Shown: piece by piece, positions 1 through 64,000 of the stretch | Numbering within the stretch: position 1 is the stretch's first letter | How the letters are laid out: every line of letters starts with the position of its first letter | Origin: a virus | Taxonomy: Duplodnaviria; Caudoviricetes | Virus record (IMG/VR): IMGVR_UViG_3300022555_000003 | Location: 160,001-224,000 of that record | Length of the DNA stretch: 64,000 bases | Strand: one strand, 5' to 3' | Translations under genes and position numbers: made by a program | Notes under the pieces: model-generated | Told to the model about the DNA's origin: nothing | The model's input: the letters and a program-made list of their open reading frames with translations, nothing else | The model's database searches: none

Positions 1-188
1 TGTTCATTTTCAAAAGTTAATTCAGCATGACCTAATGCATCCCATTTAAATTTAAAATCACACACTATACTATTCTCATTTAGCCACGCTTTAACTTCTT
101 TGGTTAATACAGCTTTTAATATGAATTTACCAATATTAGGTTCGATGTCTATAATACCATCATAATATTCAATTTCTAAATTAGACAT
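1..188 (-). CDS. small paralog-array protein, copy 5 (3' end runs off window)
   Basis: Not in ORF track. Read manually as MSNLEIEYYDG...EVKAWLNEN...GHAELTFENE; its ATG overlaps the upstream TAA (TAATG). Confidence 0.8.
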   Translation of the reverse strand, partial: MSNLEIEYYDGIIDIEPNIGKFILKAVLTKEVKAWLNENSIVCDFKFKWDALGHAELTFENE

Positions 189-433
189 TACATCCATCTT
201 AAAATAAACAATATTTTATCTTGTTCATTTTCAAAAGTTAATTCAGCGTTTCCAACGCTTGTCTCTTGATTAGCATGTGCCCAATTAAATTGAAAATGAC
301 ATTTTATTTTATGTTGAGATAACCAATCTTTAACTTCTTTTGTTAAACCAGCTTCTAATATATCAGTATTGAAGTTAAGATTGATGGTTATAATATCTTC
401 TGAATAGTCAATTTCTAAAACATTATCTAGCAT
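188..433 (-). CDS. small paralog-array protein, copy 4
   Basis: Ends AELTFENEQDKILFILRWM. Likely start is the TAATG-coupled ATG at 433 (track start 442). Confidence 0.85.
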   Translation of the reverse strand: MLDNVLEIDYSEDIITINLNFNTDILEAGLTKEVKDWLSQHKIKCHFQFNWAHANQETSVGNAELTFENEQDKILFILRWM

Positions 434-681
434 TATATCCACCTCAACACAAATGTTGATATATCTTGTTCATTTTCAAACGTTAGTTCTGAATGAAAAG
501 GACCAAATTCAAATTGATTGCTTTTTGGATGCCAGATGGTTATAAATTTGTAATTAATATTTTCATCAACTAGCCAATCCTTAACTGAAGAAGTTAAGGA
601 AATATCTAACTTATCTCTATCACCAGCTGGAATACATAATGCTAATAAATCACTGCTATAGTTGAGTACTAATATATTCAT
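433..681 (-). CDS. small paralog-array protein, copy 3
   Basis: Contains VKDWL...SELTFENEQDISTFVLRWI; TAATG-coupled start at 681. Confidence 0.85.
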   Translation of the reverse strand: MNILVLNYSSDLLALCIPAGDRDKLDISLTSSVKDWLVDENINYKFITIWHPKSNQFEFGPFHSELTFENEQDISTFVLRWI

Positions 682-947
682 TACATCCATCGCAATATAA
701 ACGCAGACATATCTTGATTATTTTCAAAAGTTAATTCAGCATGGCCAGGACCAGGACCAAGTCTGTATGGAAAATTTTCTCTGTGCCAAGTAAATTGATA
801 TTCATACATAATATTATTTTCAACTAACCATTCTTCGACTTCATCAGATAAAATAACATCTGTGTTTTCATTTACGAAATTGTAGGGAACAGCTATGAGA
901 TCTAACAAGTTACTATCATAATTAATTTCTAATGTGTTATTTTCCAT
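681..947 (-). CDS. small paralog-array protein, copy 2
   Basis: MENNTLE...VEEWL...GHAELTFENNQDMSAFILRWM; TAATG-coupled start at 947. Confidence 0.85.
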   Translation of the reverse strand: MENNTLEINYDSNLLDLIAVPYNFVNENTDVILSDEVEEWLVENNIMYEYQFTWHRENFPYRLGPGPGHAELTFENNQDMSAFILRWM

Positions 948-1186
948 TACATCCATCGCAATATAAACGCAGACATATCTTGGTTGTTTTCGAAAACCAA
1001 CTCGCCGTGTCCTGGCCAAAGTTCGTATGGAGAACTATTTGGATTATATATCATTTTAAAATTACAGTCAGTTAACCAATTTCTTATAGCACAATTTAAT
1101 TTGATTACATATGCATTTTCATTTTTTAAATCTATATGTATATCAAATAAATCAATATTAAAAAAAATTTCTAAAGTGTTATTATG
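947..1186 (-). CDS. small paralog-array protein, copy 1 (start codon unclear or lost)
   Basis: NNTLE...IRNWL...GHGELVFENNQDMSAFILRWM. No in-frame ATG at the expected junction with the IMPDH-family stop. Confidence 0.65.
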   Translation of the reverse strand, partial: HNNTLEIFFNIDLFDIHIDLKNENAYVIKLNCAIRNWLTDCNFKMIYNPNSSPYELWPGHGELVFENNQDMSAFILRWM

Positions 1187-2207
1187 TACCGTGCGGAGAA
1201 CTTTCTTTAAAACCACTGTTTGATACCTGAACAAAATCTGCGTTTCGTCTGAGTTCACTTAAATTCTTAGCCCCACAATATGATAATCCCGATCTAACTC
1301 CTTCAACTAGTTGTCCAACAATTGTTTTAACATGTCCTTTATATGGAACTAGTGTTTCTTCACCTTCAACATATCTTGCTCTGCCAACTACTTCAAATTT
1401 TTGTCCGTATGATGCTGACCCACGATATACTTTGTATAAAGATCCTTTGTGCTTGATTACATTACCGGGGGCTTCTTTTGTTCCAGCTAACAAACTACCA
1501 AGCATAACAGCATCGGCGCCTGCTGCTAAAGCTTTAACAATGTCACCAGAATTTTTAATTCCACCATCAGCTATGATATTTATATCGTCACATCTACCTT
1601 TAATATCTACAATACTTTGGAAAGTCGGAAGACCACAACCAGTAACTACTCTTGTAGTACAAGCCGATCCGCCACCAATTCCGACTTTAAATGCTATATG
1701 AGAAGTATTACAATTTATCTTCTCATACAATCTCCATACTGCATCAGCAGTTGCATAATTTCCAATTATTAATGGAATATCTCCAAACTGATCTCTAATT
1801 TGTAATACAGCGTCAATAACTGTTGGTGAATCAGCATGAGCAACGTCAATACAAACTCCTGAAATATTGTTACCGACAACACTATTAAAAAGATATTTCA
1901 ATCTTGTAATGCCAAGAGAAGATCCTTCTATTGAGATCCAAACATCATATAGGCTTTTATTTAGAATAGACTCTTGTTCTTCAGGATTCATCATACGATG
2001 TAATATTCCAAATCCTCCTAATTCATACATTGCATTTAACATATCAGATTCTGTTACTGCTGACATATTAGCAGAAATAATTGGAATCTTATATGTCAAG
2101 CCACAAATTTGTGTACTTAAATCTGCTTCGTCTCTACTTCCACCAAATGTTTGTTTTGGAGTAAGTAACACATCGTCAAAACACAATGCCTGCTTAATAA
2201 TTTTCAT
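1182..2207 (-). CDS. IMP dehydrogenase / GMP reductase family (no CBS domains)
   Basis: FDDVLL, ISANM, GIGGGSACTTR (catalytic Cys), IIADGGI, GADAVMLGSLLAG, YRGSAS, VEG motifs. Confidence 0.9.
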   Translation of the reverse strand: MKIIKQALCFDDVLLTPKQTFGGSRDEADLSTQICGLTYKIPIISANMSAVTESDMLNAMYELGGFGILHRMMNPEEQESILNKSLYDVWISIEGSSLGITRLKYLFNSVVGNNISGVCIDVAHADSPTVIDAVLQIRDQFGDIPLIIGNYATADAVWRLYEKINCNTSHIAFKVGIGGGSACTTRVVTGCGLPTFQSIVDIKGRCDDINIIADGGIKNSGDIVKALAAGADAVMLGSLLAGTKEAPGNVIKHKGSLYKVYRGSASYGQKFEVVGRARYVEGEETLVPYKGHVKTIVGQLVEGVRSGLSYCGAKNLSELRRNADFVQVSNSGFKESSPHGT

Positions 2208-2932
2208 ACTTTTTCTATTATTATATCTCCTGTTGTAGTTTCAAGTAAAGCTACATGCTTCAGATTTGTATCGAGATTTAAATTCTTCCCATTATACATA
2301 GGCTCATCGATAATTGTGTGACCAACCACTTGATTAATTCCTTTTACATCTTTGAATTCTTCACGCCAATCTTGCCAAGTAATTCCACCATGCTTGTTAA
2401 ATCCCCATCTTGCCTGGCCTGCCATTAACAATGGATCTTTTACGTTGTTTGTAAATTTGAATGAAATATCTCTATTCAACGTTTCAAAATATGTTGGACT
2501 TAATTTTGCATATGGCTGTATAAAAGATGGATGAATTCCAGCATGAGAAAATACTATTAACTTATCATCAAATTTTTCAGCATGAACAAATTTAAGATTT
2601 TCATCTAACCAAGTAGATCCAAGAATTTTTGTTACTATGTGATGTTTATTTCTATCATACCCACTGCAACCATATCTATTGAATAAATCAAAATATTGTA
2701 CATCATGATTGCCAGTTAACATAATATTTTTAGGATCAGTTGCTAGTTCCTTTAGATAATAACAAAACTTTTCGTGATGTTCATACATTTGATTATATTC
2801 AAAACTATCAAGATAATCACCTAAAAAAATTCGCTTATCTACATGAGGATACTTATCAATAATATCTTGAACTTCATATAGTTTTTCGTGTATATCTGGT
2901 ATAATTAAATATTCCATATTGATAACTCCCAT
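2204..2932 (-). CDS. calcineurin-like metallophosphoesterase
   Basis: DIH, GDYLD, GNHD, SHAG, GHT motifs. Confidence 0.85.
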   Translation of the reverse strand: MGVINMEYLIIPDIHEKLYEVQDIIDKYPHVDKRIFLGDYLDSFEYNQMYEHHEKFCYYLKELATDPKNIMLTGNHDVQYFDLFNRYGCSGYDRNKHHIVTKILGSTWLDENLKFVHAEKFDDKLIVFSHAGIHPSFIQPYAKLSPTYFETLNRDISFKFTNNVKDPLLMAGQARWGFNKHGGITWQDWREEFKDVKGINQVVGHTIIDEPMYNGKNLNLDTNLKHVALLETTTGDIIIEKV

Positions 2933-3363
2933 GCATCTAAAAATTTATTTAGCTTCCCACCACACATTGCCATACAAACAGATTCTTCTTGACCTAATAC
3001 CCAAAATTCATCAATGAAATCATATACAACATTACAATACCAAGGACTTTTTAATTTGTCTAAAGATAATATCACTCGGCCTGTATATAACGTGTTAACT
3101 TGAAATGGTTTCACCCTAAGTTCATCTGGGGTATTTTTAAAAAACTGTTCATACCCCAAACTAGTTAATCTAAACGATTTAGTTGATGAGTGCTTCCACC
3201 ATAATTTATTAGCTTCTTTAAGTGTTTTTGGTGAATAAGCAACTACAACAGTTGTATTTTTTATATCAAAATACTGTTTAGTAATTTCATCGCGGTTCAT
3301 ATTTAGACACTTGTTCGATAGTTGGACAATTTTTCTTTTCCATATATGGACCAACATATCCAT
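2905..3363 (-). CDS. hypothetical protein (true start probably MNRDEI near 3300)
   Basis: ORF tiles the operon; no motif recognised. Confidence 0.6.
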   Translation of the reverse strand: MDMLVHIWKRKIVQLSNKCLNMNRDEITKQYFDIKNTTVVVAYSPKTLKEANKLWWKHSSTKSFRLTSLGYEQFFKNTPDELRVKPFQVNTLYTGRVILSLDKLKSPWYCNVVYDFIDEFWVLGQEESVCMAMCGGKLNKFLDAWELSIWNI

Positions 3364-3754
3364 ACTTATCTAGTGTTATCCGTTTTGGGCAGAACATATA
3401 AATCCAACCCTTCTTGCCATAATTTACAACATAGAATCCAGCTGCCCGCTTTGATTTAGAATTGGTTTCTGTTGTGTATAGTGGTAATCGCCTACAAACA
3501 TCAAACTCTCTATTGTATGGAAAAGTTTTTGTTGGATAACCAAATACATCATTCTTATTATCAATATTAATTTTAAATCTCTGCCAGTCTATTTCGTATG
3601 TTTTTTCAACAGACGATAAATCCTTAAATTTTTCAAGTAATTTACCTCTGTTAAACTCAACTCCATGTTGCTTAACATTTATATTTCCAATCTTCTTTTC
3701 ATTTTGTAAAATAATCCAAAAATCGTCTGAAATATTTTTAGCTGTTAATTTCAT
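3287..3754 (-). CDS. hypothetical protein
   Basis: 155-aa ORF overlapping both neighbours on the same strand. Confidence 0.7.
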   Translation of the reverse strand: MKLTAKNISDDFWIILQNEKKIGNINVKQHGVEFNRGKLLEKFKDLSSVEKTYEIDWQRFKINIDNKNDVFGYPTKTFPYNREFDVCRRLPLYTTETNSKSKRAAGFYVVNYGKKGWIYMFCPKRITLDKYGYVGPYMEKKNCPTIEQVSKYEPR

Positions 3755-3986
3755 CTATAACCCTTTTATCATTAAAGACAACAACTTCTTCAATCTGTTC
3801 TAATATAGCTTTATCTACGATTCCAACTTTCACATTATTTAGCACAATAATAACTGCTAGATACTTAGCATACAACTCAAGATAATTATTGTATTCTATT
3901 TCATTCCTAATAGATTTTCCAGCAAAAAATGATAGCGTCATTAATATTATCAATGGGACCGCAATAACAAAATATGTATATGTCAA
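3738..3986 (-). CDS. small membrane protein
   Basis: GGAG SD then TTG at 3986; hydrophobic N-terminal segment. Confidence 0.6.
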   Translation of the reverse strand: MTYTYFVIAVPLIILMTLSFFAGKSIRNEIEYNNYLELYAKYLAVIIVLNNVKVGIVDKAILEQIEEVVVFNDKRVIDEINS

Positions 3987-3996
3987 ATAAATCTCC

Positions 3997-4983
3997 TTAC
4001 TTGCATTGACCTGAAAGGATCCGACCAAATTCAGATGCCTGGTCACTTAACTTAACTAAATTGTGTTTGCCACAGAATTTTAAAAAATGTGTACCAATCA
4101 TTGCACGATCCAGAACTGAAATTTTTTCAATCGTTTCGTTTATTAATTGTCTAATTTCGGGAGGTTGAGCAGTTAGATCAATTAATGTCTTATTACGATT
4201 ATAATCATCTAAAACTTTGTGCTCAATATTATTGTGATCAACCCAACGTTGCATCATCAAATTAGTCCAAGCAAAACCTTGCTTGACATCATTAAATGCT
4301 TCCCGTAATCCAATTTTATTTTTAGAACTCTTTTCCCTTACTCCTGGATAAGCACTGAAAACGTGATCTGTTGAATCACCTCTAACAATTTTTTCAAACA
4401 ATGCAAACTTTGGATCGGGAATTTCTTTTGGCTGTTTCGTTTTCTTATCTAAAATCCTATTACCACGATAATCAAAGATGCCATCAACTGTAATTAATTC
4501 GCCAGTAATACCATTATACTGTTTTACATTTGATGCTAATAACTGAATAAAATCAGTATCGCTACTAATGATTACGTGATCATCATCTGGGTGAGTTTGA
4601 ACCCAGCCAGCAATTAAATCGTCTCCTTCCAATTGTTTATGCTGCAAAATAGTGCAGTTTGTTTTTTCATTCAAAAAATTTGTAAGTTGATCAAATCCTT
4701 CGAAAAATTGTTTAGATGTATCAACTTCTTCTTGCGTCTGAGCAGCCCTAGCTTCGATACGATGACGTTTATATGGAGGATAAAACTCTCTTCTCCAACT
4801 ACGACCTTCAAGACAAAATACAACATGATCGGCATTCTGTTCCCGCCAACATTTTGCAATGCTCGCTAAACTTGTATGAATAGAAAGACCTACTTGTTCT
4901 TCAATCGAGCTATTTTTATTACTGGCATGCATCATTCTAAAATACAGATTTGCCAAGTCCATTACAAGGTATGTCTTCTTCAT
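3997..4983 (-). CDS. rnh: T4-type RNase H / 5'-3' flap exonuclease
   Basis: N-terminal D (VMDLAN), YKRHR, LEGDDLIA, SSDTDFIQL, GDSTDHV (FEN/PIN acidic motifs). Confidence 0.88.
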   Translation of the reverse strand: MKKTYLVMDLANLYFRMMHASNKNSSIEEQVGLSIHTSLASIAKCWREQNADHVVFCLEGRSWRREFYPPYKRHRIEARAAQTQEEVDTSKQFFEGFDQLTNFLNEKTNCTILQHKQLEGDDLIAGWVQTHPDDDHVIISSDTDFIQLLASNVKQYNGITGELITVDGIFDYRGNRILDKKTKQPKEIPDPKFALFEKIVRGDSTDHVFSAYPGVREKSSKNKIGLREAFNDVKQGFAWTNLMMQRWVDHNNIEHKVLDDYNRNKTLIDLTAQPPEIRQLINETIEKISVLDRAMIGTHFLKFCGKHNLVKLSDQASEFGRILSGQCK

Positions 4984-5003
4984 ATATATAATAAGTATAA
5001 CAT

Positions 5004-5633
5004 CTATTCTACAGAAAACCTACCATCACCCAAATGTGTTTTGTTTCCAGGAAGTCTCAATCGTTTTTCTGGATCAGCAATATCTTGCTCATAATTTTCT
5101 GCAATAATATTACGACAAATATTTTGAAACCACTGATCCACAATTTTTTCTTCGGAATCACCTTTGTATCCAGCTGCTTTTAATTGTGCTAGAAAAATAT
5201 CGTTCCAGTCTAGTTCAAATGATCCAATATCAGTATTATCTGTGTTTAGTGAAAAACCTAAAACATTGACCCAAGGCTTGCCTTCCTTAGTTGCTAGTTC
5301 TTTTTCTGATAATGGTACAATATAATTTACTACAATAAATTTTTCAATTTTGTTACTTTTTGAATCAATTGCTGAAAAAACAATGGTATTTGTACCTTCA
5401 ACTAATGGAACTTCTATATTCCAACTAATCTTACTAATTTCTTCTAATTTATTAACTTGTACTAAACCACTGAATTTTTCAGTATTATAAGTCATTGCTA
5501 CAATATCATACTTACTATTTATGACACCACTACAACGAACTGGTTGTTCTGATGTTTGCTGCAATACCGGACCATCAAATACTATTTCAGATGGAGTTGA
5601 TGATAAACCTAATAGATTTCTAATAAAGCTCAT
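5004..5633 (-). CDS. hypothetical protein with putative Ig-like beta-sandwich N-terminal part
   Basis: GGAG SD before ATG 5633; WNIEVPLVEGTNTIVFSAID resembles bacterial Ig-like repeats. Confidence 0.6.
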   Translation of the reverse strand: MSFIRNLLGLSSTPSEIVFDGPVLQQTSEQPVRCSGVINSKYDIVAMTYNTEKFSGLVQVNKLEEISKISWNIEVPLVEGTNTIVFSAIDSKSNKIEKFIVVNYIVPLSEKELATKEGKPWVNVLGFSLNTDNTDIGSFELDWNDIFLAQLKAAGYKGDSEEKIVDQWFQNICRNIIAENYEQDIADPEKRLRLPGNKTHLGDGRFSVE

Positions 5634-5901
5634 TGTTTCTCCTTTGTAACTCGTCGACCTGTTTAGATAATTTTTCAATTTCTCTATTTTTTGTGTGAAT
5701 AATATCTAACCTAGTCAATGCTGTATCACGCCACAATAAACCAACAGCTGAATGAGTTAATGTATTTAGATAATTATTGTTAGATTCTAATAGACTTACT
5801 GTGCGCTTTAATTCATATAATTCTTTATTGCTAGTCTGTATAGTTTCAAATAATTCTTCTATCTTATCTTGTAACAAAACTAATCTTTCAATGTTGTTCA
5901 C
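5620..5901 (-). CDS. coiled-coil hypothetical protein
   Basis: GTG start just after the QueE stop; heptad-rich sequence. Confidence 0.55.
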   Translation of the reverse strand: MNNIERLVLLQDKIEELFETIQTSNKELYELKRTVSLLESNNNYLNTLTHSAVGLLWRDTALTRLDIIHTKNREIEKLSKQVDELQRRNNELY

Positions 5902-5902
5902 T

Positions 5903-6760
5903 TTAGGTTCCCCACTTGTTTCCAAATAATGATAATTGTAGCCTTGGACTAAAATGATAGCCACGTTTCATAGCTTCTGTAGCTACATTGAATTCGTTAC
6001 TTTCATAAACATTTGTTACGCCACCAACTGGCATTACATATACTGGTCCATTAAAGTCATGATGTCGATATTCTTTAACAGCTTCATCAACTTCATCAAA
6101 GTGAGCAGGACAATCAACTACAAACTTAAGATAAGTAAATCCATACTGTTCATAACTGCTAACAATACTTGGTTGGATCGCAGCTTCCTTTGTTTCGCCA
6201 CTTGCACTTAACTTTGGACTTACTGAAAAGGTAAAATTAAGATGTCTGGTAAATATGAAACGCGACAAATCATTTGAGATCCATTTTGTTCCGTTCGTTT
6301 CAAACGTAACATTTCTAAGCCCTTTACTTTGCAAAATATCTAATAGCTCTGGATAAGCATCTTGCCACCCTAGTAATGGTTCTCCACCAGTAATTACTAG
6401 ATGGATGTCATTTCCATTAGGTTGAATCCACTTTTTATTTGGACAAAGGTCAGTAAGTTGATCTGCTAATTTATCTACACTAATAGTTGGGCTCAAATGT
6501 TTAAACTCAGAATAGACTGCTGGGTACGAATCACATCCTGTTTTAACAAGTGGCAAATCTTCTAAAACTTTGAATTGATCAATATTCTTAATAACTTCAG
6601 CTACTTCAGCATTATATTTGCCAACTGTTGGTACTGTAAGTCCAAAATCTTTACATCTAAAATTACATCCAAATGTTCGAAGAAAAATTGATAAATAACC
6701 AACAAAACGTCCCTCTGATTGATAAGAGGTGAATGTCTCACTTACTTTAATTTTATGCAT
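5903..6760 (-). CDS. queE: 7-carboxy-7-deazaguanine synthase (radical SAM)
   Basis: SETFTSYQSEG, FLRTFGCNFRC...CDS, VITGGEPLL, FETNGT, SVSPKL, LKFVV, FSPRLQ. Confidence 0.9.
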   Translation of the reverse strand: MHKIKVSETFTSYQSEGRFVGYLSIFLRTFGCNFRCKDFGLTVPTVGKYNAEVAEVIKNIDQFKVLEDLPLVKTGCDSYPAVYSEFKHLSPTISVDKLADQLTDLCPNKKWIQPNGNDIHLVITGGEPLLGWQDAYPELLDILQSKGLRNVTFETNGTKWISNDLSRFIFTRHLNFTFSVSPKLSASGETKEAAIQPSIVSSYEQYGFTYLKFVVDCPAHFDEVDEAVKEYRHHDFNGPVYVMPVGGVTNVYESNEFNVATEAMKRGYHFSPRLQLSLFGNKWGT

Positions 6761-6766
6761 ACTTAT

Positions 6767-6795
6767 ATTATATAATATTTTTTGATTTATATCAA
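6767..6795 (-). promoter_or_regulatory. sigma70-like promoter, 6 nt upstream of queE ATG
   Basis: TTGATA-17 nt-TATAAT on minus strand. Confidence 0.75.
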
Positions 6796-7533
6796 GTGAA
6801 TAATATCCCACAATCCAGTATCATGCTCAACCAAAACTGTACAACTTTCAACAAAGTCTCCACTATTTAAATAATCTATTCCATTAATAGATTTAATTTC
6901 TGGTGAGTGAACATGACCAACTATAATTCCTGCATATCCCTTACTTTTGCAATATTCTGATAAGCAACTTTCAAACTTAACCAAGTGATTAGCTGCCCGC
7001 TTAATATTTTTTTTGACAAACTTGCTAAAGCTCCAATGTTTAAGTCCAATTTTGTGACGTGCAATATTCAACGCACTATTACATTCGATTAAGACATCAT
7101 ATCCAATTGAACCAAATTTTGATAACCAAGGAGCCACTCTTGTTATTCCATCAAACAAATCACCGTGTGTTACAATATAACTGTGACCGTCAACGCAAAT
7201 GTGTTCAACTTCATTACAAATTGTTATTCCACCAAAATTTACAGAATCTTTAATAATTGGTCTCAAAAATTCATCATGATTACCAGTTATATAAAAAACT
7301 TTTGTTCCTTGCTTACTTTTTTTAAGAATTTGTTTGATAACATCATTATATGATTCTTTCCAACGCCATTTACGTTTTAAAGCCCAACCATCTAATATAT
7401 CACCATTAAGATAAAGAAACTCACACGTACTATGTTTCAAAAAATCAGCAGCTTCATTTGGATGACAATGTTTTGAGCCCAAATGTAAGTCACTCATAAC
7501 TACAGTTTTATAATGTGTTTTTTCTTTGTGCAT
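6787..7533 (-). CDS. metallophosphoesterase, LpxH / UDP-2,3-diacylglucosamine hydrolase-like
   Basis: SDLHLG, LNGDILDGW, GNHDE, THGD, GHVH, NSGDFVESCT. Confidence 0.8.
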   Translation of the reverse strand: MHKEKTHYKTVVMSDLHLGSKHCHPNEAADFLKHSTCEFLYLNGDILDGWALKRKWRWKESYNDVIKQILKKSKQGTKVFYITGNHDEFLRPIIKDSVNFGGITICNEVEHICVDGHSYIVTHGDLFDGITRVAPWLSKFGSIGYDVLIECNSALNIARHKIGLKHWSFSKFVKKNIKRAANHLVKFESCLSEYCKSKGYAGIIVGHVHSPEIKSINGIDYLNSGDFVESCTVLVEHDTGLWDIIHLI

Positions 7534-7544
7534 TATGTTATTTA

Positions 7545-7769
7545 TCAGACTATTTTGAATAACAATCCAATTACGTAAATGACAACGAAAAAACTGTTCA
7601 ATAAAACCAGGCTACTTTGTCTCCATCTATAGCCAATCCAAGCCCAGCCAATGGAACCAAACAAGCCAATTATAATGTTCGCTGGAAAAACATTAAATGC
7701 ATTCAATACTACACTGACGGCAGTCATCAAACTTGCTGACCATTTAACAAAGTTTTCTAATTTATTCAT
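7545..7769 (-). CDS. small multi-pass membrane protein
   Basis: 74 aa with three hydrophobic segments. Confidence 0.7.
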   Translation of the reverse strand: MNKLENFVKWSASLMTAVSVVLNAFNVFPANIIIGLFGSIGWAWIGYRWRQSSLVLLNSFFVVIYVIGLLFKIV

Positions 7770-7890
7770 TTATATAGTACCATAACATTAAGATACACAA
7801 AAATACTACTAACAATGGAATATCAACCAAACAACAAATTGCTATTGTTAGCAATATGCTTATCAATATTTTATTTCTTAATTGTTTCAA
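7762..7890 (-). CDS. very small membrane protein (42 aa, TTG start)
   Basis: Manual translation MKQLRNKILISILLTIAICCLVDIPLLVVFLCILMLWYYINE fills the gap; not in track. Confidence 0.45.
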   Translation of the reverse strand: MKQLRNKILISILLTIAICCLVDIPLLVVFLCILMLWYYINE

Positions 7891-7893
7891 AAT

Positions 7894-8070
7894 TTACTCT
7901 TCATCAGTCTGATCAACTACTTTGTATACAACCGAAAATAATAACAATATAGTCAATACTATAGCCAATATTCCAGCTGTCATGGTTTCAAAGAATGTTG
8001 TGGACAATATCATAAAGAATAAAATCCAAATTATCCAACTTCGATATTTTACTATAACATGTTCTAGCAT
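7894..8070 (-). CDS. small membrane protein (58 aa)
   Basis: Manual translation MLEHVIVKYRSWIIWILFFMIL...VVDQTDEE; start overlaps the queD end. Confidence 0.55.
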   Translation of the reverse strand: MLEHVIVKYRSWIIWILFFMILSTTFFETMTAGILAIVLTILLLFSVVYKVVDQTDEE

Positions 8071-8615
8071 GAAAATTCACTTCGACTCTTAGTTGATTCC
8101 CACCAAGTAATATTTGATACCTTTACATTGAGGTCTTTCATCTTTTCTTGAACAATATCAGCTAGCCACTTGCTCAAATTTTCACTCGTTGGAACAAAGT
8201 CTACAATAAAGAAACTATCAAGTAATTCCTTTTCTTCTGTAGTATTTACAGTAGCCATATCTAAATATAACGTATCTGGTACACGACCAGCAGTCATTAA
8301 TCTACCTGGCACAATAACTGGCATAGTTGAAACTGATCCAACTAATCTATTATACAAAGGATCGTGACTATCGATAATAAACTTATGGTCAATATATGTG
8401 TTTAAGAATTCCTTTAACCAATTTAAATTATTAAAATCAACAACCATACCATTTGTTAAAGTATCTGATGTCATAGTGACTGTTACCTTAACTTCATGAC
8501 CGTGAATATGTCTACATTTACATACTGTAGTCTTAGCATATTCGGAAGATAGTGATTGACTCCAGACTCTATGCCCCATACAAAAATCAAAATCTTTAGA
8601 AATTGTATATCCCAT
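8064..8615 (-). CDS. queD: 6-carboxytetrahydropterin synthase
   Basis: FDFCMGHR, CRHIHGH, GMVVDF, IDHKF, PTSENL, WWESTKS (T-fold PTPS motifs). Confidence 0.88.
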   Translation of the reverse strand: MGYTISKDFDFCMGHRVWSQSLSSEYAKTTVCKCRHIHGHEVKVTVTMTSDTLTNGMVVDFNNLNWLKEFLNTYIDHKFIIDSHDPLYNRLVGSVSTMPVIVPGRLMTAGRVPDTLYLDMATVNTTEEKELLDSFFIVDFVPTSENLSKWLADIVQEKMKDLNVKVSNITWWESTKSRSEFSC

Positions 8616-8618
8616 TAT

Positions 8619-8837
8619 TTATCGAATCACCATAGCAAGTTTTGCTTCGCTTAATACCTTTTTTGGATTAACACCTAATACATATTTTATGCTAAATCCT
8701 GCACCACCAATATAGCTTGCTTTAATATCAGATACTTCGTTCCCTTCAGAATCTACATCAGCTATAGAAGCAAAAGGCAATAATGCTTGCTCCAATTCTT
8801 GAATTCGCTTTCTTAAAGTAAATACTTCGTTAGTCAT
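8619..8837 (-). CDS. hypothetical protein
   Basis: 72-aa ORF directly behind a consensus promoter. Confidence 0.65.
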   Translation of the reverse strand: MTNEVFTLRKRIQELEQALLPFASIADVDSEGNEVSDIKASYIGGAGFSIKYVLGVNPKKVLSEAKLAMVIR

Positions 8838-8842
8838 AATTA

Positions 8843-8871
8843 ATTATAGCACGTCCTACTAAAAAACTCAA
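8843..8871 (-). promoter_or_regulatory. sigma70-like promoter, 5 nt upstream of ATG
   Basis: TTGAGT-17 nt-TATAAT-TAATT-ATG. Confidence 0.75.
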
Positions 8872-8909
8872 ACTTGATTCAAATGTCATCTAACATTTTC
8901 TCTATATAA

Positions 8910-9299
8910 CTACTTTTTTGCCCAACCTATACCTTTTCCACTTGCAGCAGCACGTCTTAAAATTGAAGTTGGATAACATTGATAGTAGTTCGAAATCACA
9001 TCAGCCATCCGTTTTGCACCTACTGGATTGTGGCTATGAACAATTGGAACTTCTTCGGGCCAAATATCATTTTCTTCCATCCATAAAACTATGTCGTAGC
9101 CTGTTTTTTCAGTAAATGGATCATACATATTTCTATATTGTAAAAATGATAAATCATGATCAATAGAACATTGTCTAACTTTATTAGTCTTTAAAATTTC
9201 TATTGCTTCATCATAATTCTTTGCCCATACCCAACCAATGTATGGGCACTCTCTTACATCATCAATCCACAAGTCAACATAATTTTTTTCGTTATCCAT
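8910..9299 (-). CDS. stand-alone receiver-like domain (cyclic-phosphate-processing receiver type)
   Basis: LWIDDVR, SIDHDL, KTGYD, VHSHNPVGAKRM pattern. Confidence 0.7.
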   Translation of the reverse strand: MDNEKNYVDLWIDDVRECPYIGWVWAKNYDEAIEILKTNKVRQCSIDHDLSFLQYRNMYDPFTEKTGYDIVLWMEENDIWPEEVPIVHSHNPVGAKRMADVISNYYQCYPTSILRRAAASGKGIGWAKK

Positions 9300-9639
9300 T
9301 TTGCTCGTATAGTTCAACATTGTTAATACCCGTAATTATTTCAGGTTCAACAGGTTGATCACTTAACAATCTATCTGCATGAGTTTTTAATACTTTAGAT
9401 AATCTGATAGTTTCTTTTGGAGACAATAAAATTTCATCAAACGCACCATAACGACATTGATGTCCAAAAATATATTTGAGTGAAATCCAAAGTCTCTCAT
9501 ATATCGTTCGACTTTTTGTCAGATGAATACTTAAATAAACATATCTATCATCAACCAAATCTTCGTTATCATCAAAACTTTGAATAATAAATTGATGTTC
9601 AGTACAGCTACAATCACAAACAAATAAATCTCTACTCAT
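9292..9639 (-). CDS. hypothetical protein with CxCxxxxH motif
   Basis: CDCSCTEH near N-terminus; tiled ORF. Confidence 0.65.
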   Translation of the reverse strand: MSRDLFVCDCSCTEHQFIIQSFDDNEDLVDDRYVYLSIHLTKSRTIYERLWISLKYIFGHQCRYGAFDEILLSPKETIRLSKVLKTHADRLLSDQPVEPEIITGINNVELYEQNG

Positions 9640-10078
9640 TTTCGTCAGTATCCTTTACTTCTTGCCATCCTAAATTTTTGAGATCTTCTCTGATCTCATC
9701 TGTAACTGTTCCTTCGCCAACATATTCTGATACATGTGAGGAATTAATATGATCATAAGATGTTTTGAACATATCTGCACAATCATCTAGCATATCTGCA
9801 TCTACTGCCATTCCACTACAATACCAATCAATATATGTTTCATCTGCTGCACCAGGAGTTACTCCATTTCTAATTTGTGCAACTATTGATCCAGAATGTC
9901 TCCAAGAACATCCCCAGGTTTCACTTTTTAAGATGGATATAACTTCTATTGCTTGCCAAGTTGTATTGCACAATGCAGCATATAAATTCTGAGCATAAGA
10001 ATCAGAAACACATTTACCACATATTACCAAACTCGTTAGTAAATCTTTTTCTAAATCCTTGATTTGATCTACGTCCAT
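9632..10078 (-). CDS. hypothetical protein
   Basis: 148-aa tiled ORF (YAQNLYAALCN, SWRHSG, YIDWYCSG). Confidence 0.7.
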   Translation of the reverse strand: MDVDQIKDLEKDLLTSLVICGKCVSDSYAQNLYAALCNTTWQAIEVISILKSETWGCSWRHSGSIVAQIRNGVTPGAADETYIDWYCSGMAVDADMLDDCADMFKTSYDHINSSHVSEYVGEGTVTDEIREDLKNLGWQEVKDTDENE

Positions 10079-10905
10079 AGTTCACTCCGATGATCTATTA
10101 CTTCTTTAAGCCACTTAGTATCTTCATCAAAATATTGCTTTTCAATCTCGTTGACAAGTTCGTATAAAGCATGTTGCTCTTCTTTTTCTTCTTGGGTAAT
10201 CTTACTATTGAATTGCCACATACCATCGCCATATTTTTCTGTCAATCTTTTCGAAAAAGCAGTAATTCCAGATTTATCATAAGGATCAACACGAGATGGG
10301 CGTTCGATAGTCCACCACTTATATGCTGACAATAACCAAATAGCTGATTCAGCTTGTGGAGTTAGTTTTCCTAACAATGGATCGCTTTCTTCTATTCCAC
10401 AATCAGTATTATATACTAATCCTATTTCCAAATTTAAGTGATCAATGCCAGCTTCTGCACAACGCCATTCGCTCCACCGCAATGGCCAAAACTTATGCCA
10501 AAATGGATTAGAGTACTTTTTATTATCTTTACCACCACACCATACTTGCATATGAGCCTTTTCAATCTCAATAAAATCAACTAGCTCATTAAATACACCA
10601 TGAAGTAACTTAGTATCATATTCATGAAATTTACCTTTAGGTAAACCTGTTTTAAGCATATGCGAAGAAATAAACCTATTTCTTAAATAGTACTTAACTT
10701 CATATAATGGATCAATCAAAAGTTCAGCTGGCTTTTCTAAAAGATCAGGCAATGTTTCTGTTACCCAATATGCAAATGGTTTATTAACTTTGGCTGCGGC
10801 ATGATAAGTTTCCCATTCATCCCACGGTAATGCTTCAGGCTTATCAACACAAAGCTTTTTACGTAACCAAAGAAAAAACTTACTCTCAGAATAATATCTA
10901 TTCAC
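10069..10905 (-). CDS. hypothetical protein, Trp-rich
   Basis: 278-aa tiled ORF. Confidence 0.7.
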   Translation of the reverse strand: MNRYYSESKFFLWLRKKLCVDKPEALPWDEWETYHAAAKVNKPFAYWVTETLPDLLEKPAELLIDPLYEVKYYLRNRFISSHMLKTGLPKGKFHEYDTKLLHGVFNELVDFIEIEKAHMQVWCGGKDNKKYSNPFWHKFWPLRWSEWRCAEAGIDHLNLEIGLVYNTDCGIEESDPLLGKLTPQAESAIWLLSAYKWWTIERPSRVDPYDKSGITAFSKRLTEKYGDGMWQFNSKITQEEKEEQHALYELVNEIEKQYFDEDTKWLKEVIDHRSELWT

Positions 10906-11362
10906 TTGATTTCTCCCACGGAAAATGCGTATTTATTTTATTACAGTCTTTATTAATATAGTGAGCACAGAAGTCAATTTCTTTCCATTCACTTCGTTCA
11001 TTGTTGACAAGAACTGCAAACTTCACATTGTTATGCCAAACATTTTCCCATTCTTTACTATTTGGAGAACAAGATGATTTCCAATCTGAAACAATCCAAT
11101 TGAAAAAGTCACCTCTATTATTTAAATCCAGCATAACTAAAATGTTTGTTCGCTTTTCATATGCATCTTCTGCAAGCCAACAAACCGAAGCGTCCATTTT
11201 AATAACTTCAAGCTCGACATCTAATAGCTCACTCAACATTGTAGCTGGAATAACTCCTGTTGGAGACAATCCAACAATGTATTCTGGCATCCACCCACTC
11301 AGCGCAATATTAAGCGCCAATCCATGTACATCTTTCTCAACATCTGACCATGTATATTTCAT
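10898..11362 (-). CDS. purine phosphoribosyltransferase-like protein with degenerate PRPP loop
   Basis: YIVGLSPTGVIPATMLS, NILVMLDLNNRG (cf. VDDxxDTG), C-terminal FPWE. Confidence 0.65.
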   Translation of the reverse strand: MKYTWSDVEKDVHGLALNIALSGWMPEYIVGLSPTGVIPATMLSELLDVELEVIKMDASVCWLAEDAYEKRTNILVMLDLNNRGDFFNWIVSDWKSSCSPNSKEWENVWHNNVKFAVLVNNERSEWKEIDFCAHYINKDCNKINTHFPWEKSSE

Positions 11363-12040
11363 TTACGGCATCCTACTTATAATTGACATAAATTCTTGTT
11401 TCAAAGAATTATCTTCGCGTTTAAATACGCCTCTCATAACACTTGTTGTCATGGCTGAATCATGTTCCTTGACCCCCCGAGCTGTCATACAACCATGTTC
11501 AGCTTGAATTAATATTGCAACGCCTTCTGCTTTTGTTTCTGTTTCAATTGCATCAGCAATTTGAATAGTCATCTCTTCTTGAATCTGCGGCCTGCTTGCA
11601 ACCCAATTTACAATTCGATTAAACTTACTTAGCCCAATAACAGTTTTACCAGGAAAAATGCCAATATAGGCCTTACCAGTAATATTTTGCATATGATGAG
11701 CGCAAGTTGATCTAATAGATACAGGCCCTGCAACCATAATTCCTTCATATGAATTTATATTAGGAAAAGATGTTACTGCTGGCATTGGTTGATATCTACC
11801 AGAAAAGATTTCATTAACCATCATCTTTGCAACACGTCTAGCAGTATCTTGGGTATTATGATCCTTTTCGGTATCAATAACTAAACTCTTCAATACTTCT
11901 TCATACTTCTGAGTAACTTCACTAATTAGTAATTCTATTTCATCTTGATTAACATATTTACTAATGTTATGATTTGCAAGGTAAGAATCACCGCTTTCAA
12001 TAATTCTTCGTCTAATTACGTCGCTTATATTATCCATCAT
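11363..12040 (-). CDS. folE: GTP cyclohydrolase I
   Basis: DTARRVAKM, STCAHHM, GLSKFNR, QIQEE, AEHGCMTARG. Confidence 0.95.
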   Translation of the reverse strand: MMDNISDVIRRRIIESGDSYLANHNISKYVNQDEIELLISEVTQKYEEVLKSLVIDTEKDHNTQDTARRVAKMMVNEIFSGRYQPMPAVTSFPNINSYEGIMVAGPVSIRSTCAHHMQNITGKAYIGIFPGKTVIGLSKFNRIVNWVASRPQIQEEMTIQIADAIETETKAEGVAILIQAEHGCMTARGVKEHDSAMTTSVMRGVFKREDNSLKQEFMSIISRMP

Positions 12041-12063
12041 ATTATTGTAACATACTCCTTACC

Positions 12064-12399
12064 TTAAGTCAAATGAGACTTTCCAGATATTACATCATTA
12101 GTGCATGAAACTTGCAATGCTAATACAATTGGAATCATCCAACCACCCATGCACACAAAATATATCAACATGGCTATCCAATAGCAATTACTAAACCACA
12201 CATACGGAATCTGTTGAATAGATGAACATGCTGTGCCAAATGATACTATACAAATAGGAATATTACATAGCCAAATAAATAAATTTCCGCACCACATAAG
12301 TGCAAATGGCATGAAAGCCGCTAATGCTAATACAACTACTGTTAACCCGCAGTTAACGCTAAACAATATTCTGTTTGCTGTATTCAAAAATTCTTTCAT
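12064..12399 (-). CDS. membrane protein
   Basis: Predominantly hydrophobic, Cys/Trp-rich, 111 aa. Confidence 0.6.
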   Translation of the reverse strand: MKEFLNTANRILFSVNCGLTVVVLALAAFMPFALMWCGNLFIWLCNIPICIVSFGTACSSIQQIPYVWFSNCYWIAMLIYFVCMGGWMIPIVLALQVSCTNDVISGKSHLT

Positions 12400-13472
12400 T
12401 TTAGATTCTCCAATAATTTAAATGCGTGGAAAAACTTTTTATATGACGAATTCATATAACTACTAACATATGGTAAAAATGTGTCATAATATACAATACG
12501 TTCACGTATCATGCATTTGATAATTTCTCTGTTTTCCATATAAGATTCCCAGTTTGTTGTCCAATTTGATGGATACAAAAATTTAGGATGATTCTTAAAA
12601 ATTTCTGTATAGCTCAATCTATTTGGAGCAAAAGGAATTGCTTTAACAATTGGTCCTTCAGCACAAGTTGTGATACCTAGTGTTTCTTGCAGATTGGCAC
12701 TAAACAATACTTTCGATTCTCCAAGAATTTTATGATATTCTTTCTTAGACAATTGCTTATCTTGACAAATAACAAATTCATATTCTGGTAATTCTTTCGC
12801 TAGATCCCTAAAAATTTCTGGCTGTTTTTCTACTGAGACACGATGTGGAAATACAACTAAATTTCGTTTTGTAACTCCTTCAATATCATTCGAAATATCA
12901 CGTTTCAAATTTTCAAAAGGCCAACCAGTCTGGATAATCTTTTTAGTTTTTAGTACATGCTGTAATGTTGCTCCAGATCCGTACAATAGATTATCCCAAA
13001 ACATATTAATATGAAATTCTGTTGCAAAATAATTATGATCAATTGCATTATATAAACTTATTTCGAAGTTTGTTAACCAATCTTGTTTACCTAATCTACC
13101 CAACCCATCATTTTTATCGTAATTTCCGGCATGCCAAAGTCCATGGATCTTAACTGGGGTGTTTAAAAGGGAACTCATATACTTTAAACTAATGATTGTT
13201 GGATTCCAAGCATCAGTAAATAAGAATTGGTCGCCTTCTTTAATAATTTTATCAGAAAATAATTTTGCTATTTTTTTACATTGTTCGGCTTTAAAAGTGT
13301 TTGTTCCAGCAAAATCTAAGAACATTCCTGGTGTAGGAATAGTTCCAGTTAACAATTCTCCTTTGATTATCATATTCTCAATACCATTTTCTTTTAAAAG
13401 TTTAGGAATATGTGTTGCCCACTGACAAGTATAACGTGTTGGTATATTTTCAAGTTCTACAATATAAAGCAT
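12396..13472 (-). CDS. GT-B fold glycosyltransferase
   Basis: FPHRVSVEKQPEIF, ANLQETLGI (ExxG-type motif), APNRLSYTE. Confidence 0.75.
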   Translation of the reverse strand: MLYIVELENIPTRYTCQWATHIPKLLKENGIENMIIKGELLTGTIPTPGMFLDFAGTNTFKAEQCKKIAKLFSDKIIKEGDQFLFTDAWNPTIISLKYMSSLLNTPVKIHGLWHAGNYDKNDGLGRLGKQDWLTNFEISLYNAIDHNYFATEFHINMFWDNLLYGSGATLQHVLKTKKIIQTGWPFENLKRDISNDIEGVTKRNLVVFPHRVSVEKQPEIFRDLAKELPEYEFVICQDKQLSKKEYHKILGESKVLFSANLQETLGITTCAEGPIVKAIPFAPNRLSYTEIFKNHPKFLYPSNWTTNWESYMENREIIKCMIRERIVYYDTFLPYVSSYMNSSYKKFFHAFKLLENLK

Positions 13473-13477
13473 AATTA

Positions 13478-13506
13478 ATTATAACAAACTCTTATATTAA
13501 AGTCAA
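13478..13506 (-). promoter_or_regulatory. sigma70-like promoter, 5 nt upstream of glycosyltransferase ATG
   Basis: TTGACT-17 nt-TATAAT-TAATT-ATG. Confidence 0.8.
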
Positions 13507-13511
13507 ATTTA

Positions 13512-13589
13512 GATAAATAAAAATGCGTGATAAGACAGACCATTAATCTGTCTTATCACTAAACAGTTCAATCTACAAAGGAGATCGAC
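13512..13589 (+). promoter_or_regulatory. late promoter plus two hairpins ahead of the GIY-YIG gene
   Basis: GATAAATA at 13512; perfect 13-bp stem 13527-13559; ATCT/AGAT stem with ACAAAGG loop over the SD. Confidence 0.7.
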
Positions 13590-14516
13590 ATGTCTACTCG
13601 TATTTATTATACAGTATATAAAACTACAAATTTATTAAATGGAAAATATTATATTGGAAAACACAAAACAACCACCCCTAATGATTATTATTTAGGATCC
13701 GGTCTTGCATTAAAGAATGCAGTTAAAAAATATGGAAAGGATCAATTTGTTAAAAAAGTTATATGTATTTGTGAAACAGACGAATATGCTTATCTAATTG
13801 AAAGCAAATTAGTTACTAAATTAATAATAAAAGATGAAAATTGTTATAATATAGTATGTGGCGGGGGAGGGTTATATAATTCAGAAAAAGCGCACCAAAC
13901 TAGAATAGAAAAATATAACGGTAAATATTTTTCTGAAGACGGAACAAAATCAATGAAAAGCTTTACAAGTGCATATACTAAAGCTAATAACCCAATGCAT
14001 AAATTAATAGTACAGAAAAAATATTACGATTCAATAGCACAAAAGATTGGATATTCTGATCATCAAGAATATGTTATGGCAGTGAAACAAGCATTTGAAC
14101 AATGCAAAACTATAAAAACAACATCTGACTTTACTGGGCACCCACAACAAACCATTTTACATTTATTATTAAAACATTTTGGAAAAGACTATATTGATGA
14201 TATCAGAAAAGAAGGATTTAAAGAAGCTAGGCAAAGACAAACAAACAATTTTATATTGTCACAATTTTGTAGATCTAAAAAAGATGGAAAACTTAATCAT
14301 AATGCGTATATTTGGTTAGGAAAATCTCCCGAAAATAATATTTTTATTATATTTGGAAAACGTATTCAATTCTGCAGAGATAACAAAGTTAACACTTCGC
14401 TGGACCCAACTAAAGACCATTTAAGAAAAGGATGGACTTTTCAAAAAATATGCAAAGTGAAAGATTATTCACAACAACTTATCAGTAAATACGAGAATAT
14501 AACAATTTATGATTAA
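13590..14516 (+). CDS. free-standing GIY-YIG (Seg-like) homing endonuclease
   Basis: YTVYKTTNLLNGKYYIGKH, YLGSG, E...CYN; inserted antisense within the operon. Confidence 0.88.
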   Translation: MSTRIYYTVYKTTNLLNGKYYIGKHKTTTPNDYYLGSGLALKNAVKKYGKDQFVKKVICICETDEYAYLIESKLVTKLIIKDENCYNIVCGGGGLYNSEKAHQTRIEKYNGKYFSEDGTKSMKSFTSAYTKANNPMHKLIVQKKYYDSIAQKIGYSDHQEYVMAVKQAFEQCKTIKTTSDFTGHPQQTILHLLLKHFGKDYIDDIRKEGFKEARQRQTNNFILSQFCRSKKDGKLNHNAYIWLGKSPENNIFIIFGKRIQFCRDNKVNTSLDPTKDHLRKGWTFQKICKVKDYSQQLISKYENITIYD

Positions 14517-14917
14517 TACCATTTGTAAATAACCTCACACCCATTTTCATCATCCTCACTTACGTTAATGTGAACTTCTCGCTGTGGGTATCTTCCAGCT
14601 ATATTTAAGTATAGCATATCAGCAATCATTTCACAACTACTGTTATTTAGATTTAATATTCCTGTGGTATATAATTTTTCACACCACCGTTTAAATTGGA
14701 TAAATTCGATATCTCTATTGTCATGAAATACTTCAATCTTTACTTTAAAATGAAAAATATGTCTGTGCGGATGTTGTAAAAAACTTACGTCATCAAGATT
14801 TGGATCAAAACCAGCAGCTGGATAACAATGGATTCCTTCTTTTTGAAAAGTAATCCAAATGAATTTCTTAGAATTACAAATATTACTTTCTACTTTGATA
14901 CGTTCATCCATTGTCAT
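14513..14917 (-). CDS. QueD-like T-fold protein with LxxxHRHxF signature (DpdL-like)
   Basis: FLQHPHRHIFHFKV, RDIEFI, SCEMIA, VSEDDENG. Confidence 0.7.
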   Translation of the reverse strand: MTMDERIKVESNICNSKKFIWITFQKEGIHCYPAAGFDPNLDDVSFLQHPHRHIFHFKVKIEVFHDNRDIEFIQFKRWCEKLYTTGILNLNNSSCEMIADMLYLNIAGRYPQREVHINVSEDDENGCEVIYKWY

Positions 14918-15423
14918 TAAATTTTAGAGTCTCCCTTGTACATTTCCCAATGGGTGAAATTTGAGTATGATTTAAGATCACTTAATTGATGTACCCAAAC
15001 TCCAGCGTTCGTTGCTCCCCAAGAGGTATCATCTAATTTAATTGTTGTATTATAATTGAAATTTTTAATATTTGGCAACTTAACACTTAACATAAGTACA
15101 AACTTATCATGTCCAATTATTCCTTGATAAGCAGTGGAAAGTTCAGTTGCATATTTAACATCTGAGTCTAGTGTTACCCAAAAATTATTATCAAGAAGTA
15201 CTTTGATAGTATCAAGCCAGTCTAAAAATGAATTATTTACAGCCATGAAACTTTGATTTGCTCCAAGATAAATATGCTTGCACTTGTGCTTTTTTGCAGC
15301 ATCAATCATCTCTACGCTATCAATTAATCCAGTTACAAATAATGTCTTTTTTCCTAAACAAATTGTCCGCTCAACTTCTTCACCAATAAAAAATTTTGAA
15401 ACTTGCCGTTGATCTTTGTCCAT
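14917..15423 (-). CDS. hypothetical protein in deazaguanine cluster
   Basis: 168 aa, coupled to the DpdL-like gene, with its own promoter. Confidence 0.7.
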   Translation of the reverse strand: MDKDQRQVSKFFIGEEVERTICLGKKTLFVTGLIDSVEMIDAAKKHKCKHIYLGANQSFMAVNNSFLDWLDTIKVLLDNNFWVTLDSDVKYATELSTAYQGIIGHDKFVLMLSVKLPNIKNFNYNTTIKLDDTSWGATNAGVWVHQLSDLKSYSNFTHWEMYKGDSKI

Positions 15424-15428
15424 AACTA

Positions 15429-15457
15429 ATTATAACAAATATAGTTATTAAAGTCAA
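15429..15457 (-). promoter_or_regulatory. sigma70-like promoter, 5 nt upstream of ATG
   Basis: TTGACT-17 nt-TATAAT-TAGTT-ATG. Confidence 0.8.
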
Positions 15458-15458
15458 A

Positions 15459-16355
15459 TCACTCTGACCAAGTAATATATCCCCTATTGTAATTTGGTTG
15501 GCGATTCTTTCCGTCTTCAAATGCTAATTCCCATTCTGTATTACGATCATAACTTCTTGTCCAAAAAGCATTAACATTCAATCTACCTGATTCAATATAT
15601 TTTACTGCTTTGAGCATACAAGAATGAAATTTGCTAGATCTTGGACTTGGAAAAACAATTGTAGCTGCTTTCCATAATAAATTGCTAAAGTCAGTAGTTA
15701 CTTGCTTTTGAGATCCCATTACAACTAATGCATTGTCATTAAGAATATCTTTAGAAAATACATCGTCTCTTCCACTCAAATCAATAACAATATCGTACTT
15801 TCCTCTAGGATCTGACAATAATTTATTTCCCCAAAGTTGTTTATTTGACGTTCCAACTACATCAATCAATCCTCTAATATTGTCAAGAATAGTAGCATGA
15901 GCAACCCGTGCTAAAAATCCACTTCCAAGAATTAAAATTCTAGTTGTTAATTTATCACGTTTAATAAATTCATGATGGGATTGTAAAATTAAATTTATTC
16001 CACATGCAACTGGTTCAATAATATATTTTGGTTCAGCAGCAGGAACTTTAACAAAATTATCAACATTAACATTATAAAAATCTGCATATGCTGGCTCGCC
16101 TCTTGTAGCAACATAATCGCCAATTTTATACATGGATGGAATATTTACGCCAACTTCTATAATTTGTCCTAGACCTTCATGTCCTTGCATTGTTAATGGA
16201 AGTGTTTTGAATTTTCCAGTCATCATGTCGATATCACTTCTACAGACACCAGTCATGATGGACTTTACTTTTATCTCATCATATTTAATTTCTGGACAAC
16301 TCCAATCGGTTTTCTCAAAAAACTTGCCTGATCCATCAGTGTGCAATAATCTCAT
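15459..16355 (-). CDS. Zn-dependent medium-chain dehydrogenase (sugar/polyol type)
   Basis: GVCRSD, GHEGLG, EPVAC, ILGSGFLA. Confidence 0.8.
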   Translation of the reverse strand: MRLLHTDGSGKFFEKTDWSCPEIKYDEIKVKSIMTGVCRSDIDMMTGKFKTLPLTMQGHEGLGQIIEVGVNIPSMYKIGDYVATRGEPAYADFYNVNVDNFVKVPAAEPKYIIEPVACGINLILQSHHEFIKRDKLTTRILILGSGFLARVAHATILDNIRGLIDVVGTSNKQLWGNKLLSDPRGKYDIVIDLSGRDDVFSKDILNDNALVVMGSQKQVTTDFSNLLWKAATIVFPSPRSSKFHSCMLKAVKYIESGRLNVNAFWTRSYDRNTEWELAFEDGKNRQPNYNRGYITWSE

Positions 16356-17260
16356 TAGTTATCCCCTAACTGTATTTGGTCATGAATCCAAAGATCTTCA
16401 ATCAGATTATAATTCCAATATCTTTCTATATCTTTCAAACAATAGGTATGATTCACCATAGTTAAGTAGGCAGATTCTGGACACAAGCCAAACTCATACT
16501 TTATGACTTCGCCATTATCAAAAGTGAATACAATATTTAATTCAGATGGCTTTAATGTTCTCCAATTTGCAGTAAGTTTTATACTTTTATTAGCCCATGT
16601 ATAATGTAATACAGCTTCATCATCTACATCATACACTCCATCCTTTTTAACTGTACCATAATTTGTATTTGTAACATCAGATAATTGCCAATTTTGTTTA
16701 GTTCGTTTATATGATAAATCAGCATTACCAAAATGTGTCTTAGTTAAATTAGTAAACCAACTCAGTAAGTGAGGCATTAAATCTCTACTAACTCCACCCC
16801 ACGCCAACGAATTAGTTGTAAACCAAGATCCTGGGTTTGGAACTCTATCTGTATTACACCAATTAAATTCTACCCTGATTGCATTTGTAAATAAATGTTT
16901 GAGTAAATTTTTATCATTAATTACAATGTCTCGAAATTGATTATTCTTTACCATTGACCATCTAGTATTTGGAAAGTTAGTCACTAGTGAAGACCATTCT
17001 GTAGATGTTTTGAGACCAGGTTTTTCAATAAAAACAACATCAGGTTCATATTTTGCTACAGTTTTAGCAATATCACCATGAGTGTAATTTGGTGTACAAA
17101 TGTTTACAGTATCAAAATGATTAGATTCTAAAGCTTTTTCTAGATCATCAAAATCAGCTTTAACACATGGATCCACAGTTACAACAGTGTGTCCATATTC
17201 TGATAATACTTTTTTGTATAATTGACCAAATCCCATTCCAATAACTAAACAATTTAACAT
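16355..17260 (-). CDS. Gfo/Idh/MocA-family oxidoreductase
   Basis: VIGMGFG, ICTPNYTH, FIEKPG, GGVSRDLMPHLL. Confidence 0.82.
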   Translation of the reverse strand: MLNCLVIGMGFGQLYKKVLSEYGHTVVTVDPCVKADFDDLEKALESNHFDTVNICTPNYTHGDIAKTVAKYEPDVVFIEKPGLKTSTEWSSLVTNFPNTRWSMVKNNQFRDIVINDKNLLKHLFTNAIRVEFNWCNTDRVPNPGSWFTTNSLAWGGVSRDLMPHLLSWFTNLTKTHFGNADLSYKRTKQNWQLSDVTNTNYGTVKKDGVYDVDDEAVLHYTWANKSIKLTANWRTLKPSELNIVFTFDNGEVIKYEFGLCPESAYLTMVNHTYCLKDIERYWNYNLIEDLWIHDQIQLGDN

Positions 17261-17296
17261 AGCGGTTGTTCCTTATCCATATTTAATTATAACACA

Positions 17297-18748
17297 TTAT
17301 TTGAAAAATTTGTTGAATTGTGTAGTCGCGTTAAATGTTTTTTTTCCTATGTGACCAGACGGACCCATAATCTGTAAATAAAATTTGTCGTACTTATCGA
17401 TTATTGCTAACGCTGAAGTAAGCGATTTTGCTTCAAATGCTTTATTTACAATATCTCTCCATTTAATAATTTGATGTGATTCTTCCACTAACATCTTTGG
17501 AATAAACCCTTGATCATACATTTCGTTGGCTCGTTGCACTGCCGAAATATGAAGATAAACATTATGAGACATTAACAATGTGTATGCAAATGAATCCCAA
17601 CTTGTTTTACCTTCCTTACCATTCTTATTTAGGTCGCCTTTTGCATAGTAACAAATATCACTTATTTTTAATTTTGAACTAATGGGTGTTTCTTCAAAAT
17701 GCTTATAGATTTTATCTTGTAATACAGCATCTCTAAAACTTCTATTGTCAGTTGAATATTTTTTGTCGTCTGCGCTTGGTCCCATTTTATACGACCACTT
17801 GCCTCTATCTTTGAGACTAATTTCATAATATACTTGTCCATTAGCAGTAGCAAGAAATGGACTTGCACAATCATAACTTATAGTCAAATTTGGATTATGA
17901 TTTCTTCTAATTGCCCGTTGTAAGTCTGTAAACATTACAGAAAATTCAAGTTTAGAAGTACCAAGGAAATGAATCCAATCATGTATTCCTGGTTCAAGCA
18001 ATCCTTCCCATTTTAAATACATTAGTCTACGCAAAATTAGATGTGGATCAGCTCTATTCTGACCACCAAATGCATACCCATTAAAATGACCTGGATACTT
18101 AGATGGATTACAATAATCTTTTACTTCATCATACCAACTATCTGCTTCTGTATGATTTTCACCTTGTAAAACATTTAAAAATTTACAGTTACCATTTCTA
18201 TTATTTATGAAATAGTCGTTGTTAATTTTAGTTGCCGCTAATGCTCCAGCATAAGAAGTGATGCCGGTATTTTTCTTTCCTTCTTCGTTACGACATACCC
18301 ACGCTGGAATATCTAACGTAATAGAGTAATCAGCATTAGTATCCATCCAAGACAATACTTGGCTACGTTTCTTTTGCGCGATAGGACAATTAGGATTTGA
18401 CCAATCTGCTGGCCACTTACCACCTGCAATTTGGAATCCGCCTGAATCTGTTAAAATAAATGAATTCTGCCTGTCGCGGCGAGTAATCATTCTTTCTTTT
18501 GGATCATTTGCTGTAATATCGATATTAGCATGACCCGCTGAATATAATGACCACTTATATTGAAAATATCCTAATGCTGCATTTAGATAGTTCATACCTT
18601 CTACACCATTAAAAAATCCATTAGGAATTCTCGACTTTTCCACATACTCTTCAACTTGTTGTTTGCCAACGTAAGTTGAAAAGAATGTGGAAAGAGCTGG
18701 TGTAAAGATAGCAAAATCTTTTTGACTAGCTGTTAAGTTTGTGTTCAT
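17297..18748 (-). CDS. tRNA-guanine transglycosylase-like (TGT/DpdA family) enzyme
   Basis: ILTDSGGFQ, ITLDIP, LNVLQG, GYAFGG, IHFLG, ISYDCASP. Confidence 0.78.
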   Translation of the reverse strand: MNTNLTASQKDFAIFTPALSTFFSTYVGKQQVEEYVEKSRIPNGFFNGVEGMNYLNAALGYFQYKWSLYSAGHANIDITANDPKERMITRRDRQNSFILTDSGGFQIAGGKWPADWSNPNCPIAQKKRSQVLSWMDTNADYSITLDIPAWVCRNEEGKKNTGITSYAGALAATKINNDYFINNRNGNCKFLNVLQGENHTEADSWYDEVKDYCNPSKYPGHFNGYAFGGQNRADPHLILRRLMYLKWEGLLEPGIHDWIHFLGTSKLEFSVMFTDLQRAIRRNHNPNLTISYDCASPFLATANGQVYYEISLKDRGKWSYKMGPSADDKKYSTDNRSFRDAVLQDKIYKHFEETPISSKLKISDICYYAKGDLNKNGKEGKTSWDSFAYTLLMSHNVYLHISAVQRANEMYDQGFIPKMLVEESHQIIKWRDIVNKAFEAKSLTSALAIIDKYDKFYLQIMGPSGHIGKKTFNATTQFNKFFK

Positions 18749-19464
18749 TATTTGCTCAATGCCGGAATACGATAAATGTATGCTGCTTGGCCGCTATCAA
18801 CTTCAATTTCCATCATACCATCATTACTTAGACGTACAGTCTTGTCACCACTCAATGATAAAATAGATGAAATACGTTGAACTGGATAAGACCAAGCCGT
18901 GCGAAGTTTATCACTAGCAGGTTCATGAAAAATATATCGTCCAGTATGTGAACTTGGATCGCCAAATGTAACAACTAACTTACCCTTTTCAGTAACAAAC
19001 TGACAATTGTCAACGTCACTATTGGCACTGCTTTGGTACTTAAATCTCGTTGTAGAACTAGCTGAAGGTTCGAATTCTACTTCAAACTTTGCTCCAACAA
19101 ATTCAAGATCTGGAATTAATTGATTAGCAGTATCAGGCGACATCAAGCGATATGAATTATTATAATCACCAGATTCATTATTGAAAGAAATACTTTCAGC
19201 TTGATTCTTGCTGTTGTTAACTACTTTAATATTTGCATTTTCTTGATACTCAGGGCAGTTTAAAATTGTATTTAAACTATCAAGATTTGGAAATCCAATA
19301 GTTCCAGGAAGATCTGTAAGTTCAGTATGATACGTTCCTGATAAAACTACAGTCTTGTCATCTGAAATACCACTTACCTTGGTAACTCCATCTGTTGTTG
19401 AAATCTTGGTTCTCTTCATAAAACCAGATGTAAATTGAATAATCTCTTTTAGAGTGTTTTTCAT
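18748..19464 (-). CDS. sliding clamp (gp45-like)
   Basis: 238-aa beta-rich protein immediately downstream of PolB; size and position match T4-like clamps. Confidence 0.65.
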   Translation of the reverse strand: MKNTLKEIIQFTSGFMKRTKISTTDGVTKVSGISDDKTVVLSGTYHTELTDLPGTIGFPNLDSLNTILNCPEYQENANIKVVNNSKNQAESISFNNESGDYNNSYRLMSPDTANQLIPDLEFVGAKFEVEFEPSASSTTRFKYQSSANSDVDNCQFVTEKGKLVVTFGDPSSHTGRYIFHEPASDKLRTAWSYPVQRISSILSLSGDKTVRLSNDGMMEIEVDSGQAAYIYRIPALSK

Positions 19465-19472
19465 TGTTGCTC

Positions 19473-20684
19473 CTATTTAAAAAATTTTGAAAAATTACTT
19501 TTTGTCTGTCTACTTGTTTCTATATTTAGATTTAAAATACCAACTAAATTTTCAATCTTGTTATCAATTGCAGATGAAGACATTGCATCATCATCAAATG
19601 GCAATTCCTTAAACCATTGTGGAAGTCTGTGTTCGTCTATTGGATATGCAACACTTGTATAACCCATTGGATTATTTCTAAGTTTACATACAATAACTTT
19701 CATACCATCAAATATTTCTAATGCCATATTATCGTGATTGAGTTGCCGTAATACATTCCAATTCAATGAAGCCCTAACATGACCAGGTAAATTAGATTTC
19801 TTCTTTGCCTCAAGCTCTCTAAACTTTGTTAAATTATTAACACGTTTTGGCATACCTTTTTCCCAAGCTGGCAAATTTTGAAATACTTCTTTGAAGTTTA
19901 AAATCTTTTCTCGAACTAATGAAAAATCTACTTCAGTTAAGATATCCATTAAAATATCACGTAAGAAGTCTTGAACAATCTTTGGTGTATCTGCTCGCTT
20001 GAGATCTAATCCCATAGCTTTCATTTTACCAGGCGACCCATCTATATCAAGACGTTTGCCATCTTTATAATACATCAAAATAGCATAACGTTTCTTAGTG
20101 ATAAATAATCCAGTTTTGCCAACTAACTCAAGCCCACATCGAATTATTTTACCATTTTGTTCTGGAGAATGAAATGCATCAAAGCAAGCTTCTGGAAAAG
20201 TTTCATTAACCTGATTAGCTAATTCTTCGTATAACTTAATACAAGTCTCTTTATCCCATTCCATTTTATCATTTTCAACATCATCTTTTATTAATGGCCA
20301 AATTGAAAAAATATCTGAATCTGTATCTCCGTATATTACACCATCTCCAACATAGTCAAACTTTCCCGTCAAACAATTATTAATATAAGAAGCCATATGT
20401 CTAACAATAACACGTCCAGACAATGTCGTACTTTGTCCAACACGCTTATCATAAAATCGACAGCCAGGATTTAAAAAAGAACCATAAGCTGAATTTAAAC
20501 TATTCTTAGATACTAATTGTTTCTGATCATAACTAAAAATAGTTTGTTTAACTTCGTCTAGATTCTTATGAAAAATTTTGCCATCACGAATTTCAAGATC
20601 ATTTTCTAAAATAAACAACTTTAACTCTTCAACATTACCAGAGTCTATCAAATTTTGTAATTTCTGAAAGTCAATATTAATCAT
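19473..20684 (-). CDS. polB: family B DNA polymerase, C-terminal subunit
   Basis: KNSLNSAYG (motif B), YGDTDS (motif C), KKRYA, MGLDLKRADTP. Confidence 0.92.
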   Translation of the reverse strand: MINIDFQKLQNLIDSGNVEELKLFILENDLEIRDGKIFHKNLDEVKQTIFSYDQKQLVSKNSLNSAYGSFLNPGCRFYDKRVGQSTTLSGRVIVRHMASYINNCLTGKFDYVGDGVIYGDTDSDIFSIWPLIKDDVENDKMEWDKETCIKLYEELANQVNETFPEACFDAFHSPEQNGKIIRCGLELVGKTGLFITKKRYAILMYYKDGKRLDIDGSPGKMKAMGLDLKRADTPKIVQDFLRDILMDILTEVDFSLVREKILNFKEVFQNLPAWEKGMPKRVNNLTKFRELEAKKKSNLPGHVRASLNWNVLRQLNHDNMALEIFDGMKVIVCKLRNNPMGYTSVAYPIDEHRLPQWFKELPFDDDAMSSSAIDNKIENLVGILNLNIETSRQTKSNFSKFFK

Positions 20685-20709
20685 TAAGTCTTATTACTAT
20701 TATAGCAGG

Positions 20710-22362
20710 TCATACTAATTTATTCAACAGTTCCTTAGGAATTTTAATTCCATATTGTAAGTCGGAATATTGTCCCTTATATTTTTGATGTTCTTTTCTA
20801 CTTGTATACCATTTTCTAAATAACCCAGGAATAATTCCTTCTGCTGCTGTTGAAAAAATTGTTCCATTAGCACTTAACGTCCATGGTTTATTATTTGTCC
20901 ATATTAAGTTATACAGTTGGGCAGGTGACATTTCATCACTTTTACCAGTTTCCCAATCTACAATAATAACAGAACCAATATCTTGCTTCATCACTAATTG
21001 ATATTCTAGTGATCCAAACTGACCTTCCCAAGCATTGGCAAAAGTTAAACCTTCCTTCATTTTTTGTTTTATAAATGCATCTGTCATAACTGGTCTAATC
21101 TGTCCAATAATAGTTTCAGGACTCATATTTAACATTCTAAATGAGCTAGGATACAGACTATTAATATCAGTTACTCCTACATATTTATGAAACCCTTTCT
21201 TTGGATATGCAACATATGCACCTGCAACGCCATCGTGTTTTTCTACGCCATCTTCGTCTTCATCTTCAAGATCTTTGGGTTCATGTTTTCTGTTTGGAAC
21301 AACTAATTGTTTATCGTGACATTCATTAATTGCAGCTTGTTCTGTTTGTAAAACTGTTCCTTTAACTGTAGGAAGTAATACTGTATTAGTATGAGCAAGA
21401 TTGTTTGCTAATCCAATATAATGTAATTTTCTATCTAATAGGTCAAGAAGATTAACATCTTGTCTGTTATATTCAATAAACTTTTTGAAATCATTATTAT
21501 ATAACTGAGCCAATGTTCCATCATATTCAGTCTTAGATCCTAATTTTTCAAACTCTGCAATCGCATTTAAACTATAACTATGATGTTCACCAGGAGTAAA
21601 CTTTTTGTACAGTGCCATATAATCTAAATGAATTCGTCCTATTAGATCATATGATTCTTTTTCAACACCATATCTAGTATAAGAAAACTTCTTTGGATAC
21701 TGATTCCATAAACACAATCTACTTGTATCATTTTTTGATAATATCTTGCATATCCTATTCACTATATAGGGAATATCGTATCCCTCGCTGTTCCACCCGC
21801 TTAGAATATCACAATCATCTATCAAAGTTAAAAAAGTATTTAACAGATCAACTTCAGTCTCAAAAACAAAAGTATTACTAAACTGATTAGCGATTTCTTG
21901 ACCTTGCTCAAATGTTAAAGTTTTTGGAGGTAAAGCTAGAGTAACAAGTTCATCTAACCAATTCAAATAAACTGTAACCGCAGTTATTGGCATAAAAGCA
22001 TCTTCAGGACTGCTAAATCCACCTTTTGGGTCTGAGTCGACTTCTATATCAAAAAATCCAATATTCAACTTAGGAGAAGGTAAGTGCCTATAATTCTCGT
22101 ATAGGCACTGGAATGTCCAATTTAGATCACTTTCCCAAATAACTTTATTGCTGTGGATCCTAAGTTCTTTTTGAAACTCTTTAAAATTGTTGGTTTTAAA
22201 TTTACTTACAGAAGTATTATATATTGTTCTATACTTACCTTTATTATCAGTAAAATAAAATTCGTAATTAGCCAAATAATCTTTATAGATCCGCTGGCCA
22301 TTTACCCTCTCAACAACATATACTTTATTATCCTGCTTTGAAAATAATGCGTCCACATACAT
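20710..22362 (-). CDS. polB: family B DNA polymerase, N-terminal subunit (3'-5' exonuclease plus motif A)
   Basis: FFDIEV, GWNSEGYDIPY, YNRQD, GAYV, DINSLYPS. Confidence 0.92.
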   Translation of the reverse strand: MYVDALFSKQDNKVYVVERVNGQRIYKDYLANYEFYFTDNKGKYRTIYNTSVSKFKTNNFKEFQKELRIHSNKVIWESDLNWTFQCLYENYRHLPSPKLNIGFFDIEVDSDPKGGFSSPEDAFMPITAVTVYLNWLDELVTLALPPKTLTFEQGQEIANQFSNTFVFETEVDLLNTFLTLIDDCDILSGWNSEGYDIPYIVNRICKILSKNDTSRLCLWNQYPKKFSYTRYGVEKESYDLIGRIHLDYMALYKKFTPGEHHSYSLNAIAEFEKLGSKTEYDGTLAQLYNNDFKKFIEYNRQDVNLLDLLDRKLHYIGLANNLAHTNTVLLPTVKGTVLQTEQAAINECHDKQLVVPNRKHEPKDLEDEDEDGVEKHDGVAGAYVAYPKKGFHKYVGVTDINSLYPSSFRMLNMSPETIIGQIRPVMTDAFIKQKMKEGLTFANAWEGQFGSLEYQLVMKQDIGSVIIVDWETGKSDEMSPAQLYNLIWTNNKPWTLSANGTIFSTAAEGIIPGLFRKWYTSRKEHQKYKGQYSDLQYGIKIPKELLNKLV

Positions 22363-22394
22363 AGTTAATTTTACATCTCCTTTAGATGTGGGAA

Positions 22395-22670
22395 TTACTT
22401 CATTTTTACTGTGTCAAGAATGTTTGAAATTTGAGTATTATCCATTTCATTAACATCCCATGAATTCTTATATGCCATTTTTAATGCACGTTTCAAAACT
22501 GAAGGCTTAATTTCCCATTCTTTAGCTAGGTTATTAAGTGTATCTGCTAAACCCTCATTAAGTGTTTCAACTTCGTGCATCACACTTAATCCTTCCTTAA
22601 AAACTTGTTCTAATTTTACTTTTTCTTCACCATTAAAAATCTTTAACGTCTGAGTACTTGTATTTTCCAT
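22395..22670 (-). CDS. dsbA: DsbA-like double-stranded DNA-binding protein
   Basis: Size, helical pattern and LAKEWEIKPSVLKRALKMAYK resemble T4 DsbA/GapR-like proteins; likely start MENTST. Confidence 0.6.
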   Translation of the reverse strand: MENTSTQTLKIFNGEEKVKLEQVFKEGLSVMHEVETLNEGLADTLNNLAKEWEIKPSVLKRALKMAYKNSWDVNEMDNTQISNILDTVKMK

Positions 22671-22838
22671 ATTTACATTGTCCTTAGTATTAAGTTTAAC
22701 ATAACGTTCGGTACATGTCAACTGTCGTATTTAGTGGTGTTAAATTTGTACAAAATTTCTGTCACTAATATTTGTAGATGATAAATATTTGTGAAGTAGA
22801 AAATACTTCAATCAAACTAGTTTATGGAGAAGTAAAAT

Positions 22839-23126
22839 ATGAATATGGCACAATTTAGCACAGAAGAACAAGCTAAGGCAATGTTAGCTCTAATCGGTCC
22901 TATGGGCGGTGGTGGATCTTACTATGTACCTGAGTATGCTGGTCCGTTCAGTGTTGACTTAGGTCCGGATAGTGCAGTAAAGTTTTGGCATCTACGCCTT
23001 TTCAATGGCTTTGAATGCAACGTAGGCTTAAATCAAGCTAACGTAGACAAGTACGGCGTAGAACAAGCCAAGGCTCAGTCAAAGGCTGAAATGCAGGCTG
23101 CTGGACGTTGGACAATTAACGCTTAA
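22839..23126 (+). CDS. small late protein, probably highly expressed
   Basis: Upstream GATAAATA, GAAAA-loop hairpin and GGAG SD; rich in GCT/AAC/GGT/TAC codons; followed by a terminator. Confidence 0.75.
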   Translation: MNMAQFSTEEQAKAMLALIGPMGGGGSYYVPEYAGPFSVDLGPDSAVKFWHLRLFNGFECNVGLNQANVDKYGVEQAKAQSKAEMQAAGRWTINA

Positions 23127-23155
23127 CTAAAAGGGTAGGTGATCTTTAATTCTTG

Positions 23156-23188
23156 GAAATTGGAGCGTATAAATTACGCTCCATTTTC
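23156..23188. terminator. bidirectional intrinsic terminator between convergent genes
   Basis: GAAAT-TGGAGCGTA-TAAAT-TACGCTCCA-TTTTC. Confidence 0.75.
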
Positions 23189-23953
23189 ATGAGTGAGGAA
23201 ATATTTAAATATTTCTTGTTGATCTTTTCTTATTTTCAATAAATCGTCTGGTAAAGTAAACCACTTAGTATTACCAGTTTCAAAGTCTGTATTAGAAAAG
23301 TTATTAGGATCAAATATTTCACAAGCAAATACATGCAAATCGTATTGTTTATACTTAAAAATATTTATTGGCTCAACTTGTTTGACATTTGAAAGAACTA
23401 ATCCAACTTCTTCTTGTGCTTCTTTCAATGCATTATTTATTGGGCTGTAACTTGGTTCAATTCCACCTTTTGCTAATTGAAATTTTGTTCCACCAAATGA
23501 AGGATCAGACGGTTTCATTAGTAATACTTTTAATTTACCATTATCATAGTAATATGGAATCATCCCCGACTTATCTCTTTGTTTAGTTGAAATATCATGT
23601 AAAAACTTTATAGCTTGTAGCTTATTAGGAAATTCATGAAATAAATTAGTCTTTTCGTCTGTCAGATTGAAAGCATACCCACCACTAAGTGGATGCGAAG
23701 CAATATGTTTAATAATATTAAGAATATTTTTAGTAGTAGATTTAAATTCGTATTCAATTCTGGTTCCTGGAGTAAAGTTAACTCCACCCAAATAAGTAGC
23801 AAATCGTACCGCACCATTGTTCATTTCTAGATCAATATCTGGAACTAGATCTCTGTGTGCTGCTGGATAGTATCCTGAAAATCTTTCAATTAGTTTGCCG
23901 CTGGCTGTTATTAATCCAAAATATGTTTGATGTTCAACTTCATTTAATCTCAT
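23174..23953 (-). CDS. Nudix hydrolase with extra N-terminal domain and Glu-leader
   Basis: KGGIEPSYSPINNALKEAQEEVGL Nudix box; starts MRLNEVE. Confidence 0.82.
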   Translation of the reverse strand: MRLNEVEHQTYFGLITASGKLIERFSGYYPAAHRDLVPDIDLEMNNGAVRFATYLGGVNFTPGTRIEYEFKSTTKNILNIIKHIASHPLSGGYAFNLTDEKTNLFHEFPNKLQAIKFLHDISTKQRDKSGMIPYYYDNGKLKVLLMKPSDPSFGGTKFQLAKGGIEPSYSPINNALKEAQEEVGLVLSNVKQVEPINIFKYKQYDLHVFACEIFDPNNFSNTDFETGNTKWFTLPDDLLKIRKDQQEIFKYFLTHENGA

Positions 23954-25398
23954 TGTTTTAGGTTCCTAATCATATTTTTAGCCAATACTTCTGCATCATG
24001 TCTTGTAAAATTTGGATTCTTAAGAGTAGCATCAAGTATTTTATTTTTGATATCGCCAACTAGTCTACCTTTTGCACCCAACGCCATAATTTCATTACCA
24101 TCCAATATACTCTTAGTATTAAGGATTTGATTGATATCCATTTGTTGGATACGCTTTCTGATCATATTGATTTGTTCTGGCAATCCGTGACCTACAGCAT
24201 GAGAATTATTGTCTGCATTGATTACGTCCAACACATCCTCAAGATTGTGACTAACTCTGTAGATAAACTTTCTAAGAGTTGAATCCTTCATAAGTGTTCC
24301 ATCTGGACCAGCGCTCTTCAATCCCATATGATTACTGATAATAATACAAACTTTATCAATAACTTCAGTTGGGTATTTTAGTCTACGCAAAGCAACTTTT
24401 GCAATGTCTGCTCCAATACTTTCGTGACCAATAAATTGCACTTTTCCATCTTTTTCTGTTCTCGTTGAAGATTTTCCACAATCGTGAAATAGTGCCGCTA
24501 GTCTCTTAATAAGGTCTGGTGAACTATTGTCTAGAACTGTTAGAGTGTGTCCAAGTGCATCTTGGTTATGAAACTTGTTTTGCTTTAGCTTATCTAGTGC
24601 TTTAAGCTCAGGCAAAATTACGTCCATAATGCCAGTAATTCTAAATAGTTCAAATGCTTTACCAGGCTTATTAAGAACAAGAATTTTACTGATCTCATCA
24701 TTGATTCGTTCTGCACTGATACTCTTAAGAGAGGGAGCAGCTTTTTTAATTGATTTAATGACATTAAGTGGAAGAGTAAATCCATACTTAATTGCAAATC
24801 GAACAGCACGAAGAATACGAAGAGGATCTTCTGAAAATATTAGTTCTGGCTTTCCGGTTGTATTGAGTACTCCATTTTTAAGATCTTTCAAACCACGTCC
24901 ACTCAAATCAAGTATCTCACCAGTTTGTAGATTTTGAATTAGAGAATTTATTGTGAAATCTCTGCGTAGTACATCATCCTTCAACGTTCCAGCCACTACA
25001 GCTGGCTTACGACTTCCTGGAGTATATTTTTCTGTCCTGGGTGCTACAAACTCGACATCCATTGGTCCCGAATTTGTTTTGATTGCAAGTTTTGCAGTAA
25101 AATATGTTGGGAACAATACAGGATTGCTATCTTGCTTAAAAATACCAAGCTTTTTAGCAATAAATGTGGCTGCATCAAGCCCAGCAGTAGGTCCACCATC
25201 AACAACAATATCGATATCTTTTGAATTTTTACCCAAAAGTGTATCACGCACAAATCCTCCAGCAATAAATAGCCTTCCGTCGAATTCAGATCCTTCGATT
25301 GCATTTTTCAGAAGTTCAATTGTTTCGTCGGTTTGTGATGATTCCATTATCATACTACTATTATACACTCTTTGGTTGATAATTTCAAATATTTTCAT
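23950..25398 (-). CDS. cca: CCA-adding tRNA nucleotidyltransferase with HD domain
   Basis: AGGFVRD, KDIDI, DDVLRRDFTINS, EDPLRILRAVRF, ERINDE, HDCGK; starts MKIFEI. Confidence 0.92.
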   Translation of the reverse strand: MKIFEIINQRVYNSSMIMESSQTDETIELLKNAIEGSEFDGRLFIAGGFVRDTLLGKNSKDIDIVVDGGPTAGLDAATFIAKKLGIFKQDSNPVLFPTYFTAKLAIKTNSGPMDVEFVAPRTEKYTPGSRKPAVVAGTLKDDVLRRDFTINSLIQNLQTGEILDLSGRGLKDLKNGVLNTTGKPELIFSEDPLRILRAVRFAIKYGFTLPLNVIKSIKKAAPSLKSISAERINDEISKILVLNKPGKAFELFRITGIMDVILPELKALDKLKQNKFHNQDALGHTLTVLDNSSPDLIKRLAALFHDCGKSSTRTEKDGKVQFIGHESIGADIAKVALRRLKYPTEVIDKVCIIISNHMGLKSAGPDGTLMKDSTLRKFIYRVSHNLEDVLDVINADNNSHAVGHGLPEQINMIRKRIQQMDINQILNTKSILDGNEIMALGAKGRLVGDIKNKILDATLKNPNFTRHDAEVLAKNMIRNLKQ

Positions 25399-25407
25399 TA
25401 CTTTCCT

Positions 25408-25884
25408 TTATCCAATATACTTTTCTAATTTATTGCCGTCTGCTTGTTTTTTATATCCTAATCGTTCATAAAATGATTTGGCTGTTGAAGTTAACACTAT
25501 TTTCTTAACTCCTTTTATTTTAGCTTCTTTTTCTAACGCATTTATAACTTGTGATCCAGCGCCCCTTTCAATGGATCCAACATTCATAATTTCCGCTTCA
25601 GTTGATTTTCGTGGGATCCACATTGATCCAGCTGCTACAATCTTATTATTTAAAATAACAAATGCTGTCCTAATGTTAGCTCGCTGTGATAAAGGTGCAT
25701 TGATTTGTATTTCTAATACTGTACTAATATGACATAATGCAGCATATTCATGATTTTCTTCGCCGTTTTCTTCCAATTCAGCTATTCGTTCATCAACTTG
25801 TTTAATTGATTGACGTGCAATATTATCAGACAGATTAATGCCAGTTTGTACATTTTCTTTTAATATCATTTCTGTTATTTTCAT
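25408..25884 (-). CDS. GNAT acetyltransferase with Glu-leader
   Basis: ERGAGSQVINALEKEA (motif A), AKSFYERLGY; starts MKITEMILKE. Confidence 0.8.
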   Translation of the reverse strand: MKITEMILKENVQTGINLSDNIARQSIKQVDERIAELEENGEENHEYAALCHISTVLEIQINAPLSQRANIRTAFVILNNKIVAAGSMWIPRKSTEAEIMNVGSIERGAGSQVINALEKEAKIKGVKKIVLTSTAKSFYERLGYKKQADGNKLEKYIG

Positions 25885-26264
25885 TGCTTTTCTTTTTTCA
25901 CAAACGAATTTACAGGACTTCGTTTGTTTACTGTTGTCGATTCTTCACTTTTGGTTGTACTAATTTGCTTAATTGCACTTTTACCTGGCATCATTTTCAA
26001 AGCTAGTTTAATTGTTTCTTCATCTTCTGGACATTGTGTTGAGATAAACATATTCTCACCAAATATTGAGTCTTCTACATTAGTTTTTGGTAAAACTCCT
26101 GCTTGCAGAGCCCTTGCACGAGCAATAGCCATTCCCATCCTATATTGAAAATATGGGTCTTGATTGGTTAACTCAGGCAGAATAAATGCAGCAGGCAAAG
26201 CTCTTGCTACATCAATTTGAATACTACCTTCTCCACTTTCGTTTAATATTTCCTTAATAGTCAT
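25881..26264 (-). CDS. hypothetical protein with Glu-leader
   Basis: Starts MTIKEILNE; coupled to neighbours. Confidence 0.7.
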   Translation of the reverse strand: MTIKEILNESGEGSIQIDVARALPAAFILPELTNQDPYFQYRMGMAIARARALQAGVLPKTNVEDSIFGENMFISTQCPEDEETIKLALKMMPGKSAIKQISTTKSEESTTVNKRSPVNSFVKKEKQ

Positions 26265-26617
26265 TTAAAGTTTCCTGGATTCTTAGATTTATTGAAAAAG
26301 TCAGCAGTAACTTTATCACTTACATTAACTGGCTTATTCTCTTTTTTGTGAACTACATATGTTGGGTGTGGCAAATTTAATTGATGTGCTAATATTTTAC
26401 TTGGATTACCATAATATGATTGTTGTCCAATTCTAACGCTTATATCATTTATCCTTTGTATTGGAATATAAACTGATAGATTTCCTTTTGTATAAACATG
26501 CTCGTTATTTTGAACTCCATCATACATATATCCGTTGTCAACAAGCATATTATTCGAAATGACCTGATTGGCTGTCATCTTTCCAATTTTTTTGACACTA
26601 ACTTCACAAATTTGCAT
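26261..26617 (-). CDS. hypothetical protein with Glu-leader
   Basis: Starts MQICEV; GATAAATA (26624-26631) lies 6 nt upstream. Confidence 0.7.
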   Translation of the reverse strand: MQICEVSVKKIGKMTANQVISNNMLVDNGYMYDGVQNNEHVYTKGNLSVYIPIQRINDISVRIGQQSYYGNPSKILAHQLNLPHPTYVVHKKENKPVNVSDKVTADFFNKSKNPGNFK

Positions 26618-26626
26618 ATACTATAT

Positions 26627-27286
26627 TTATCTTATTTCTCGTTTTGCTTTTCGGGTTTCAGTTCGTTTTCTTATAGATTCGGCAGATTTTGGTTTGCCTT
26701 TAGATGCTTTTGATAAATTAGCTTTATGCTCATCAGATTTTGGTTTTGACATATTGGCTCTTGTTTCAGCAGATCGATTACTTTGCGCTTTTGACATATT
26801 GGCTCTTGTTTCAGCAGATCGATTACTTTGCGCTTTTGACATATTGGCTTTTGCTTCAGCAGATCTTGGTTTTGACATATTGGTTTTGACTTCATCTGTA
26901 TATTTTCTGCCTTTTTGTGCTTTTGACATAGCAACCGAATGTAAAATTCTAGCAGATTCATATTCTTCTGGAGTTGGAATATATCGACCCGTTTGATTTG
27001 GTCTTATAAAGCACATATTAAAAAATGCATGTGACATTTTATAATAATCAGGACCAATATATAACATCTGAGTTAATAACTGATGACATATAAAATGTTC
27101 TCGTCCAGTTAATACAACTAGATTATCGGGGTCATTTGGGTTGCCAGGTACCCATCCTGCTTTATAAAAACACCTTGGTATTATATGGTGCTTTTCGGTA
27201 TAAGTATCTGATGGAAGTGGAAACACTCTCGCCATCTCAATTATTTCATAATATCTTTTTGTTTGCGTGTTATTGATAAATATCAT
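26627..27286 (-). CDS. HNH homing endonuclease with NUMOD3-type repeats
   Basis: EKHHIIP...LVVLTGREHFICH; repeated SKPKSAETRANM units. Confidence 0.85.
   Translation of the reverse strand: MIFINNTQTKRYYEIIEMARVFPLPSDTYTEKHHIIPRCFYKAGWVPGNPNDPDNLVVLTGREHFICHQLLTQMLYIGPDYYKMSHAFFNMCFIRPNQTGRYIPTPEEYESARILHSVAMSKAQKGRKYTDEVKTNMSKPRSAEAKANMSKAQSNRSAETRANMSKAQSNRSAETRANMSKPKSDEHKANLSKASKGKPKSAESIRKRTETRKAKREIR
26744..26849. repeat. 45-bp tandem repeat encoding NUMOD3-type units
   Basis: Two perfect copies plus a partial copy (SKAQSNRSAETRANM). Confidence 0.85.
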
Positions 27287-27356
27287 TGCTGTTACTCCTT
27301 TTCAGTAATAGAGTAGTTGGGTGATTTCAACACCGCGAACTACATTATTATTTAGC
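27287..27356 (-). promoter_or_regulatory. late promoter plus conserved structured 5' leader (copy A)
   Basis: CTAAATA...GTAGTT-CGC-GGTG/CACC-C-AACTAC...TTACT-GAAAAGG-AGTAA; near-identical element at 61799-61869. Confidence 0.75.
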
Positions 27357-27362
27357 AAAAAT

Positions 27363-27391
27363 TTGACTTTAATACTGTAATTTGTTATAAT
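27363..27391 (+). promoter_or_regulatory. sigma70-like promoter, 6 nt upstream of ATG 27398
   Basis: TTGACT-17 nt-TATAAT with TG extension. Confidence 0.8.
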
Positions 27392-27397
27392 AAATAT

Positions 27398-28198
27398 ATG
27401 AACGTCATCAACATTTCAGTTTTACTTCCAACCCGCGGGCGCAAAGAACCGTTGTTAAAATGTTTAGATAGCTTACTTGAAAATGCTAAAGATAATACCA
27501 ATATTGAGGTATTATTAGGCGTAGACACTGATGATACTGAAGTAATAGAATACGTTGAAACTGTGATAATACCAAAATATTATCAAGTAACAATGTATTT
27601 GTTCAAGCAACTAGGCTATGAAAAATTAAATATGTATTATAATACTCTAGCTAATTTAGCTTACGGTAAGTGGCTATTTGTATTCAATGACGATGTTATA
27701 TTAGAAACACAAGACTGGGACAATGTTATTTACAAGTATGAATCTCATCCAATGCCACTGCTTCGTGTCAACGTTAGAAATATGGACCATCCATTTGCAC
27801 TATTTCCAATTATTAAAAAAGAAATGATTGAAGTTATGGGACAACTTAGCCCATATAGCCACATTGATCGATTTTTATATAACTGTGCAACAAATATTTG
27901 TAATGGAATTGTAATCGATATCCCTGTAGATGTAATCCACGATAGATTTGATATAACTGGTGCAAATAACGACGAAACATTTAAAAATAGTATTTCAACA
28001 TATGCTAAGACTGAAGGTAATCCGCTTGATCCAGCAAATGATGACTATCCAACTCAACACCAATATATGCTAATGTTAGTCAATCGTCTACGCCAGCATA
28101 TAAACAACAAATATAACTATGCTATCCCGCTTATTGATTTGAGTAAGCCAGTACAAGTGATTAAAAAAACTACTGCAAGTCACGGTTGTGCAAAATAA
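27398..28198 (+). CDS. GT-A (GT2-like) glycosyltransferase
   Basis: SVLLPTRGR, VDTDD, FNDD (DxD-type). Confidence 0.8.
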   Translation: MNVINISVLLPTRGRKEPLLKCLDSLLENAKDNTNIEVLLGVDTDDTEVIEYVETVIIPKYYQVTMYLFKQLGYEKLNMYYNTLANLAYGKWLFVFNDDVILETQDWDNVIYKYESHPMPLLRVNVRNMDHPFALFPIIKKEMIEVMGQLSPYSHIDRFLYNCATNICNGIVIDIPVDVIHDRFDITGANNDETFKNSISTYAKTEGNPLDPANDDYPTQHQYMLMLVNRLRQHINNKYNYAIPLIDLSKPVQVIKKTTASHGCAK

Positions 28199-28231
28199 TT
28201 GTGCTATAATAGTAGTATAAGGAAGTAATAA

Positions 28232-28999
28232 ATGAATATAGGCATTATAGGTAAGGGCGTTGTTGGGCAAGCTGTTTATACAGGCTTAGAGATGTTAGGG
28301 CACACGATGTCATATTATGATATCAAAGAAAAGAATACTTCGTTACTTGATGTAATAAATACCGATATTGTGTTTATATGTGTTCCCACATTGAATACGA
28401 TATTCAATGAATGTAACATAAGTATAGTTGATAAATGTTGTTACGATTTAGCAGTAAAAAATTATCGTGGGATCGTCGCAATTAAGAGTACTGTTATTCC
28501 AGGCACAACTGAAGCATTAGGCAAAAAGTATTCTAATTTACATATTTGCTTTGTTCCAGAATTTCTTCATGCAGCAAACGCATTAGGTGATTTCTGTAAC
28601 ATGGATGTATTAGTAATTGGATCAAATGATTTAACACATTTTACAACTATAAGTCAGTTACATGGACAATATCCTCAGTTAGTTAGATTTGTAAATCCAA
28701 CTGAAGCTGAATTAATAAAGTATTTTAACAATGTTCACAATGCAATGAATTGTACATTTGCTAATATTTTTCATGAAGTATGCAAAAAATTTGGTGTTAA
28801 CTATGATAATATATTACATGCAATTGCTGAACGTCCGAATATTAGTCCATTGTATCTAAAATCAGATTCTGAATATGGAGCATTTGGTGGTGAATGTTTA
28901 CCAAAAGATACTATTGCTTTTAACACTCTACTAAGTAAGTTGAAACTAAATTACAGTTTAATTGATTCAATCTTAATGGATAACGAGAAATTTAAATGA
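28232..28999 (+). CDS. UDP-glucose/GDP-mannose dehydrogenase family (short form)
   Basis: GKGVVG, FICVPT, KSTVIPGT, PEFL, ELIKY, GGECLPKD. Confidence 0.88.
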   Translation: MNIGIIGKGVVGQAVYTGLEMLGHTMSYYDIKEKNTSLLDVINTDIVFICVPTLNTIFNECNISIVDKCCYDLAVKNYRGIVAIKSTVIPGTTEALGKKYSNLHICFVPEFLHAANALGDFCNMDVLVIGSNDLTHFTTISQLHGQYPQLVRFVNPTEAELIKYFNNVHNAMNCTFANIFHEVCKKFGVNYDNILHAIAERPNISPLYLKSDSEYGAFGGECLPKDTIAFNTLLSKLKLNYSLIDSILMDNEKFK

Positions 29000-29244
29000 G
29001 ACAAAAGTTAATTAATACACTAAAACTATTAGAAAAGAAGGTTCCTCCTCCTAGAAAATGTCATCATTCATTGACGTATAATACATATGGTCCTGACAGA
29101 GATGAACTAGGATTACATGTTAATATAGATGGGTGTTTTGTTACATTATTTTTGCAAGATGATGATTTTGATAAAACTCCTGAAACGTTAGTAGATGATA
29201 TCATATTAGAGTTAGACAAATATTTTAAGAGATTATCAGAATGA
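28996..29244 (+). CDS. hypothetical protein
   Basis: 82 aa with ATGA overlaps on both sides. Confidence 0.65.
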   Translation: MRQKLINTLKLLEKKVPPPRKCHHSLTYNTYGPDRDELGLHVNIDGCFVTLFLQDDDFDKTPETLVDDIILELDKYFKRLSE

Positions 29245-30134
29245 GACAGAAAATATTAGTAACTGGTGCTAGTGGATTGCTTGGAACAGAATTATGTCTC
29301 CAGTTATCCACTCTAGGCGTTGAAGTTTGGGCGGTTGATAACCACAGTAGAAGTTCTAGTATTCCAGTATGCGATAAATTTATCAAATGTGATGTAAGTG
29401 ATCCAAATCAATACTATCATTTTGATTTTGATTTCGACTATATTTTTCATTATGCTGCTGTTAATGGAACTACTAACTTCTATTCAAATCCAAACAAAGT
29501 ATTATATAATAATACAATGGGCGATCTACTAATGTTTGAGTTTGCCAAGAAATGCAAAAATCTTAAAAAACTTATTTATGCTAGTAGTAGTGAAATAGTA
29601 TCTGATGATATAACTCCAACTGCTGAAGTATCAAATTCATCTATAGATGATATTCATAACCCACGTTGGTCTTATAGATTGTCTAAGATGAGTGCAGAAA
29701 ATTATCTAAGTAATAGTGATCTTCCATATTTAATTATTAGATATTTTAATGTATATGGTAACGAAACTTTCCCGGGACACTTTGTATTTGATCAAATTAC
29801 TAAAATTAAAAAAGGTATTTTTGAATTAATTGGTGCTTATGAAACACGTTCTTTTTGTCATGTTAGTGATGCCATAAAAGTTACAATTTGTGCAATACCT
29901 AGTTTTCCAACTAATGAAATTGTTAATATTGGTTCTGATGAAGAGATACTAATTATTGATGCAGCAAATGCATTGGCTAGTATGTTAGGCCACAACTGTC
30001 CAAATTGGAGACTATTAGATGGTATGGAAGGCAGTACTAAAACACGTAGGCCTGATTTATATAAACTATTAAGAGCTGTCCCAAGTTATAAGCCAATGAA
30101 GTTCATTGATGGAATAAAGCTTTTATCTTGTTGA
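29241..30134 (+). CDS. extended SDR, UDP-glucuronate decarboxylase (UXS/ArnA)-like
   Basis: TGASGLLG, ASSSE, PRWSYRLSK, RYFNVYG, TRSFCHVSD. Confidence 0.78.
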   Translation: MRQKILVTGASGLLGTELCLQLSTLGVEVWAVDNHSRSSSIPVCDKFIKCDVSDPNQYYHFDFDFDYIFHYAAVNGTTNFYSNPNKVLYNNTMGDLLMFEFAKKCKNLKKLIYASSSEIVSDDITPTAEVSNSSIDDIHNPRWSYRLSKMSAENYLSNSDLPYLIIRYFNVYGNETFPGHFVFDQITKIKKGIFELIGAYETRSFCHVSDAIKVTICAIPSFPTNEIVNIGSDEEILIIDAANALASMLGHNCPNWRLLDGMEGSTKTRRPDLYKLLRAVPSYKPMKFIDGIKLLSC

Positions 30135-30956
30135 CTGCCAACTCGGCTTAAATTCTTTTACTGAATCAGGTTCAACATCATTATAATGTGTTGTATTAAA
30201 AACTGTATCTGCTCTAGGACTTGTCATTGCGTCAGCTGAGGGTCTAGTAAGTCTACCTTTTTCAGGTTTCTTTTTAAACATGTCTAACAAGCTTTCATTG
30301 ATATCATATTGCTGGTAAAGATTTTCTAACTCTTTAGCATATAGTCTGTCAGAACTAAATTTCTTCATCTTTTCTGGAATCTTCTTAAATAATTTAACCC
30401 ACATATCAACAAATTTTACTGGAAGAGTTCGTTCACTCCAGTTAATTCCAATACCATCTGAATCAATACCGGGTCCATAAATTCTAAACCAAAATGTTTT
30501 ATTGTCAGGTTCAGACTCTGTCCATGCCTTAACTGTATATTGTCCATCTGAAGATTTAATGTCTGGTAAGTCTGATACTCCACCACCCATTGGCTTACTT
30601 CCTTGTGCTGTTGGTTCTGGCGCGTCAAAACTATCTTCTTGAACAGTTGTTTCGCTTACTTTATTATAGTCAGTTACTTCTAACCAACCATCATAATGTA
30701 ATGCTGCTCTAAGCTTATCTTCAAATGCTCTTATTGGTAACTTTTTTGTATTAGATGCAGCAATATTCCACATTGTGGATCCATCGCTATAACCACTATC
30801 AAAAATTGAAGATTTTCCTAATAACTGTCTAACTGCCTTAGTTATTGAGTCACGACCACCTTGAGGAATTTTAACTTTAAACGTTTCAGGAGCTTTAGTA
30901 ACTCCAGCTTCTTGCATACGGGTCATTGTTTCTAACAGTGTTCGAATATTACTCAT
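30123..30956 (-). CDS. hypothetical virion/core-type protein with Glu-leader
   Basis: Likely start MSNIRTLLETMTRMQEA (ATGA overlap); several internal [ILV]xE sites. Confidence 0.65.
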   Translation of the reverse strand: MSNIRTLLETMTRMQEAGVTKAPETFKVKIPQGGRDSITKAVRQLLGKSSIFDSGYSDGSTMWNIAASNTKKLPIRAFEDKLRAALHYDGWLEVTDYNKVSETTVQEDSFDAPEPTAQGSKPMGGGVSDLPDIKSSDGQYTVKAWTESEPDNKTFWFRIYGPGIDSDGIGINWSERTLPVKFVDMWVKLFKKIPEKMKKFSSDRLYAKELENLYQQYDINESLLDMFKKKPEKGRLTRPSADAMTSPRADTVFNTTHYNDVEPDSVKEFKPSWQSTR

Positions 30957-31405
30957 TTCTTTTTTCCTTTTGATTCCATACATCCACCACCAACTGCTTT
31001 TGATGTTTGTTTCTTTGGTTTTCCACCTAGTACTGGTGATTGATTAGGTATCTTTTCTTCTGCATCTAAATATTCTTTAAAAGAATAACTATCAATGGGT
31101 TTGTTTAATAATGCTTCTTCATCTGTTTGCTTTTTCTTATTTTTTGTCATAGCAAAGAAGCTCTTAGTACTTGACCCTGACTTTTTAATATCGCCTTTAG
31201 TGTATGTCCAACCATAATCATTAAGTGTCACTTTAGAATTCCCATAAGTATATATAGATTCGTCTTCTATACGGCCAGCATAGTGCCAATTTAAATTTTC
31301 AAGATATGATCCAATGGTGTCTGGACTCATTCCATATTCGTCATCGCCAGACCATTCTTTAATCATTTTGTCCATTGATTCTAATATTTTTTTAATGTTA
31401 GCCAT
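30953..31405 (-). CDS. hypothetical virion/core-type protein with Glu-leader
   Basis: Starts MANIKKILESMDKMIKE, similar to the adjacent gene's leader. Confidence 0.65.
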   Translation of the reverse strand: MANIKKILESMDKMIKEWSGDDEYGMSPDTIGSYLENLNWHYAGRIEDESIYTYGNSKVTLNDYGWTYTKGDIKKSGSSTKSFFAMTKNKKKQTDEEALLNKPIDSYSFKEYLDAEEKIPNQSPVLGGKPKKQTSKAVGGGCMESKGKKK

Positions 31406-31406
31406 A

Positions 31407-31571
31407 TTATTTTCCTGTAATCTGCTTCACTAAATTTGAAAACATACTTCCAATGGCAGAAAATATCTGTTTAAAATTTGCTTTGTTGCTTTGAAAGAAA
31501 ATAACAATTTGCTTTGATACAGCCACAATTGCATTTTTAATACCTACTAAAATCTTTTTAACTATTGTCAT
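31407..31571 (-). CDS. 54-aa cationic amphipathic peptide
   Basis: Manual translation MTIVKKILVGIKNAIVAVSKQIVIFFQSNKANFKQIFSAIGSMFSNLVKQITGK; ATGA-coupled and fills the gap exactly. Confidence 0.6.
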   Translation of the reverse strand: MTIVKKILVGIKNAIVAVSKQIVIFFQSNKANFKQIFSAIGSMFSNLVKQITGK

Positions 31572-32224
31572 TGTATATTCCTTGCAAAATCAGCAAATTG
31601 TTTTGTGATTTTCGCTACTTCATCTTCTTTGGGTGCTTCTTTAACTACTTTCTTTCGAGTAAGTTGTCTAGTAACTGTGCCTGGTCCGCCGTTTAAAAAT
31701 CCATTGCCTCCACCCATACTGCCAGCAATTCCACCGCTTGATGTTCCACCACTCCCTGCGTCTTCACTTAAAAATTTAGCATCTAAGAGTGATAATAAAC
31801 CACTTATAGTATTAGATACTACAGTCTTAGATAACATTCTAACTGGATCAACAACATCCATATAATACTTATTAATAATAATTTGCTCTTGCTCTGCTCC
31901 GTTTGCACCAGCTTTAGGTGAATAAAAGTGTCTAAAATTCTTACTATTAGTACATAACTTTTCGATTTGCTTTACACCTTTATAGATATATTTACGTGAA
32001 TCCGTTGTATACATACCTTCTAACCAAAGTTCGCTTTTAGCAATGTAAAATCTAATATCACCATGTTCTATACTAATTCCAAATTTTTGACTTATATCTT
32101 CATGAAATATTACATCGTTTGATCTAGAATCACTTAGTGAAGGAAGTTTAACTGCGCCAGATTTGGTAATCCAACCAAACATTGTATAGTTTAAATTTCT
32201 AGAAAATACTTCTTTAATTAGCAT
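31568..32224 (-). CDS. hypothetical protein with Glu-leader and Gly/Ser-rich tail
   Basis: True start MLIKEV, 5 nt after GATAAATA (32230-32237); GWITKSG...H.D...IRF domain; EDAGSGGTSSGGIAG. Confidence 0.7.
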   Translation of the reverse strand: MLIKEVFSRNLNYTMFGWITKSGAVKLPSLSDSRSNDVIFHEDISQKFGISIEHGDIRFYIAKSELWLEGMYTTDSRKYIYKGVKQIEKLCTNSKNFRHFYSPKAGANGAEQEQIIINKYYMDVVDPVRMLSKTVVSNTISGLLSLLDAKFLSEDAGSGGTSSGGIAGSMGGGNGFLNGGPGTVTRQLTRKKVVKEAPKEDEVAKITKQFADFARNIQ

Positions 32225-32228
32225 AATA

Positions 32229-32723
32229 TTATTTATCCAATTCTCCATATCCTTGTGCTTGCCCTTCATCACTGGTTGTAAAAATACTATTACTTCTTCT
32301 AGCTTCAATTCCAAGTAGTTTCAAATTCTTATCATAAGCAATTGTATTATCAATATCACTATCGACGGTCCGTCTTTTTTCAATACTAGCTGATTCAAAA
32401 ATTACTCCAGATGGTCTTGTGCCACGAAATAATACTTTTTTTATTGTATCAAAAATATTAAGATAGTTACTAGCTTCTTTTTGTATTTTCTTTATTACAT
32501 CTACTTCTTTCTTTATAACTTGTTTAACCTGAGATAATTCTTTCAAATAATGTCCTTTTGCAGTCTGATGAATGTTTTTAACGGCATCGTTTGTTGTTTG
32601 TTTAATGTTATAATCAGAATCTTTAATCCAATAATTCAGTTTTTCCAGATGTGATTCGTCTTCCCACTTGTTTATTAAAACAGTACGATGGCTCTTTGCT
32701 TCCATTAAGTCAATTATTTTCAT
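32229..32723 (-). pseudogene. ART-array copy 1, 3'-truncated (lacks catalytic-Glu segment)
   Basis: LFRG and RSNSIFTTS present; ends GYGELDK* inside the next gene's late promoter. Confidence 0.75.
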
Positions 32724-33568
32724 TTAGTGTATCCTAATTTTCTTCTAATTGTTTGAAATTCAAAAAAGTACTTTTCTAATATAGCAAAATATGCTCCATG
32801 TATTAGTACTTCATTTTCTGATTTTAAGGCGGCTGGAAAATTCTTATTAGTAACTCTAAATTTTTTCTGAAAGCTATCTAAATCTGGTTCTCTATTTAAT
32901 AATTCTCTAGTATATTTAAGTACTGGAGATTCGGGGAATTTCAATGATATCCATTTTAAATTATCTACTATAGTACTTTTTTCTGTAAAACCTAATATTT
33001 CATATAGTTTAAATTTATAGTCAATCAAAGTAGATTTTAATTTCCAAACAAGATTATTATATTCTTTATCAGCCCTTTCAATCTCGCTGTCAATTACATT
33101 TGTTATTTCTTTTGGATAATCTTTTACATAACTACCCATATGATCTAAAATCAAATCATTGTGTATTCTGCTCCAACTAAATACTGCTGTATTTTTTGGA
33201 ATGATGACATATGATATTTGTCCGTAGTCTGAAGAAGAATCCAAACTAGATGTGGTAAAAATACTATTACTTCTAAGAGCTTTAATACCAAGTAACGTCA
33301 TCAAATTATCATATCTTAGAGTATCCGATTTGCTACTATCCATTGGACGTCTATTTTCAATACTTTCACCTTCAAAAATTACTCCAGTTTTTTTAGTTCC
33401 TCTATATAATACTCTATGTGTTGCATCAAATACTTTAAGATATTTACTGCATTCTTTCTGTATTTTAATAGTAATGTCAGTATTTATTTGTGCGCCGTCT
33501 TCCCACTTGTTTATTAAAATTACACGGGTTGAATGTTTCTTTGCTTCCATTAAGTCAGTTATTTTCAT
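32720..33568 (-). CDS. putative R-S-E ADP-ribosyltransferase, copy 2 (ExE)
   Basis: LYRG, RSNSIFTTSS, SENEVLIHG; leader MKITDLMEA. Confidence 0.75.
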   Translation of the reverse strand: MKITDLMEAKKHSTRVILINKWEDGAQINTDITIKIQKECSKYLKVFDATHRVLYRGTKKTGVIFEGESIENRRPMDSSKSDTLRYDNLMTLLGIKALRSNSIFTTSSLDSSSDYGQISYVIIPKNTAVFSWSRIHNDLILDHMGSYVKDYPKEITNVIDSEIERADKEYNNLVWKLKSTLIDYKFKLYEILGFTEKSTIVDNLKWISLKFPESPVLKYTRELLNREPDLDSFQKKFRVTNKNFPAALKSENEVLIHGAYFAILEKYFFEFQTIRRKLGYTK

Positions 33569-34554
33569 TTAAGTAATCCTAACTTAGTTCTGAGTGGTTG
33601 AAGGTGTACGAAGAAGTCCTCTTCAGCTACAGCAAAATATTCTCCGTGTATTAATACTTCATGCTTGGATCTGATTGCTGCTGAAAAATAAGAATCATAA
33701 ACTCCATACTTTTTTTGAAATTCTTTAAGATTATATGTTGGATTTATTAGTTCTTCTGAATATTTAAGTATTGGAGATTTTGGTTTATTTTTAGAGATCC
33801 AACTAACTAACCCTTTGGCATCTTCGATAGTTTCTTGATACAACAAATCTCTCAATGAATTATTATATTCTGTCATTTCTTCAATTTTATTTTCGTCTTT
33901 TAGTTTCGATATAATAGCGTCACTTTTATCAAGCTCTTTTTTAATCACATCTTTTAATTTACTAGAATACCTAGGGCCTAATAATGCTCTTCTATGTGTA
34001 GAATCTAACACCAAATCAGAATATATAAAGCTCCAACTAAACACTGCTGTATTCTTAGGTATAATTACATATACTTTGCTTCCATAATCACTTGCCTGAT
34101 TTGAACTTCCTGTTGTAAATGTACTATTACAACGTAAGGCTTCAATACCAAGTAACTTCAATTTTTCATCATATTCTTTTGACAAAAGATTACTACTGTC
34201 CTTAGGATGACGATTTATTGGACTCGTTGCTTCAAATATAGATCCTCCGTTAGTAGTACCTCTGAATAAAAAATTGTTGATTTGATCATATACTTTAATG
34301 TAATTACTACATTCTTTTTGTATTCTCTTAGCAATAGCAGTCTCTGAATTAATAATTGGTTTTATTTTGGATAACTCTTTCTCACAATCTTTTAGTAGTT
34401 TTTTAAACTTTGTCTTTTCTTTTGGATCTTTTTCTTGTTTAATAAGAGATGTGATATCGACGATATCTTTATTTACATCTAATCCATCTACCCATTTAGT
34501 CAGTAAAGTTTTTCGTTTACTAACAGATTCTAATAGTAAGTCATTTATTTTCAT
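33565..34554 (-). CDS. putative R-S-E ADP-ribosyltransferase, copy 3
   Basis: LFRG, RCNSTFTTGS, SKHEVLIHG; leader MKINDLLLES. Confidence 0.75.
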   Translation of the reverse strand: MKINDLLLESVSKRKTLLTKWVDGLDVNKDIVDITSLIKQEKDPKEKTKFKKLLKDCEKELSKIKPIINSETAIAKRIQKECSNYIKVYDQINNFLFRGTTNGGSIFEATSPINRHPKDSSNLLSKEYDEKLKLLGIEALRCNSTFTTGSSNQASDYGSKVYVIIPKNTAVFSWSFIYSDLVLDSTHRRALLGPRYSSKLKDVIKKELDKSDAIISKLKDENKIEEMTEYNNSLRDLLYQETIEDAKGLVSWISKNKPKSPILKYSEELINPTYNLKEFQKKYGVYDSYFSAAIRSKHEVLIHGEYFAVAEEDFFVHLQPLRTKLGLLK

Positions 34555-35534
34555 AATAATTTTTTAACCATTGGCCAAAATAGATGATTAATGGCAATAT
34601 ATTTTCCGTGTATTAATACTTCGTTACGAGACTGTAATGCCGCTGGCATATCACTATTAGTGATCTGATATTTCTTTTGAAATTTATCTAAATTAATTGT
34701 AATTGTATATTCAATGAGATCATGAAGTATTGTCGAGTTTGGAAAGTTTTTCTCTATAAAATCTAAAGTGTAAAATCGTGTATCAACTTGTTTAAACTTA
34801 ATAATATCTTTTAAAATTAGAATATATCTATACATGACTCTGTGTTTGTCGGGGAGATAGTAATCATCGTCATTTATCAGGTGTTGATATTTTGATAATT
34901 CTAGTCTAGATTTGTTAATTAACTCAATTGGTAAATCATACAAATCATCAAACGAATTACTTGTTAGTACTATATCGTCGGACGTCAATGAGCATGAAAA
35001 GTCTGCTGAATCTTCAGGAATAATTATATATGTATTCCCATATATTTGTACAGCCTGTTTCGAACTACTAGTAAAAATACTATTCAATCGAAGCGCTTTA
35101 ATACCTAATTGTGTTGCACATCCATCAAACAACTTACTCATTATAGCACTACTATCAAGTGGTCTTCTTTCTGACAGAGATTCTGATTCAAATGCAGTTA
35201 AGTTTCCATTGATGCCACGATATAACCATCTTTGTTCTTGTTTAAAAATATTTACATACTTATTGCAACTAGATTTAACTATCTGTTGAACATTATTTAT
35301 AACATCCCTATAGTTAGTCATGTCATTAATTATTTTTTCTTCCTCATCAATGACATTCTCATAATATCCAATACTCTCTGTATCAATGGGTTCACTAGAC
35401 TTAATTAAATCTATTTTATTTCTGAGGCGGTCAATACGCTCTATACAAGATGTATAAACAATAATATCAAAATTACCAGTCAATGAGACTTTCTTAGGAG
35501 CTCCATCTTCATTGATAATCTCTGAGAAACGCAT
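34551..35534 (-). CDS. putative R-S-E ADP-ribosyltransferase, copy 4
   Basis: LYRG, RLNSIFTSSS, SRNEVLIHG; leader MRFSEIINE. Confidence 0.75.
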   Translation of the reverse strand: MRFSEIINEDGAPKKVSLTGNFDIIVYTSCIERIDRLRNKIDLIKSSEPIDTESIGYYENVIDEEEKIINDMTNYRDVINNVQQIVKSSCNKYVNIFKQEQRWLYRGINGNLTAFESESLSERRPLDSSAIMSKLFDGCATQLGIKALRLNSIFTSSSKQAVQIYGNTYIIIPEDSADFSCSLTSDDIVLTSNSFDDLYDLPIELINKSRLELSKYQHLINDDDYYLPDKHRVMYRYILILKDIIKFKQVDTRFYTLDFIEKNFPNSTILHDLIEYTITINLDKFQKKYQITNSDMPAALQSRNEVLIHGKYIAINHLFWPMVKKLL

Positions 35535-35537
35535 TAG

Positions 35538-35984
35538 TTAGGCCCTTGCTTTCTTAGTCATTGACCGCATTTTCCACGCCCATTTTTCGTGAGCAGCAAT
35601 ACGATCCTGTAAAAAGTTTTGTAGACCTAAATGATCACCAGCTTGAGCATAAGTTTCTTCTAATAGCTTAATCACAACATGATTGTTTTCTAATAGCTCT
35701 TCAATCATTAATTCAGCTCTAGGAACTAGTAATTGTTCACTAATTTCAGTTAGTTCAGCAAAACGTGCTAAACTTCCTGGAGCATATATGTCAAGTGCTC
35801 TGATATGTTCAGCAATATCATCACATGATTCAAACACATCCTGATATAATTCACCTAGGAATGCATGATAAGAATGAAAATGGGGACCTTCTAGGTTCCA
35901 ATGGAAGTATTGAGCTTTTAGTTGGAATACATAAGATGTAGCTAATAAACGTTTGATCTTTTCTTCGAGATGTAGGATAGTCAT
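35538..35984 (-). CDS. dps: Dps-family mini-ferritin
   Basis: KAQYFHWNLEGPHFHSYH...DDIAEHIRAL...HEKWAW; GATAAATA 5 nt upstream. Confidence 0.92.
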   Translation of the reverse strand: MTILHLEEKIKRLLATSYVFQLKAQYFHWNLEGPHFHSYHAFLGELYQDVFESCDDIAEHIRALDIYAPGSLARFAELTEISEQLLVPRAELMIEELLENNHVVIKLLEETYAQAGDHLGLQNFLQDRIAAHEKWAWKMRSMTKKARA

Positions 35985-36011
35985 ATAACTATTTATCTAC
36001 ATGTTAAAATA

Positions 36012-36786
36012 TCATTCACCAAATAATTTTATTTTAATATCTGGCCACACACTAATGTGAATACCATAATATTCGCCATGTATTAATATTTCATTGCCTG
36101 ATTTTAATGCACTAACGAAGTTTGTTGAATCAATTTGATATTTTGCTTGAAACTTATTAATATTTGCTGGAACGTCTTTGGCATCATCTAATATAATATC
36201 ATCGTGAGTTTTACTCCAACTAAAATCAGCGGAGTCTTTTGGTATAATTATATATCTTGTTCTAGTTGTATTCTGACCAAAATTTAAATAGGCAGAGATT
36301 TGGCTAGCATCTCCGCTAGTAAAAATACTATTTTTTCGTTGAGCTTTAACACCCAATTTATCTAACTGCCTGTCAAACAAAATAGACATATAATTATCAC
36401 TATCAACAGGAATTCTGTCAATGAGACTCCTGTCTTGATATAATGCTCCACGATTTTTTCTGGCACTATATAAACATTCGTCGGTTTGTTTAAACACACT
36501 TAAATATTTTTTACACTCAGCGTTAATTTGCGGAATAAAATTGTCAAATTGTGCTAAGTAATCAGTAAATTGCTTCATCAACATTGTATATTTTACTGTT
36601 TCTTCATCAATATAATCCTGTGTTGATTTATATTCGGGGTTACTTTTATCAATCTTAATAAGATATATTTTTAATTCTTTTATATTGTGATCAATTTGAA
36701 GAATTTTTTTTATTTAAACTAGCTTGTATTTTGGGAACTAAAATTTGTTGATGTTTAGTTTCAGTTAAAAATTCATGTGATCTCAT
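36012..36786 (-). pseudogene. ART-array copy 5, frameshifted in an A8 run (or sequencing error)
   Basis: MRSHEFLTE start at 36786 goes out of frame at the T8 tract near 36704-36711; removing one base joins it to the 190-aa ORF with LYSAR, RKNSIFTSG, GNEILIHG. Confidence 0.7.
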
Positions 36787-37781
36787 TTTAATAATTTACC
36801 TTTGAGTGCTTCCCAAACTGAACTATGCAAGCCATAAAACTCACCATGTATTAGTATTTCATTTCTGGTACTAAGTGCTTTATCAAAATTAGTTGTATCA
36901 ATTTTAAATATGTCTATAAACTTCTTTATATCAACAGTTGGTTTATATTTAAGAAGTTTTTTGGATATTTTCAGTATTGGCGAATTAGGAAATATTTGTT
37001 TAATACGTCTTAAATTAAAATCCATGTTTGTATAATTTTGCTTGTCAAGATTATATAATATCTTGTGATATTCATTACTGGTCCAGTAATGATCATCATC
37101 GTCATTATTATCAATATCATCTGTTACTTTTCCCAACTCATCGCTTATTATTTTTTTAAATGGACTATCTACATAAGTTGGAATTATTGATGAGTTGCTT
37201 AGTATTAGATCGTCGTTGGATTCACTCCAGCTAAAATCAGCTGTACTTTTAGGTATAATAACATACTTTGTTTGGCCATAGCCACCAGCATGTGATGAGT
37301 CAGACGAAGTAAAAATACTATTTCCTCTGCGTGCTTTAACACCCATTTCTTGTAATATTTTGTCAAATGATATAGTAATTCCTTGGTCGCTGTCTCTTAC
37401 TTGTCTATTTTCAACACTACGTCCAACATATAATCCACCATGCATTCTACGGCCACTAAACAAACACTTATCTGTACGTTTGTAAGCGTCTAGATAAGTT
37501 TTACAGTCGTTACGAATTTGAGGAATGAATGGTGTAAATAATTTTAAATAGTCTTGGCATCTCTTTTTAATTCTTGCATACTTAGCTTCTGCAGCATCTA
37601 ATTCAATTTTAACTTGTTCAGCTGATGAAGCATTAAAATCTTTACTGGTGTTGTTTACAAGATTATTATATCTTTTCTTTAAGTAATAAACAGTATGTCG
37701 GTTTAATGTAACATTATTTATTAACTCAGTATTTATAGGTGTTACTAAAACTTCCATATCTATTACTTCATTGATTTTCAT
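36783..37781 (-). CDS. putative ADP-ribosyltransferase, copy 6 (FSGR variant)
   Basis: LFSGRR, RGNSIFTSSDS, TRNEILIHG; leader MKINEVIDME. Confidence 0.7.
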   Translation of the reverse strand: MKINEVIDMEVLVTPINTELINNVTLNRHTVYYLKKRYNNLVNNTSKDFNASSAEQVKIELDAAEAKYARIKKRCQDYLKLFTPFIPQIRNDCKTYLDAYKRTDKCLFSGRRMHGGLYVGRSVENRQVRDSDQGITISFDKILQEMGVKARRGNSIFTSSDSSHAGGYGQTKYVIIPKSTADFSWSESNDDLILSNSSIIPTYVDSPFKKIISDELGKVTDDIDNNDDDDHYWTSNEYHKILYNLDKQNYTNMDFNLRRIKQIFPNSPILKISKKLLKYKPTVDIKKFIDIFKIDTTNFDKALSTRNEILIHGEFYGLHSSVWEALKGKLLK

Positions 37782-38752
37782 TGGAATAACTTCCCTTTAA
37801 CTATGTCCCATATACTGTTATGTATCCCATAATATTTACCATTTATTAGTATTTCGTGATTTGTGTTTAGTACCGCTTCCATTGAGGTTGTATTAATCTT
37901 GAACTTTTCTTGAAACTTGTTGAGATCAATTTTTGGTTTATATTTAAGTAATTGATCTGCTATACTATTAACTGGAGAGTCAGGATATTTATTTTTGACA
38001 TAAGCTAAATCAGTTTTAATGTTATAAAAATTTTGTCTATATAACCATTCTAAGATTTGTAAGTATTTGTAATGTTGTCCAATATCAGAATCACGTTCAA
38101 TTCTTTCTTTTTCATCTTTAAGAATCTTTTCCATATTATCTGGCAATGGTCTGTAAGTTAATTTCAATGAATAACTACTTAGTACTAGATCATCTCTTGT
38201 TTCGCTCCAACTAAAGTTAATGTCATTGAATGGAATTATTATGTATCTATCAGCGCCATATTCTGCAGCATGACATTCACTTGACGTTGTAAAAATACTA
38301 TTTCCTCTACGTGCTTTAACACCAAGTTTTTTTAATAAACTATCAAATTTGGTTGTAACAGAGGCCATACTGTCTTTTGGTCTTCGTTTTTCTAAGCTTT
38401 CATCCTGATACAATGCTCCATGAAATCTACGTCCACTGTATAATACTTGGCCTGTTCTGTTAAATAATTCTAGATAATGACTACAGTTATTTTGAATTAT
38501 TGGTCCGAATTTTGAAAATTCTTTCATTGAATCAGCAAATCTTTTTTGAGTTTTTATAACATTATCTTTAGCTTTTTGCAACTCTTTTTTAAATTTAGCA
38601 GCTTGTTCTGGAGTTGTACTTTCCAACTTGTTATGTTCAATACTTTTTACTTTGTTAATGCCTACTTGCAATGTAGCTTGTAACTCAAGCTGAACACTAT
38701 GTATTAAAACTTTTTCATTTGCGCTTTCAACAATAAATTCGTGTGACCGCAT
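37778..38752 (-). CDS. putative ADP-ribosyltransferase, copy 7 (YSGR variant)
   Basis: LYSGRR, RGNSIFTTSS, TNHEILING; leader MRSHEFIVES. Confidence 0.7.
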   Translation of the reverse strand: MRSHEFIVESANEKVLIHSVQLELQATLQVGINKVKSIEHNKLESTTPEQAAKFKKELQKAKDNVIKTQKRFADSMKEFSKFGPIIQNNCSHYLELFNRTGQVLYSGRRFHGALYQDESLEKRRPKDSMASVTTKFDSLLKKLGVKARRGNSIFTTSSECHAAEYGADRYIIIPFNDINFSWSETRDDLVLSSYSLKLTYRPLPDNMEKILKDEKERIERDSDIGQHYKYLQILEWLYRQNFYNIKTDLAYVKNKYPDSPVNSIADQLLKYKPKIDLNKFQEKFKINTTSMEAVLNTNHEILINGKYYGIHNSIWDIVKGKLFQ

Positions 38753-39801
38753 TACATATCTCCTTTAAACAAATCAAATAAATCAATTTGAACCGCAATG
38801 TATTTTCCATGTATTAGTACTTCGTGCTTTTTAATTATAGCAGTTTGTAAGTTGGTGTCCATTGGTTTATATTTTTTCTTAAATTTATTCAAATTGACTC
38901 GGCTATATTCAATACTGTTTAATGTAAGTAGTAATGATTCAGGAAAATAATAATTTAGAAATTTTCGACCAGTGAAAGAAATAATTCTGTTTCCAGTAGT
39001 TCGAACATCTAGTAGATATTTATAATAACATTGTAGAATTGATAATTTTTCATTATATTCATTATCGTTTGATTTTGATATTAACTCTTTCTCTTCTTCA
39101 ATTTTAGTCTGTATTTCATCTAATTCATTGTCTAAGGCGGCAATCACTTCGGGTGAAAAAGACATTAGTCCATTAAATGAATCACTATGTAATATTAGAT
39201 CCTTTCCAGCCTCTGACCAGGAATAATCAGCTGTATCTTCAGGAAAAATAACATAAATGTTATTACCATATGATTTAGCTTGGCTTATACTACTTGATGT
39301 AAAAATACTGTTAGAACGCAGAGCTTTAATACCTAATTCTTGTAAACAACTATCATATAATATAGTAGAATCTATATTGCTATCTTTTGGAGGTCGATTA
39401 TTAGGACTGTCGGATTCAAATGCAGGAAATGAATTTGACTGACCACGATATAACATTCCACTATGCTTGAAGATTCCAATATATTCACTACATCTTTTTT
39501 TAATTATTGATATCAATAATTTTATGTTTTCTTTTAAATTTTCTTCTTTGTATTGATTTTTTTGAAGTTCAGCAATTCTATCAGTTAATACTTTATATTC
39601 TTTTTTAATTTTAAAAGATTCGTCAGATGTAATTTCTGGATTAAACCATATTTTTTCATGACATTCTGCTTGTTTCTTTTTTAAATCAATAATTACATAA
39701 GTAACCAATGGATCAACAGAAATGTCTACCAATGGATCAACAGAAATGTCTACCAATGGAGTTTTAACTGGTTTTATGTTCTCTACTTCAAATAGTCTCA
39801 T
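38752..39801 (-). CDS. putative R-S-E ADP-ribosyltransferase, copy 8
   Basis: Likely start MRLFEVE at 39801; LYRG, RSNSIFTSSS, KKHEVLIHG. Confidence 0.75.
   Translation of the reverse strand: MRLFEVENIKPVKTPLVDISVDPLVDISVDPLVTYVIIDLKKKQAECHEKIWFNPEITSDESFKIKKEYKVLTDRIAELQKNQYKEENLKENIKLLISIIKKRCSEYIGIFKHSGMLYRGQSNSFPAFESDSPNNRPPKDSNIDSTILYDSCLQELGIKALRSNSIFTSSSISQAKSYGNNIYVIFPEDTADYSWSEAGKDLILHSDSFNGLMSFSPEVIAALDNELDEIQTKIEEEKELISKSNDNEYNEKLSILQCYYKYLLDVRTTGNRIISFTGRKFLNYYFPESLLLTLNSIEYSRVNLNKFKKKYKPMDTNLQTAIIKKHEVLIHGKYIAVQIDLFDLFKGDM
39704..39760. repeat. 24-bp perfect tandem duplication in ART copy 8 N-terminus
   Basis: ACCAATGGATCAACAGAAATGTCT twice plus a partial copy; encodes PLVDISVDPLVDISVDPLV. 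Confidence 0.9.
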
Positions 39802-39802
39802 A

Positions 39803-40816
39803 TTAGTTTTTCTTTTCTGATATAGTAAGTAACGGTTCAAAATTTGAATTAGGTACAAATTCGTGTTTACGTATAACTGTCTTAGCTAAAAGCTCAAGTT
39901 CATCTTTAAATTTGTTCCATACTAGCACGAATGGAGCATTAACATCAGTTTTTAAATCTTTTAATACTGCTTGAAAGCCTGGATCTTTCTTTTTCAATTT
40001 TGGTGCATATTTTCGATAAGTTTCAATGAATAATCTGGCAAGTTCATTGATTGTTATTGGTTTCTTATTACGTAAATCATTTACTCTATCTAAGAAGTGT
40101 GTTGAAAAATGAACATCCATTCCAGCTAGCTCCCAAAATTGATTTAAATACTTCTCCAGAGAATGCAATTCATCATTAGTAATTTCTTCCGTTATTTTCT
40201 TTTTGGTACCTGACGGGGCAACTGCCATAGCGTCCTTTAAGGTTTTGAAATAACTCATCCCATTAACTTTTAACTTTGATATTTGAACAGCTCTTTTTGG
40301 ATCACCAGCTGCTGCTGAAATATAAAATGCTTTTTTATCATCTTCTGCTGCTGCTTTTCTCAATGCTGAAGCACTTCCAAGTCTGGGACTTTGTACGTGA
40401 GTAATTGATTTAAATGTATACTTACGTCCTAACTTGTCTGGAACTCCATTATAATCTTTAAGAAGTTTACCACTCCACCCATTCCAATCTTCAATATCAG
40501 TTACATATATTAAATCAGTTACTTCAGGATGATGTTGATTAATATAAAAAGCTAATGTAATAACTAATACTTCAGGAATGATGTGTCCTTTAAGGGTTGG
40601 ATCAAATGCTTCCATCCAAGCTTTTTTAACTTCGTAAGTAAGTGGATTATCTTTATTATGAGTAGTAGGACTAGTACCAACAAACCATAAATTATTGTCA
40701 GCTGAATGTTTAACAACTTCAAATAATTTAACATGTCCCATATGTACTCCGTTAAATCGACCAAAGCACATAGCGGCTGTTGTATTACTTGCTTCAAATA
40801 ATTGTTTGAGGTTCAT
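39803..40816 (-). CDS. HIGH-superfamily nucleotidyltransferase (cytidylyltransferase-like) fused to a second domain
   Basis: CFGRFNGVHMGH, NPLTYEVK, SASALR; C-terminal domain after KITEE with FSTHFLDRVND...KTVIRK. Confidence 0.75.
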   Translation of the reverse strand: MNLKQLFEASNTTAAMCFGRFNGVHMGHVKLFEVVKHSADNNLWFVGTSPTTHNKDNPLTYEVKKAWMEAFDPTLKGHIIPEVLVITLAFYINQHHPEVTDLIYVTDIEDWNGWSGKLLKDYNGVPDKLGRKYTFKSITHVQSPRLGSASALRKAAAEDDKKAFYISAAAGDPKRAVQISKLKVNGMSYFKTLKDAMAVAPSGTKKKITEEITNDELHSLEKYLNQFWELAGMDVHFSTHFLDRVNDLRNKKPITINELARLFIETYRKYAPKLKKKDPGFQAVLKDLKTDVNAPFVLVWNKFKDELELLAKTVIRKHEFVPNSNFEPLLTISEKKN

Positions 40817-41929
40817 TTAATGTTTTCCTAAGTTTGCTGCTGAGAATTTAAATCTATCAACTAACTTTACTGGGCCTGTATTGGTATGTACAATGAATCC
40901 TTCTTGACCAGTTTCATCACCTATTCCAGCATGTAAATCAGTAGTTGATTTATCAAGTTCATTTATTATCTTAAATTTTGCAACTGTAAGTAAACTAAAC
41001 ACAGTCATTACAGCACTAAATGCACTTTGATTTTTTTTAATATGTTCTAATATTCTAGGAGTTGCTGGTCCAGATTGAGTTTCTAACCATTTAATAAACT
41101 GTTGATCTAAATTAATTAATGATTTACTATATATAACATGTTGATTAACGAATGTTTTCAATAATGTCAAAAATGATTTAATCTTTGCTTCAGCTAAATC
41201 AGACTGATTAAATAATTGATCAATTGATGGACCAAACTTAGCAACTAATTGTGTAGCTTTTTTAAGTTCATCAGGCTCAGTAATAGTTACATTAGGAGCT
41301 AATTGGTCTGACATTATTAATAAGCCATTTACTTGATTTCTTACAACACTTTGTAAATCAGTATCAGTAACGTGATGTCCTGAAGTTGCTCCAGCATCTA
41401 ACTTACTATGCACTATAATTCCAACTTTGCTACGTCCTATTAACTTACCGAGTTCAGTATCAACGTTAACTGAATAAGTAACTGTATTTGGAGTGAAGAC
41501 AAACTTATCGCCTTGTTTTGGAGGTTGAGCTGTATACATTAAGTCTCCAAAAAGATATCCCGAAAAGCTTGTCGGAATACTCTTTTCAAAAATTGGCCAC
41601 AGTGAAGAATATAAAGCAAGTAAATGTTGATTGGTGCCACCTTTTCTAGCTGATAATATTTGTTCAAGTTCTTGTATACTATGTGGAGGAGTACTGATCA
41701 TATACTTATCACCCATAGCAAAACCAACTTTATCTCGTCCCCAGAATATAGCAGGCTTTCCGTCTGGCTTTAAACTTACTGTTTGTGGTTGTTTAATAGC
41801 TTGTCGTAATGCATTGATAGAGTCTGTTATCGCTGCTGATCCAATGAATGCAGCGTCTTCAACATGTTCAATTCGAGCTTTTTTAAGATTATATGTCTCT
41901 TCTTCTGTAATAAATTCTGATGATCGCAT
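40817..41929 (-). CDS. polynucleotide-ligase-like nucleotidyltransferase with Glu-leader
   Basis: Motif I KPDG, motif III-like GDLMY, motif IV EGFIV, motif V VKLV; starts MRSSEFITEE; GATAAATA at 41935-41942. Confidence 0.65.
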   Translation of the reverse strand: MRSSEFITEEETYNLKKARIEHVEDAAFIGSAAITDSINALRQAIKQPQTVSLKPDGKPAIFWGRDKVGFAMGDKYMISTPPHSIQELEQILSARKGGTNQHLLALYSSLWPIFEKSIPTSFSGYLFGDLMYTAQPPKQGDKFVFTPNTVTYSVNVDTELGKLIGRSKVGIIVHSKLDAGATSGHHVTDTDLQSVVRNQVNGLLIMSDQLAPNVTITEPDELKKATQLVAKFGPSIDQLFNQSDLAEAKIKSFLTLLKTFVNQHVIYSKSLINLDQQFIKWLETQSGPATPRILEHIKKNQSAFSAVMTVFSLLTVAKFKIINELDKSTTDLHAGIGDETGQEGFIVHTNTGPVKLVDRFKFSAANLGKH

Positions 41930-41955
41930 ATCAGTATTTATCTGAATTAATAATA

Positions 41956-42687
41956 TTATATTAATCGTTCAGCAAGCATATCTTCGTATATTTCTTTTCT
42001 AATAGCAATATATGTTCCGTGTACTAGTATTTCATGGCCAGATTTTAATGCAGCATCCAGATCAGTCTGGTCAAGTTTAAATACTTGTTGAAATGCTTTC
42101 AGATCCAAAATATTTAAATTTGAACTAGGTTGTAATACTATATCCCGATGTGTTTGAGACCAACTAAAATCATCAGAATTAAACGGAAAGATAACATATA
42201 CTCTACCATATGAGATAGCTTGGCTTACACTAGTTGTAGTAAAAATACTATTTGATCTCAACGCTTTAATGCCTAGTTTGGTTGCAAATTCATCATATTC
42301 TTCTTGAATTACCATGTAACTGTCTTTTGGTTCTCTATCAAAAGGTGAATAAGCTTCGAATGCTGCTGGCTTCTTACTTCTAATTCCACGATATAATACT
42401 CTATCATTCTTTTTAAATGCATCATAAAATTTACTACATTCTGATTTAATTCTATTAGATATTTGTTCGTAAGTTTTTATTATGTCAGTATTTGAATTAA
42501 TCTTTTCTAATTCATCATTGGCGCGTGCAAGCTTCTCTTGAAATAATTTTTTTCGTGATTCACTAGTAGTCTGATTTATAATTCTAACAAAAAATTGTAT
42601 GTTAAGTTCGATATTTTCTTTAGCAATTGGATCGTAATCTGCTAGTAAAGTAACTACATTTGATTTTGATATTTCGTTTAGTCTCAT
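41956..42687 (-). CDS. putative R-S-E ADP-ribosyltransferase, copy 9 (short form)
   Basis: LYRG, RSNSIFTTTS, SGHEILVHG; leader MRLNEIS. Confidence 0.75.
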   Translation of the reverse strand: MRLNEISKSNVVTLLADYDPIAKENIELNIQFFVRIINQTTSESRKKLFQEKLARANDELEKINSNTDIIKTYEQISNRIKSECSKFYDAFKKNDRVLYRGIRSKKPAAFEAYSPFDREPKDSYMVIQEEYDEFATKLGIKALRSNSIFTTTSVSQAISYGRVYVIFPFNSDDFSWSQTHRDIVLQPSSNLNILDLKAFQQVFKLDQTDLDAALKSGHEILVHGTYIAIRKEIYEDMLAERLI

Positions 42688-43415
42688 AATAGTTTCTCAA
42701 TGATCATATCTTCATATAAATCATGCCTAACTGCAATATACTTACCATGTATTAGTACTTCATGTTCAGAAAATAATGCCTCAGGTAAATTAGTCTGATC
42801 AAGTTTATATGTCTGTTGAAACTCTTGTACGTCTTTAAAATGTAATGGCTTCTCAGCGAATAATACAAGATCCTTTTTTGCATGAGACCAGCTAAAATCA
42901 GCTGAACTCTTAGGAAATACGACGTATAGATCGCCATAAATTCTAGCTTGATCTTCGTCTGACGATGTGAAAATACTATTTGATCTTTGTGCTATAATAC
43001 CAAGTTGCTCAGCAAATCTATCAAATTTTAATGTATTAACTAATCCGCTGTCCTTAGGTCGTCTGTCAGTTGGACTATTCGATTCGAATGCTGCTGGTTT
43101 GTTATGTCTGATGCCTCTATATAATACAGCATTACTTCGTTTGAATATACTATAAAATTTACTACATTCATTTTTAATCTTATCAGCTAATTCTTTTAAT
43201 ATATCATTTGACTTATTATATTCTTCAATCTTTCTTAATTGTTCTTTGGCGTGGTCTAACTCAACCTGAAATATTGCTTTACGTTCAGGAGTAACATAAT
43301 CTCTATTTAATTGATCAGTATAATACTGAATGTCTAAATTTATGCTGTTAAGTTTAGTAGCGTTATACTTATCAATTAATGTCGTTATGTTAGTAGATAT
43401 TTCATTCAATCTCAT
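42684..43415 (-). CDS. putative R-S-E ADP-ribosyltransferase, copy 10 (short form, ExE)
   Basis: LYRG, RSNSIFTSSD, SEHEVLIHG; leader MRLNEIS. Confidence 0.75.
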   Translation of the reverse strand: MRLNEISTNITTLIDKYNATKLNSINLDIQYYTDQLNRDYVTPERKAIFQVELDHAKEQLRKIEEYNKSNDILKELADKIKNECSKFYSIFKRSNAVLYRGIRHNKPAAFESNSPTDRRPKDSGLVNTLKFDRFAEQLGIIAQRSNSIFTSSDEDQARIYGDLYVVFPKSSADFSWSHAKKDLVLFAEKPLHFKDVQEFQQTYKLDQTNLPEALFSEHEVLIHGKYIAVRHDLYEDMIIEKLL

Positions 43416-44140
43416 AATAGTTTCTCTTTTATCATATCTTCATATACTTGATATTTAATAGCAATATATCGTCCATGTATTAATACTTCATGTTCTGATT
43501 TTAATGCAGCATCCAGATCTGTTTTCTTTAATTTGTATATCTCTTGGAATGATTTTAAGTCCTTAAATCCAGCTTTATGTTCAAGATATAATATAATTTC
43601 TCGTCGAGATTCTGACCAGCTAAAATCAGCTGTATCTTTTGGGTATATGACAAATAGAATGCCATAATATCTAGCGTGACATTCACTCGAAATAGTGAAA
43701 ATACTATTTGATCTAAGTGCTTCAATTCCGAGTTCTTGAGCAAACTTATCAAATAATATTGTATTATTAACATCACTGTCCTTAGGTTCTCTATTTACTG
43801 GGCTCATTGATTCAAATGCTGGCGGATGTTTATATTTGTATCCTCTAAACAATACTTTATCACATTTCTTAAAGGCATTATAAAAGTCTCTACATTCAAC
43901 TTTAATTTTAGTAGCTAATTTTTCCAATGAACCTTCCGGAAGTGATTCCAGATATGTTAATTCTTCTAGTGCATCTTCTAAATATTGTTGAGTTATTTTT
44001 TTATGCTCTTCTGTTTGTGGCTGCCGCATAAGTTTTTTATAATATGATATTTGCGAATTAATTGAATTTCTCCTAATAGGATCAAAATTCGCCGGTAGTA
44101 ACAGTATTTTGTTTGAATCAATCATTTCATATAGACGCAT
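43412..44140 (-). CDS. putative R-S-E ADP-ribosyltransferase, copy 11 (short form, ExE)
   Basis: LFRG, RSNSIFTISS, SEHEVLIHG; leader MRLYEMI; GATAAATA at 44146-44153. Confidence 0.75.
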   Translation of the reverse strand: MRLYEMIDSNKILLLPANFDPIRRNSINSQISYYKKLMRQPQTEEHKKITQQYLEDALEELTYLESLPEGSLEKLATKIKVECRDFYNAFKKCDKVLFRGYKYKHPPAFESMSPVNREPKDSDVNNTILFDKFAQELGIEALRSNSIFTISSECHARYYGILFVIYPKDTADFSWSESRREIILYLEHKAGFKDLKSFQEIYKLKKTDLDAALKSEHEVLIHGRYIAIKYQVYEDMIKEKLL

Positions 44141-44158
44141 AGTAATATTTATCTAAGT

Positions 44159-44890
44159 TTATAGTAATTTTTTACTTACCATTTCGTTGTATATGTCGTC
44201 TATAATAGCAATATATCTACCATGAATTAATATTTCGTGACCTGATAATAAAGCTTTATCTAAACTAAGTTGATCAAGCATAAATTTTTGTTGAAATAAT
44301 TGGATTGATGTGCAACTATCTAACATGTAAGGAACTAATACTATATCAGAATATTTCATTGACCACGAAAAATCAGCTGTATCTTTTGGAAAGATATTAT
44401 ATAAATAATATCCATACTCTTTAGCTTGAGATTTTTGAGTAGTAGCGAAGATACTGTTTGACCTGAGTGCTCTAATTCCAAGCTGTTCAGCAAATGTATC
44501 AAATTTTATTGTGGCTATTTCATTACTATCCTTTGGCCGACGGCCTTCTATACTAGTTGATACAAATACTGGTGGTCTCTCATTTCTAATTCCTCTAAAT
44601 AATACCTTGTTTACTTTCTTACAAGCATTATAAAATTTACCACATTCATTTTTAACTTTATCGGCTATTTTTTTAATCTTTTCATCTATTTCTTTGGCAT
44701 CAATATCATTTAGAATATCTAGATTGTAGTCTATAGATTGTTGTAATGACTTTCTATCTTCTGGATCAGTTGAATCATTTTGTAATTTAATCAGATTAGC
44801 AATATTCTTCTCAGCACTCTCTTTTTCATCTAATCCTATTTCAGATAGTAACGAAATTATATTTTCATCAGACATTTCATATAGACGCAT
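44159..44890 (-). CDS. putative R-S-E ADP-ribosyltransferase, copy 12 (short form)
   Basis: LFRG, RSNSIFATT, SGHEILIHG; leader MRLYEMSDE; TATAAATA at 44896-44903. Confidence 0.75.
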   Translation of the reverse strand: MRLYEMSDENIISLLSEIGLDEKESAEKNIANLIKLQNDSTDPEDRKSLQQSIDYNLDILNDIDAKEIDEKIKKIADKVKNECGKFYNACKKVNKVLFRGIRNERPPVFVSTSIEGRRPKDSNEIATIKFDTFAEQLGIRALRSNSIFATTQKSQAKEYGYYLYNIFPKDTADFSWSMKYSDIVLVPYMLDSCTSIQLFQQKFMLDQLSLDKALLSGHEILIHGRYIAIIDDIYNEMVSKKLL

Positions 44891-44898
44891 AGTAATAT

Positions 44899-45662
44899 TT
44901 ATATAAGCCTATTATAATACCTGATCTAACAGCAATATATGTGCCTTTAATCCAAATTTCGTGTCCAGATAATAATGCTTCTTTTAAATTAGTATCTGAA
45001 TGTAATCCTAAAACCTTAACCATATTATTAATATTAAAATTAGTACGTAGTTTAAACTCTCCAAATTGCTTTTTAATTGGATGATTCAGGTAATCGACTC
45101 ATGTATATTTCTAGAAGATTACGTTGTTCAAGCACATTATTAATAATAGACAAATACATTCTATTAATAGTTCCATGGTAATTATCTTCAACTATTGAAG
45201 GATTACTTGTTGGATACTTATCTATATAATCTTTTAAAGCTTTAGTGAATTGACTAGTATAAGAGTATGCTCCATATTTAATTACTGAATCAAAATCAAA
45301 AACTAAGTCATCATCATTTTCACACCAAGTATAATGAAAACCATTTTTTGGATATATTTGAAATACTTCACCAAAATACTTTGCTAATTTATGTGAAGTA
45401 GTTGCATATATAGAATTTAGACGCCTAGCTTCAACACCAATACTATCAAGACCCCAATCTATTACTCTATATATTTCTGCATTAGATGTCTTTGGAATAC
45501 GATCAGTACTACTACTATCTATATAATAGTTATTCTCATCTCTGGAATGACCACGTGTTCCATGTAGTAATGGATGTTCAGGAACTTCTTTCAATACCTT
45601 AAGATAATCAGAACACTCAGTAGCTATTTTTTCTTCTAATGTGATATTTCAAATAAGCGCAT
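44899..45662 (-). pseudogene. ART-array copy 13, at least two frameshifts
   Basis: MRLFEI start at 45662 is out of frame with LEEKIATECSDY; a second shift near 45076-45100 separates the core (LLHG, RLNSIYATTS) from LLSGHEIWIKG. Confidence 0.7.
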
Positions 45663-45667
45663 AGCAG

Positions 45668-45722
45668 TATTTATCACATCTTAAATGACTATAGGTGGTA
45701 GAGTTTAATTCTACCACCTATA
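45668..45722 (-). promoter_or_regulatory. terminator hairpin followed by the late promoter opening the ART array
   Basis: 13-bp stem TATAGGTGGTAGA/TCTACCACCTATA (45690-45722); GATAAATA at 45668-45675. Confidence 0.7.
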
Positions 45723-45730
45723 TCAAAATA

Positions 45731-46570
45731 CTACTTCTTAAATGTTGATAAATCTGTATTTATTACATCAGCAATTGGAGGAGGAACCAACTTTTTCTGT
45801 TCAATCCCACCATTAGCTTGAGCAATCGATGCTGTTTGCGGAGTTCCTAAAATAGCAGATAACCGTTCAGGATCTCCTGGGAATCTAAATCTACCAATAT
45901 GATCTAGCTTAATAGAAATATCACCCCATACATCAATACCAATGCGCCTTGCTTGATCACAGAAGAACCAATCTTCGCTAAGTAATTCTTCATTAACAAC
46001 TGGACAAGCAAATAAAGCATACATAGCTTTGTCATACTTACTATCCATACCAATGTTGCCTGAATACTTTGTCTCTGGATAAGCTTCAAACATCTTCGTA
46101 AATACATTACGCTTGATTAGCATAAATCCAGTACCTAAACGTGTTAACGGGATTAGGTTATTTACTGTAGTAATTTCACCCTTTTCATTAACATTCTTAC
46201 CATCAATGTTTACAACATAATCGATTGGTAAGCTCTTCTTAGGATAGCATCCACCAACAATGTCTTTATCATGTAATAGCAATTGAAAGATATTCTCTGG
46301 TTGGAATCCAATATCTGCATCAATGAATAACAGATGTGTTGCATCTGCATTATCCATCATCTTAGCAACTAATGTATTCCTTCCTCGAGGAATTAGTGAC
46401 TCATTTGTAAGTGTATCAATTGAAAAGTTTGAACCTAACTTATTACAGAAAATAACAAACTTTAAGCATGATACGAATACTGCCTCTGACAACATGCCAT
46501 CATAGCATGGAATTGCTATGTGGACATGTTGTTTTCTTAGGAACTCAACTTCATCTGGAGTTAATTGCAT
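45731..46570 (-). CDS. GT-A fold glycosyltransferase-like protein
   Basis: IAIPCY, SLIPRGRN, HLLFIDADI (DxD), GTGFMLIKR, SEDWFFC. Confidence 0.75.
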   Translation of the reverse strand: MQLTPDEVEFLRKQHVHIAIPCYDGMLSEAVFVSCLKFVIFCNKLGSNFSIDTLTNESLIPRGRNTLVAKMMDNADATHLLFIDADIGFQPENIFQLLLHDKDIVGGCYPKKSLPIDYVVNIDGKNVNEKGEITTVNNLIPLTRLGTGFMLIKRNVFTKMFEAYPETKYSGNIGMDSKYDKAMYALFACPVVNEELLSEDWFFCDQARRIGIDVWGDISIKLDHIGRFRFPGDPERLSAILGTPQTASIAQANGGIEQKKLVPPPIADVINTDLSTFKK

Positions 46571-46571
46571 C

Positions 46572-46739
46572 TTAATCCTTTTCAGTAATAACCTCTACCA
46601 ATACGCCTTCTGGTGCAACTTTTGCTAATGCTCCCTCAATTTCTGCAATCAAGTTATTGTCGACTACTGATTCAACTTCAGAATCTCTGATTAATCTGCT
46701 GAAACGCACTACTACCATTTCTTCTACAACTTTAGCCAT
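46572..46739 (-). CDS. 55-aa hypothetical protein
   Basis: Manual translation MAKVVEEMVVVRFSRLIRDSE...VEVITEKD; not in track. Confidence 0.6.
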   Translation of the reverse strand: MAKVVEEMVVVRFSRLIRDSEVESVVDNNLIAEIEGALAKVAPEGVLVEVITEKD

Positions 46740-46770
46740 TATTTATAATCCTCTATAATATATATCTATT

Positions 46771-49050
46771 TTAATATTCAGTAACAAGTTCTTCAACTTG
46801 AATTTTACTGATATTGGATTGGACAGTGATCTTTAACTCTCCGTCCCAATCCAATAGTAACTTTGACTCATCAGCGACATTATCAAATAAGATCTTCTTG
46901 CTCAATGGAAGTTTGATTAACTTACTAACTTTGCGTGCTAATGGTCTCGCACCCATTTTATCATCAACACCAGTTTCAATAATGTAATCAATTAACTTTT
47001 CACTAGCAACAACCTGGAACTTCTTTGCTGATAGTAAATTATTGATATCGTTGATCAAGCTAACAACAATCTTACGATAACTCAAATTATCAAGCTTATT
47101 GAATGTGCAAATTGCACTTAGTCTATTTCTAAACTCTGGCTTGAAAAAGTCTTTAATTGCACTCTTATTGTTTTTCTTAGAACTTTGATCAAACCCAATT
47201 AAATTTTGTTCCATCTCTACAGATCCAAGATTGCTTGTTAAAACAATAATACTTTCTCTGCAATTTGCTTGCTTACCAACTCCATTGATATAACCTTCAT
47301 CCATCATTTGTAGTAGGATTAATGTAACATCAGGATGAGCCTTTTCAATCTCATCAAATAAAATAATGCTATTTGGATGAATTTCAATTTCATTAACAAG
47401 CTGGCCGCCACCCATTGTGCTATCATCAAAACCTACATACCCAGGAGGTGCTCCAATTAGTTTTGATACTGAATGCTTTTCTTGATATTCACTACAATCA
47501 ACTCTGATCAAGTGCATATTCAATTGTTTGCTCAACTCTTTACAAATCAATGTCTTGCCAACACCAGTTGGTCCAAGTAGCAAGAAGCTGCCAATTGGCT
47601 TATTAGGATCTTTCAACCCAGCCTTGCTGATAAGTAATTCATCAGTGATGATATCAACTGCTTCATCTTGACCATATACTACTTTCTTTACTTCAAAGCT
47701 TAGATCTTTGATTTTTTCAGTTTGAACTTCATCTAGCTGTTCAAGAGGAATCTTAGTTGCTTTACTAATTTCTAGCTGGATATCAGACTTATTAACTATC
47801 CAATCTGTTGCATCTAAAATTTTAAATTTTGCACAAGCACTATCAATTAGATCAATTGCCTTATCAGGTAACTTTAACTCTTTCTGATAGCGAATACTCA
47901 AATCAACTGCTTCATCAATGGCTTCGTCTGTAATAAATCCACCATGAAATGTTTCAAAGTAACTCTTAATTCCACGTAAGATTTGTTTTGCTTTGTTTGG
48001 AGTTGGCTCAGTTAACATTAACTTACGGAACCTTCGCATCAAAGCTTTATCTTTTTCAAATGACTTTTTGTACTCTTCCCAAGTTGTACTTGCAATAACT
48101 TTAATTCTGCCCTTTGAGATAGCAGGTTTGAGCATATTTGCTAAATCTGGACCACCAGAAGATCCTGATCCTGCACCAGACATTTGATGGGCTTCATCAA
48201 TGAATAAAATGCATTTTCCGGTTACCGAAAGAGCATCAATGATCTCTACAATCTTTTCTTCAAATTCGCCTCTGTACTTGGTACCAGCTAACAAGGTACC
48301 AATATCAAGATTCCAAACTGTCCAATCTTTTAAGTAATTTGGTACAAATCCTTTAGCAATATTTAATGCAAGACCTTCAATCAGACATGTTTTACCAATA
48401 CCACTATCACCAATCAATAGTACATTGGACTTATTTTTCTTTGCTAAAATTTGAGTGATATCAGTGAGCTCTTCTTCGCGACCAATAACAGGATCAATTT
48501 TACCATCGTTTGCAAGTGCGTTCAAATTGATACAATGCTTTTCTAGAAGTTCAAGAGCTTGATTGGTGTCCATCTTTCCTTTTTCAGCAGTTACTTTGTG
48601 TTCTTGATAATTATCTTCGTAAAATTTGATAAATTTTTCAGAATCTTCATTGGTAGAACCTAAATGCTTCTTCAGTATATATGCTGCATAGCTGGTTGTT
48701 TCTTGCGTAATGCTAACATAGATATCAATCAATCTAATATGATCACGACCTTGAAATACAACCAAATTAGCAGAACGTTCAATCACTCTTGATAACGTTG
48801 CTGTTTTAACTGGATTTGTTTGAGTCTGAGTATTCTGAGTAATAAGTTTTTGATCAGATACATACTTGTTGATTTCTGAATGCATCTGATTAGTATCAAC
48901 ACCATACTTAGATAATATATCTTTGAAATTCTTGTAGCATGTCAATGAATACAATAAATGTTCTAATGTCAAATATTGGTGATTCAAAGACTTGGCATAT
49001 TCAACAGTCTTCTGAAGTACTAAACTAAGTTCTGGATTTTCTCTTAACAA
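46771..49050 (-). CDS. clpA: ClpA-like Hsp100 AAA+ ATPase with IGF loop
   Basis: Clp N-domain (LEHLL), DPVIGREEE, GDSGIGKT, FIDEAH, GPTGVGKT, LFDEIEKAHP, NLIGF, FKPEFRNRL, GARPL. Confidence 0.92.
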   Translation of the reverse strand: MLRENPELSLVLQKTVEYAKSLNHQYLTLEHLLYSLTCYKNFKDILSKYGVDTNQMHSEINKYVSDQKLITQNTQTQTNPVKTATLSRVIERSANLVVFQGRDHIRLIDIYVSITQETTSYAAYILKKHLGSTNEDSEKFIKFYEDNYQEHKVTAEKGKMDTNQALELLEKHCINLNALANDGKIDPVIGREEELTDITQILAKKNKSNVLLIGDSGIGKTCLIEGLALNIAKGFVPNYLKDWTVWNLDIGTLLAGTKYRGEFEEKIVEIIDALSVTGKCILFIDEAHQMSGAGSGSSGGPDLANMLKPAISKGRIKVIASTTWEEYKKSFEKDKALMRRFRKLMLTEPTPNKAKQILRGIKSYFETFHGGFITDEAIDEAVDLSIRYQKELKLPDKAIDLIDSACAKFKILDATDWIVNKSDIQLEISKATKIPLEQLDEVQTEKIKDLSFEVKKVVYGQDEAVDIITDELLISKAGLKDPNKPIGSFLLLGPTGVGKTLICKELSKQLNMHLIRVDCSEYQEKHSVSKLIGAPPGYVGFDDSTMGGGQLVNEIEIHPNSIILFDEIEKAHPDVTLILLQMMDEGYINGVGKQANCRESIIVLTSNLGSVEMEQNLIGFDQSSKKNNKSAIKDFFKPEFRNRLSAICTFNKLDNLSYRKIVVSLINDINNLLSAKKFQVVASEKLIDYIIETGVDDKMGARPLARKVSKLIKLPLSKKILFDNVADESKLLLDWDGELKITVQSNISKIQVEELVTEY

Positions 49051-49088
49051 ATTATTTTCTCCTACAATATAAGTATAGCAGGTATATC

Positions 49089-49829
49089 TTACTTAATCAA
49101 ATTAATGATTTTAAATTTTTGATCTTGAGTTAATTTTGGAATACTCACAGTGATATTTATTAACAAGTCTGAGCGAGACTTATTTGCCCTACTATATCCT
49201 CCACATTGTGGAATACGTAAAATAGTATTTGGTTGAGTGCTTTCAGGAACTGTAACATTAACATTTATCCCCAATGGATCTTTTATAGTCAATACAGTAC
49301 CGAGCATTGCATCCCAAATCGAAATTGTTCTTTCACATAACAAATCTACACCTTTCCAAACGAAATCAGTTGGAGGCTGGATTATAATATGAACAAACAA
49401 ATTTCCAGGTGACATATCTTTACCAGAATTTATTATGTTTGCATACTTTATAACGTCTCCATTTTGACACCCAGGAGGAATAGTTAAATCGATTGTCTTA
49501 TCAAAAGTTTGTGCAGAACGAGAACAACCATTTATACTTTCTGCAATAGAAATATTGATTTGCACTTCATGATTGATATTTCTAAACTGCTGATGAAAGC
49601 CTCCGCCCATATTTTTGAAAAACTGTTCAAAAGGATTGAATTGGCTATTATGATTATTTGATTGTTGTGGTGCAGTCAACGTTTCGTATGCTTGTTTTAT
49701 TTCTAAAAATTTATCGTGATCTCCACCAACATCTGGATGATTGTCTTTTGCCAACTTTCTGTAAGCGGCTTTTATTTCTTCAGGAGTAGCCGATTGAGGA
49801 ATTTCTAATATTTCCCAGGGAGTCTTCAT
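49089..49829 (-). CDS. dnaJ: DnaJ/CbpA-type co-chaperone (no Zn finger)
   Basis: J-domain with HPD, IKQAYETL; C-terminal GNLFV, ISIWDAMLG. Confidence 0.9.
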   Translation of the reverse strand: MKTPWEILEIPQSATPEEIKAAYRKLAKDNHPDVGGDHDKFLEIKQAYETLTAPQQSNNHNSQFNPFEQFFKNMGGGFHQQFRNINHEVQINISIAESINGCSRSAQTFDKTIDLTIPPGCQNGDVIKYANIINSGKDMSPGNLFVHIIIQPPTDFVWKGVDLLCERTISIWDAMLGTVLTIKDPLGINVNVTVPESTQPNTILRIPQCGGYSRANKSRSDLLINITVSIPKLTQDQKFKIINLIK

Positions 49830-49857
49830 ATTAAATATTTATCGGGTATTATACAGC

Positions 49858-50250
49858 TTAGAACTTTTTAGCTTTTGGCATTACTTCAGTGTCAACATGC
49901 GGGACTGCAATTTCTGCTGGCGGTTCATTAAACGGTCCCTGTTGGTTAATATCATTTGGATGTTCAAATCTATTATTATATACTCCACCTAATTTTTCTT
50001 GACTCTTCCCCCAAGATGTAACTCCTAATACAGCGCCCATTGCCAAATGAAATATTCCACCACCTTGAACTGTTAATGGTTGCCAAGGAATATATGATTG
50101 TTTGGTGTGAAAAGTATATATGGATAATAATATAGGAGCAGCTAAAAAATCAAACAGATTAATAAAAACATAGATCCAAGCTAATGCTGGACGCCATGCA
50201 TCATGAAAATGCATTTCAAATAAATGATTATGTTGTTTGTTTTTCTTCAT
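49858..50250 (-). CDS. holin (3TM-holin-like)
   Basis: WRPALAW, WQPLTVQGGGIFHLAMGAVLG, two to three TM segments. Confidence 0.65.
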   Translation of the reverse strand: MKKNKQHNHLFEMHFHDAWRPALAWIYVFINLFDFLAAPILLSIYTFHTKQSYIPWQPLTVQGGGIFHLAMGAVLGVTSWGKSQEKLGGVYNNRFEHPNDINQQGPFNEPPAEIAVPHVDTEVMPKAKKF

Positions 50251-50251
50251 T

Positions 50252-51040
50252 TTAGTCCTCCGGAAGTATAATATTATATTTATATCTTTCTAATGCTGAT
50301 AAAAATCGAGATAATCCATGAGACTCAGTGAATTTACGAGGAGACATAAAATATGTTTTTAGTCTATCTAAATTAATTTCAAATTGATTATATTGTACTA
50401 CATTGCCAAATCTATTAATATAATATGGTTCAGAATGATGAGCATACCCAAATATCAAACTTGGAGAAGAAGATACAATATCAATATTATTGACCCATCT
50501 TGTCAATGAAATGTCTTCAAAATTTAGATTATTTAAAATGAAAATAATACGTGGAGATCCATAAGTAAATACATTAGGTTTTTTTTGTATAGATAATTCT
50601 GAAACTGCTTTAAATGCTAACAGTTTAGAAATAGAACCTCCCATGCTATGTCCAGTAAACCATATTTTTTTGTTGCCATGTAATAATAAAATAACTTTAA
50701 TTATAGGCCAAATAATGTCTGTATACTTACCAAAGCCCGAATGAACTAATGCTTTGTTTAATTCACTGTGATACCAAATTTTTAAGCATGAAATACTTGG
50801 TATAGAATTGTTGTCAGAAACACCTCTAATAGAAACTATGATGTCATCTTCTAATTCAATAACAAATCCTACAGTATTTTTTTCTATTGGAAGTATAGGA
50901 GTAATAGAAACAAAATTATACTCATGTAAATTATTCTGGATGTGATCTATCTCGTTGTAACAGATTTTATTGATGTGAGCAAAAAACCATGAATTATACG
51001 CAAATGAGTTATTAGATAAATTTTTCATAAAACATACCAC
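50252..51040 (-). CDS. class 3 lipase / alpha-beta hydrolase
   Basis: SIRG, VHSGF, FTGHSMGG (GxSxG), TYGSPR, NNIDIV, C-terminal His. Confidence 0.85.
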   Translation of the reverse strand: MVCFMKNLSNNSFAYNSWFFAHINKICYNEIDHIQNNLHEYNFVSITPILPIEKNTVGFVIELEDDIIVSIRGVSDNNSIPSISCLKIWYHSELNKALVHSGFGKYTDIIWPIIKVILLLHGNKKIWFTGHSMGGSISKLLAFKAVSELSIQKKPNVFTYGSPRIIFILNNLNFEDISLTRWVNNIDIVSSSPSLIFGYAHHSEPYYINRFGNVVQYNQFEINLDRLKTYFMSPRKFTESHGLSRFLSALERYKYNIILPED

Positions 51041-51092
51041 GATATGTATTAGTATTTATCTTAGAAAAATTAAAATATTGGTAGTACTACCA

Positions 51093-51593
51093 TTACTTTA
51101 GAAAGGGAATAAGAGTTCTTGCCAGCCCTTTCTTAGGAACTTCGGGTTGTTTTGTTGGTACAGGTACTTCTTTCTTATCAGTTACAACTTTAACTGGAGG
51201 CACAGGTTTAAGCACACTAGGTACAATTAATTGTGGATCATCTGAAATATTATAATATGATTTCAATGCAGCAATTACAGCTTTTTGTTGAGCCATATGA
51301 CCTCTGATCTTAGTCATATTAATACTTAACTTTTCATACCCTGCTTCATTTAATGAAAATAAAATTGGTTGATATCCTTGATCTTTTAACTTTGCAAATA
51401 TTTCTTTGTAGTTATTTTCAGTTATAATAGACCATTGAACTCCATCTAATTGTAATGGTGTAAGTAATGGTAAATCTAATGTCGGCCTTGGTGCCTGAAC
51501 TACTTTGATTTCAGTAGGGCGTTTAGCGCAACTACTTAGTAATGCTGTACTTAAAAAAAGTATCTGGGCAAATTGTATTAGTTTGCTGTCCAT
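51093..51593 (-). CDS. putative o-spanin (lipoprotein)
   Basis: Lipobox LLSSC; Pro-rich; overlaps the upstream TM/coiled-coil gene. Confidence 0.65.
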   Translation of the reverse strand: MDSKLIQFAQILFLSTALLSSCAKRPTEIKVVQAPRPTLDLPLLTPLQLDGVQWSIITENNYKEIFAKLKDQGYQPILFSLNEAGYEKLSINMTKIRGHMAQQKAVIAALKSYYNISDDPQLIVPSVLKPVPPVKVVTDKKEVPVPTKQPEVPKKGLARTLIPFLK

Positions 51594-52026
51594 TTTGTTC
51601 CTCTGGAGTTAATTCACTACCTGATAATATTTCAAAACATCTAAATTGATCTTTTGTACCAACATTTATTGCATGTTCAATGACTGTTGGTTGAGCCAAC
51701 GCAGCTTTACTTAATGTGGTTACTTCTCCAGTTACTTCATCTGTATGTGAGGAAAACTGTCTACGAACTGCATCAATATTAAGTTGTGTTTGAGAAATTG
51801 TCTTGTTGACTTGCTGACGTAAGATATTTTGTTTACTTATGTCATTATTTATTTGATCTGTGATTGCTTGCTGTTGCTTAATTATTATTTCTTGTTTGGC
51901 AAGTCTATCAGCATTTTCAACTAACTTCTTTTGTGTATCTTTATAATAAAAATATCCGCCAAAAACTATAGTAGAAATGATAATACTAACAATGCCGATG
52001 AGTATCCATTTAGGTGTGAGTAACAT
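51532..52026 (-). CDS. putative i-spanin
   Basis: Single N-terminal TM followed by coiled coil, with C-terminal Cys residues. Confidence 0.65.
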   Translation of the reverse strand: MLLTPKWILIGIVSIIISTIVFGGYFYYKDTQKKLVENADRLAKQEIIIKQQQAITDQINNDISKQNILRQQVNKTISQTQLNIDAVRRQFSSHTDEVTGEVTTLSKAALAQPTVIEHAINVGTKDQFRCFEILSGSELTPEEQNGQQTNTICPDTFFKYSITK

Positions 52027-52037
52027 AACAGTATTAT

Positions 52038-52583
52038 TTATACTAATCCAGCAAGCTTCTGTAAATCTTTACTACCTTGATCTTCAACTTTTGGAGTAGT
52101 AATATTTAATCCAGCTGCTGTTTTTAGATCCTTTATTGGCTTTTCATATAGTCTACGATATTTTAGAGGACTAAGTGGTACTAACTTATTAAAATTTTCT
52201 TGAGTAAAAGGAACATAATTCTTTTCTTTCATAAACTTAAAAGTCCATTTAGAAAAATTAATACCTGTTGCTCCTTTAAGATCTTTTAGTATATGTGATA
52301 TTTGATCAAATAATGTTGTTCGTCTTTGAAATTCTATAAAAACTAAAAAATTATCAATTCCTGAATCATCTTGTATAAAGTCTGTGTCATTGACATAGCT
52401 ATAACCACTCTTAACAAATTCTACTAAATCTTTAGATGCTTGTTTATCACGCACTCCAATACTTACAACACAGTTCTTATCATCTCGACCTGCACTACTT
52501 CGATACATATCTACTTCAAATTTTGGCTTGATAATATCGACTAAATCGTCTAATTCAAATCCTTCAAATAAGTTGTTTGCCAT
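52038..52583 (-). CDS. hypothetical protein
   Basis: 181-aa coupled ORF. Confidence 0.7.
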   Translation of the reverse strand: MANNLFEGFELDDLVDIIKPKFEVDMYRSSAGRDDKNCVVSIGVRDKQASKDLVEFVKSGYSYVNDTDFIQDDSGIDNFLVFIEFQRRTTLFDQISHILKDLKGATGINFSKWTFKFMKEKNYVPFTQENFNKLVPLSPLKYRRLYEKPIKDLKTAAGLNITTPKVEDQGSKDLQKLAGLV

Positions 52584-53125
52584 TAAAAATTATCCATTTC
52601 TTCTGATTCGTTTGATTCTTCTTCTGTATCAACTATACCTTGTTTATCGAGCCCTTGCTCATACGCTTTGTCGATATCAGATAAATCTATAGTACTATTT
52701 AATATATCTTGTGTACCAGTTTGAATATCCTTGATTAATGATTTTGGTAAATTAATAGTTACTAACCAAACTTGCTTTTGTGCTAATTTAGGCTTTTTAT
52801 TGTTTGGTCTAAAATCGCTTTGATCTTTAATTTTAACTGGATAAATTAACCAATCCTTTTTAAATGAAATCTTTGCGTTATAGTTTAATAGACGTTCAGC
52901 TGCTGCTGGATCAGGCATCATTGAAACCGGCCACATAAAAGTACATATTACTCTATATTTCTTAACTATTGGCCCTTCAACTAGCTCTCCTAACTTCCAG
53001 TTTTGAAAAGCATAAGTTCCCATTTCATCAATAACTCTTTCAAAATCAAGTAATATGTCCATAGAACTTTTTGACATTGAAACTTGTTTAATGTTGGTTA
53101 TAATATCTTTAAGCTGTTGACCCAT
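52583..53125 (-). CDS. hypothetical late protein
   Basis: 180 aa; GATAAATA upstream near 53147. Confidence 0.7.
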   Translation of the reverse strand: MGQQLKDIITNIKQVSMSKSSMDILLDFERVIDEMGTYAFQNWKLGELVEGPIVKKYRVICTFMWPVSMMPDPAAAERLLNYNAKISFKKDWLIYPVKIKDQSDFRPNNKKPKLAQKQVWLVTINLPKSLIKDIQTGTQDILNSTIDLSDIDKAYEQGLDKQGIVDTEEESNESEEMDNF

Positions 53126-53261
53126 AGTGTTTGTTCTCTTCTATAGTATTTATCTAATCACTCGTACAAAATATTTATGCATTTTTTCTTAAAATTTAAA
53201 GTAAGAATACACGAAAACAAAAACAAATAAATACTAGTGACACAAGGAGTCTAAAAACTAC

Positions 53262-53981
53262 ATGTCCAAGAAGCAACAACAACAACAAAAACAATCAAAA
53301 CCAGTAACTGATAATACAATACAATTTGAACGTATCCAAAAACGTACTAGCATTGTACCCAGAAATTTAGTACAAGAAGAGTACTTAGATATGTTAATGG
53401 ATACTCAAAAAGTAATTGTATTTGCAGTTGGCCCAGCTGGAACTGGTAAAACACTTTTATCCATGATGGCTGGTGTAAGAGCACTTAAAGAAGGCATTGT
53501 TAAAAAATTAATTTTAACTAGGCCAGCTATTGGAGTTGATGGAGAAGAGCACGGATTTTTGCCTGGCGATATAAATGCTAAAATGGCACCGTGGACTTTA
53601 CCACTTATGGATATTATAAACGAATGTTATGATCATACTCAAGTTGAAAAAATGTTACTTGAGCAAACAATCGAACTAGCTCCACTTTCTTTTATGAGAG
53701 GAAGAAATTTTGCTAATGCTTGGATTGTGTTTGATGAAGCACAAAATTCTACAGTTAATCAAATGAAGATGGTATTAACACGTATTAGTACAAATAGCAA
53801 AGCTATTATAACTGGTGATCTTGAACAAGTTGATAGACAGTTTGCTAAAATTAATGGGTTAAAAGATATTTTAACTAGACTTCCTGACGATGATAAAATG
53901 ATTGGAAAAGTTACATTTGGGCGTGAACATATTGAACGTCATCCGATTGTGTCGAAAGTGCTCAGTCTATACGGAGAATAA
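53262..53981 (+). CDS. phoH: PhoH-family ATPase
   Basis: GPAGTGKT, LTRPA, GFLPGD, PLSFMRGR, DEAQN, TGDLEQVD, RHPIV. Confidence 0.95.
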   Translation: MSKKQQQQQKQSKPVTDNTIQFERIQKRTSIVPRNLVQEEYLDMLMDTQKVIVFAVGPAGTGKTLLSMMAGVRALKEGIVKKLILTRPAIGVDGEEHGFLPGDINAKMAPWTLPLMDIINECYDHTQVEKMLLEQTIELAPLSFMRGRNFANAWIVFDEAQNSTVNQMKMVLTRISTNSKAIITGDLEQVDRQFAKINGLKDILTRLPDDDKMIGKVTFGREHIERHPIVSKVLSLYGE

Positions 53982-53987
53982 TCACAA

Positions 53988-54019
53988 GTGTAGGGCTGAG
54001 TTTTAATTCAGCCCTACAC
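53988..54019. terminator. intrinsic terminator-like hairpin between convergent genes
   Basis: GTGTAGGGCTGAG / TTCAGCCCTACAC. Confidence 0.7.
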
Positions 54020-54027
54020 AAAAGTTA

Positions 54028-54405
54028 CTAATTATTTTCTTTACAACTGATTACTATTGCTAGTGTTGTTATCCTTTGCTCTATTGTAGCATGTAAGAAT
54101 ACCCAGGCATCTTCGTAAAATTTGCCTTTGAGACCATTTATACTTGCTACATGGCTTATATAATGTTCTCGTTGATTGTCAGTAAGACGATTTTCTACTT
54201 CGTGAATACAATCTAATGTTAACTCTCTCGGAATCCACTTCATCCCGCCGCCATAAATAGCTATTAATATCCACCAACCGTCCTTAGAATTCTCTTTTCC
54301 ATACCAGCACAACGGAAGTTCGGGTTTTTCTTCCATTAGATTACAGATTATTTTTTTGTTATTTAAAACTTCTCTGTAATCTACATAATCTAATTTGTCA
54401 TTCAT
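54028..54405 (-). CDS. hypothetical protein
   Basis: 125-aa ORF. Confidence 0.6.
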   Translation of the reverse strand: MNDKLDYVDYREVLNNKKIICNLMEEKPELPLCWYGKENSKDGWWILIAIYGGGMKWIPRELTLDCIHEVENRLTDNQREHYISHVASINGLKGKFYEDAWVFLHATIEQRITTLAIVISCKENN

Positions 54406-54413
54406 ATTTTATA

Positions 54414-54785
54414 TTAAGCTACAATTTCATCGGCTGTAATATTAATTACATTAGGTACAACTACATCACCCTTTGCATCTTCGGTGTTTACACCCATTGC
54501 TTTGAAAAGTCTATCAAAATATCCAGTATAATTCTTATAAAAATAAGAAAAAATCTGTTCGTAGTTTTGTCCTTTGAGTTCACCTAAGCTGCATTTAATA
54601 ACTTCTTGGTTGATGACATCAATAATGACATTACAATTTCTCATATCCTTCTTAGAAACTGTTCGTACGAAGTTAACAGTTTCTTCTAGTTGATAGTTCC
54701 CTTCTGTTTTCATATAACCAACTTCAGATGTTTTCTTAGCATCTAGCGGTGTACGAAAGTATGTTGCTGTGAGATATATATTCAT
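54414..54785 (-). CDS. hypothetical protein
   Basis: 123-aa ORF. Confidence 0.65.
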   Translation of the reverse strand: MNIYLTATYFRTPLDAKKTSEVGYMKTEGNYQLEETVNFVRTVSKKDMRNCNVIIDVINQEVIKCSLGELKGQNYEQIFSYFYKNYTGYFDRLFKAMGVNTEDAKGDVVVPNVINITADEIVA

Positions 54786-54964
54786 TTTATCCTTTTTTCT
54801 AATTCTGTAATTCGTTCACGTAATACCTGGTTAACATCATCTGCATCAACTTTATAATCCAATAGATAAACGATATGATTTACGCCATAAGTTTTATGAT
54901 GTTCTAAAATTTTATCTCGTATTTCAATGGGTAATGGTCCAATATTTTTCATATTATTTCTCAA
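54782..54964 (-). CDS. small hypothetical protein
   Basis: 60-aa ORF overlapping both neighbours. Confidence 0.5.
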   Translation of the reverse strand: MRNNMKNIGPLPIEIRDKILEHHKTYGVNHIVYLLDYKVDADDVNQVLRERITELEKRIK

Positions 54965-55688
54965 GAGCTGATAATTCTACAAATAATGCGGCAACATTTA
55001 TTTCTGGATCACAAACCAAACTTGCATTTACAGCCGCTTTTCTGATAATCAAGATTGCTTCATCTTTACCTTCTTCTGTATTAGCAAATAAATCCAAATT
55101 TTGATAAGTCCATGTAATTAACGAATCGATTTCATCTGGTCTAATTTGTGAGCAAATTAAAGTCCTTGCTTCTCTAAATTTTCCTTGCTTAAATAAATTT
55201 ACTGCTTCAACTTTGTAATCATTGGCATCTACTTCTTCAGATTCGCTAATAGTTAATTTCTTATCAATAGAATTCAATTGGCAAATATTAATGCATTTTC
55301 GTAAATCTGGATATGTAGCTTTTACATAAGTATCAATTGTATCAAGATCAAAATCAATATTTTCAGCAATTAATATTTCAGCTATTCTTGTTGTAAACGA
55401 AGTTAGATCTAACTTATCAATATGTAGGCATTGGCATCTACCTTTAACAGCTGGAATGATCTTATGAGCATAGTTGCATGTTAGAATAAATCTAGACGTC
55501 AAAGCATATTCTTCCATAAGCCCACGTAAGATACCTTGAGCACCTGGGGAGAGAAAATCACAATTATGAGTTAAAAAATTCCCGTTGTTGATAAAGAAGT
55601 TATGGGTTCCTGGTACCGATATATCAAAAACTTTAGCTTTTTTTTCAATTACCTTAATTGATTTTATTTTTAATTCGACCATTTTCAA
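54954..55688 (-). CDS. clamp loader small subunit C-extein preceded by split-intein C-fragment
   Basis: IntC ...VFDISVPGTHNFFINNGNFLTHN (55688-55563) then C-extein CDFLSPGAQGILRGLME...FILTCNYAHKIIPAVKGRC. Confidence 0.9.
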   Translation of the reverse strand: MKMVELKIKSIKVIEKKAKVFDISVPGTHNFFINNGNFLTHNCDFLSPGAQGILRGLMEEYALTSRFILTCNYAHKIIPAVKGRCQCLHIDKLDLTSFTTRIAEILIAENIDFDLDTIDTYVKATYPDLRKCINICQLNSIDKKLTISESEEVDANDYKVEAVNLFKQGKFREARTLICSQIRPDEIDSLITWTYQNLDLFANTEEGKDEAILIIRKAAVNASLVCDPEINVAALFVELSALEK

Positions 55689-56676
55689 TACCTTTTAACA
55701 TTTTATCTAACTGTTTCTTATTATTTTCGTTAGCAGAAAACTGTTCTTTGTTAATATAAGTCAATATGTTATTTTCATTTACCCAAATAAACTTAATATC
55801 ATTTGATATACAATATTCTATCACTTTACTTATTTTGTAATTACATTCTTTCATTGTGTTTGTTGGTTTAATTTCATATAAAATCTTATTATATGGATCA
55901 TAAAAATCTGCTATATATGTTCTGCCATTATTACTTTCATCAATATATGGTATCCTAAATTTTTCATATAATAGATCTGAATTACAAATAGCAAAACATG
56001 CTTCCCAGCTACTTCTATACTTTCTTTCTTCATTATTAATTATAGCAAAAGCTGACCAATGAGTCCACGAATTTGTAATACACGGAACAAATAAACCATT
56101 TGCAATTTTTCTTTTCATTATAACTGAATTTTTTTCAGCTGTAGATTTTAAATTACTTTTACCTTTTTCAGTCAGATTAAACGCTTTCATTTTTTCGGAA
56201 TTTATATTACCAACTTTTTTGGCACATATCTTTCCTTCTTCGGTTTGAAACCATATTTTTTTAGAATTAGAAATTTTAAGTCCAGCATTTGGATGTTTTT
56301 TTTGTTTCCATCTTTTTAATTTAGTACATGATCGGCATCGCTTCAATTGGTTAATTTGATATTGTTCTATACTATGTTCGATACTGCATTCTATACATTT
56401 TTTCAAAGTCTTTGAAAAAAAATCGATATAATAATATAATTTATATCTACAATCTTTAATTACTTTAGCACCCACTTCTTGTTTCCATGCATTTTCGGTT
56501 TTATGTATTTTGGCTGGAAATAACACAGATGTTAATTTATTTTGTGTTTTTGAATAATTAATGGCTAATTCTTGTAATTGCTGATCAGTATAATATTCAG
56601 CAATTCTGTTTTTTCCTCCTAAACCATTTTTAATTGCTAATTCTCTAAATTTTTGTTTTTGCTCTTCTGAAAACAT
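55654..56676 (-). CDS. free-standing PD-(D/E)xK (TnsA-N-like) endonuclease between intein halves
   Basis: YRSSWE...IPY...TYIADF...LYEIKP; basic N-terminus with CxxC pairs. Confidence 0.78.
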   Translation of the reverse strand: MFSEEQKQKFRELAIKNGLGGKNRIAEYYTDQQLQELAINYSKTQNKLTSVLFPAKIHKTENAWKQEVGAKVIKDCRYKLYYYIDFFSKTLKKCIECSIEHSIEQYQINQLKRCRSCTKLKRWKQKKHPNAGLKISNSKKIWFQTEEGKICAKKVGNINSEKMKAFNLTEKGKSNLKSTAEKNSVIMKRKIANGLFVPCITNSWTHWSAFAIINNEERKYRSSWEACFAICNSDLLYEKFRIPYIDESNNGRTYIADFYDPYNKILYEIKPTNTMKECNYKISKVIEYCISNDIKFIWVNENNILTYINKEQFSANENNKKQLDKMLKGIENGRIKNKIN

Positions 56677-56679
56677 ATG

Positions 56680-56706
56680 CTTGCGAGTTCCTTCACAAGT
56701 ATTTAG
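56680..56706 (-). promoter_or_regulatory. late promoter abutting an SD-sequestering hairpin
   Basis: CTAAATA-CTTGTGA-AGGAAC-TCGCAAG-CAT-ATG. Confidence 0.7.
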
Positions 56707-56707
56707 C

Positions 56708-57337
56708 TTATGTTGTTAAAATATGATTATATTTATATAAGTCTTTAGCTTTAACAACAATGGTATTTCCGTTTTCATCTTTTACATACCATTTATGAGT
56801 TGGGGTACATAAAACTTTCTCATTATTTTCAAATTCAATTTCTAATAAATCTTGAATACCTTTATAGAATAAAGAAAATGGTTTCCATAATATTGTATTT
56901 GTTTTAATGCAAAAAGTTTTTACTAAATCTGTATCATCTTTCAAATCCTTTATTGGAATATGCTGAACTGTTCCATCTCTAAGAATAGTTACTGTGGTAT
57001 TTTCTTCTAAACACTCATCAAGTAATACAATTTTCATATCACCAAATGGCATAGTGCTGATAAAATTTGTAATCTTATTACGCATATCATCAACACTATT
57101 CTCACGGCTTGCATTAATCTCGAGTAGATCATACTTATGAATATTCAGTGCTTTAATAAGAATCTTAGCTAGAGTTGTTTTTCCAGTTCCAGTTGGACCT
57201 TCTAATAGAATATGATTAATTTGTTTTTCATTAATCCATTTTTCAATTTGAGATTGTTGCTGTAGACTTGAAAATACATAGCCTGACAGAGTGTCAGGCC
57301 TGTATAATTCTGTCCAAATTGTTTGAACCGTTGCCAT
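56708..57337 (-). CDS. clamp loader small subunit (RFC/gp44-like) N-extein plus split-intein N-fragment
   Basis: WTELYRP, GPTGTGKT, EINASREN, IVLLDE, then IntN from Cys109 (57013): CLEENTTV...CTPTHKWYV (block B TxxH). Confidence 0.9.
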   Translation of the reverse strand: MATVQTIWTELYRPDTLSGYVFSSLQQQSQIEKWINEKQINHILLEGPTGTGKTTLAKILIKALNIHKYDLLEINASRENSVDDMRNKITNFISTMPFGDMKIVLLDECLEENTTVTILRDGTVQHIPIKDLKDDTDLVKTFCIKTNTILWKPFSLFYKGIQDLLEIEFENNEKVLCTPTHKWYVKDENGNTIVVKAKDLYKYNHILTT

Positions 57338-57385
57338 ATGTTAATTATATTTCCTTAGTAATTAAGTATAACATAGTTACAAATA

Positions 57386-57715
57386 TTATGCAACTCCTAC
57401 AGCATCATCTTCGTTAGGAAATACATCAGATACAGCAAGAATTGCTTTTGTGTCTACTAATCGAATAACATCATCACTAATTTTAACACCACGAGACCAT
57501 CGTCCGTGTTCAATTAATAAGTATTGACCTACGCTAATATCTTCTTGCTTTGGTCCAATTGCATAAACCCTTCCCCATCGTGGTCTAATGCCGGTAGATT
57601 TTGCATCATCAGACAGCAAAATGATACCCGCTTTAGTTTTTCGTTCGCTAAAGTTCATCTCTTTAACTAAGACATTATCTCGTAATGGTACTACTGTTCC
57701 ATCATACTGTTGCAT
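57386..57715 (-). CDS. groES: GroES-like co-chaperonin
   Basis: PLRDNVLV, TKAGIIL mobile loop, GRVYAIGP, ISVGQ. Confidence 0.88.
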   Translation of the reverse strand: MQQYDGTVVPLRDNVLVKEMNFSERKTKAGIILLSDDAKSTGIRPRWGRVYAIGPKQEDISVGQYLLIEHGRWSRGVKISDDVIRLVDTKAILAVSDVFPNEDDAVGVA

Positions 57716-57745
57716 TGTTATTTCATCTATCCTTTTATTTTCTAA

Positions 57746-58078
57746 CTATTGTATTACGACTATTTTGAGTATAATCAAAAGAGCCCAAATTGCTTTAAAT
57801 GATATATGTATGTACTGATCTTCATTTAATGAAATTTTACCTTCAGATTTTGTATAATCAGTTATTGCATGAGCTATTGTTTCAAGTACACCTAATAATA
57901 CAGATCCAGTAATTAAAGCTACCATTCCACCTTGTATTAGTGAATGCCAAAATAAGCATTGATACCAAGGAATCCCAGGAATTGGAGACTTGTGATTCTT
58001 CCCACGTGCTAAAAAATCTCCTTGTAATGGATAATCAGCAAGACCATGTCCAACAAGTAACCAGAAGAAGAGTTCCAT
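57746..58078 (-). CDS. membrane protein, DUF3307-like
   Basis: GHGLADYPLQ, HSLIQ, HAITD, DQYIH. Confidence 0.75.
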   Translation of the reverse strand: MELFFWLLVGHGLADYPLQGDFLARGKNHKSPIPGIPWYQCLFWHSLIQGGMVALITGSVLLGVLETIAHAITDYTKSEGKISLNEDQYIHISFKAIWALLIILKIVVIQ

Positions 58079-58338
58079 TATTCACTTTCTGTTGGTGGTA
58101 CTTCCACTAACGCATTTTGTTTCTTAACACGTGGTTTCTTTGTTGGAATTACAGAATGTAACTTGTAATATTCTGTCATCTGTTCTTTTCTTGTTCTTGG
58201 TACTTCTACCATTGGAGCAATTTCGTCTCCCCGAGCATTCACATTCATATTACCTAATGCGACAACTGTTTCATTTTTAAATCTAATCGCATCCATATCT
58301 ATAATCTGACCGTTCGCTGTTTTTGTAATATTTGGCAT
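58078..58338 (-). CDS. hypothetical protein
   Basis: SD GGAG before MPNITKTANGQIIDM; NMNVNARGD. Confidence 0.65.
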   Translation of the reverse strand: MPNITKTANGQIIDMDAIRFKNETVVALGNMNVNARGDEIAPMVEVPRTRKEQMTEYYKLHSVIPTKKPRVKKQNALVEVPPTESE

Positions 58339-58346
58339 ATCTTCTC

Positions 58347-58856
58347 CTATTTCAAAAAATCTTTGTAATTTAATTCCCACTTAATGGAATTAATTTTGTG
58401 TACTCCTAATTTATAAAGTACAAAACTCGAAACGCTACTCCCTCTTCCAATACCAAGTACAATATTATTTTCTTTAAGTGTTGTAACCATATAATGTAAG
58501 TACCTAAGTAAATCTATTAAATTAAATTCTTCATATAGTATTAGCTCTTGTGCAATTCGTGTAAGTTCTACGTCATCTTTGCACGAATCTACTAAAATTT
58601 TAATTATGTCTATTTGTTTATACTTATCTGGCATCAGCCAAATTGATTGTAATTGTGTATGAAAATCTTCAGCAACTTCACATTGTGACCATTGCGGTAA
58701 TAGTGCAAAATCGCTATACAATTCTCTGATGGCATCATTATATTTTGATAATCCAACAATGCTAGTAATAGATATGTTTGCATCAGGATTAGTTTTAATA
58801 ATATCTATTAACTCTTCTTCTGTGCGACCTACTAAACCACAATCACTAATTTTCAT
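58347..58856 (-). CDS. stand-alone fragment resembling DNA polymerase III alpha (DnaE)
   Basis: IVLGIGRGSSVSSFVLYKLGVHKIN matches the DnaE GxGRGS..GS.V.Y.LGIT motif. Confidence 0.65.
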   Translation of the reverse strand: MKISDCGLVGRTEEELIDIIKTNPDANISITSIVGLSKYNDAIRELYSDFALLPQWSQCEVAEDFHTQLQSIWLMPDKYKQIDIIKILVDSCKDDVELTRIAQELILYEEFNLIDLLRYLHYMVTTLKENNIVLGIGRGSSVSSFVLYKLGVHKINSIKWELNYKDFLK

Positions 58857-59553
58857 TCGTACTTTTGCCACCATCAACAACTTCTACTTTAAATTTATTA
58901 CTCTTTGGCTTTCTCTTATTCTTAGGTTTCGGAACTTTCATCTCAATAATGTCAGCTAATTTTTCAGGAATAAATTCTATATCTAATTCTTCATCAGTAT
59001 CTTCAACAAAATTTAAACCTAAATCATCCCATGTTAGAAATTCATCTTCTGAATCATTAACATCAATATCAACTAACAAAGCATCGTTTTTATGCCACCA
59101 CGGCCAAAATTGTTTCTTTTTTCCTGTTGGCTTTTCTAAAGCAAATGGTCCTAGTGCATCACCAGCAGTGTAATCATACCATACATTGTCACCAAATGTA
59201 CTACTAATTCGAACGCGATTACAAATTAGAGTGTCCTCCATAACAGCATTTATTTTGCAGAATATAGCCAAGCCAATAATCTGATCAAATGCTTCATCAG
59301 GAAATAGTACCATCTTTCCTGGATATAAATTAGCCAATGATTCAAAATTTGTGTTATTAGCAGATATAAAAATACTGTTGTTAAACAGTGTTGTAATAAC
59401 AAACTTCATACGTTCAAAAGCTATATTTTGAAACTTGGAACTTTCTGTATTTGTCACCATTTGCAATTCGACAAAGAAATGATTAGGAAAAATCTTATCA
59501 TCAAAAACGCAAATACCTAAAAAATTACAATTCCAATCCAGTTTAACGTTCAT
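58846..59553 (-). CDS. hypothetical protein with acidic/basic tail
   Basis: 235-aa ORF. Confidence 0.65.
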   Translation of the reverse strand: MNVKLDWNCNFLGICVFDDKIFPNHFFVELQMVTNTESSKFQNIAFERMKFVITTLFNNSIFISANNTNFESLANLYPGKMVLFPDEAFDQIIGLAIFCKINAVMEDTLICNRVRISSTFGDNVWYDYTAGDALGPFALEKPTGKKKQFWPWWHKNDALLVDIDVNDSEDEFLTWDDLGLNFVEDTDEELDIEFIPEKLADIIEMKVPKPKNKRKPKSNKFKVEVVDGGKSTNEN

Positions 59554-59563
59554 TTATATATCC

Positions 59564-59794
59564 TCAACTGATATCTATAATATCAGACAGCTTTCCATTT
59601 TTATTAGATTTTTCCAAAAATTCCATATTACGACGGGTTTGTTCTTCCATCAATGAATTAAAAATCATTGATACTTGATTGTATAAGTCTGGATCGGACG
59701 CAAATCGAAATATACCACTTATTTTAGTAATTTTTTCAGACAATTCGTTTTCTGTTAGTTTTGTATAATCTTCTATTAATGGATGCATCATCAC
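59564..59794 (-). CDS. small hypothetical protein
   Basis: GGAGG SD; TTGAAT-18 nt-TATAAT upstream. Confidence 0.65.
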   Translation of the reverse strand: MMMHPLIEDYTKLTENELSEKITKISGIFRFASDPDLYNQVSMIFNSLMEEQTRRNMEFLEKSNKNGKLSDIIDIS

Positions 59795-59839
59795 CTCCTT
59801 GCTATTTAATTATAGCATAGGAATAACTTAAAATTCAAA

Positions 59840-60889
59840 TTAAATTAAAGGAGTTGCTGTAACACAAGCTCCAGCTATAACTGTTAAATTTCCACCATTG
59901 GTTGATCCAGTTATAGTAACAATATCATTATAAGTATTAAAATATGTTCCATTAATTTTTGCCATCCGTAATGTTGAACTAGCTGTAATTACATTGCTGT
60001 AAATATTGCTTGCATTACTAGTTAATACAGTGAAGTCGCTTCCTGGAGCATTTTGTTGCTCAACCGAGTAAACACTAACCGCAGAAGCATTACCAAACTG
60101 AACACTAAAACTGTGAACATTTGTTGCAGATAAGCTATGAGTGAATGGTATTGTTGCTGTAAATTGATATGGTGTTCCTGCATTTGTATAAAATGATAGT
60201 CCAGTTGTTGTTAATGCTCTACTAGTTGTAGTTGCATTAATAACAACATTTGAAGTTGCAACACTCATTAATGCTCTAGAACTTTTTTCAACTACTGAAA
60301 TTGTTAAACCAGCATCAACCGATCCAAATATAAATTCATATATTCCAGTATGTGAAAATGTTATAACATTAGTTGTTTGATTGTACCCAGCAATATTTTC
60401 TGTATAAAGTAAATTTGGATTACCTGCATTAGAATATATAGCTAAGGTATGTGTAATATTAGCAACTGTTACAAGTACGGTAGCTTCTGCAAATTGCCCA
60501 GCAAGTGGCCAGTTTGCAAATACAAGCTGTGAGGAAACTCTAGTTCCACTTAAAGCAATTGTTTTATAATTACCGTTGTTGAAATCAATAGTTACATTAC
60601 CACTAGTTACCTGATTGCCAAGATCTTCACTAGTCAAACTTACATCTTTAAGTACCGCAGAAATAATCTGATTATTATTAAAATTATTACTCGTAATTGT
60701 AGGAGTTGAACCATAAGTCAATGGCGCCTTGACAACTACTTTATCCTGGAGATCTTCTATTTCACGTTTTAAAATAGTAAGATTATTTTTTACTCCAGTA
60801 AAATTGTCACGGAAGCCCTGACTGTTATTGTCTACACCAGCTACGGGAAAATTTTGATTTATACTATTTGGGGTTACCTGACTGGGCAT
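59840..60889 (-). CDS. virion structural protein (tail/baseplate-associated)
   Basis: NFPVAGVDNNSQGFRDNF N-terminus, Thr/Asn/Ser-rich beta content, CTAAATA and GGAGGA upstream. Confidence 0.65.
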   Translation of the reverse strand: MPSQVTPNSINQNFPVAGVDNNSQGFRDNFTGVKNNLTILKREIEDLQDKVVVKAPLTYGSTPTITSNNFNNNQIISAVLKDVSLTSEDLGNQVTSGNVTIDFNNGNYKTIALSGTRVSSQLVFANWPLAGQFAEATVLVTVANITHTLAIYSNAGNPNLLYTENIAGYNQTTNVITFSHTGIYEFIFGSVDAGLTISVVEKSSRALMSVATSNVVINATTTSRALTTTGLSFYTNAGTPYQFTATIPFTHSLSATNVHSFSVQFGNASAVSVYSVEQQNAPGSDFTVLTSNASNIYSNVITASSTLRMAKINGTYFNTYNDIVTITGSTNGGNLTVIAGACVTATPLI

Positions 60890-60931
60890 CGATAATCTCC
60901 TCCATATATATATTTAGCAAATTTATATCTT

Positions 60932-61798
60932 TTACTCAACATTATCAGACAATTTTCTACCTTTATGTGCTTTTGACATATTAGCTCTGTGTTCATCAGA
61001 TTTTGGTTTACCTTTAGATGCTTTTGACATTTTAGCTCTTGTTTCAGCAGATTTTGGTTTAGACATTTTGAGTTTGGTTTCATCAGACAATTTTCTACCT
61101 TTATGTGCTTTTGACATATTAGCTCTGTGTTCATCAGATTTTGGTTTACCTTTAGATGCTTTTGACATTTTAGCTCTTGTTTCAGCAGATTTTGGTTTTG
61201 ACATATTGGCTTTTGCTTCAGCAGAAAATAGTTTCCGTTTTTTGCATGTAAACGATTTTGACACATTAGATATAACTTTAGGTGATGGAGTTTTACCTAA
61301 CATTGCTTTTGATATTTTATTTTTTGTTTCTTGAGTAGGAGGTTTTCTTTCTAATGCCGCTTTTGACATATTGGCCCTTGCTTCATCTGAATGTTTACGA
61401 CCTAATAGTAATTTTGATGTAGCATTAGAATTTAAAATTTTAGCTTCTTCATATTCTTCTGGAGTTGGAATATATAGACTATTATTTGACTTACTTTTTC
61501 GAAACATATTAAAAAATGCATGTGACATTTTATAATAACTAGTACCAACGGGCAACATATGAGTTAATAATTGATGACATATAAAATGTTCTTTACCAGT
61601 TAAAATAACTAAATTGGTTGGATCATTTGGATTACCATCTAGCCAACCAGTTTTACTTCTTTTATTATTTTTATAAAATGATGCAGGAATTATATGATGT
61701 TTCTCGGTATATCCATAAGGTGGAAACAATATGGCCATTTCAATTATTTCATAATATCTTTTTGTTGATTGGTTATCTAGAAATTCACTAAATGTCAT
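60932..61798 (-). CDS. HNH homing endonuclease with NUMOD3-type repeats
   Basis: EKHHIIP...LVILTGKEHFICH; paralog of 26627-27286. Confidence 0.85.
   Translation of the reverse strand: MTFSEFLDNQSTKRYYEIIEMAILFPPYGYTEKHHIIPASFYKNNKRSKTGWLDGNPNDPTNLVILTGKEHFICHQLLTHMLPVGTSYYKMSHAFFNMFRKSKSNNSLYIPTPEEYEEAKILNSNATSKLLLGRKHSDEARANMSKAALERKPPTQETKNKISKAMLGKTPSPKVISNVSKSFTCKKRKLFSAEAKANMSKPKSAETRAKMSKASKGKPKSDEHRANMSKAHKGRKLSDETKLKMSKPKSAETRAKMSKASKGKPKSDEHRANMSKAHKGRKLSDNVE
60944..61200. repeat. 138-bp near-perfect tandem duplication encoding NUMOD3-type units
   Basis: KPKSAETRAKMSKASKGKPKSDEHRANMSKAHKGRKLSD twice. Confidence 0.85.
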
Positions 61799-61869
61799 TG
61801 AGCTGTTACTCCTTATTAGTAATAGAGTAGTTGGATATTCAAGTACCGCTAACTACAATTATATTTACT
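61799..61869 (-). promoter_or_regulatory. late promoter plus conserved structured 5' leader (copy B)
   Basis: GTAAATA...GTAGTT-AGC-GGTA/TATC-C-AACTAC...TTACT-AATAAGG-AGTAA. Confidence 0.75.
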
Positions 61870-64000
61870 AAACTGATACAATTCCTGATTCAATAAAATA
61901 TTTACGTTTAAATACTGTATATTTTGATCCAACATCTTTTTTGAGATATTCATCGGTACTATTCGAAAAGAATTTAGTAGTATTATCATCAAATGTTGTT
62001 TTGAGTTCTGCTGATACTATTTCTTTATCAATAAATCCTGGAACTGTATAAGCTGATCCTAGTGTTTCCGGAGCTACCAAACTTACTACAGTGCCGCCGT
62101 GTTTCACACCACTCGTAACTCCAACGCTAGTATATGGTGAACTATTTATATACTGTAATGGACTTACAAAGTCTAACGTAACTATTCCATTGGATCCAAT
62201 TAAAATTCTCCAAATTCCAGCTCGTTGATAATCAATTGTTGGATTAATAAAATGTTCCTGAAATCCTGGAATAACTGTAAATGGTTCGTAATTTTCTCCA
62301 TATATTTGTTCTTCATATGGAGTTACTCTTACCCAACCATCATACAATTCATCAGACATATTAAAATCTATAGGTGATCCATCTGGATTTGTATATAATT
62401 CTTGCTTGAAAAACACTAATAATTTATTATTTAAATCACCTCTATATCCGTCTATCAAGCCAAGCGCACCTAAATCATATGCATTGGCATTGTTAATTTG
62501 ATAGAATGGAGTTTCAACTGCAAAATCAACAATTGAAACAATATTTTCAACACTTATTATTTGATCAAATGTTGTTAACTTATTCAAATAATATTGATTC
62601 AATGATTTATCAAAGTTTAAAGCCAATCCATCATCCCAGAGGTATCTATCTGTAATAGCATTTATATTTGTTAACTGTAATGATAATTGTAATTTGTATA
62701 ATATTTTCTTACCAAATCCTGGCTTCACATATAATAATGGAACTGCATCTATACATTTTCCGTCTTGATCAATTAACCAATTTGCTAGTAATCTCTTTGT
62801 ATTTCGGCTTAACTTATTTTTAATTTGCTCACGCATGTTTGGCAAACTAGCTGGATACAATTCCATAATCTTACTATCACTAACATATGTTAGATCATCA
62901 TCTGCTGTTATATAAGAGTTATCAGCTGTTATTGGAATATTAATTTGACTAGTAGATATACTTCCCGATAATTGAGTTCCGTTTTCTGTAGTAAATCTAT
63001 CTACTGGATTAATATATATTACTTCATATTCAACTTCTCCAGTTGAAGTTAAGCTTTGTGCCCATCTTAAATCAGTAAATAGATATTGTTTGGTGTGATG
63101 ATATGCTGCTATAGCACCTATTAAGTCGCTATCAGTTGCTGTATTAATTCCATATGCAACTAACATTCGATAAGTATTCTGTCTGCCAAACCAATGATCA
63201 CTAAGTCTGTAAATGTGTTCATCTGGTACTATTTTATCATTGAAAATTGCTGTTCTAATTTTGTCTCTATCTACACCATTAAGTAAGAATTCTAAGTATA
63301 AATTTGAACTTGGTTTGCGTTTGTAATCTGCTATATAGAATGTAAAGCTTCTGTCCTTATAAATTTCACGACGTATTGGATCGTTTAAATGTAAACTAGC
63401 TCTAACAGATACTACATATTTTCTATCAAATGTAGTTATATCTTTGTCAAATGTTGTTCCATCATTTAATAATAAATGTTGATGACTTGCTCTTCCTTCA
63501 AAATTTCCAAAATTAGTAAATTCTAATCCACGTGGTAAATCGTCTGAAGTAAATCGTAATACTGTATTATTTGGCAATGTTTGTAGACTGCTAAGTTTAA
63601 TTATATTATTAACTTCATCCACTGAAACAACAACTGTAGATAGTGGAATATCAACCTGAGTTGATATCACTGGCATGCCAACTAAAATTCCATCAACGCT
63701 ATCTAATTGTATAATATTTTGATTAATAGCAGAACTTAACATTGTGTGTTCTATATATGGTATAATAGAATAAGATATTTCAGTATCAGAAGAATTAGTC
63801 GCATGAACTGAAAGCGTGCTTGGTACTCCACTAGTTACAACTCCTAAGTCAGGTTGTGTAATCCAAGTTATTAAATAATTATTACTATTTGTTACTGTTA
63901 ATATTCTCTTCCATAAACTACTAAAAGGATTGTCTACATTTCTAGTATAATGAGGAACTGTTTGAGGGCTTAAAAAAGTTAATATTTCTGTTGCAACCAA
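61868..64000 (-). CDS. large baseplate/wedge-type structural protein (5' end outside window)
   Basis: Over 710 aa open to the window edge; repeated TTFD motifs, YEVIY, PASLPNMR; located among structural genes. Confidence 0.6.
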   Translation of the reverse strand: MVATEILTFLSPQTVPHYTRNVDNPFSSLWKRILTVTNSNNYLITWITQPDLGVVTSGVPSTLSVHATNSSDTEISYSIIPYIEHTMLSSAINQNIIQLDSVDGILVGMPVISTQVDIPLSTVVVSVDEVNNIIKLSSLQTLPNNTVLRFTSDDLPRGLEFTNFGNFEGRASHQHLLLNDGTTFDKDITTFDRKYVVSVRASLHLNDPIRREIYKDRSFTFYIADYKRKPSSNLYLEFLLNGVDRDKIRTAIFNDKIVPDEHIYRLSDHWFGRQNTYRMLVAYGINTATDSDLIGAIAAYHHTKQYLFTDLRWAQSLTSTGEVEYEVIYINPVDRFTTENGTQLSGSISTSQINIPITADNSYITADDDLTYVSDSKIMELYPASLPNMREQIKNKLSRNTKRLLANWLIDQDGKCIDAVPLLYVKPGFGKKILYKLQLSLQLTNINAITDRYLWDDGLALNFDKSLNQYYLNKLTTFDQIISVENIVSIVDFAVETPFYQINNANAYDLGALGLIDGYRGDLNNKLLVFFKQELYTNPDGSPIDFNMSDELYDGWVRVTPYEEQIYGENYEPFTVIPGFQEHFINPTIDYQRAGIWRILIGSNGIVTLDFVSPLQYINSSPYTSVGVTSGVKHGGTVVSLVAPETLGSAYTVPGFIDKEIVSAELKTTFDDNTTKFFSNSTDEYLKKDVGSKYTVFKRKYFIESGIVSV

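Follow-up and report, generated by a model that had tools for sequence, protein, structure and literature searches.

A tandem array of phage proteins with a minimal ADP-ribosyltransferase-like fold in a freshwater jumbo phage, and how its active-site variation may be read

The genome of a freshwater jumbo phage (Caudoviricetes; IMG/VR record IMGVR_UViG_3300022555_000003) carries about 17 copies of one unannotated enzyme family, thirteen of which are numbered here in the window, i.e., the whole stretch of 64,000 nucleotides that was analysed (positions 160,001 to 224,000 of the record). The copies differ from one another at active-site positions that are associated with substrate choice in known ADP-ribosyltransferases (ARTs), so the locus raises the question of whether they have diversified in acceptor chemistry, as the preliminary description proposed. 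The answer that we favour, with a confidence somewhat above even, is that this is a birth-and-death array of head-packaged, NAD+-using effectors with a minimal ART fold, in which the differences at position −2, counted from the catalytic Glu, are no evidence of a switch of acceptor and copies 5–7 have a rewired active site.

The features of the array are listed in Table 1, where the copies are numbered in ascending coordinate order, every copy being on the minus strand. The paralogy is far above chance expectation, with 22 columns invariant across the 11 array cores and within-genome profile E-values down to 1e-101. The region 32200–45700 is covered by contigs from four runs, belonging to four studies (some runs possibly representing the source sample), with zero base differences and zero indels, and therefore the array sequence, broken copies included, is reproducible. 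Copy 1, which was absent from the preliminary description, ends after the S-T-S-like motif and before the catalytic-Glu strand. In copy 13, the C-terminal piece (SGHEIWIKG) is out of frame with the core, and a stop interrupts the leader upstream. Copy 8 probably starts at the ATG at 39801, so that its leader reads MRLFEV. Four further family copies form a second cluster of this genome, 66 kb upstream, with His at β1 in two of the four and Glu at −2 in two of the four; this cluster and copy 13 had both been missed before. As for the nucleotidyltransferase inside the array, its matches to NMN adenylyltransferase models fall far under the cut-offs.

Table 1. Array copies and the genes lying among them (window positions; motifs in the order β1 / S-T-S equivalent / residues −2 to 0).
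Feature	Position	Strand	Form	Motifs
Copy 1	32229..32723	−	Truncated paralog, 164 aa; leader present	LFRG / NSIFTTS
Copy 2	32720..33568	−	Long form, 282 aa	LYRG / NSIFTTS / ENE
Copy 3	33565..34554	−	Long form, 329 aa	LFRG / NSTFTTG / KHE
Copy 4	34551..35534	−	Long form, 327 aa	LYRG / NSIFTSS / RNE
Dps/ferritin-like gene inside array	35538..35984	−	Pfam PF00210, E 3.5e-18	
Copy 5	36012..36584	−	Core only, 190 aa, without leader	LYSAR / NSIFTSG / GNE
Copy 6	36783..37781	−	Long form, 332 aa	LFSGR / NSIFTSS / RNE
Copy 7	37778..38752	−	Long form, 324 aa	LYSGR / NSIFTTS / NHE
Copy 8	38752..39801	−	Long form	LYRG / NSIFTSS / KHE
HxGH nucleotidyltransferase inside array	39803..40816	−	Cytidylyl/adenylyltransferase superfamily, extra C-terminal domain	
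DUF6267 protein inside array	40817..41929	−	Ligase-like; array-type N-terminal leader MRSSEF	KPDG
Copy 9	41956..42687	−	Short form, 243 aa	LYRG / NSIFTTT / GHE
Copy 10	42684..43415	−	Short form, 243 aa	LYRG / NSIFTSS / EHE
Copy 11	43412..44140	−	Short form, 242 aa	LFRG / NSIFTIS / EHE
Copy 12	44159..44890	−	Short form, 243 aa	LFRG / NSIFATT / GHE
Copy 13	~44919–45594	−	Broken paralog	L-H-G (core, β1) / NSIYATT

The sole family match of the array proteins is PHROG 11975, annotated as function unknown, which comprises more than 4000 clusters at 50% identity, nearly all of them viral. A Pfam search with 10 copies returned no ART family at E ≤ 1, the ModA/B family PF26816 included; NCBIfam and PADLOC gave zero family matches for the array proteins, the DUF3841 and DUF2441 models (Pfam PF12952 and PF10386) matched nowhere in the genome, and PDB profile searches with the array proteins retrieved no ART. 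The AlphaFold model of the copy 10 core has a pLDDT of 92.6, and in a second-look structure search 49 of its 50 best PDB neighbours belonged to the ART superfamily. Among them, BC2332 (Z 7.2 over 119 residues), which is classed with its relatives as SCOP d.166.1.6 inside the ADP-ribosylation superfamily (PMC3000352), and Arr (Z 5.8 over 88 residues) stand highest, followed by DarT and KptA (Z 4.0), diphtheria, cholix and pertussis toxins, PARPs and OspC3, while pertussis-type or PltA-type chains reach Z 2.7–2.9; all these Z-scores are below 8, a range in which, by the tool's own warning, a common arrangement alone may be matched. An ESM Atlas shape search returned DUF3841 (TM 0.53), ART-PolyVal (0.44) and a Tse2 ART as well. 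BC2332-like/DUF3841 proteins (PDB 2aua) and Arr are thus the best structural neighbours and, like the array proteins, minimal ART cores, but their sequence identity to the family is just 9–10%. Arr is placed in the His-type ART clade, and its substrate is a small molecule. The full-length model of copy 3 (pLDDT 90.6) combines an ART-like core with an N-terminal helical hairpin and with a four-helix bundle inserted at residues 195–274. Taken together, the match to the ART superfamily is coherent but weak.

The motifs point in the same direction. When the family profile without the insert was aligned by hhalign with the ModA/ModB alignment of T4, LYRG was paired with LYRG, IFTTS with SFTTS and GxE with ExE in register, at a score of 22.4, compared with 13.7 ± 2.6 for 40 block shuffles, 0 of 40 reaching 22.4. 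The ART assignment of the preliminary description accordingly holds, since nearly all fold matches fall in the ART superfamily and three motifs are in register with ModA/ModB. The Mod proteins are likewise small phage ARTs of about 200 aa with L-[YW]-R-G at β1, with S-F-T-T-S in ModB resembling S-I-F-T-T-S of the family, and with a catalytic Glu followed by hydrophobic residues and then Gly; they carry ExE, whereas the family consensus is GxE. The invariants R-x-P-x-D-S and A-x-R-x-N-S, the N-terminal leader with its helical hairpin and, often, the four-helix-bundle insert are found in the family but not in Mod. The Mod proteins are expressed after infection, and to our knowledge they are not packaged.

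Across 210 family units, the β1 position is R in 193, S in 10 and H in 6; within the window, Arg is found in 8 of the 11 intact copies, Ser in copies 5–7 and His in copy 13. The catalytic Glu, which begins a strand in the core model, is kept in 182 of 186 family units and in all 11 intact window copies. The S-T-S equivalent reads F-[TVCA]-[TS]-[SG], followed by a helix; its middle hydroxyl residue is nearly always kept, and Ser is not conserved at its first residue (T 115, V 38, C 32, A 25). R40, D44, S45, R66, N68, S69 and D105 are the other invariants over the 210 units. Read from the sequence, the arrangement resembles that of the R-S-E clade, with a β1 Arg, a [TVCA]-[TS]-[SG] strand plus helix, and an invariant Glu opening a strand. 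The C2/C3/iota/cholera-type toxins have their three regions in this order. The array proteins most likely use NAD+.

What they would modify is a separate matter. If the substrates were nucleic acids, phosphate ends or small molecules, or if NAD+ were plainly hydrolysed, no protein side chain would be modified and the absent first Glu would therefore be irrelevant; we consider this unlikely, if worth keeping in mind. The nearest structures are minimal ARTs with substrates other than proteins, namely Arr (rifampin), DarT (ssDNA), KptA/Tpt1 (RNA 2′-phosphate) and BC2332; three invariant Arg together with Asn-Ser would suit phosphate binding; and where −2 is Gly, the residue on which canonical toxins depend when they modify Arg is missing. 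In addition, a Zeta-toxin-like P-loop kinase is fused to one paralog in this genome and to gp53 of the phage Atu_ph07, and the ligase-like DUF6267 and nucleotidyltransferase genes lie within the array. However, the Z-scores are low and small folds are favoured in general, the only sequence-level signal leads to T4 ModA/ModB, which are protein modifiers, no KptA-type or DarT-type motif was identified, and no macrodomain or NADAR partner was seen within the array.

Position −2 itself had been read correctly, with E in copies 2, 10 and 11 (ENE, EHE, EHE) and K, R, G, R, N, K, G and G in copies 3 to 9 and 12. The proposal built on it, that −2 sets acceptor chemistry, so that the ExE copies modify Arg and the K, R, G or N copies modify other residues or nucleic acids, with NAD binding altered or lost in copies 5–7, appears to us quite doubtful. 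It has a precedent in the C2/C3/CT-type toxins, where an EXE motif accompanies modification of Arg and a QXE motif that of Asn, Gln or Cys, and transferase activity is absent from the iota toxin mutants E378A, E378D and E378Q (PMC3000352). Moreover, in the hhalign alignment the −2 column of the family falls opposite the leading E of ExE in ModA/ModB; the residue is kept in two cross-phage pairs (K in copy 8 and P0003, R in copy 4 and P0025); five residue types occur at −2 over the 11 copies, beside almost fixed positions 0, +1 and +3; and a low association with subfamily would also be expected at a position that contacts the substrate and is under rapid diversifying selection, which leaves the test compatible with the proposal.

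Against this stands the behaviour of the column in the family as a whole. In 186 units of the family set of 210, −2 is G in 86 (46%), E in 29 (16%), K in 19, R in 12 and N in 9, and with Glu in 3 of the 11 intact window copies the array does not carry throughout the ExE of the Arg-specific ARTs (Alt/VIP2, C2, CT, Mod). Ranked by association with subfamily, the column comes 75th of 82, 84th of 84 and 86th of 89 at three clustering thresholds. Within the clade of copies 2 and 3, five close relatives have E, K, R, G and G, and copies 10 and 11 are sisters in the tree, so their shared EHE counts as one inherited change. The published rule concerns E versus Q at the ARTT loop and is silent on G, K, R and N (PMC3000352), whereas the array family mostly has Gly there, untied to subfamily. 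Because Gly is usual at −2, the tie to subfamily is weak and copies 10 and 11 owe their EHE to a single event, the toxin rule is not transferable. With a Gly consensus and free change even among close relatives, the variation is no evidence of switched acceptor chemistry, and the use of −2 as a read-out of that chemistry is not supported. The differences are real, but rather than a proven change of substrate they suggest ordinary turnover where constraint is loose.

As for copies 5–7, they read YSAR, FSGR and YSGR where the other intact copies read [YF]RG, and the suggested sub-clade is borne out by an SH-aLRT support of 99, together with P0015, a relative from another phage which shares the L-Y-S-G-R motif and thus the Ser-Gly-Arg shift; these four proteins make up the Ser-variant clade. 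This is a conserved subfamily in which the β1 Arg has become Ser and an Arg stands two residues on, on the same strand face. All the remaining family invariants are retained in copies 5–7 and P0015, which also counts against the proposal above; in the decayed family member in L007, several invariants are gone together. Of the two possibilities first offered for these copies, rewired or lost NAD binding, loss is unlikely in view of the kept invariants and the motif shared with P0015. Since every other invariant residue is kept, the site looks rewired rather than dead, and rewiring is plausible.

Where the proteins go is suggested by their N-termini. Several otherwise different proteins of the genome have in common a short propeptide-like leader ending in L-x-E. 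Of the 289 ORFs with 100 aa or more, about 22 begin with the pattern M-[KR]-[ILF]-x-[ED]-hydrophobic, among them 11 array copies and the DUF6267 protein; by a rough estimate from typical amino-acid frequencies, about 0.7 would be expected. Leaders of this genome, such as M-R-S-S-E-F-I-T-E-E, are similar to that of T4 IPII/IPIII, confirmed as M-K-T-Y-Q-E-F-I-A-E. In T4, cleavage by gp21 takes place behind L/I-x-E, the N-terminal 10 residues of IPIII suffice to direct proteins to the capsid, and Alt sheds a 7-residue N-terminal propeptide (PMC9026906). The likeness to Alt and the internal proteins thus lies in a short N-terminal propeptide ending in L/I-x-E and, by analogy, in an ART-type enzyme carried in the head, the virion data coming from Atu_ph07 homologues; in number they differ, with one Alt gene in T4 versus about 17 family copies in this genome.

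The Atu_ph07 proteins gp53–gp63 (AUZ94865–AUZ94875) belong to the same family, with HMM E-values of 1e-30 to 1e-5 for nine genes and Foldseek E-values against the array proteins down to 1e-13. Their genes show the same back-to-back tandem layout with one Zeta-like kinase fusion (gp53), and they share a leader of their own, M-[RK]-W-x-Q-L-[TN]-E. It has been reported that all of gp53–gp63 were found in purified virions by mass spectrometry, with 3–31 unique peptides (PMC6102473, Supplementary Table S5). They differ from the array in sequence (about 28% identity, all annotated as hypothetical), in the Agrobacterium host and in a 490-kb genome with T4-like head genes. In the present record, estimated to be 74% complete, searches for a T4-type protease and head genes came up empty: the prohead protease model PF03420 gave no match (the Pfam control was silent as well), nor did tblastn with T4 gp20–24. 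By analogy with Atu_ph07, the array proteins are probably packaged into the head of this phage, and an Alt-like set of packaged effectors would be the best reading of the array. That they are non-catalytic internal head or scaffold-like proteins with an ART-derived fold only, their motif differences being neutral drift, is highly improbable: the abundance of the Atu_ph07 homologues in virions, the many copies per genome (some truncated or frameshifted) and the zero ART sequence-model matches would fit, but about 10 polar residues (R, R, D, S, D, R, N, S, D, E) are near-invariant over 210 members at about 23% mean column identity, which is the pattern of an active site, and the invariants are lost together in decayed members.

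Under the packaged-effector reading, the array would be a birth-and-death paralog family inside the large, phage-specific and unannotated PHROG 11975, with a minimal ADP-ribosyltransferase fold. Its proteins would be made late, sent to the prohead by the N-terminal leader ending in L-x-E, and delivered together with the DNA, as for T4 Alt. The paralogy, the motif states, the likeness in fold, the structure of the clades and the presence of the Atu_ph07 homologues in virions are observed, whereas NAD+ use, catalysis, packaging in this phage and the targets are inferred. Target choice among the paralogs would more likely lie in the N-terminal helical hairpin than at −2, and also in the presence or absence of the four-helix bundle that in the long forms, unlike the short ones, precedes the catalytic-Glu strand directly; the columns that track subfamilies would be a further likely seat.

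According to surveys, ARTs are carried by more than 40% of jumbo phages (PMC9503650). Given its size, its lack of a name in Pfam, PHROGs and NCBIfam, and its experimentally shown presence in the virions of one cultured phage, the family could make up a major class of injected effectors that has gone unrecognised. More broadly, and tentatively, PHROG 11975 may represent an undescribed ART clade, with jumbo-phage arrays of up to about 17 head-packaged, injected effectors, a toggle of the NAD-contacting β1 residue between Arg, His and shifted Arg, and normally Gly at the ARTT equivalent. If that is true, the way of transfer or the kind of substrate would be expected to differ from those of the classical ExE/QxE toxins. 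For the proposal on acceptor chemistry a caution follows: the ExE/QxE rule is unreadable where Gly is the default at −2, and target specificity is better sought in the accessory helical modules and the subfamily-discriminating columns. The Arg, His and shifted-Arg states of β1 in one family would offer a useful natural series on how ARTs hold NAD+.

The source virus record (IMG/VR) is 242,080 bp long, has a GC content of about 31% and bears inverted terminal repeats; the window covers its bases 160001-224000. One protein family is present in the window as 13 members on the minus strand at 32229-45594 (window positions, as are all coordinates below unless marked otherwise). The members, numbered by ascending coordinate, mostly adjoin one another, the stop codon of one overlapping the start codon of the next, and the only interruptions of the array are a Dps/ferritin-like gene, an HxGH nucleotidyltransferase and a DUF6267 protein. 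Eleven of the 13 are intact; the decayed copies 1 and 13 stand at the two ends of the array, and the 3′ part of copy 1 is overlapped by an unrelated ORF (31568-32314). The paralogs share 35-55% protein identity and their synonymous sites are saturated, and since 22 columns are invariant across the 11 cores, their likeness reflects paralogy and is not a chance effect. Contigs from four public runs of four studies (freshwater and lake metagenomes, 2016-2020) show no difference over 32200-45700, the decayed copies having the same sequence in all four studies, and they therefore carry no population information on the active-site codons. No RNA run was among those listed for the stretch. At 39704-39757 the contigs of several runs break, and the stretch is covered by short high-depth contigs; it codes for the duplicated peptide V-D-I-S-V-D-P-L in the first part of copy 8, and a short repeat, either variable or troublesome for assembly, is the probable explanation.

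Array copies, second cluster and associated features, with the residues at positions -2 to 0 (0, catalytic Glu) and the changed β1 motifs
Feature	Position	Strand	Positions -2 to 0	β1 motif	Remark
Copy 1	32229-32723	minus			decayed: truncated after S-T-S-like motif
Copy 2			ENE		
Copy 3			KHE		
Copy 4			RNE		
Copy 5			GNE	LYSAR	
Copy 6			RNE	LFSGR	
Copy 7			NHE	LYSGR	
Copy 8			KHE		
Copy 9			GHE		
Copies 10 and 11			EHE		
Copy 12			GHE		
Copy 13	44919-45594	minus			decayed: split across frames, leader cut off by stop
DUF6267 protein	40817-41929				inside array, adjoins HxGH nucleotidyltransferase; KPDG motif
Leader examples (starts)	41929, 25398, 23953	minus			
Second cluster, four family copies	genome 124477-127812				66 kb upstream in same genome
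Second-cluster ORFs	704-2182, 2122-3093, 3102-3992, 3989-4846 of locus L002 (G000:C1:123000-129000)				

The first copy of the second cluster carries an N-terminal fusion to a Zeta-toxin/AAA_33 P-loop kinase. A scan for sigma-70 promoters and terminators found no enrichment. The motif [TA]A[GT]ATAAATA precedes the ATG of three genes by about 5 nt: the Dps gene (35990-35999), copy 11 (44146-44155) and copy 12 (44896-44905). A variant, CAGATAAATA, lies at 41935-41944 ahead of the DUF6267 gene; the window contains 11 matches to the motif where 5.7 are expected. The motif resembles the T4 late-promoter box TATAAATA but is unusually near the start codon. The KPDG of the DUF6267 protein is reminiscent of the lysine motif KxDG in ligases and capping enzymes, and the neighbouring nucleotidyltransferase cannot be assigned as an NMN adenylyltransferase, its scores being far under the cut-offs.

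Scans of the copies with Pfam (E <= 1), NCBIfam and PADLOC returned no ADP-ribosyltransferase (ART) or other relevant family, and the only family match was PHROG 11975, of unknown function. PDB searches with 12- and 86-sequence profiles gave helical-bundle noise only, and Foldseek against the PDB gave no match at E <= 0.001 for the AlphaFold models of the copy-10 core and of full-length copy 3. Generic four-helix bundles, which match the insert and are uninformative on function, dominated the structural search with the full-length model. Pfam DUF3841, DUF2441 and Peptidase_S77 had no match in the family's own genome, which is not evidence of absence, as the controls for two of these models gave no signal.

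The ART-like nature of the copies, asserted in the preliminary description, finds its support at the level of the fold. Both when structures were compared exhaustively and when the Foldseek candidates were re-examined, the neighbours of the copy-10 core model (mean pLDDT 92.6) were nearly all ART-superfamily chains: BC2332 reached Z 7.2 over 119 residues, Arr 5.8, and DarT and KptA/Tpt1 about 4.0, every Z-score being within the range that the tool flags with a warning. Further neighbours were diphtheria, cholix and pertussis toxins, PARPs, OspC3, CteC and TccC3, and a shape search of the ESM Atlas returned DUF3841, ART-PolyVal and Tse2 ART clusters. BC2332-like proteins form a SCOP family in the ADP-ribosylation superfamily (PMC3000352). 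A list as consistent as this is hard to account for in another way. In the same model the order of elements fits an ART: the Arg motif is on the first strand, the NSIFTTS motif closes a strand and has a helix after it, and the invariant Glu starts a strand. When the 118-sequence family profile, with insert columns removed, was aligned by hhalign to an eight-sequence ModA/ModB alignment, LYRG fell on LYRG, IFTTS on the ModB SFTTS, and the family GxE on the Mod ExE; the score of 22.4 exceeded that of every one of 40 block-shuffled controls (13.7 +/- 2.6), and with ModA or ModB as single sequences the match was not significant. The family thus very probably belongs to the ART superfamily, and its predicted NAD+-dependent catalysis is less certain than this membership.

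A profile search of 1.84 billion representatives gave 4028 clusters at E <= 0.001, of which 264 reach E <= 1e-30. The matching ESM Atlas clusters are 96-100% viral, and on related IMG/VR contigs runs of 3-7 adjacent copies are frequent. Multi-module representatives exist, one of them with eight matched stretches, so family modules are also fused in a single polypeptide; the metagenomic relatives P0020 (2645 aa), P0029, P0012 and P0017 each hold 2-8 stretches matching the profile. Counted over 210 non-redundant units, the β1 residue, that is, the Arg of L-[YF]-R-G, is R in 193, S in 10 and H in 6, and the catalytic Glu is present in 182 of 186 units; R40, D44, S45, D54, R66, N68, S69 and D105 are the other near-invariant polar residues. 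At position -2, two residues before this Glu, the counts are G 86, E 29, K 19, R 12, N 9 and S 7, which makes ExE a minority state and Gly the default.

A classical specificity determinant is constant inside subfamilies and differs between them. For each variable core column, the mutual information with the cluster label was therefore divided by the column entropy at three identity thresholds, and the -2 column ranked 75/82, 84/84 and 86/89, so that hardly any position says less about subfamily; subfamilies are instead followed by columns 33 (on the second strand), 92, 95, 226 and 228. Copies 9-12 make up a single clade of the tree (SH-aLRT 98), within which copies 10 and 11 are sisters, so that their EHE represents a single change, and copies 2 and 3 cluster with three metagenomic relatives, the five having E, K, R, G and G at -2. 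The K of copy 8 is kept in P0003 and the R of copy 4 in P0025, both relatives from other phages, which indicates some constraint in places, and low association would also be expected under rapid diversifying selection. According to the published rule, E versus Q separates Arg from Asn, Gln or Cys, and replacement of the first Glu of iota toxin abolishes transfer (PMC3000352); judged from its alignment, a family mostly Gly at this position and strongly conserved elsewhere evidently departs from the classical first-Glu mechanism. The preliminary description had read the -2 residues and the motifs of copies 5-7 accurately, all of them being recovered. Its inference that the -2 residue marks acceptor chemistry is weakened by the association test and is unsupported by the family-wide data, and as a reading of the array it keeps a low probability.

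Among copies 2-12, L-[YF]-R-G is found at β1 in all bar 5-7. These three form a clade with P0015, a metagenomic relative from another phage that likewise has L-Y-S-G-R (SH-aLRT 99), which confirms the grouping proposed earlier. Their new Arg lies two residues past the old position. Strand residues two apart face the same side. Every other family invariant is retained in copies 5-7 and P0015, unlike in a degenerate member at another locus (L007), where the Arg of R-x-P-x-D-S, the N-S pair and the Glu are all lost. Because the invariants are kept and the Arg falls on the same strand face, a displaced but functional contact is a reasonable, though putative, inference; that is to say, of the "rewired or lost NAD binding" suggested for these copies, rewiring is retained and loss is not. 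His occupies β1 in copy 13 and in two second-cluster copies (W-H-G and Y-H-G). All four His-type units with an aligned C-terminal part, two from the second cluster and two metagenomic, have E-[IV]-Y after the Glu, and Tyr is found at that column in about 20% of all family members; the His and the Tyr may possibly be a coupled change, the alignment columns concerned being 23 and 222.

It is in their accessory parts that the paralogs diverge most. Copy 3, modelled at full length (pLDDT 90.6), has four regions: a leader with little order, a long helical hairpin, the core and a four-helix bundle (residues 195-274). The bundle follows the fifth core strand and two short helices and precedes the strand with the catalytic Glu, at a site that we take as the counterpart of the toxins' ARTT loop. 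Six copies have this insert; the short copies 9-12 and the core-only copy 5 do not. Target specificity more likely resides in these accessory parts.

Eleven array copies, the DUF6267 protein, two second-cluster copies and several other proteins open with M-[KR]-[ILF]-x-[ED]-hydrophobic, a leader that, across the genome's 289 ORFs of at least 100 aa, is found in about 22, where fewer than one is estimated by chance; some of the 22 encode proteins with no relation to the ART-like family. By analogy with T4, it looks like a capsid-targeting or propeptide signal: the T4 prohead protease cleaves after L/I-x-E, the first ten residues of IPIII are enough for capsid targeting, and T4 Alt, from which a seven-residue propeptide is removed, enters the host by ejection (PMC9026906). 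The T4 record itself confirms the leader M-K-T-Y-Q-E-F-I-A-E. A tblastn search of T4 gp20-24 against the genome gave no match, and protease and T4-like head genes were not found in the record, which is possibly incomplete; packaging of the family proteins in the source phage is for this reason something we infer.

The strongest support for packaging is, by analogy, the detection of such proteins in virions of the cultured Agrobacterium phage Atu_ph07, which has a tandem array of the same kind and was the only tblastn match of the array in the phage collection, where megablast gave none. The family profile finds gp54-57 and gp59-63 of this phage at E 1e-30 to 1e-5 and gp58 at E 0.007, and gp53, with a kinase fusion similar to that of the first second-cluster copy, is a Foldseek match (E 6.9e-7); gene numbers were tied to the record by molecular weight and by the anchors CDS 49 (histidine kinase) and gp70 (primase/helicase). 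All of gp53-gp65 were found in purified virions by ESI-MS/MS with 3-31 unique peptides (PMC6102473, Supplementary Table S5), and the phage encodes a gp21-like protease (PMC6102473 supplement, Table S3). The Atu_ph07 array proteins share a leader of their own, M-[RK]-W-x-Q-L-[TN]-E. Neither the family nor this array appears in the main text of the viral ART and jumbo-phage surveys PMC7824862 and PMC9503650. Since the family is virion-associated by experiment in one phage, and is absent from curated libraries and from the main text of both surveys, the wider system is of real interest.

Follow-up and report, generated by a model that had tools for sequence, protein, structure and literature searches.

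Fractured genes, in which one gene is broken within an intein and a free-standing endonuclease gene lies between the two halves, have been known since 2009, when Dassa, London, Stoddard, Schueler-Furman and Pietrokovski described their layout (PMC2677866). Their set comprised gp41-1, gp41-8, NrdJ-1, NrdA-2, IMPDH-1 and others, in eight host types, with spacers of 27–51 nt, overlaps of 6–69 bp, IntN halves of 88–105 aa and IntC halves of 33–54 aa, and with an RNA hairpin and a late-promoter element ahead of the endonuclease start; they modelled the split intein as the outcome of invasion of a mini-intein by a free-standing endonuclease gene (PMC2677866). The nucleases in that set were GIY-YIG or Vsr-like (PMC2677866); a preliminary description of the locus analysed here names a Vsr-like nuclease for the original fractured genes. 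A split PolB intein together with an HNH endonuclease gene has since been reported from the Pseudomonas jumbo phage MIJ3 (PMC6892783). Among clamp loaders, an intein of cyanobacterial DnaX (Pol III gamma/tau) occupies insertion point 'a', right after Walker B (Novikova et al. 2016, PMC4760082); the same survey has four RFC-S intein sites, and the site described below is not among them (PMC4760082). In the literature that we searched, intein-associated nucleases are of the LAGLIDADG, HNH, GIY-YIG, Vsr-like/EDxHD and endonuclease-VII-like kinds.

The locus considered here lies in a stretch of 64,000 nucleotides (the window) from positions 160,001 to 224,000 of IMG/VR record IMGVR_UViG_3300022555_000003, a freshwater phage genome of roughly 240 kb whose completeness is put at about 74% by CheckV. 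We think it likely that this locus is a fractured gene, with a single clamp-loader ATPase gene, a split class-1 intein and a putative homing nuclease gene between the intein halves.

Anatomy of the locus

The coordinates of the clamp-loader locus were confirmed, and its anatomy is established directly: there are three minus-strand ORFs in three different frames, all of them intact. As claimed in the preliminary description, the N-extein ends in LLDE, the IntN of 101 aa has Cys1 and TxxH, the IntC of 40–42 aa ends in THN, the +1 residue is Cys and the nuclease has an ORF of its own. The features are as follows (coordinates are those of the window).

57337..56708, minus strand: ORF 1 (N-extein plus IntN), 209 aa; residues 1-108 are N-extein and 109-209 IntN
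57014..57337, minus strand: N-extein, RFC/gp44-like clamp-loader large subunit, 108 aa; Walker A GPTGTGKT; ends with Walker B ..KIVLLDE
56711..57013, minus strand: IntN, 101 aa; Cys1 is residue 109; block B T178-P-T-H181; ends ..NHILTT
56708-56710, minus strand: IntN stop codon TAA
56677..56707, minus strand: spacer from the IntN stop to the nuclease gene, 31 nt
55654..56676, minus strand: free-standing putative nuclease gene, 340 aa, in its own frame
55747..56127, minus strand: predicted catalytic core of the nuclease, residues 184-310; invariant E238, D257, E268 and K270
55654..55682, minus strand: overlap of the nuclease 3' end with the IntC start codon, 29 nt
55563..55682, minus strand: IntC, 40 aa from ATG 55682; ends ..FLTHN
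55688, minus strand: alternative IntC start TTG, giving 42 aa
55682 (ATG) or 55688 (TTG)..54954, minus strand: ORF 3 (IntC plus C-extein)
54954..55562, minus strand: C-extein, 202 aa plus stop; starts CDFLS with the +1 Cys; sensor 1 (TCN), GRC arginine-finger motif, lid and collar domains

The spacer carries a late-promoter-like CTAAATA that matches 6 of the 8 positions of TATAAATA, and a weak hairpin covers the AAGGA Shine-Dalgarno sequence and the ATG of the nuclease gene. This hairpin has an MFE of -9.9 kcal/mol (z -1.65; 16 of 200 shuffled sequences fold equally well), and the corresponding 5' regions of 42 related loci have a mean z of -1.39, with 16 below -1.5 and a few very strong. A role in masking the ribosome binding site is suggestive only. 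The nuclease gene and IntC overlap, by 4–65 nt, in all 34 related loci measured.

The locus could in principle be a pseudogene in decay or a product of misassembly, with clamp loading provided by another gene, and a record that is about 74% complete leaves room for one. The whole stretch recurs, with zero differences and with no alternative joints, in independent Logan contigs assembled from metagenomes of lakes and fresh water (several studies; 2016, 2017 and 2020), and no RNA dataset is listed among the public runs that carry it; since the identical sequence was recovered independently in several studies, the locus is not an assembly artefact. The three intact ORFs, the hundreds of relatives with the same architecture and the fact that 242 kb of the record hold no second gp44-like gene also stand against this explanation, and we regard it as extremely improbable.

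The interrupted gene encodes a clamp-loader ATPase

The PHROG 168 (clamp loader) profile runs on from one outer ORF to the other: its positions 7-109 match the N ORF (E 2e-29) and its positions 109-309 the C ORF (E 1e-35), and therefore the exteins abut exactly. Against 2chg_A, an RFC small subunit, the N-extein gives E 8.5e-14, and its LDE-C is aligned on LDE-A; matches to RFC small subunits reach E 1e-13 and that to T4 gp44 9e-8, and the Pfam matches of the C-extein to the RFC1 and Gp44 lid domains are weak. Joined in silico, the exteins have the features of an RFC/gp44-type AAA+ protein (GPTGTGKT, LLDE, TCN and GRC, with the weak lid matches just mentioned), and the predicted spliced product would be an RFC/gp44-like protein of 310 aa with LLDE-CDFLS as its Walker-B sequence.

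The 242 kb of the record contain no gp44-like gene other than the fractured one, and no intein other than that of the clamp-loader locus. A second AAA+ match was considered as a spare clamp loader and rejected, being a Clp-like protein of 759 aa; a search with PF02916 (T4 gp45-type sliding clamp) found no match but is uninformative, since the control genomes gave none either. The preliminary description held that an essential replication protein depends on the split intein; that dependence is inferred from the presence of a single gp44-like gene in a record estimated to be about 74% complete. The closest cultured relative of the N-extein is an intein-less clamp loader from the PA5oct group (49% identity). 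At the DNA level, the only match in GenBank phage sequences is 186 nt inside the nuclease gene (Proteus phage PM2), and no cultured near-relative of the locus was found in that search.

A split class-1 intein

The Pfam Intein_splicing model matches the N ORF (positions 2-93, E 1e-6, 29.1 bits) and the C ORF (positions 122-155, E 3.4e-6, 27.4 bits); both scores fall below the cut-off of 35.8 bits because each ORF carries only part of the domain. The halves are colinear with a contiguous mini-intein of 148 aa found at the same site in a related locus (L009), IntN matching its residues 1-77 (57% identity) and IntC its residues 109-148 (43% identity), and from this colinearity IntN and IntC are predicted to form a HINT fold together. 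The L009 mini-intein in turn matches the solved inteins NrdJ-1 (E 2e-5) and Npu DnaE (E 5e-5). In the PDB no sequence matches the window's IntN at E<0.1, and no close relative was found among solved or reviewed split inteins.

The residues of a class 1 intein are all present (C109, T178/H181, H39-N40 of IntC, and C+1), and their conservation in relatives was directly observed. Among 119 homologs of the N half, C109 and T178 are found in 100% and H181 in 99%; the C halves of 38 distinct loci have the terminal Asn in 38 of 38 and the +1 Cys likewise in 38 of 38, and their penultimate residue is His in 27, Ser in 10 and Gly in one. IntN and the N-extein are conserved to the same degree (mean identities 57% and 54%), which indicates purifying selection on splicing. 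The net charge of IntN is -2, and that of the Lys-rich IntC is +3. Protein trans-splicing at the clamp loader is what this sequence evidence would predict.

The halves might instead serve as a non-covalent dimerisation module, which would give a two-chain clamp loader that works without splicing, much as the split NrdA of phage Aeh1 is held together by interaction domains. There is precedent for working genes in pieces without splicing (PMC3045599; SbcD-like locus), and the penultimate His is replaced in some related IntC halves (Ser in 10 and Gly in 1 of 38). The window's IntC, however, has the canonical HN, and more than 100 relatives show next to no variation at Cys1, the block-B Thr and His, the terminal Asn and the +1 Cys. 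In addition, the +1 residue is Ala in the intein-less alleles and the nucleophile Cys in every intein-bearing allele; this contrast and the invariant residues are expected only under selection for splicing chemistry. We judge dimerisation without splicing to be decidedly improbable.

Alleles at the Walker-B site

The architecture of N-extein plus IntN occurs in at least 119 protein clusters, and the split allele of the clamp loader is common in metagenomes, with hundreds of relatives that share the architecture. Related phages also have intein-less (DE-AD) and contiguous mini-intein alleles at this Walker-B site, so that alleles of all stages are seen at one site. The intein-less alleles, which read LLDE-ADY, share the gene neighbourhood, with a GroES-like gene upstream and the same small ORF downstream; in loci L012 and L025 the +1 codon is GCN (Ala). 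The preliminary description had called the nuclease and the Walker-B site less typical; this holds mainly for the nuclease, because the allele is common in metagenomes and a homologous Walker-B intein site is known in DnaX (PMC4760082).

An extein tree places the window and locus L070 inside a clade with 15 intein-less alleles (support 100/100), and at least two state changes are needed, although a single loss of the insert is also possible. The tree does not demonstrate horizontal transfer or recent homing, nor does a comparison of intein with extein identity point to recent transfer: the two diverge in step, which fits long vertical residence as well.

A predicted TnsA-N-like nuclease between the intein halves

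The protein encoded between the halves consists of a helical, zinc-ribbon-like N-terminal region followed by a C-terminal TnsA-N-like PD-(D/E)xK core. Its AF2 model has a pLDDT of 92, and in an exhaustive VIA-align comparison residues 184-310 of the model matched TnsA (1t0f_A) with Z 8.3 (rmsd 3.2, 123 aligned), with Vsr (Z 5.5) and I-Bth0305I (Z 5.8) clearly below TnsA. Foldseek against the PDB gave TnsA a probability of 0.92 but an E of 0.34, and returned no match at E<=0.001. Pfam has no match to the window's nuclease itself at E<=1, but PF08722 matches 35 of 47 aligned relatives (E<=0.01; best 2.6e-9), and neither the Vsr nor the DUF559 model matches any of the 47. Across these 47 sequences E238, D257, E268 and K270 are invariant, in the order E ... 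D ... ExK, and the EDxHD motif with its general-base His is absent among the invariant columns. The fold class is established, and the fold comparison, PF08722 and the invariant residues support the earlier assignment as TnsA-N-like PD-(D/E)xK; this family call, which draws on the relatives and on a middling fold score, probably holds. A family profile searched against PDB sequences found a weak, local match to T7 endonuclease I (E 0.036), whose acidic motif looks similar. Identification with Hef was rejected, as Hef has been assigned to the EDxHD family (PMC3239194), and no Pfam match supports a NUMOD3-like reading of the S-x-K-[MI]-K helices that are repeated in the N-terminal half.

The family is large (629 clusters at E<=1e-30) and unannotated. 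Besides clamp loaders, its members lie between split-intein halves in UvsW-like helicases and in terminases, always at Walker-B DE-C, so that three ATPase gene types are involved; cultured carriers of this arrangement include Proteus PM2, with a fractured uvsW, and an E. coli Krischvirus such as vB_Eco_TB34, with a fractured terminase. The N-terminal modules vary among relatives, as they do in other phage homing endonucleases. A limited literature search for TnsA with an intein or a homing endonuclease yielded nothing relevant. Nuclease activity is predicted from the conserved core, and a homing role is suggested by the recurrence of the family inside interrupted genes.

It is also conceivable that the nuclease has lost its homing function or never had one, and is instead a resident gene that excludes competing phages, degrades host or rival DNA, or is kept as the source of the IntC start. 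The extein tree and the identity data fit such a long vertical co-residence, and TnsA-like nucleases have other phage roles, such as that of the head completion nuclease of the T4 gp4 type (PMC7824862). A resident gene of this kind sits poorly with the distribution of the family, whose members lie almost exclusively within interrupted essential genes, at one type of site, although the host genes belong to three families and the phages are distant from one another; a site-specific mobile nuclease would leave just such a signature. The invariance of the catalytic residues and the variable N-terminal modules, which resemble those of other phage homing endonucleases, also speak against it, and we consider this alternative unlikely.

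A model for the locus

We propose that a class-1 intein would have interrupted the clamp-loader gene exactly after the Walker-B Asp-Glu, and that insertion of a free-standing nuclease gene may then have broken the intein in two. The two gene halves would be translated separately, and IntN (-2) and the Lys-rich IntC (+3) would come together as one HINT domain; trans-splicing by Cys1, the block-B Thr and His, the terminal Asn and the +1 Cys would release the clamp loader of 310 aa, which would have LLDE-CDFLS in place of the LLDE-ADY of intein-less relatives. The gene in the middle would encode a modular nuclease with a variable, putatively DNA-binding N-terminal region and a TnsA-N-like PD-(D/E)xK core. 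Most likely a homing endonuclease, it would cut intein-less alleles during co-infection, upon which the whole insert would be copied in. The short spacer before its start may carry an RBS-masking hairpin, and its 3' end overlaps the IntC start and would therefore supply the IntC start codon.

A broader proposal, which we hold tentatively and rate a little short of an even chance, is that the TnsA-N-like family represents undescribed homing endonucleases that specialise in P-loop ATPase genes, at the codons for the Walker-B Asp-Glu. Moving along with related class-1 inteins, such nucleases would repeatedly have given rise to split inteins in phage clamp loaders, UvsW-type helicases and large terminases, with one site that displays every stage of gene breaking (an empty site, a mini-intein, a split intein with its nuclease, and a fusion of IntN with the nuclease).

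The locus offers a candidate new split-intein pair, natural and of canonical size (101 + 40 aa) with Cys1 and Cys+1, Glu at -1 and Asp at +2; since it has no close solved or reviewed relative and more than 100 natural variants, it readily supplies candidates for orthogonal trans-splicing pairs. The nuclease family, large and unannotated and with one kind of target (Walker-B DE-C in three ATPase families), may be an additional class of homing endonuclease, and its presence in cultured Proteus and E. coli phages would allow direct testing there. Finally, intein-less, mini-intein and split alleles occur side by side, and the 2009 model is therefore directly testable.

Comparison with known systems

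The locus resembles the fractured genes of Dassa et al. in that one conserved enzyme gene is present as two same-strand ORFs, each fused to an intein half, in the one-strand order N-extein plus IntN, short spacer, free-standing endonuclease, and IntC plus C-extein. Its spacer (31 nt), overlap (29 nt) and IntN and IntC sizes are all within their ranges, IntN is acidic and IntC basic, and the host is a phage replication gene. It differs in that an RFC/gp44-like clamp loader is outside their eight host types, that its nuclease is TnsA-N-like with a canonical D..ExK and not GIY-YIG or Vsr-like/EDxHD, and that its intein is no more than a distant relative of theirs (among solved inteins, its contiguous relative matches NrdJ-1 best, at E 2e-5). 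The cultured jumbo phage MIJ3, from the PA5oct group, likewise has a fractured replication gene, but that gene is PolB, its intein starts with Ser and its nuclease is HNH.

The DnaX intein shares with the window's the class-1 Cys1, a clamp-loader AAA+ ATPase as host and the Walker-B site, which by the paper's description is the same position (PMC4760082); unlike the window's, it is bacterial and contiguous, and the survey found it only in Cyanobacteria (PMC4760082). In structure, the nuclease core is matched best by TnsA of Tn7 (PDB 1t0f, 1f1z; PF08722), and the two share the acidic/Lys pattern of the restriction-endonuclease fold; in contrast to TnsA, the window's nuclease is without the TnsA C-terminal domain, the TnsB/C partners and transposon ends, and its core is fused to a helical, zinc-ribbon-like N-terminal region inside an intein. 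I-Bth0305I and the EDxHD ('Vsr-like') family, which includes Hef, are also modular, with a restriction-endonuclease-like superfold (Z 5.8), and have the same genomic role, lying between split-intein halves, in introns or free-standing (PMC3239194); the window's family differs from them in having neither the EDxHD motif nor the catalytic His. The layout of fractured genes is thus known, and the basic picture of such genes is unchanged; what appears to be new, by a limited literature search, is a TnsA-like nuclease family in this role.

A split intein and a nuclease gene interrupt the clamp loader at Walker B

The window carries a well-preserved natural split intein, together with a free-standing TnsA-like nuclease gene, in its clamp-loader gene. 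Translation of the minus strand at positions 54954-57337 gives three open reading frames (ORFs), each in a different reading frame:

57337..56708, minus strand: N-extein and IntN, 209 aa; start of a clamp-loader ATPase, with Walker A GPTGTGKT
56676..55654, minus strand: nuclease, 340 aa; starts 31 nt after the 209-aa ORF
55682 (ATG) or 55688 (TTG)..54954, minus strand: IntC and C-extein; start within the last 29-35 nt of the nuclease ORF

The 209-aa ORF reaches Walker B (..KIVLLDE), continues with Cys and a 101-residue segment ending ..NHILTT, and stops. The third ORF opens with a Lys-rich peptide of 40 aa (42 aa from the TTG) ending ..FLTHN, and the 202-residue C-extein follows directly, beginning CDFLSPGAQ... 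The Pfam intein splicing model matches the first ORF with its positions 2-93 and the third with positions 122-155 (E about 1e-6 each); both matches lie below the curated cut-off, as expected since each ORF holds half a domain. The profile of PHROG 168, a phage clamp-loader family, covers positions 7-109 in the 209-aa ORF and 109-309 in the IntC ORF, and the two clamp-loader parts therefore abut exactly. In the alignment with RFC small subunits, their LDE-A stands opposite LDE-C of the window. Translation, the Pfam intein halves, PHROG 168 and the RFC alignment thus all uphold the preliminary description, which had proposed this three-ORF layout with an N-extein ending LLDE, an IntN of 101 aa, an IntC of 40-42 aa ending THN, and a +1 Cys. 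The clamp-loader halves are very likely joined by trans-splicing.

Conservation and relatives of the intein halves

A search with the N ORF found more than 120 clusters that share the N-extein plus IntN build (203-216 aa, 49-66% identity, on contigs of up to 217 kb). In 119 N-half clusters Cys1 and the block-B Thr are conserved in 100% and the block-B His in 99%, and the junction is DE-C in every one (119/119). All 38 distinct C halves from IMG/VR loci have the terminal Asn and the +1 Cys; the penultimate IntC residue is His in 27 (as in the window), Ser in 10 and Gly in one. Mean identity to the window is 57% for IntN versus 54% for the N-extein; the intein is thus as conserved as its host protein, which argues for purifying selection on it. 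Net charge is -2 for IntN and +3 for IntC.

The related locus L009 has a contiguous 148-aa mini-intein at the same DE|C site. The window IntN aligns to residues 1-77 of this mini-intein and IntC to 109-148, and from this colinearity the split point is the canonical one. The L009 clamp loader (3602-5215) also holds a second, P-loop intein (..VIHHN|TS..), and there is no nuclease gene. Another related locus, L029, has a more distant contiguous mini-intein. Among solved structures, no sequence match below E 0.14 was found for the window IntN; the contiguous L009 mini-intein hits NrdJ-1 at E 2e-5 and Npu DnaE at E 5e-5.

The nuclease belongs to a large family with a TnsA-like core

No Pfam model matched the window nuclease, which does match PHROG 22417 (unknown function) and PHROG 15427 ('endonuclease'). 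A word search yielded 163 homologs, and an exhaustive profile search 2136 clusters at E<=0.001 (629 at E<=1e-30); the family is large and mostly unannotated. Among 47 aligned relatives, 35 match PF08722 (TnsA-like endonuclease N-terminal) and none matches a Vsr or DUF559 model; the invariant columns include E238, D257, E268 and K270, the canonical E..D..ExK set. An AlphaFold model built on the family alignment has a mean pLDDT of 92, and the closest structure to its C-terminal core (residues 184-310) is TnsA (1t0f_A; Z 8.3, rmsd 3.2, 123 residues), ahead of I-Bth0305I at Z 5.8, a Neisseria endonuclease-like protein at Z 5.7 and Vsr at Z 5.5; with Foldseek alone, TnsA was not a significant match to the model. 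The invariant set, the PF08722 matches and the TnsA alignment bear out the earlier assignment to TnsA-N-like PD-(D/E)xK nucleases. Like the 'Vsr-like'/EDxHD enzymes of the fractured genes first described, the protein has the restriction-endonuclease superfold, but its family is different: it has a Lys where those enzymes use a His-based site. Longer members of the family have additional N-terminal zinc-ribbon and helical modules, in keeping with the modular architecture of homing endonucleases in phages. The 340-aa protein is likely an active nuclease, homing by it is plausible, and the locus offers an entry point to what is probably an undescribed homing-endonuclease family.

The 31-nt spacer before the nuclease and the 29-nt overlap after it lie within the ranges of the fractured genes of Dassa et al. 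(spacer 27-51 nt, overlap 6-69 bp), and nuclease and IntC overlap in all 34 related loci measured. The spacer can form a hairpin covering the Shine-Dalgarno sequence and ATG, but its energy is just 1.65 sd lower than that of shuffled sequences. The mean z of 42 related 5' regions is -1.39, and a few of these regions form very strong hairpins. Many of these 42 regions contain TAAATA-like words, a weak signal in AT-rich DNA.

Empty sites and mobility

Alleles of all stages are observed at this one site. Uninterrupted alleles (..VLLDE-ADY..) occur in 17 IMG/VR loci, where the +1 residue is Ala (GCN) instead of Cys (TGY). In two intein-less loci, L025 and L026, the clamp loader has the neighbours seen in the window: it follows a GroES-like gene and precedes a homologous small ORF. 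In the window the GroES-like co-chaperonin gene (57386-57715) is the one immediately before the clamp loader, in the position kept in both loci; a PhoH-like gene (53262-53981) lies downstream on the opposite strand, and a 177-aa minus-strand ORF (58347-58880), ending ..GIGRGSSVSSFVLY.., is 1 kb from the fractured clamp loader. None of the N-extein's relatives from cultured phages, which include the PA5oct group (49%), Phosso, Atu_ph07 and XacN1, is interrupted, and in GenBank the fractured clamp loader was found only in one unannotated 462-kb metagenomic phage.

In a maximum-likelihood tree of the joined exteins, the window and the related locus L070 belong to a 100/100 clade whose other members are 15 intein-less alleles, and the remaining intein-bearing alleles fall elsewhere. 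The tree requires a minimum of two gains or losses. A single loss of the insert could nevertheless account for the pattern, and mobility of the insert is therefore no more than plausible.

Other interrupted genes that carry this nuclease family

We inspected 80 IMG/VR loci found with the nuclease-family profile. Fractured clamp loaders make up the majority; among the others are UvsW/SF2-type helicases broken at motif II (DE|CH) and large-terminase-like ATPases split at ..IDE|CVTGD, whose short IntN and long IntC form the atypical split known from TerL inteins. In four of the latter (L091, L094, L095, L105) IntN is only ~25-35 aa, the long IntC ends ..SHN|CA, and a nuclease of the window family lies between the halves; they resemble the AceL/GOS-TerL atypical split inteins.

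Cultured phages provide cases as well. In the T4-like Proteus phage PM2 (L032, MF001355; 1919-4690, minus strand) uvsW is a fractured gene, annotated in GenBank as 'DNA helicase', 'hypothetical protein', 'DNA helicase'; it reads ..MLMNDE, IntN (CFDGDT..), nuclease, IntC (..GALAHN), then CH, and the 291-aa 'hypothetical protein' is a member of the window nuclease family. In E. coli Krischvirus phages such as vB_Eco_TB34 (L113, OX001802; 1679-4826) the large terminase occupies two CDS: in the first, ..YIDE|CVSGLTK.. opens a short IntN to which the nuclease is joined without a change of frame, and the second begins with a ~106-aa IntC ending ..ESHN|CAF. The split intein of this terminase is thus atypical, its IntN being fused to the nuclease, and seven records give the same match.

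The clamp-loader IntN profile detects helicase IntNs at E 1e-11 to 1e-6, versus E 0.2 for the unrelated P-loop intein of L009, a single control; this one-control lead hints that intein and nuclease may have moved together between ATPase genes.

Copy number and reproducibility

The virus record (242,080 bp, inverted terminal repeats) is estimated to be 74% complete, and tblastn of the locus parts against all of it gave no second clamp loader, nuclease or intein; the clamp-loader gene is apparently single-copy in the record. The sole other AAA+ similarity to its N part is a 759-aa double-AAA+ Clp-like chaperone (46771-49050, minus strand). Independently assembled freshwater/lake metagenome contigs from several studies (2016, 2017, 2020), some of whose source runs may be those behind the record itself, span the whole stretch with no differences and no alternative joints; taken together, they show the arrangement to be reproducible. 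At 56995-57041, several other contigs from the same lake metagenomes match only 34-36 nt around DE|CLEENT, with 3-6 differences, and then diverge; other fractured clamp-loader alleles appear to co-occur with the window phage in these lakes.

Comparison with known systems

This layout matches the 'fractured genes' of Dassa et al. 2009 (PMC2677866), whose hosts were gp41, IMPDH, DnaE, NrdA, NrdJ, ligase, terminase and one unknown, with GIY-YIG or Vsr-like nucleases; for PolB of jumbo phage MIJ3, a version with an HNH nuclease has been reported (PMC6892783). A 2025 survey names LAGLIDADG, HNH, GIY-YIG, Vsr-like and endonuclease-VII-like enzymes as the nucleases associated with inteins, and our literature search, of incomplete coverage, found no paper tying a TnsA-like nuclease to inteins. 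The preliminary description had called this nuclease and the clamp-loader Walker-B site less typical, which holds mainly for the nuclease: the fractured clamp loader, absent from the Dassa list, is common in metagenomes, and cyanobacterial DnaX is known to carry inteins just behind Walker B (PMC4760082). The four RFC-S intein sites in that survey all differ from the post-Walker-B site. The lists in a 2020 split-intein library paper and a 2025 split-intein review contain no clamp-loader intein, and the locus is of value as a source of new split-intein pairs.
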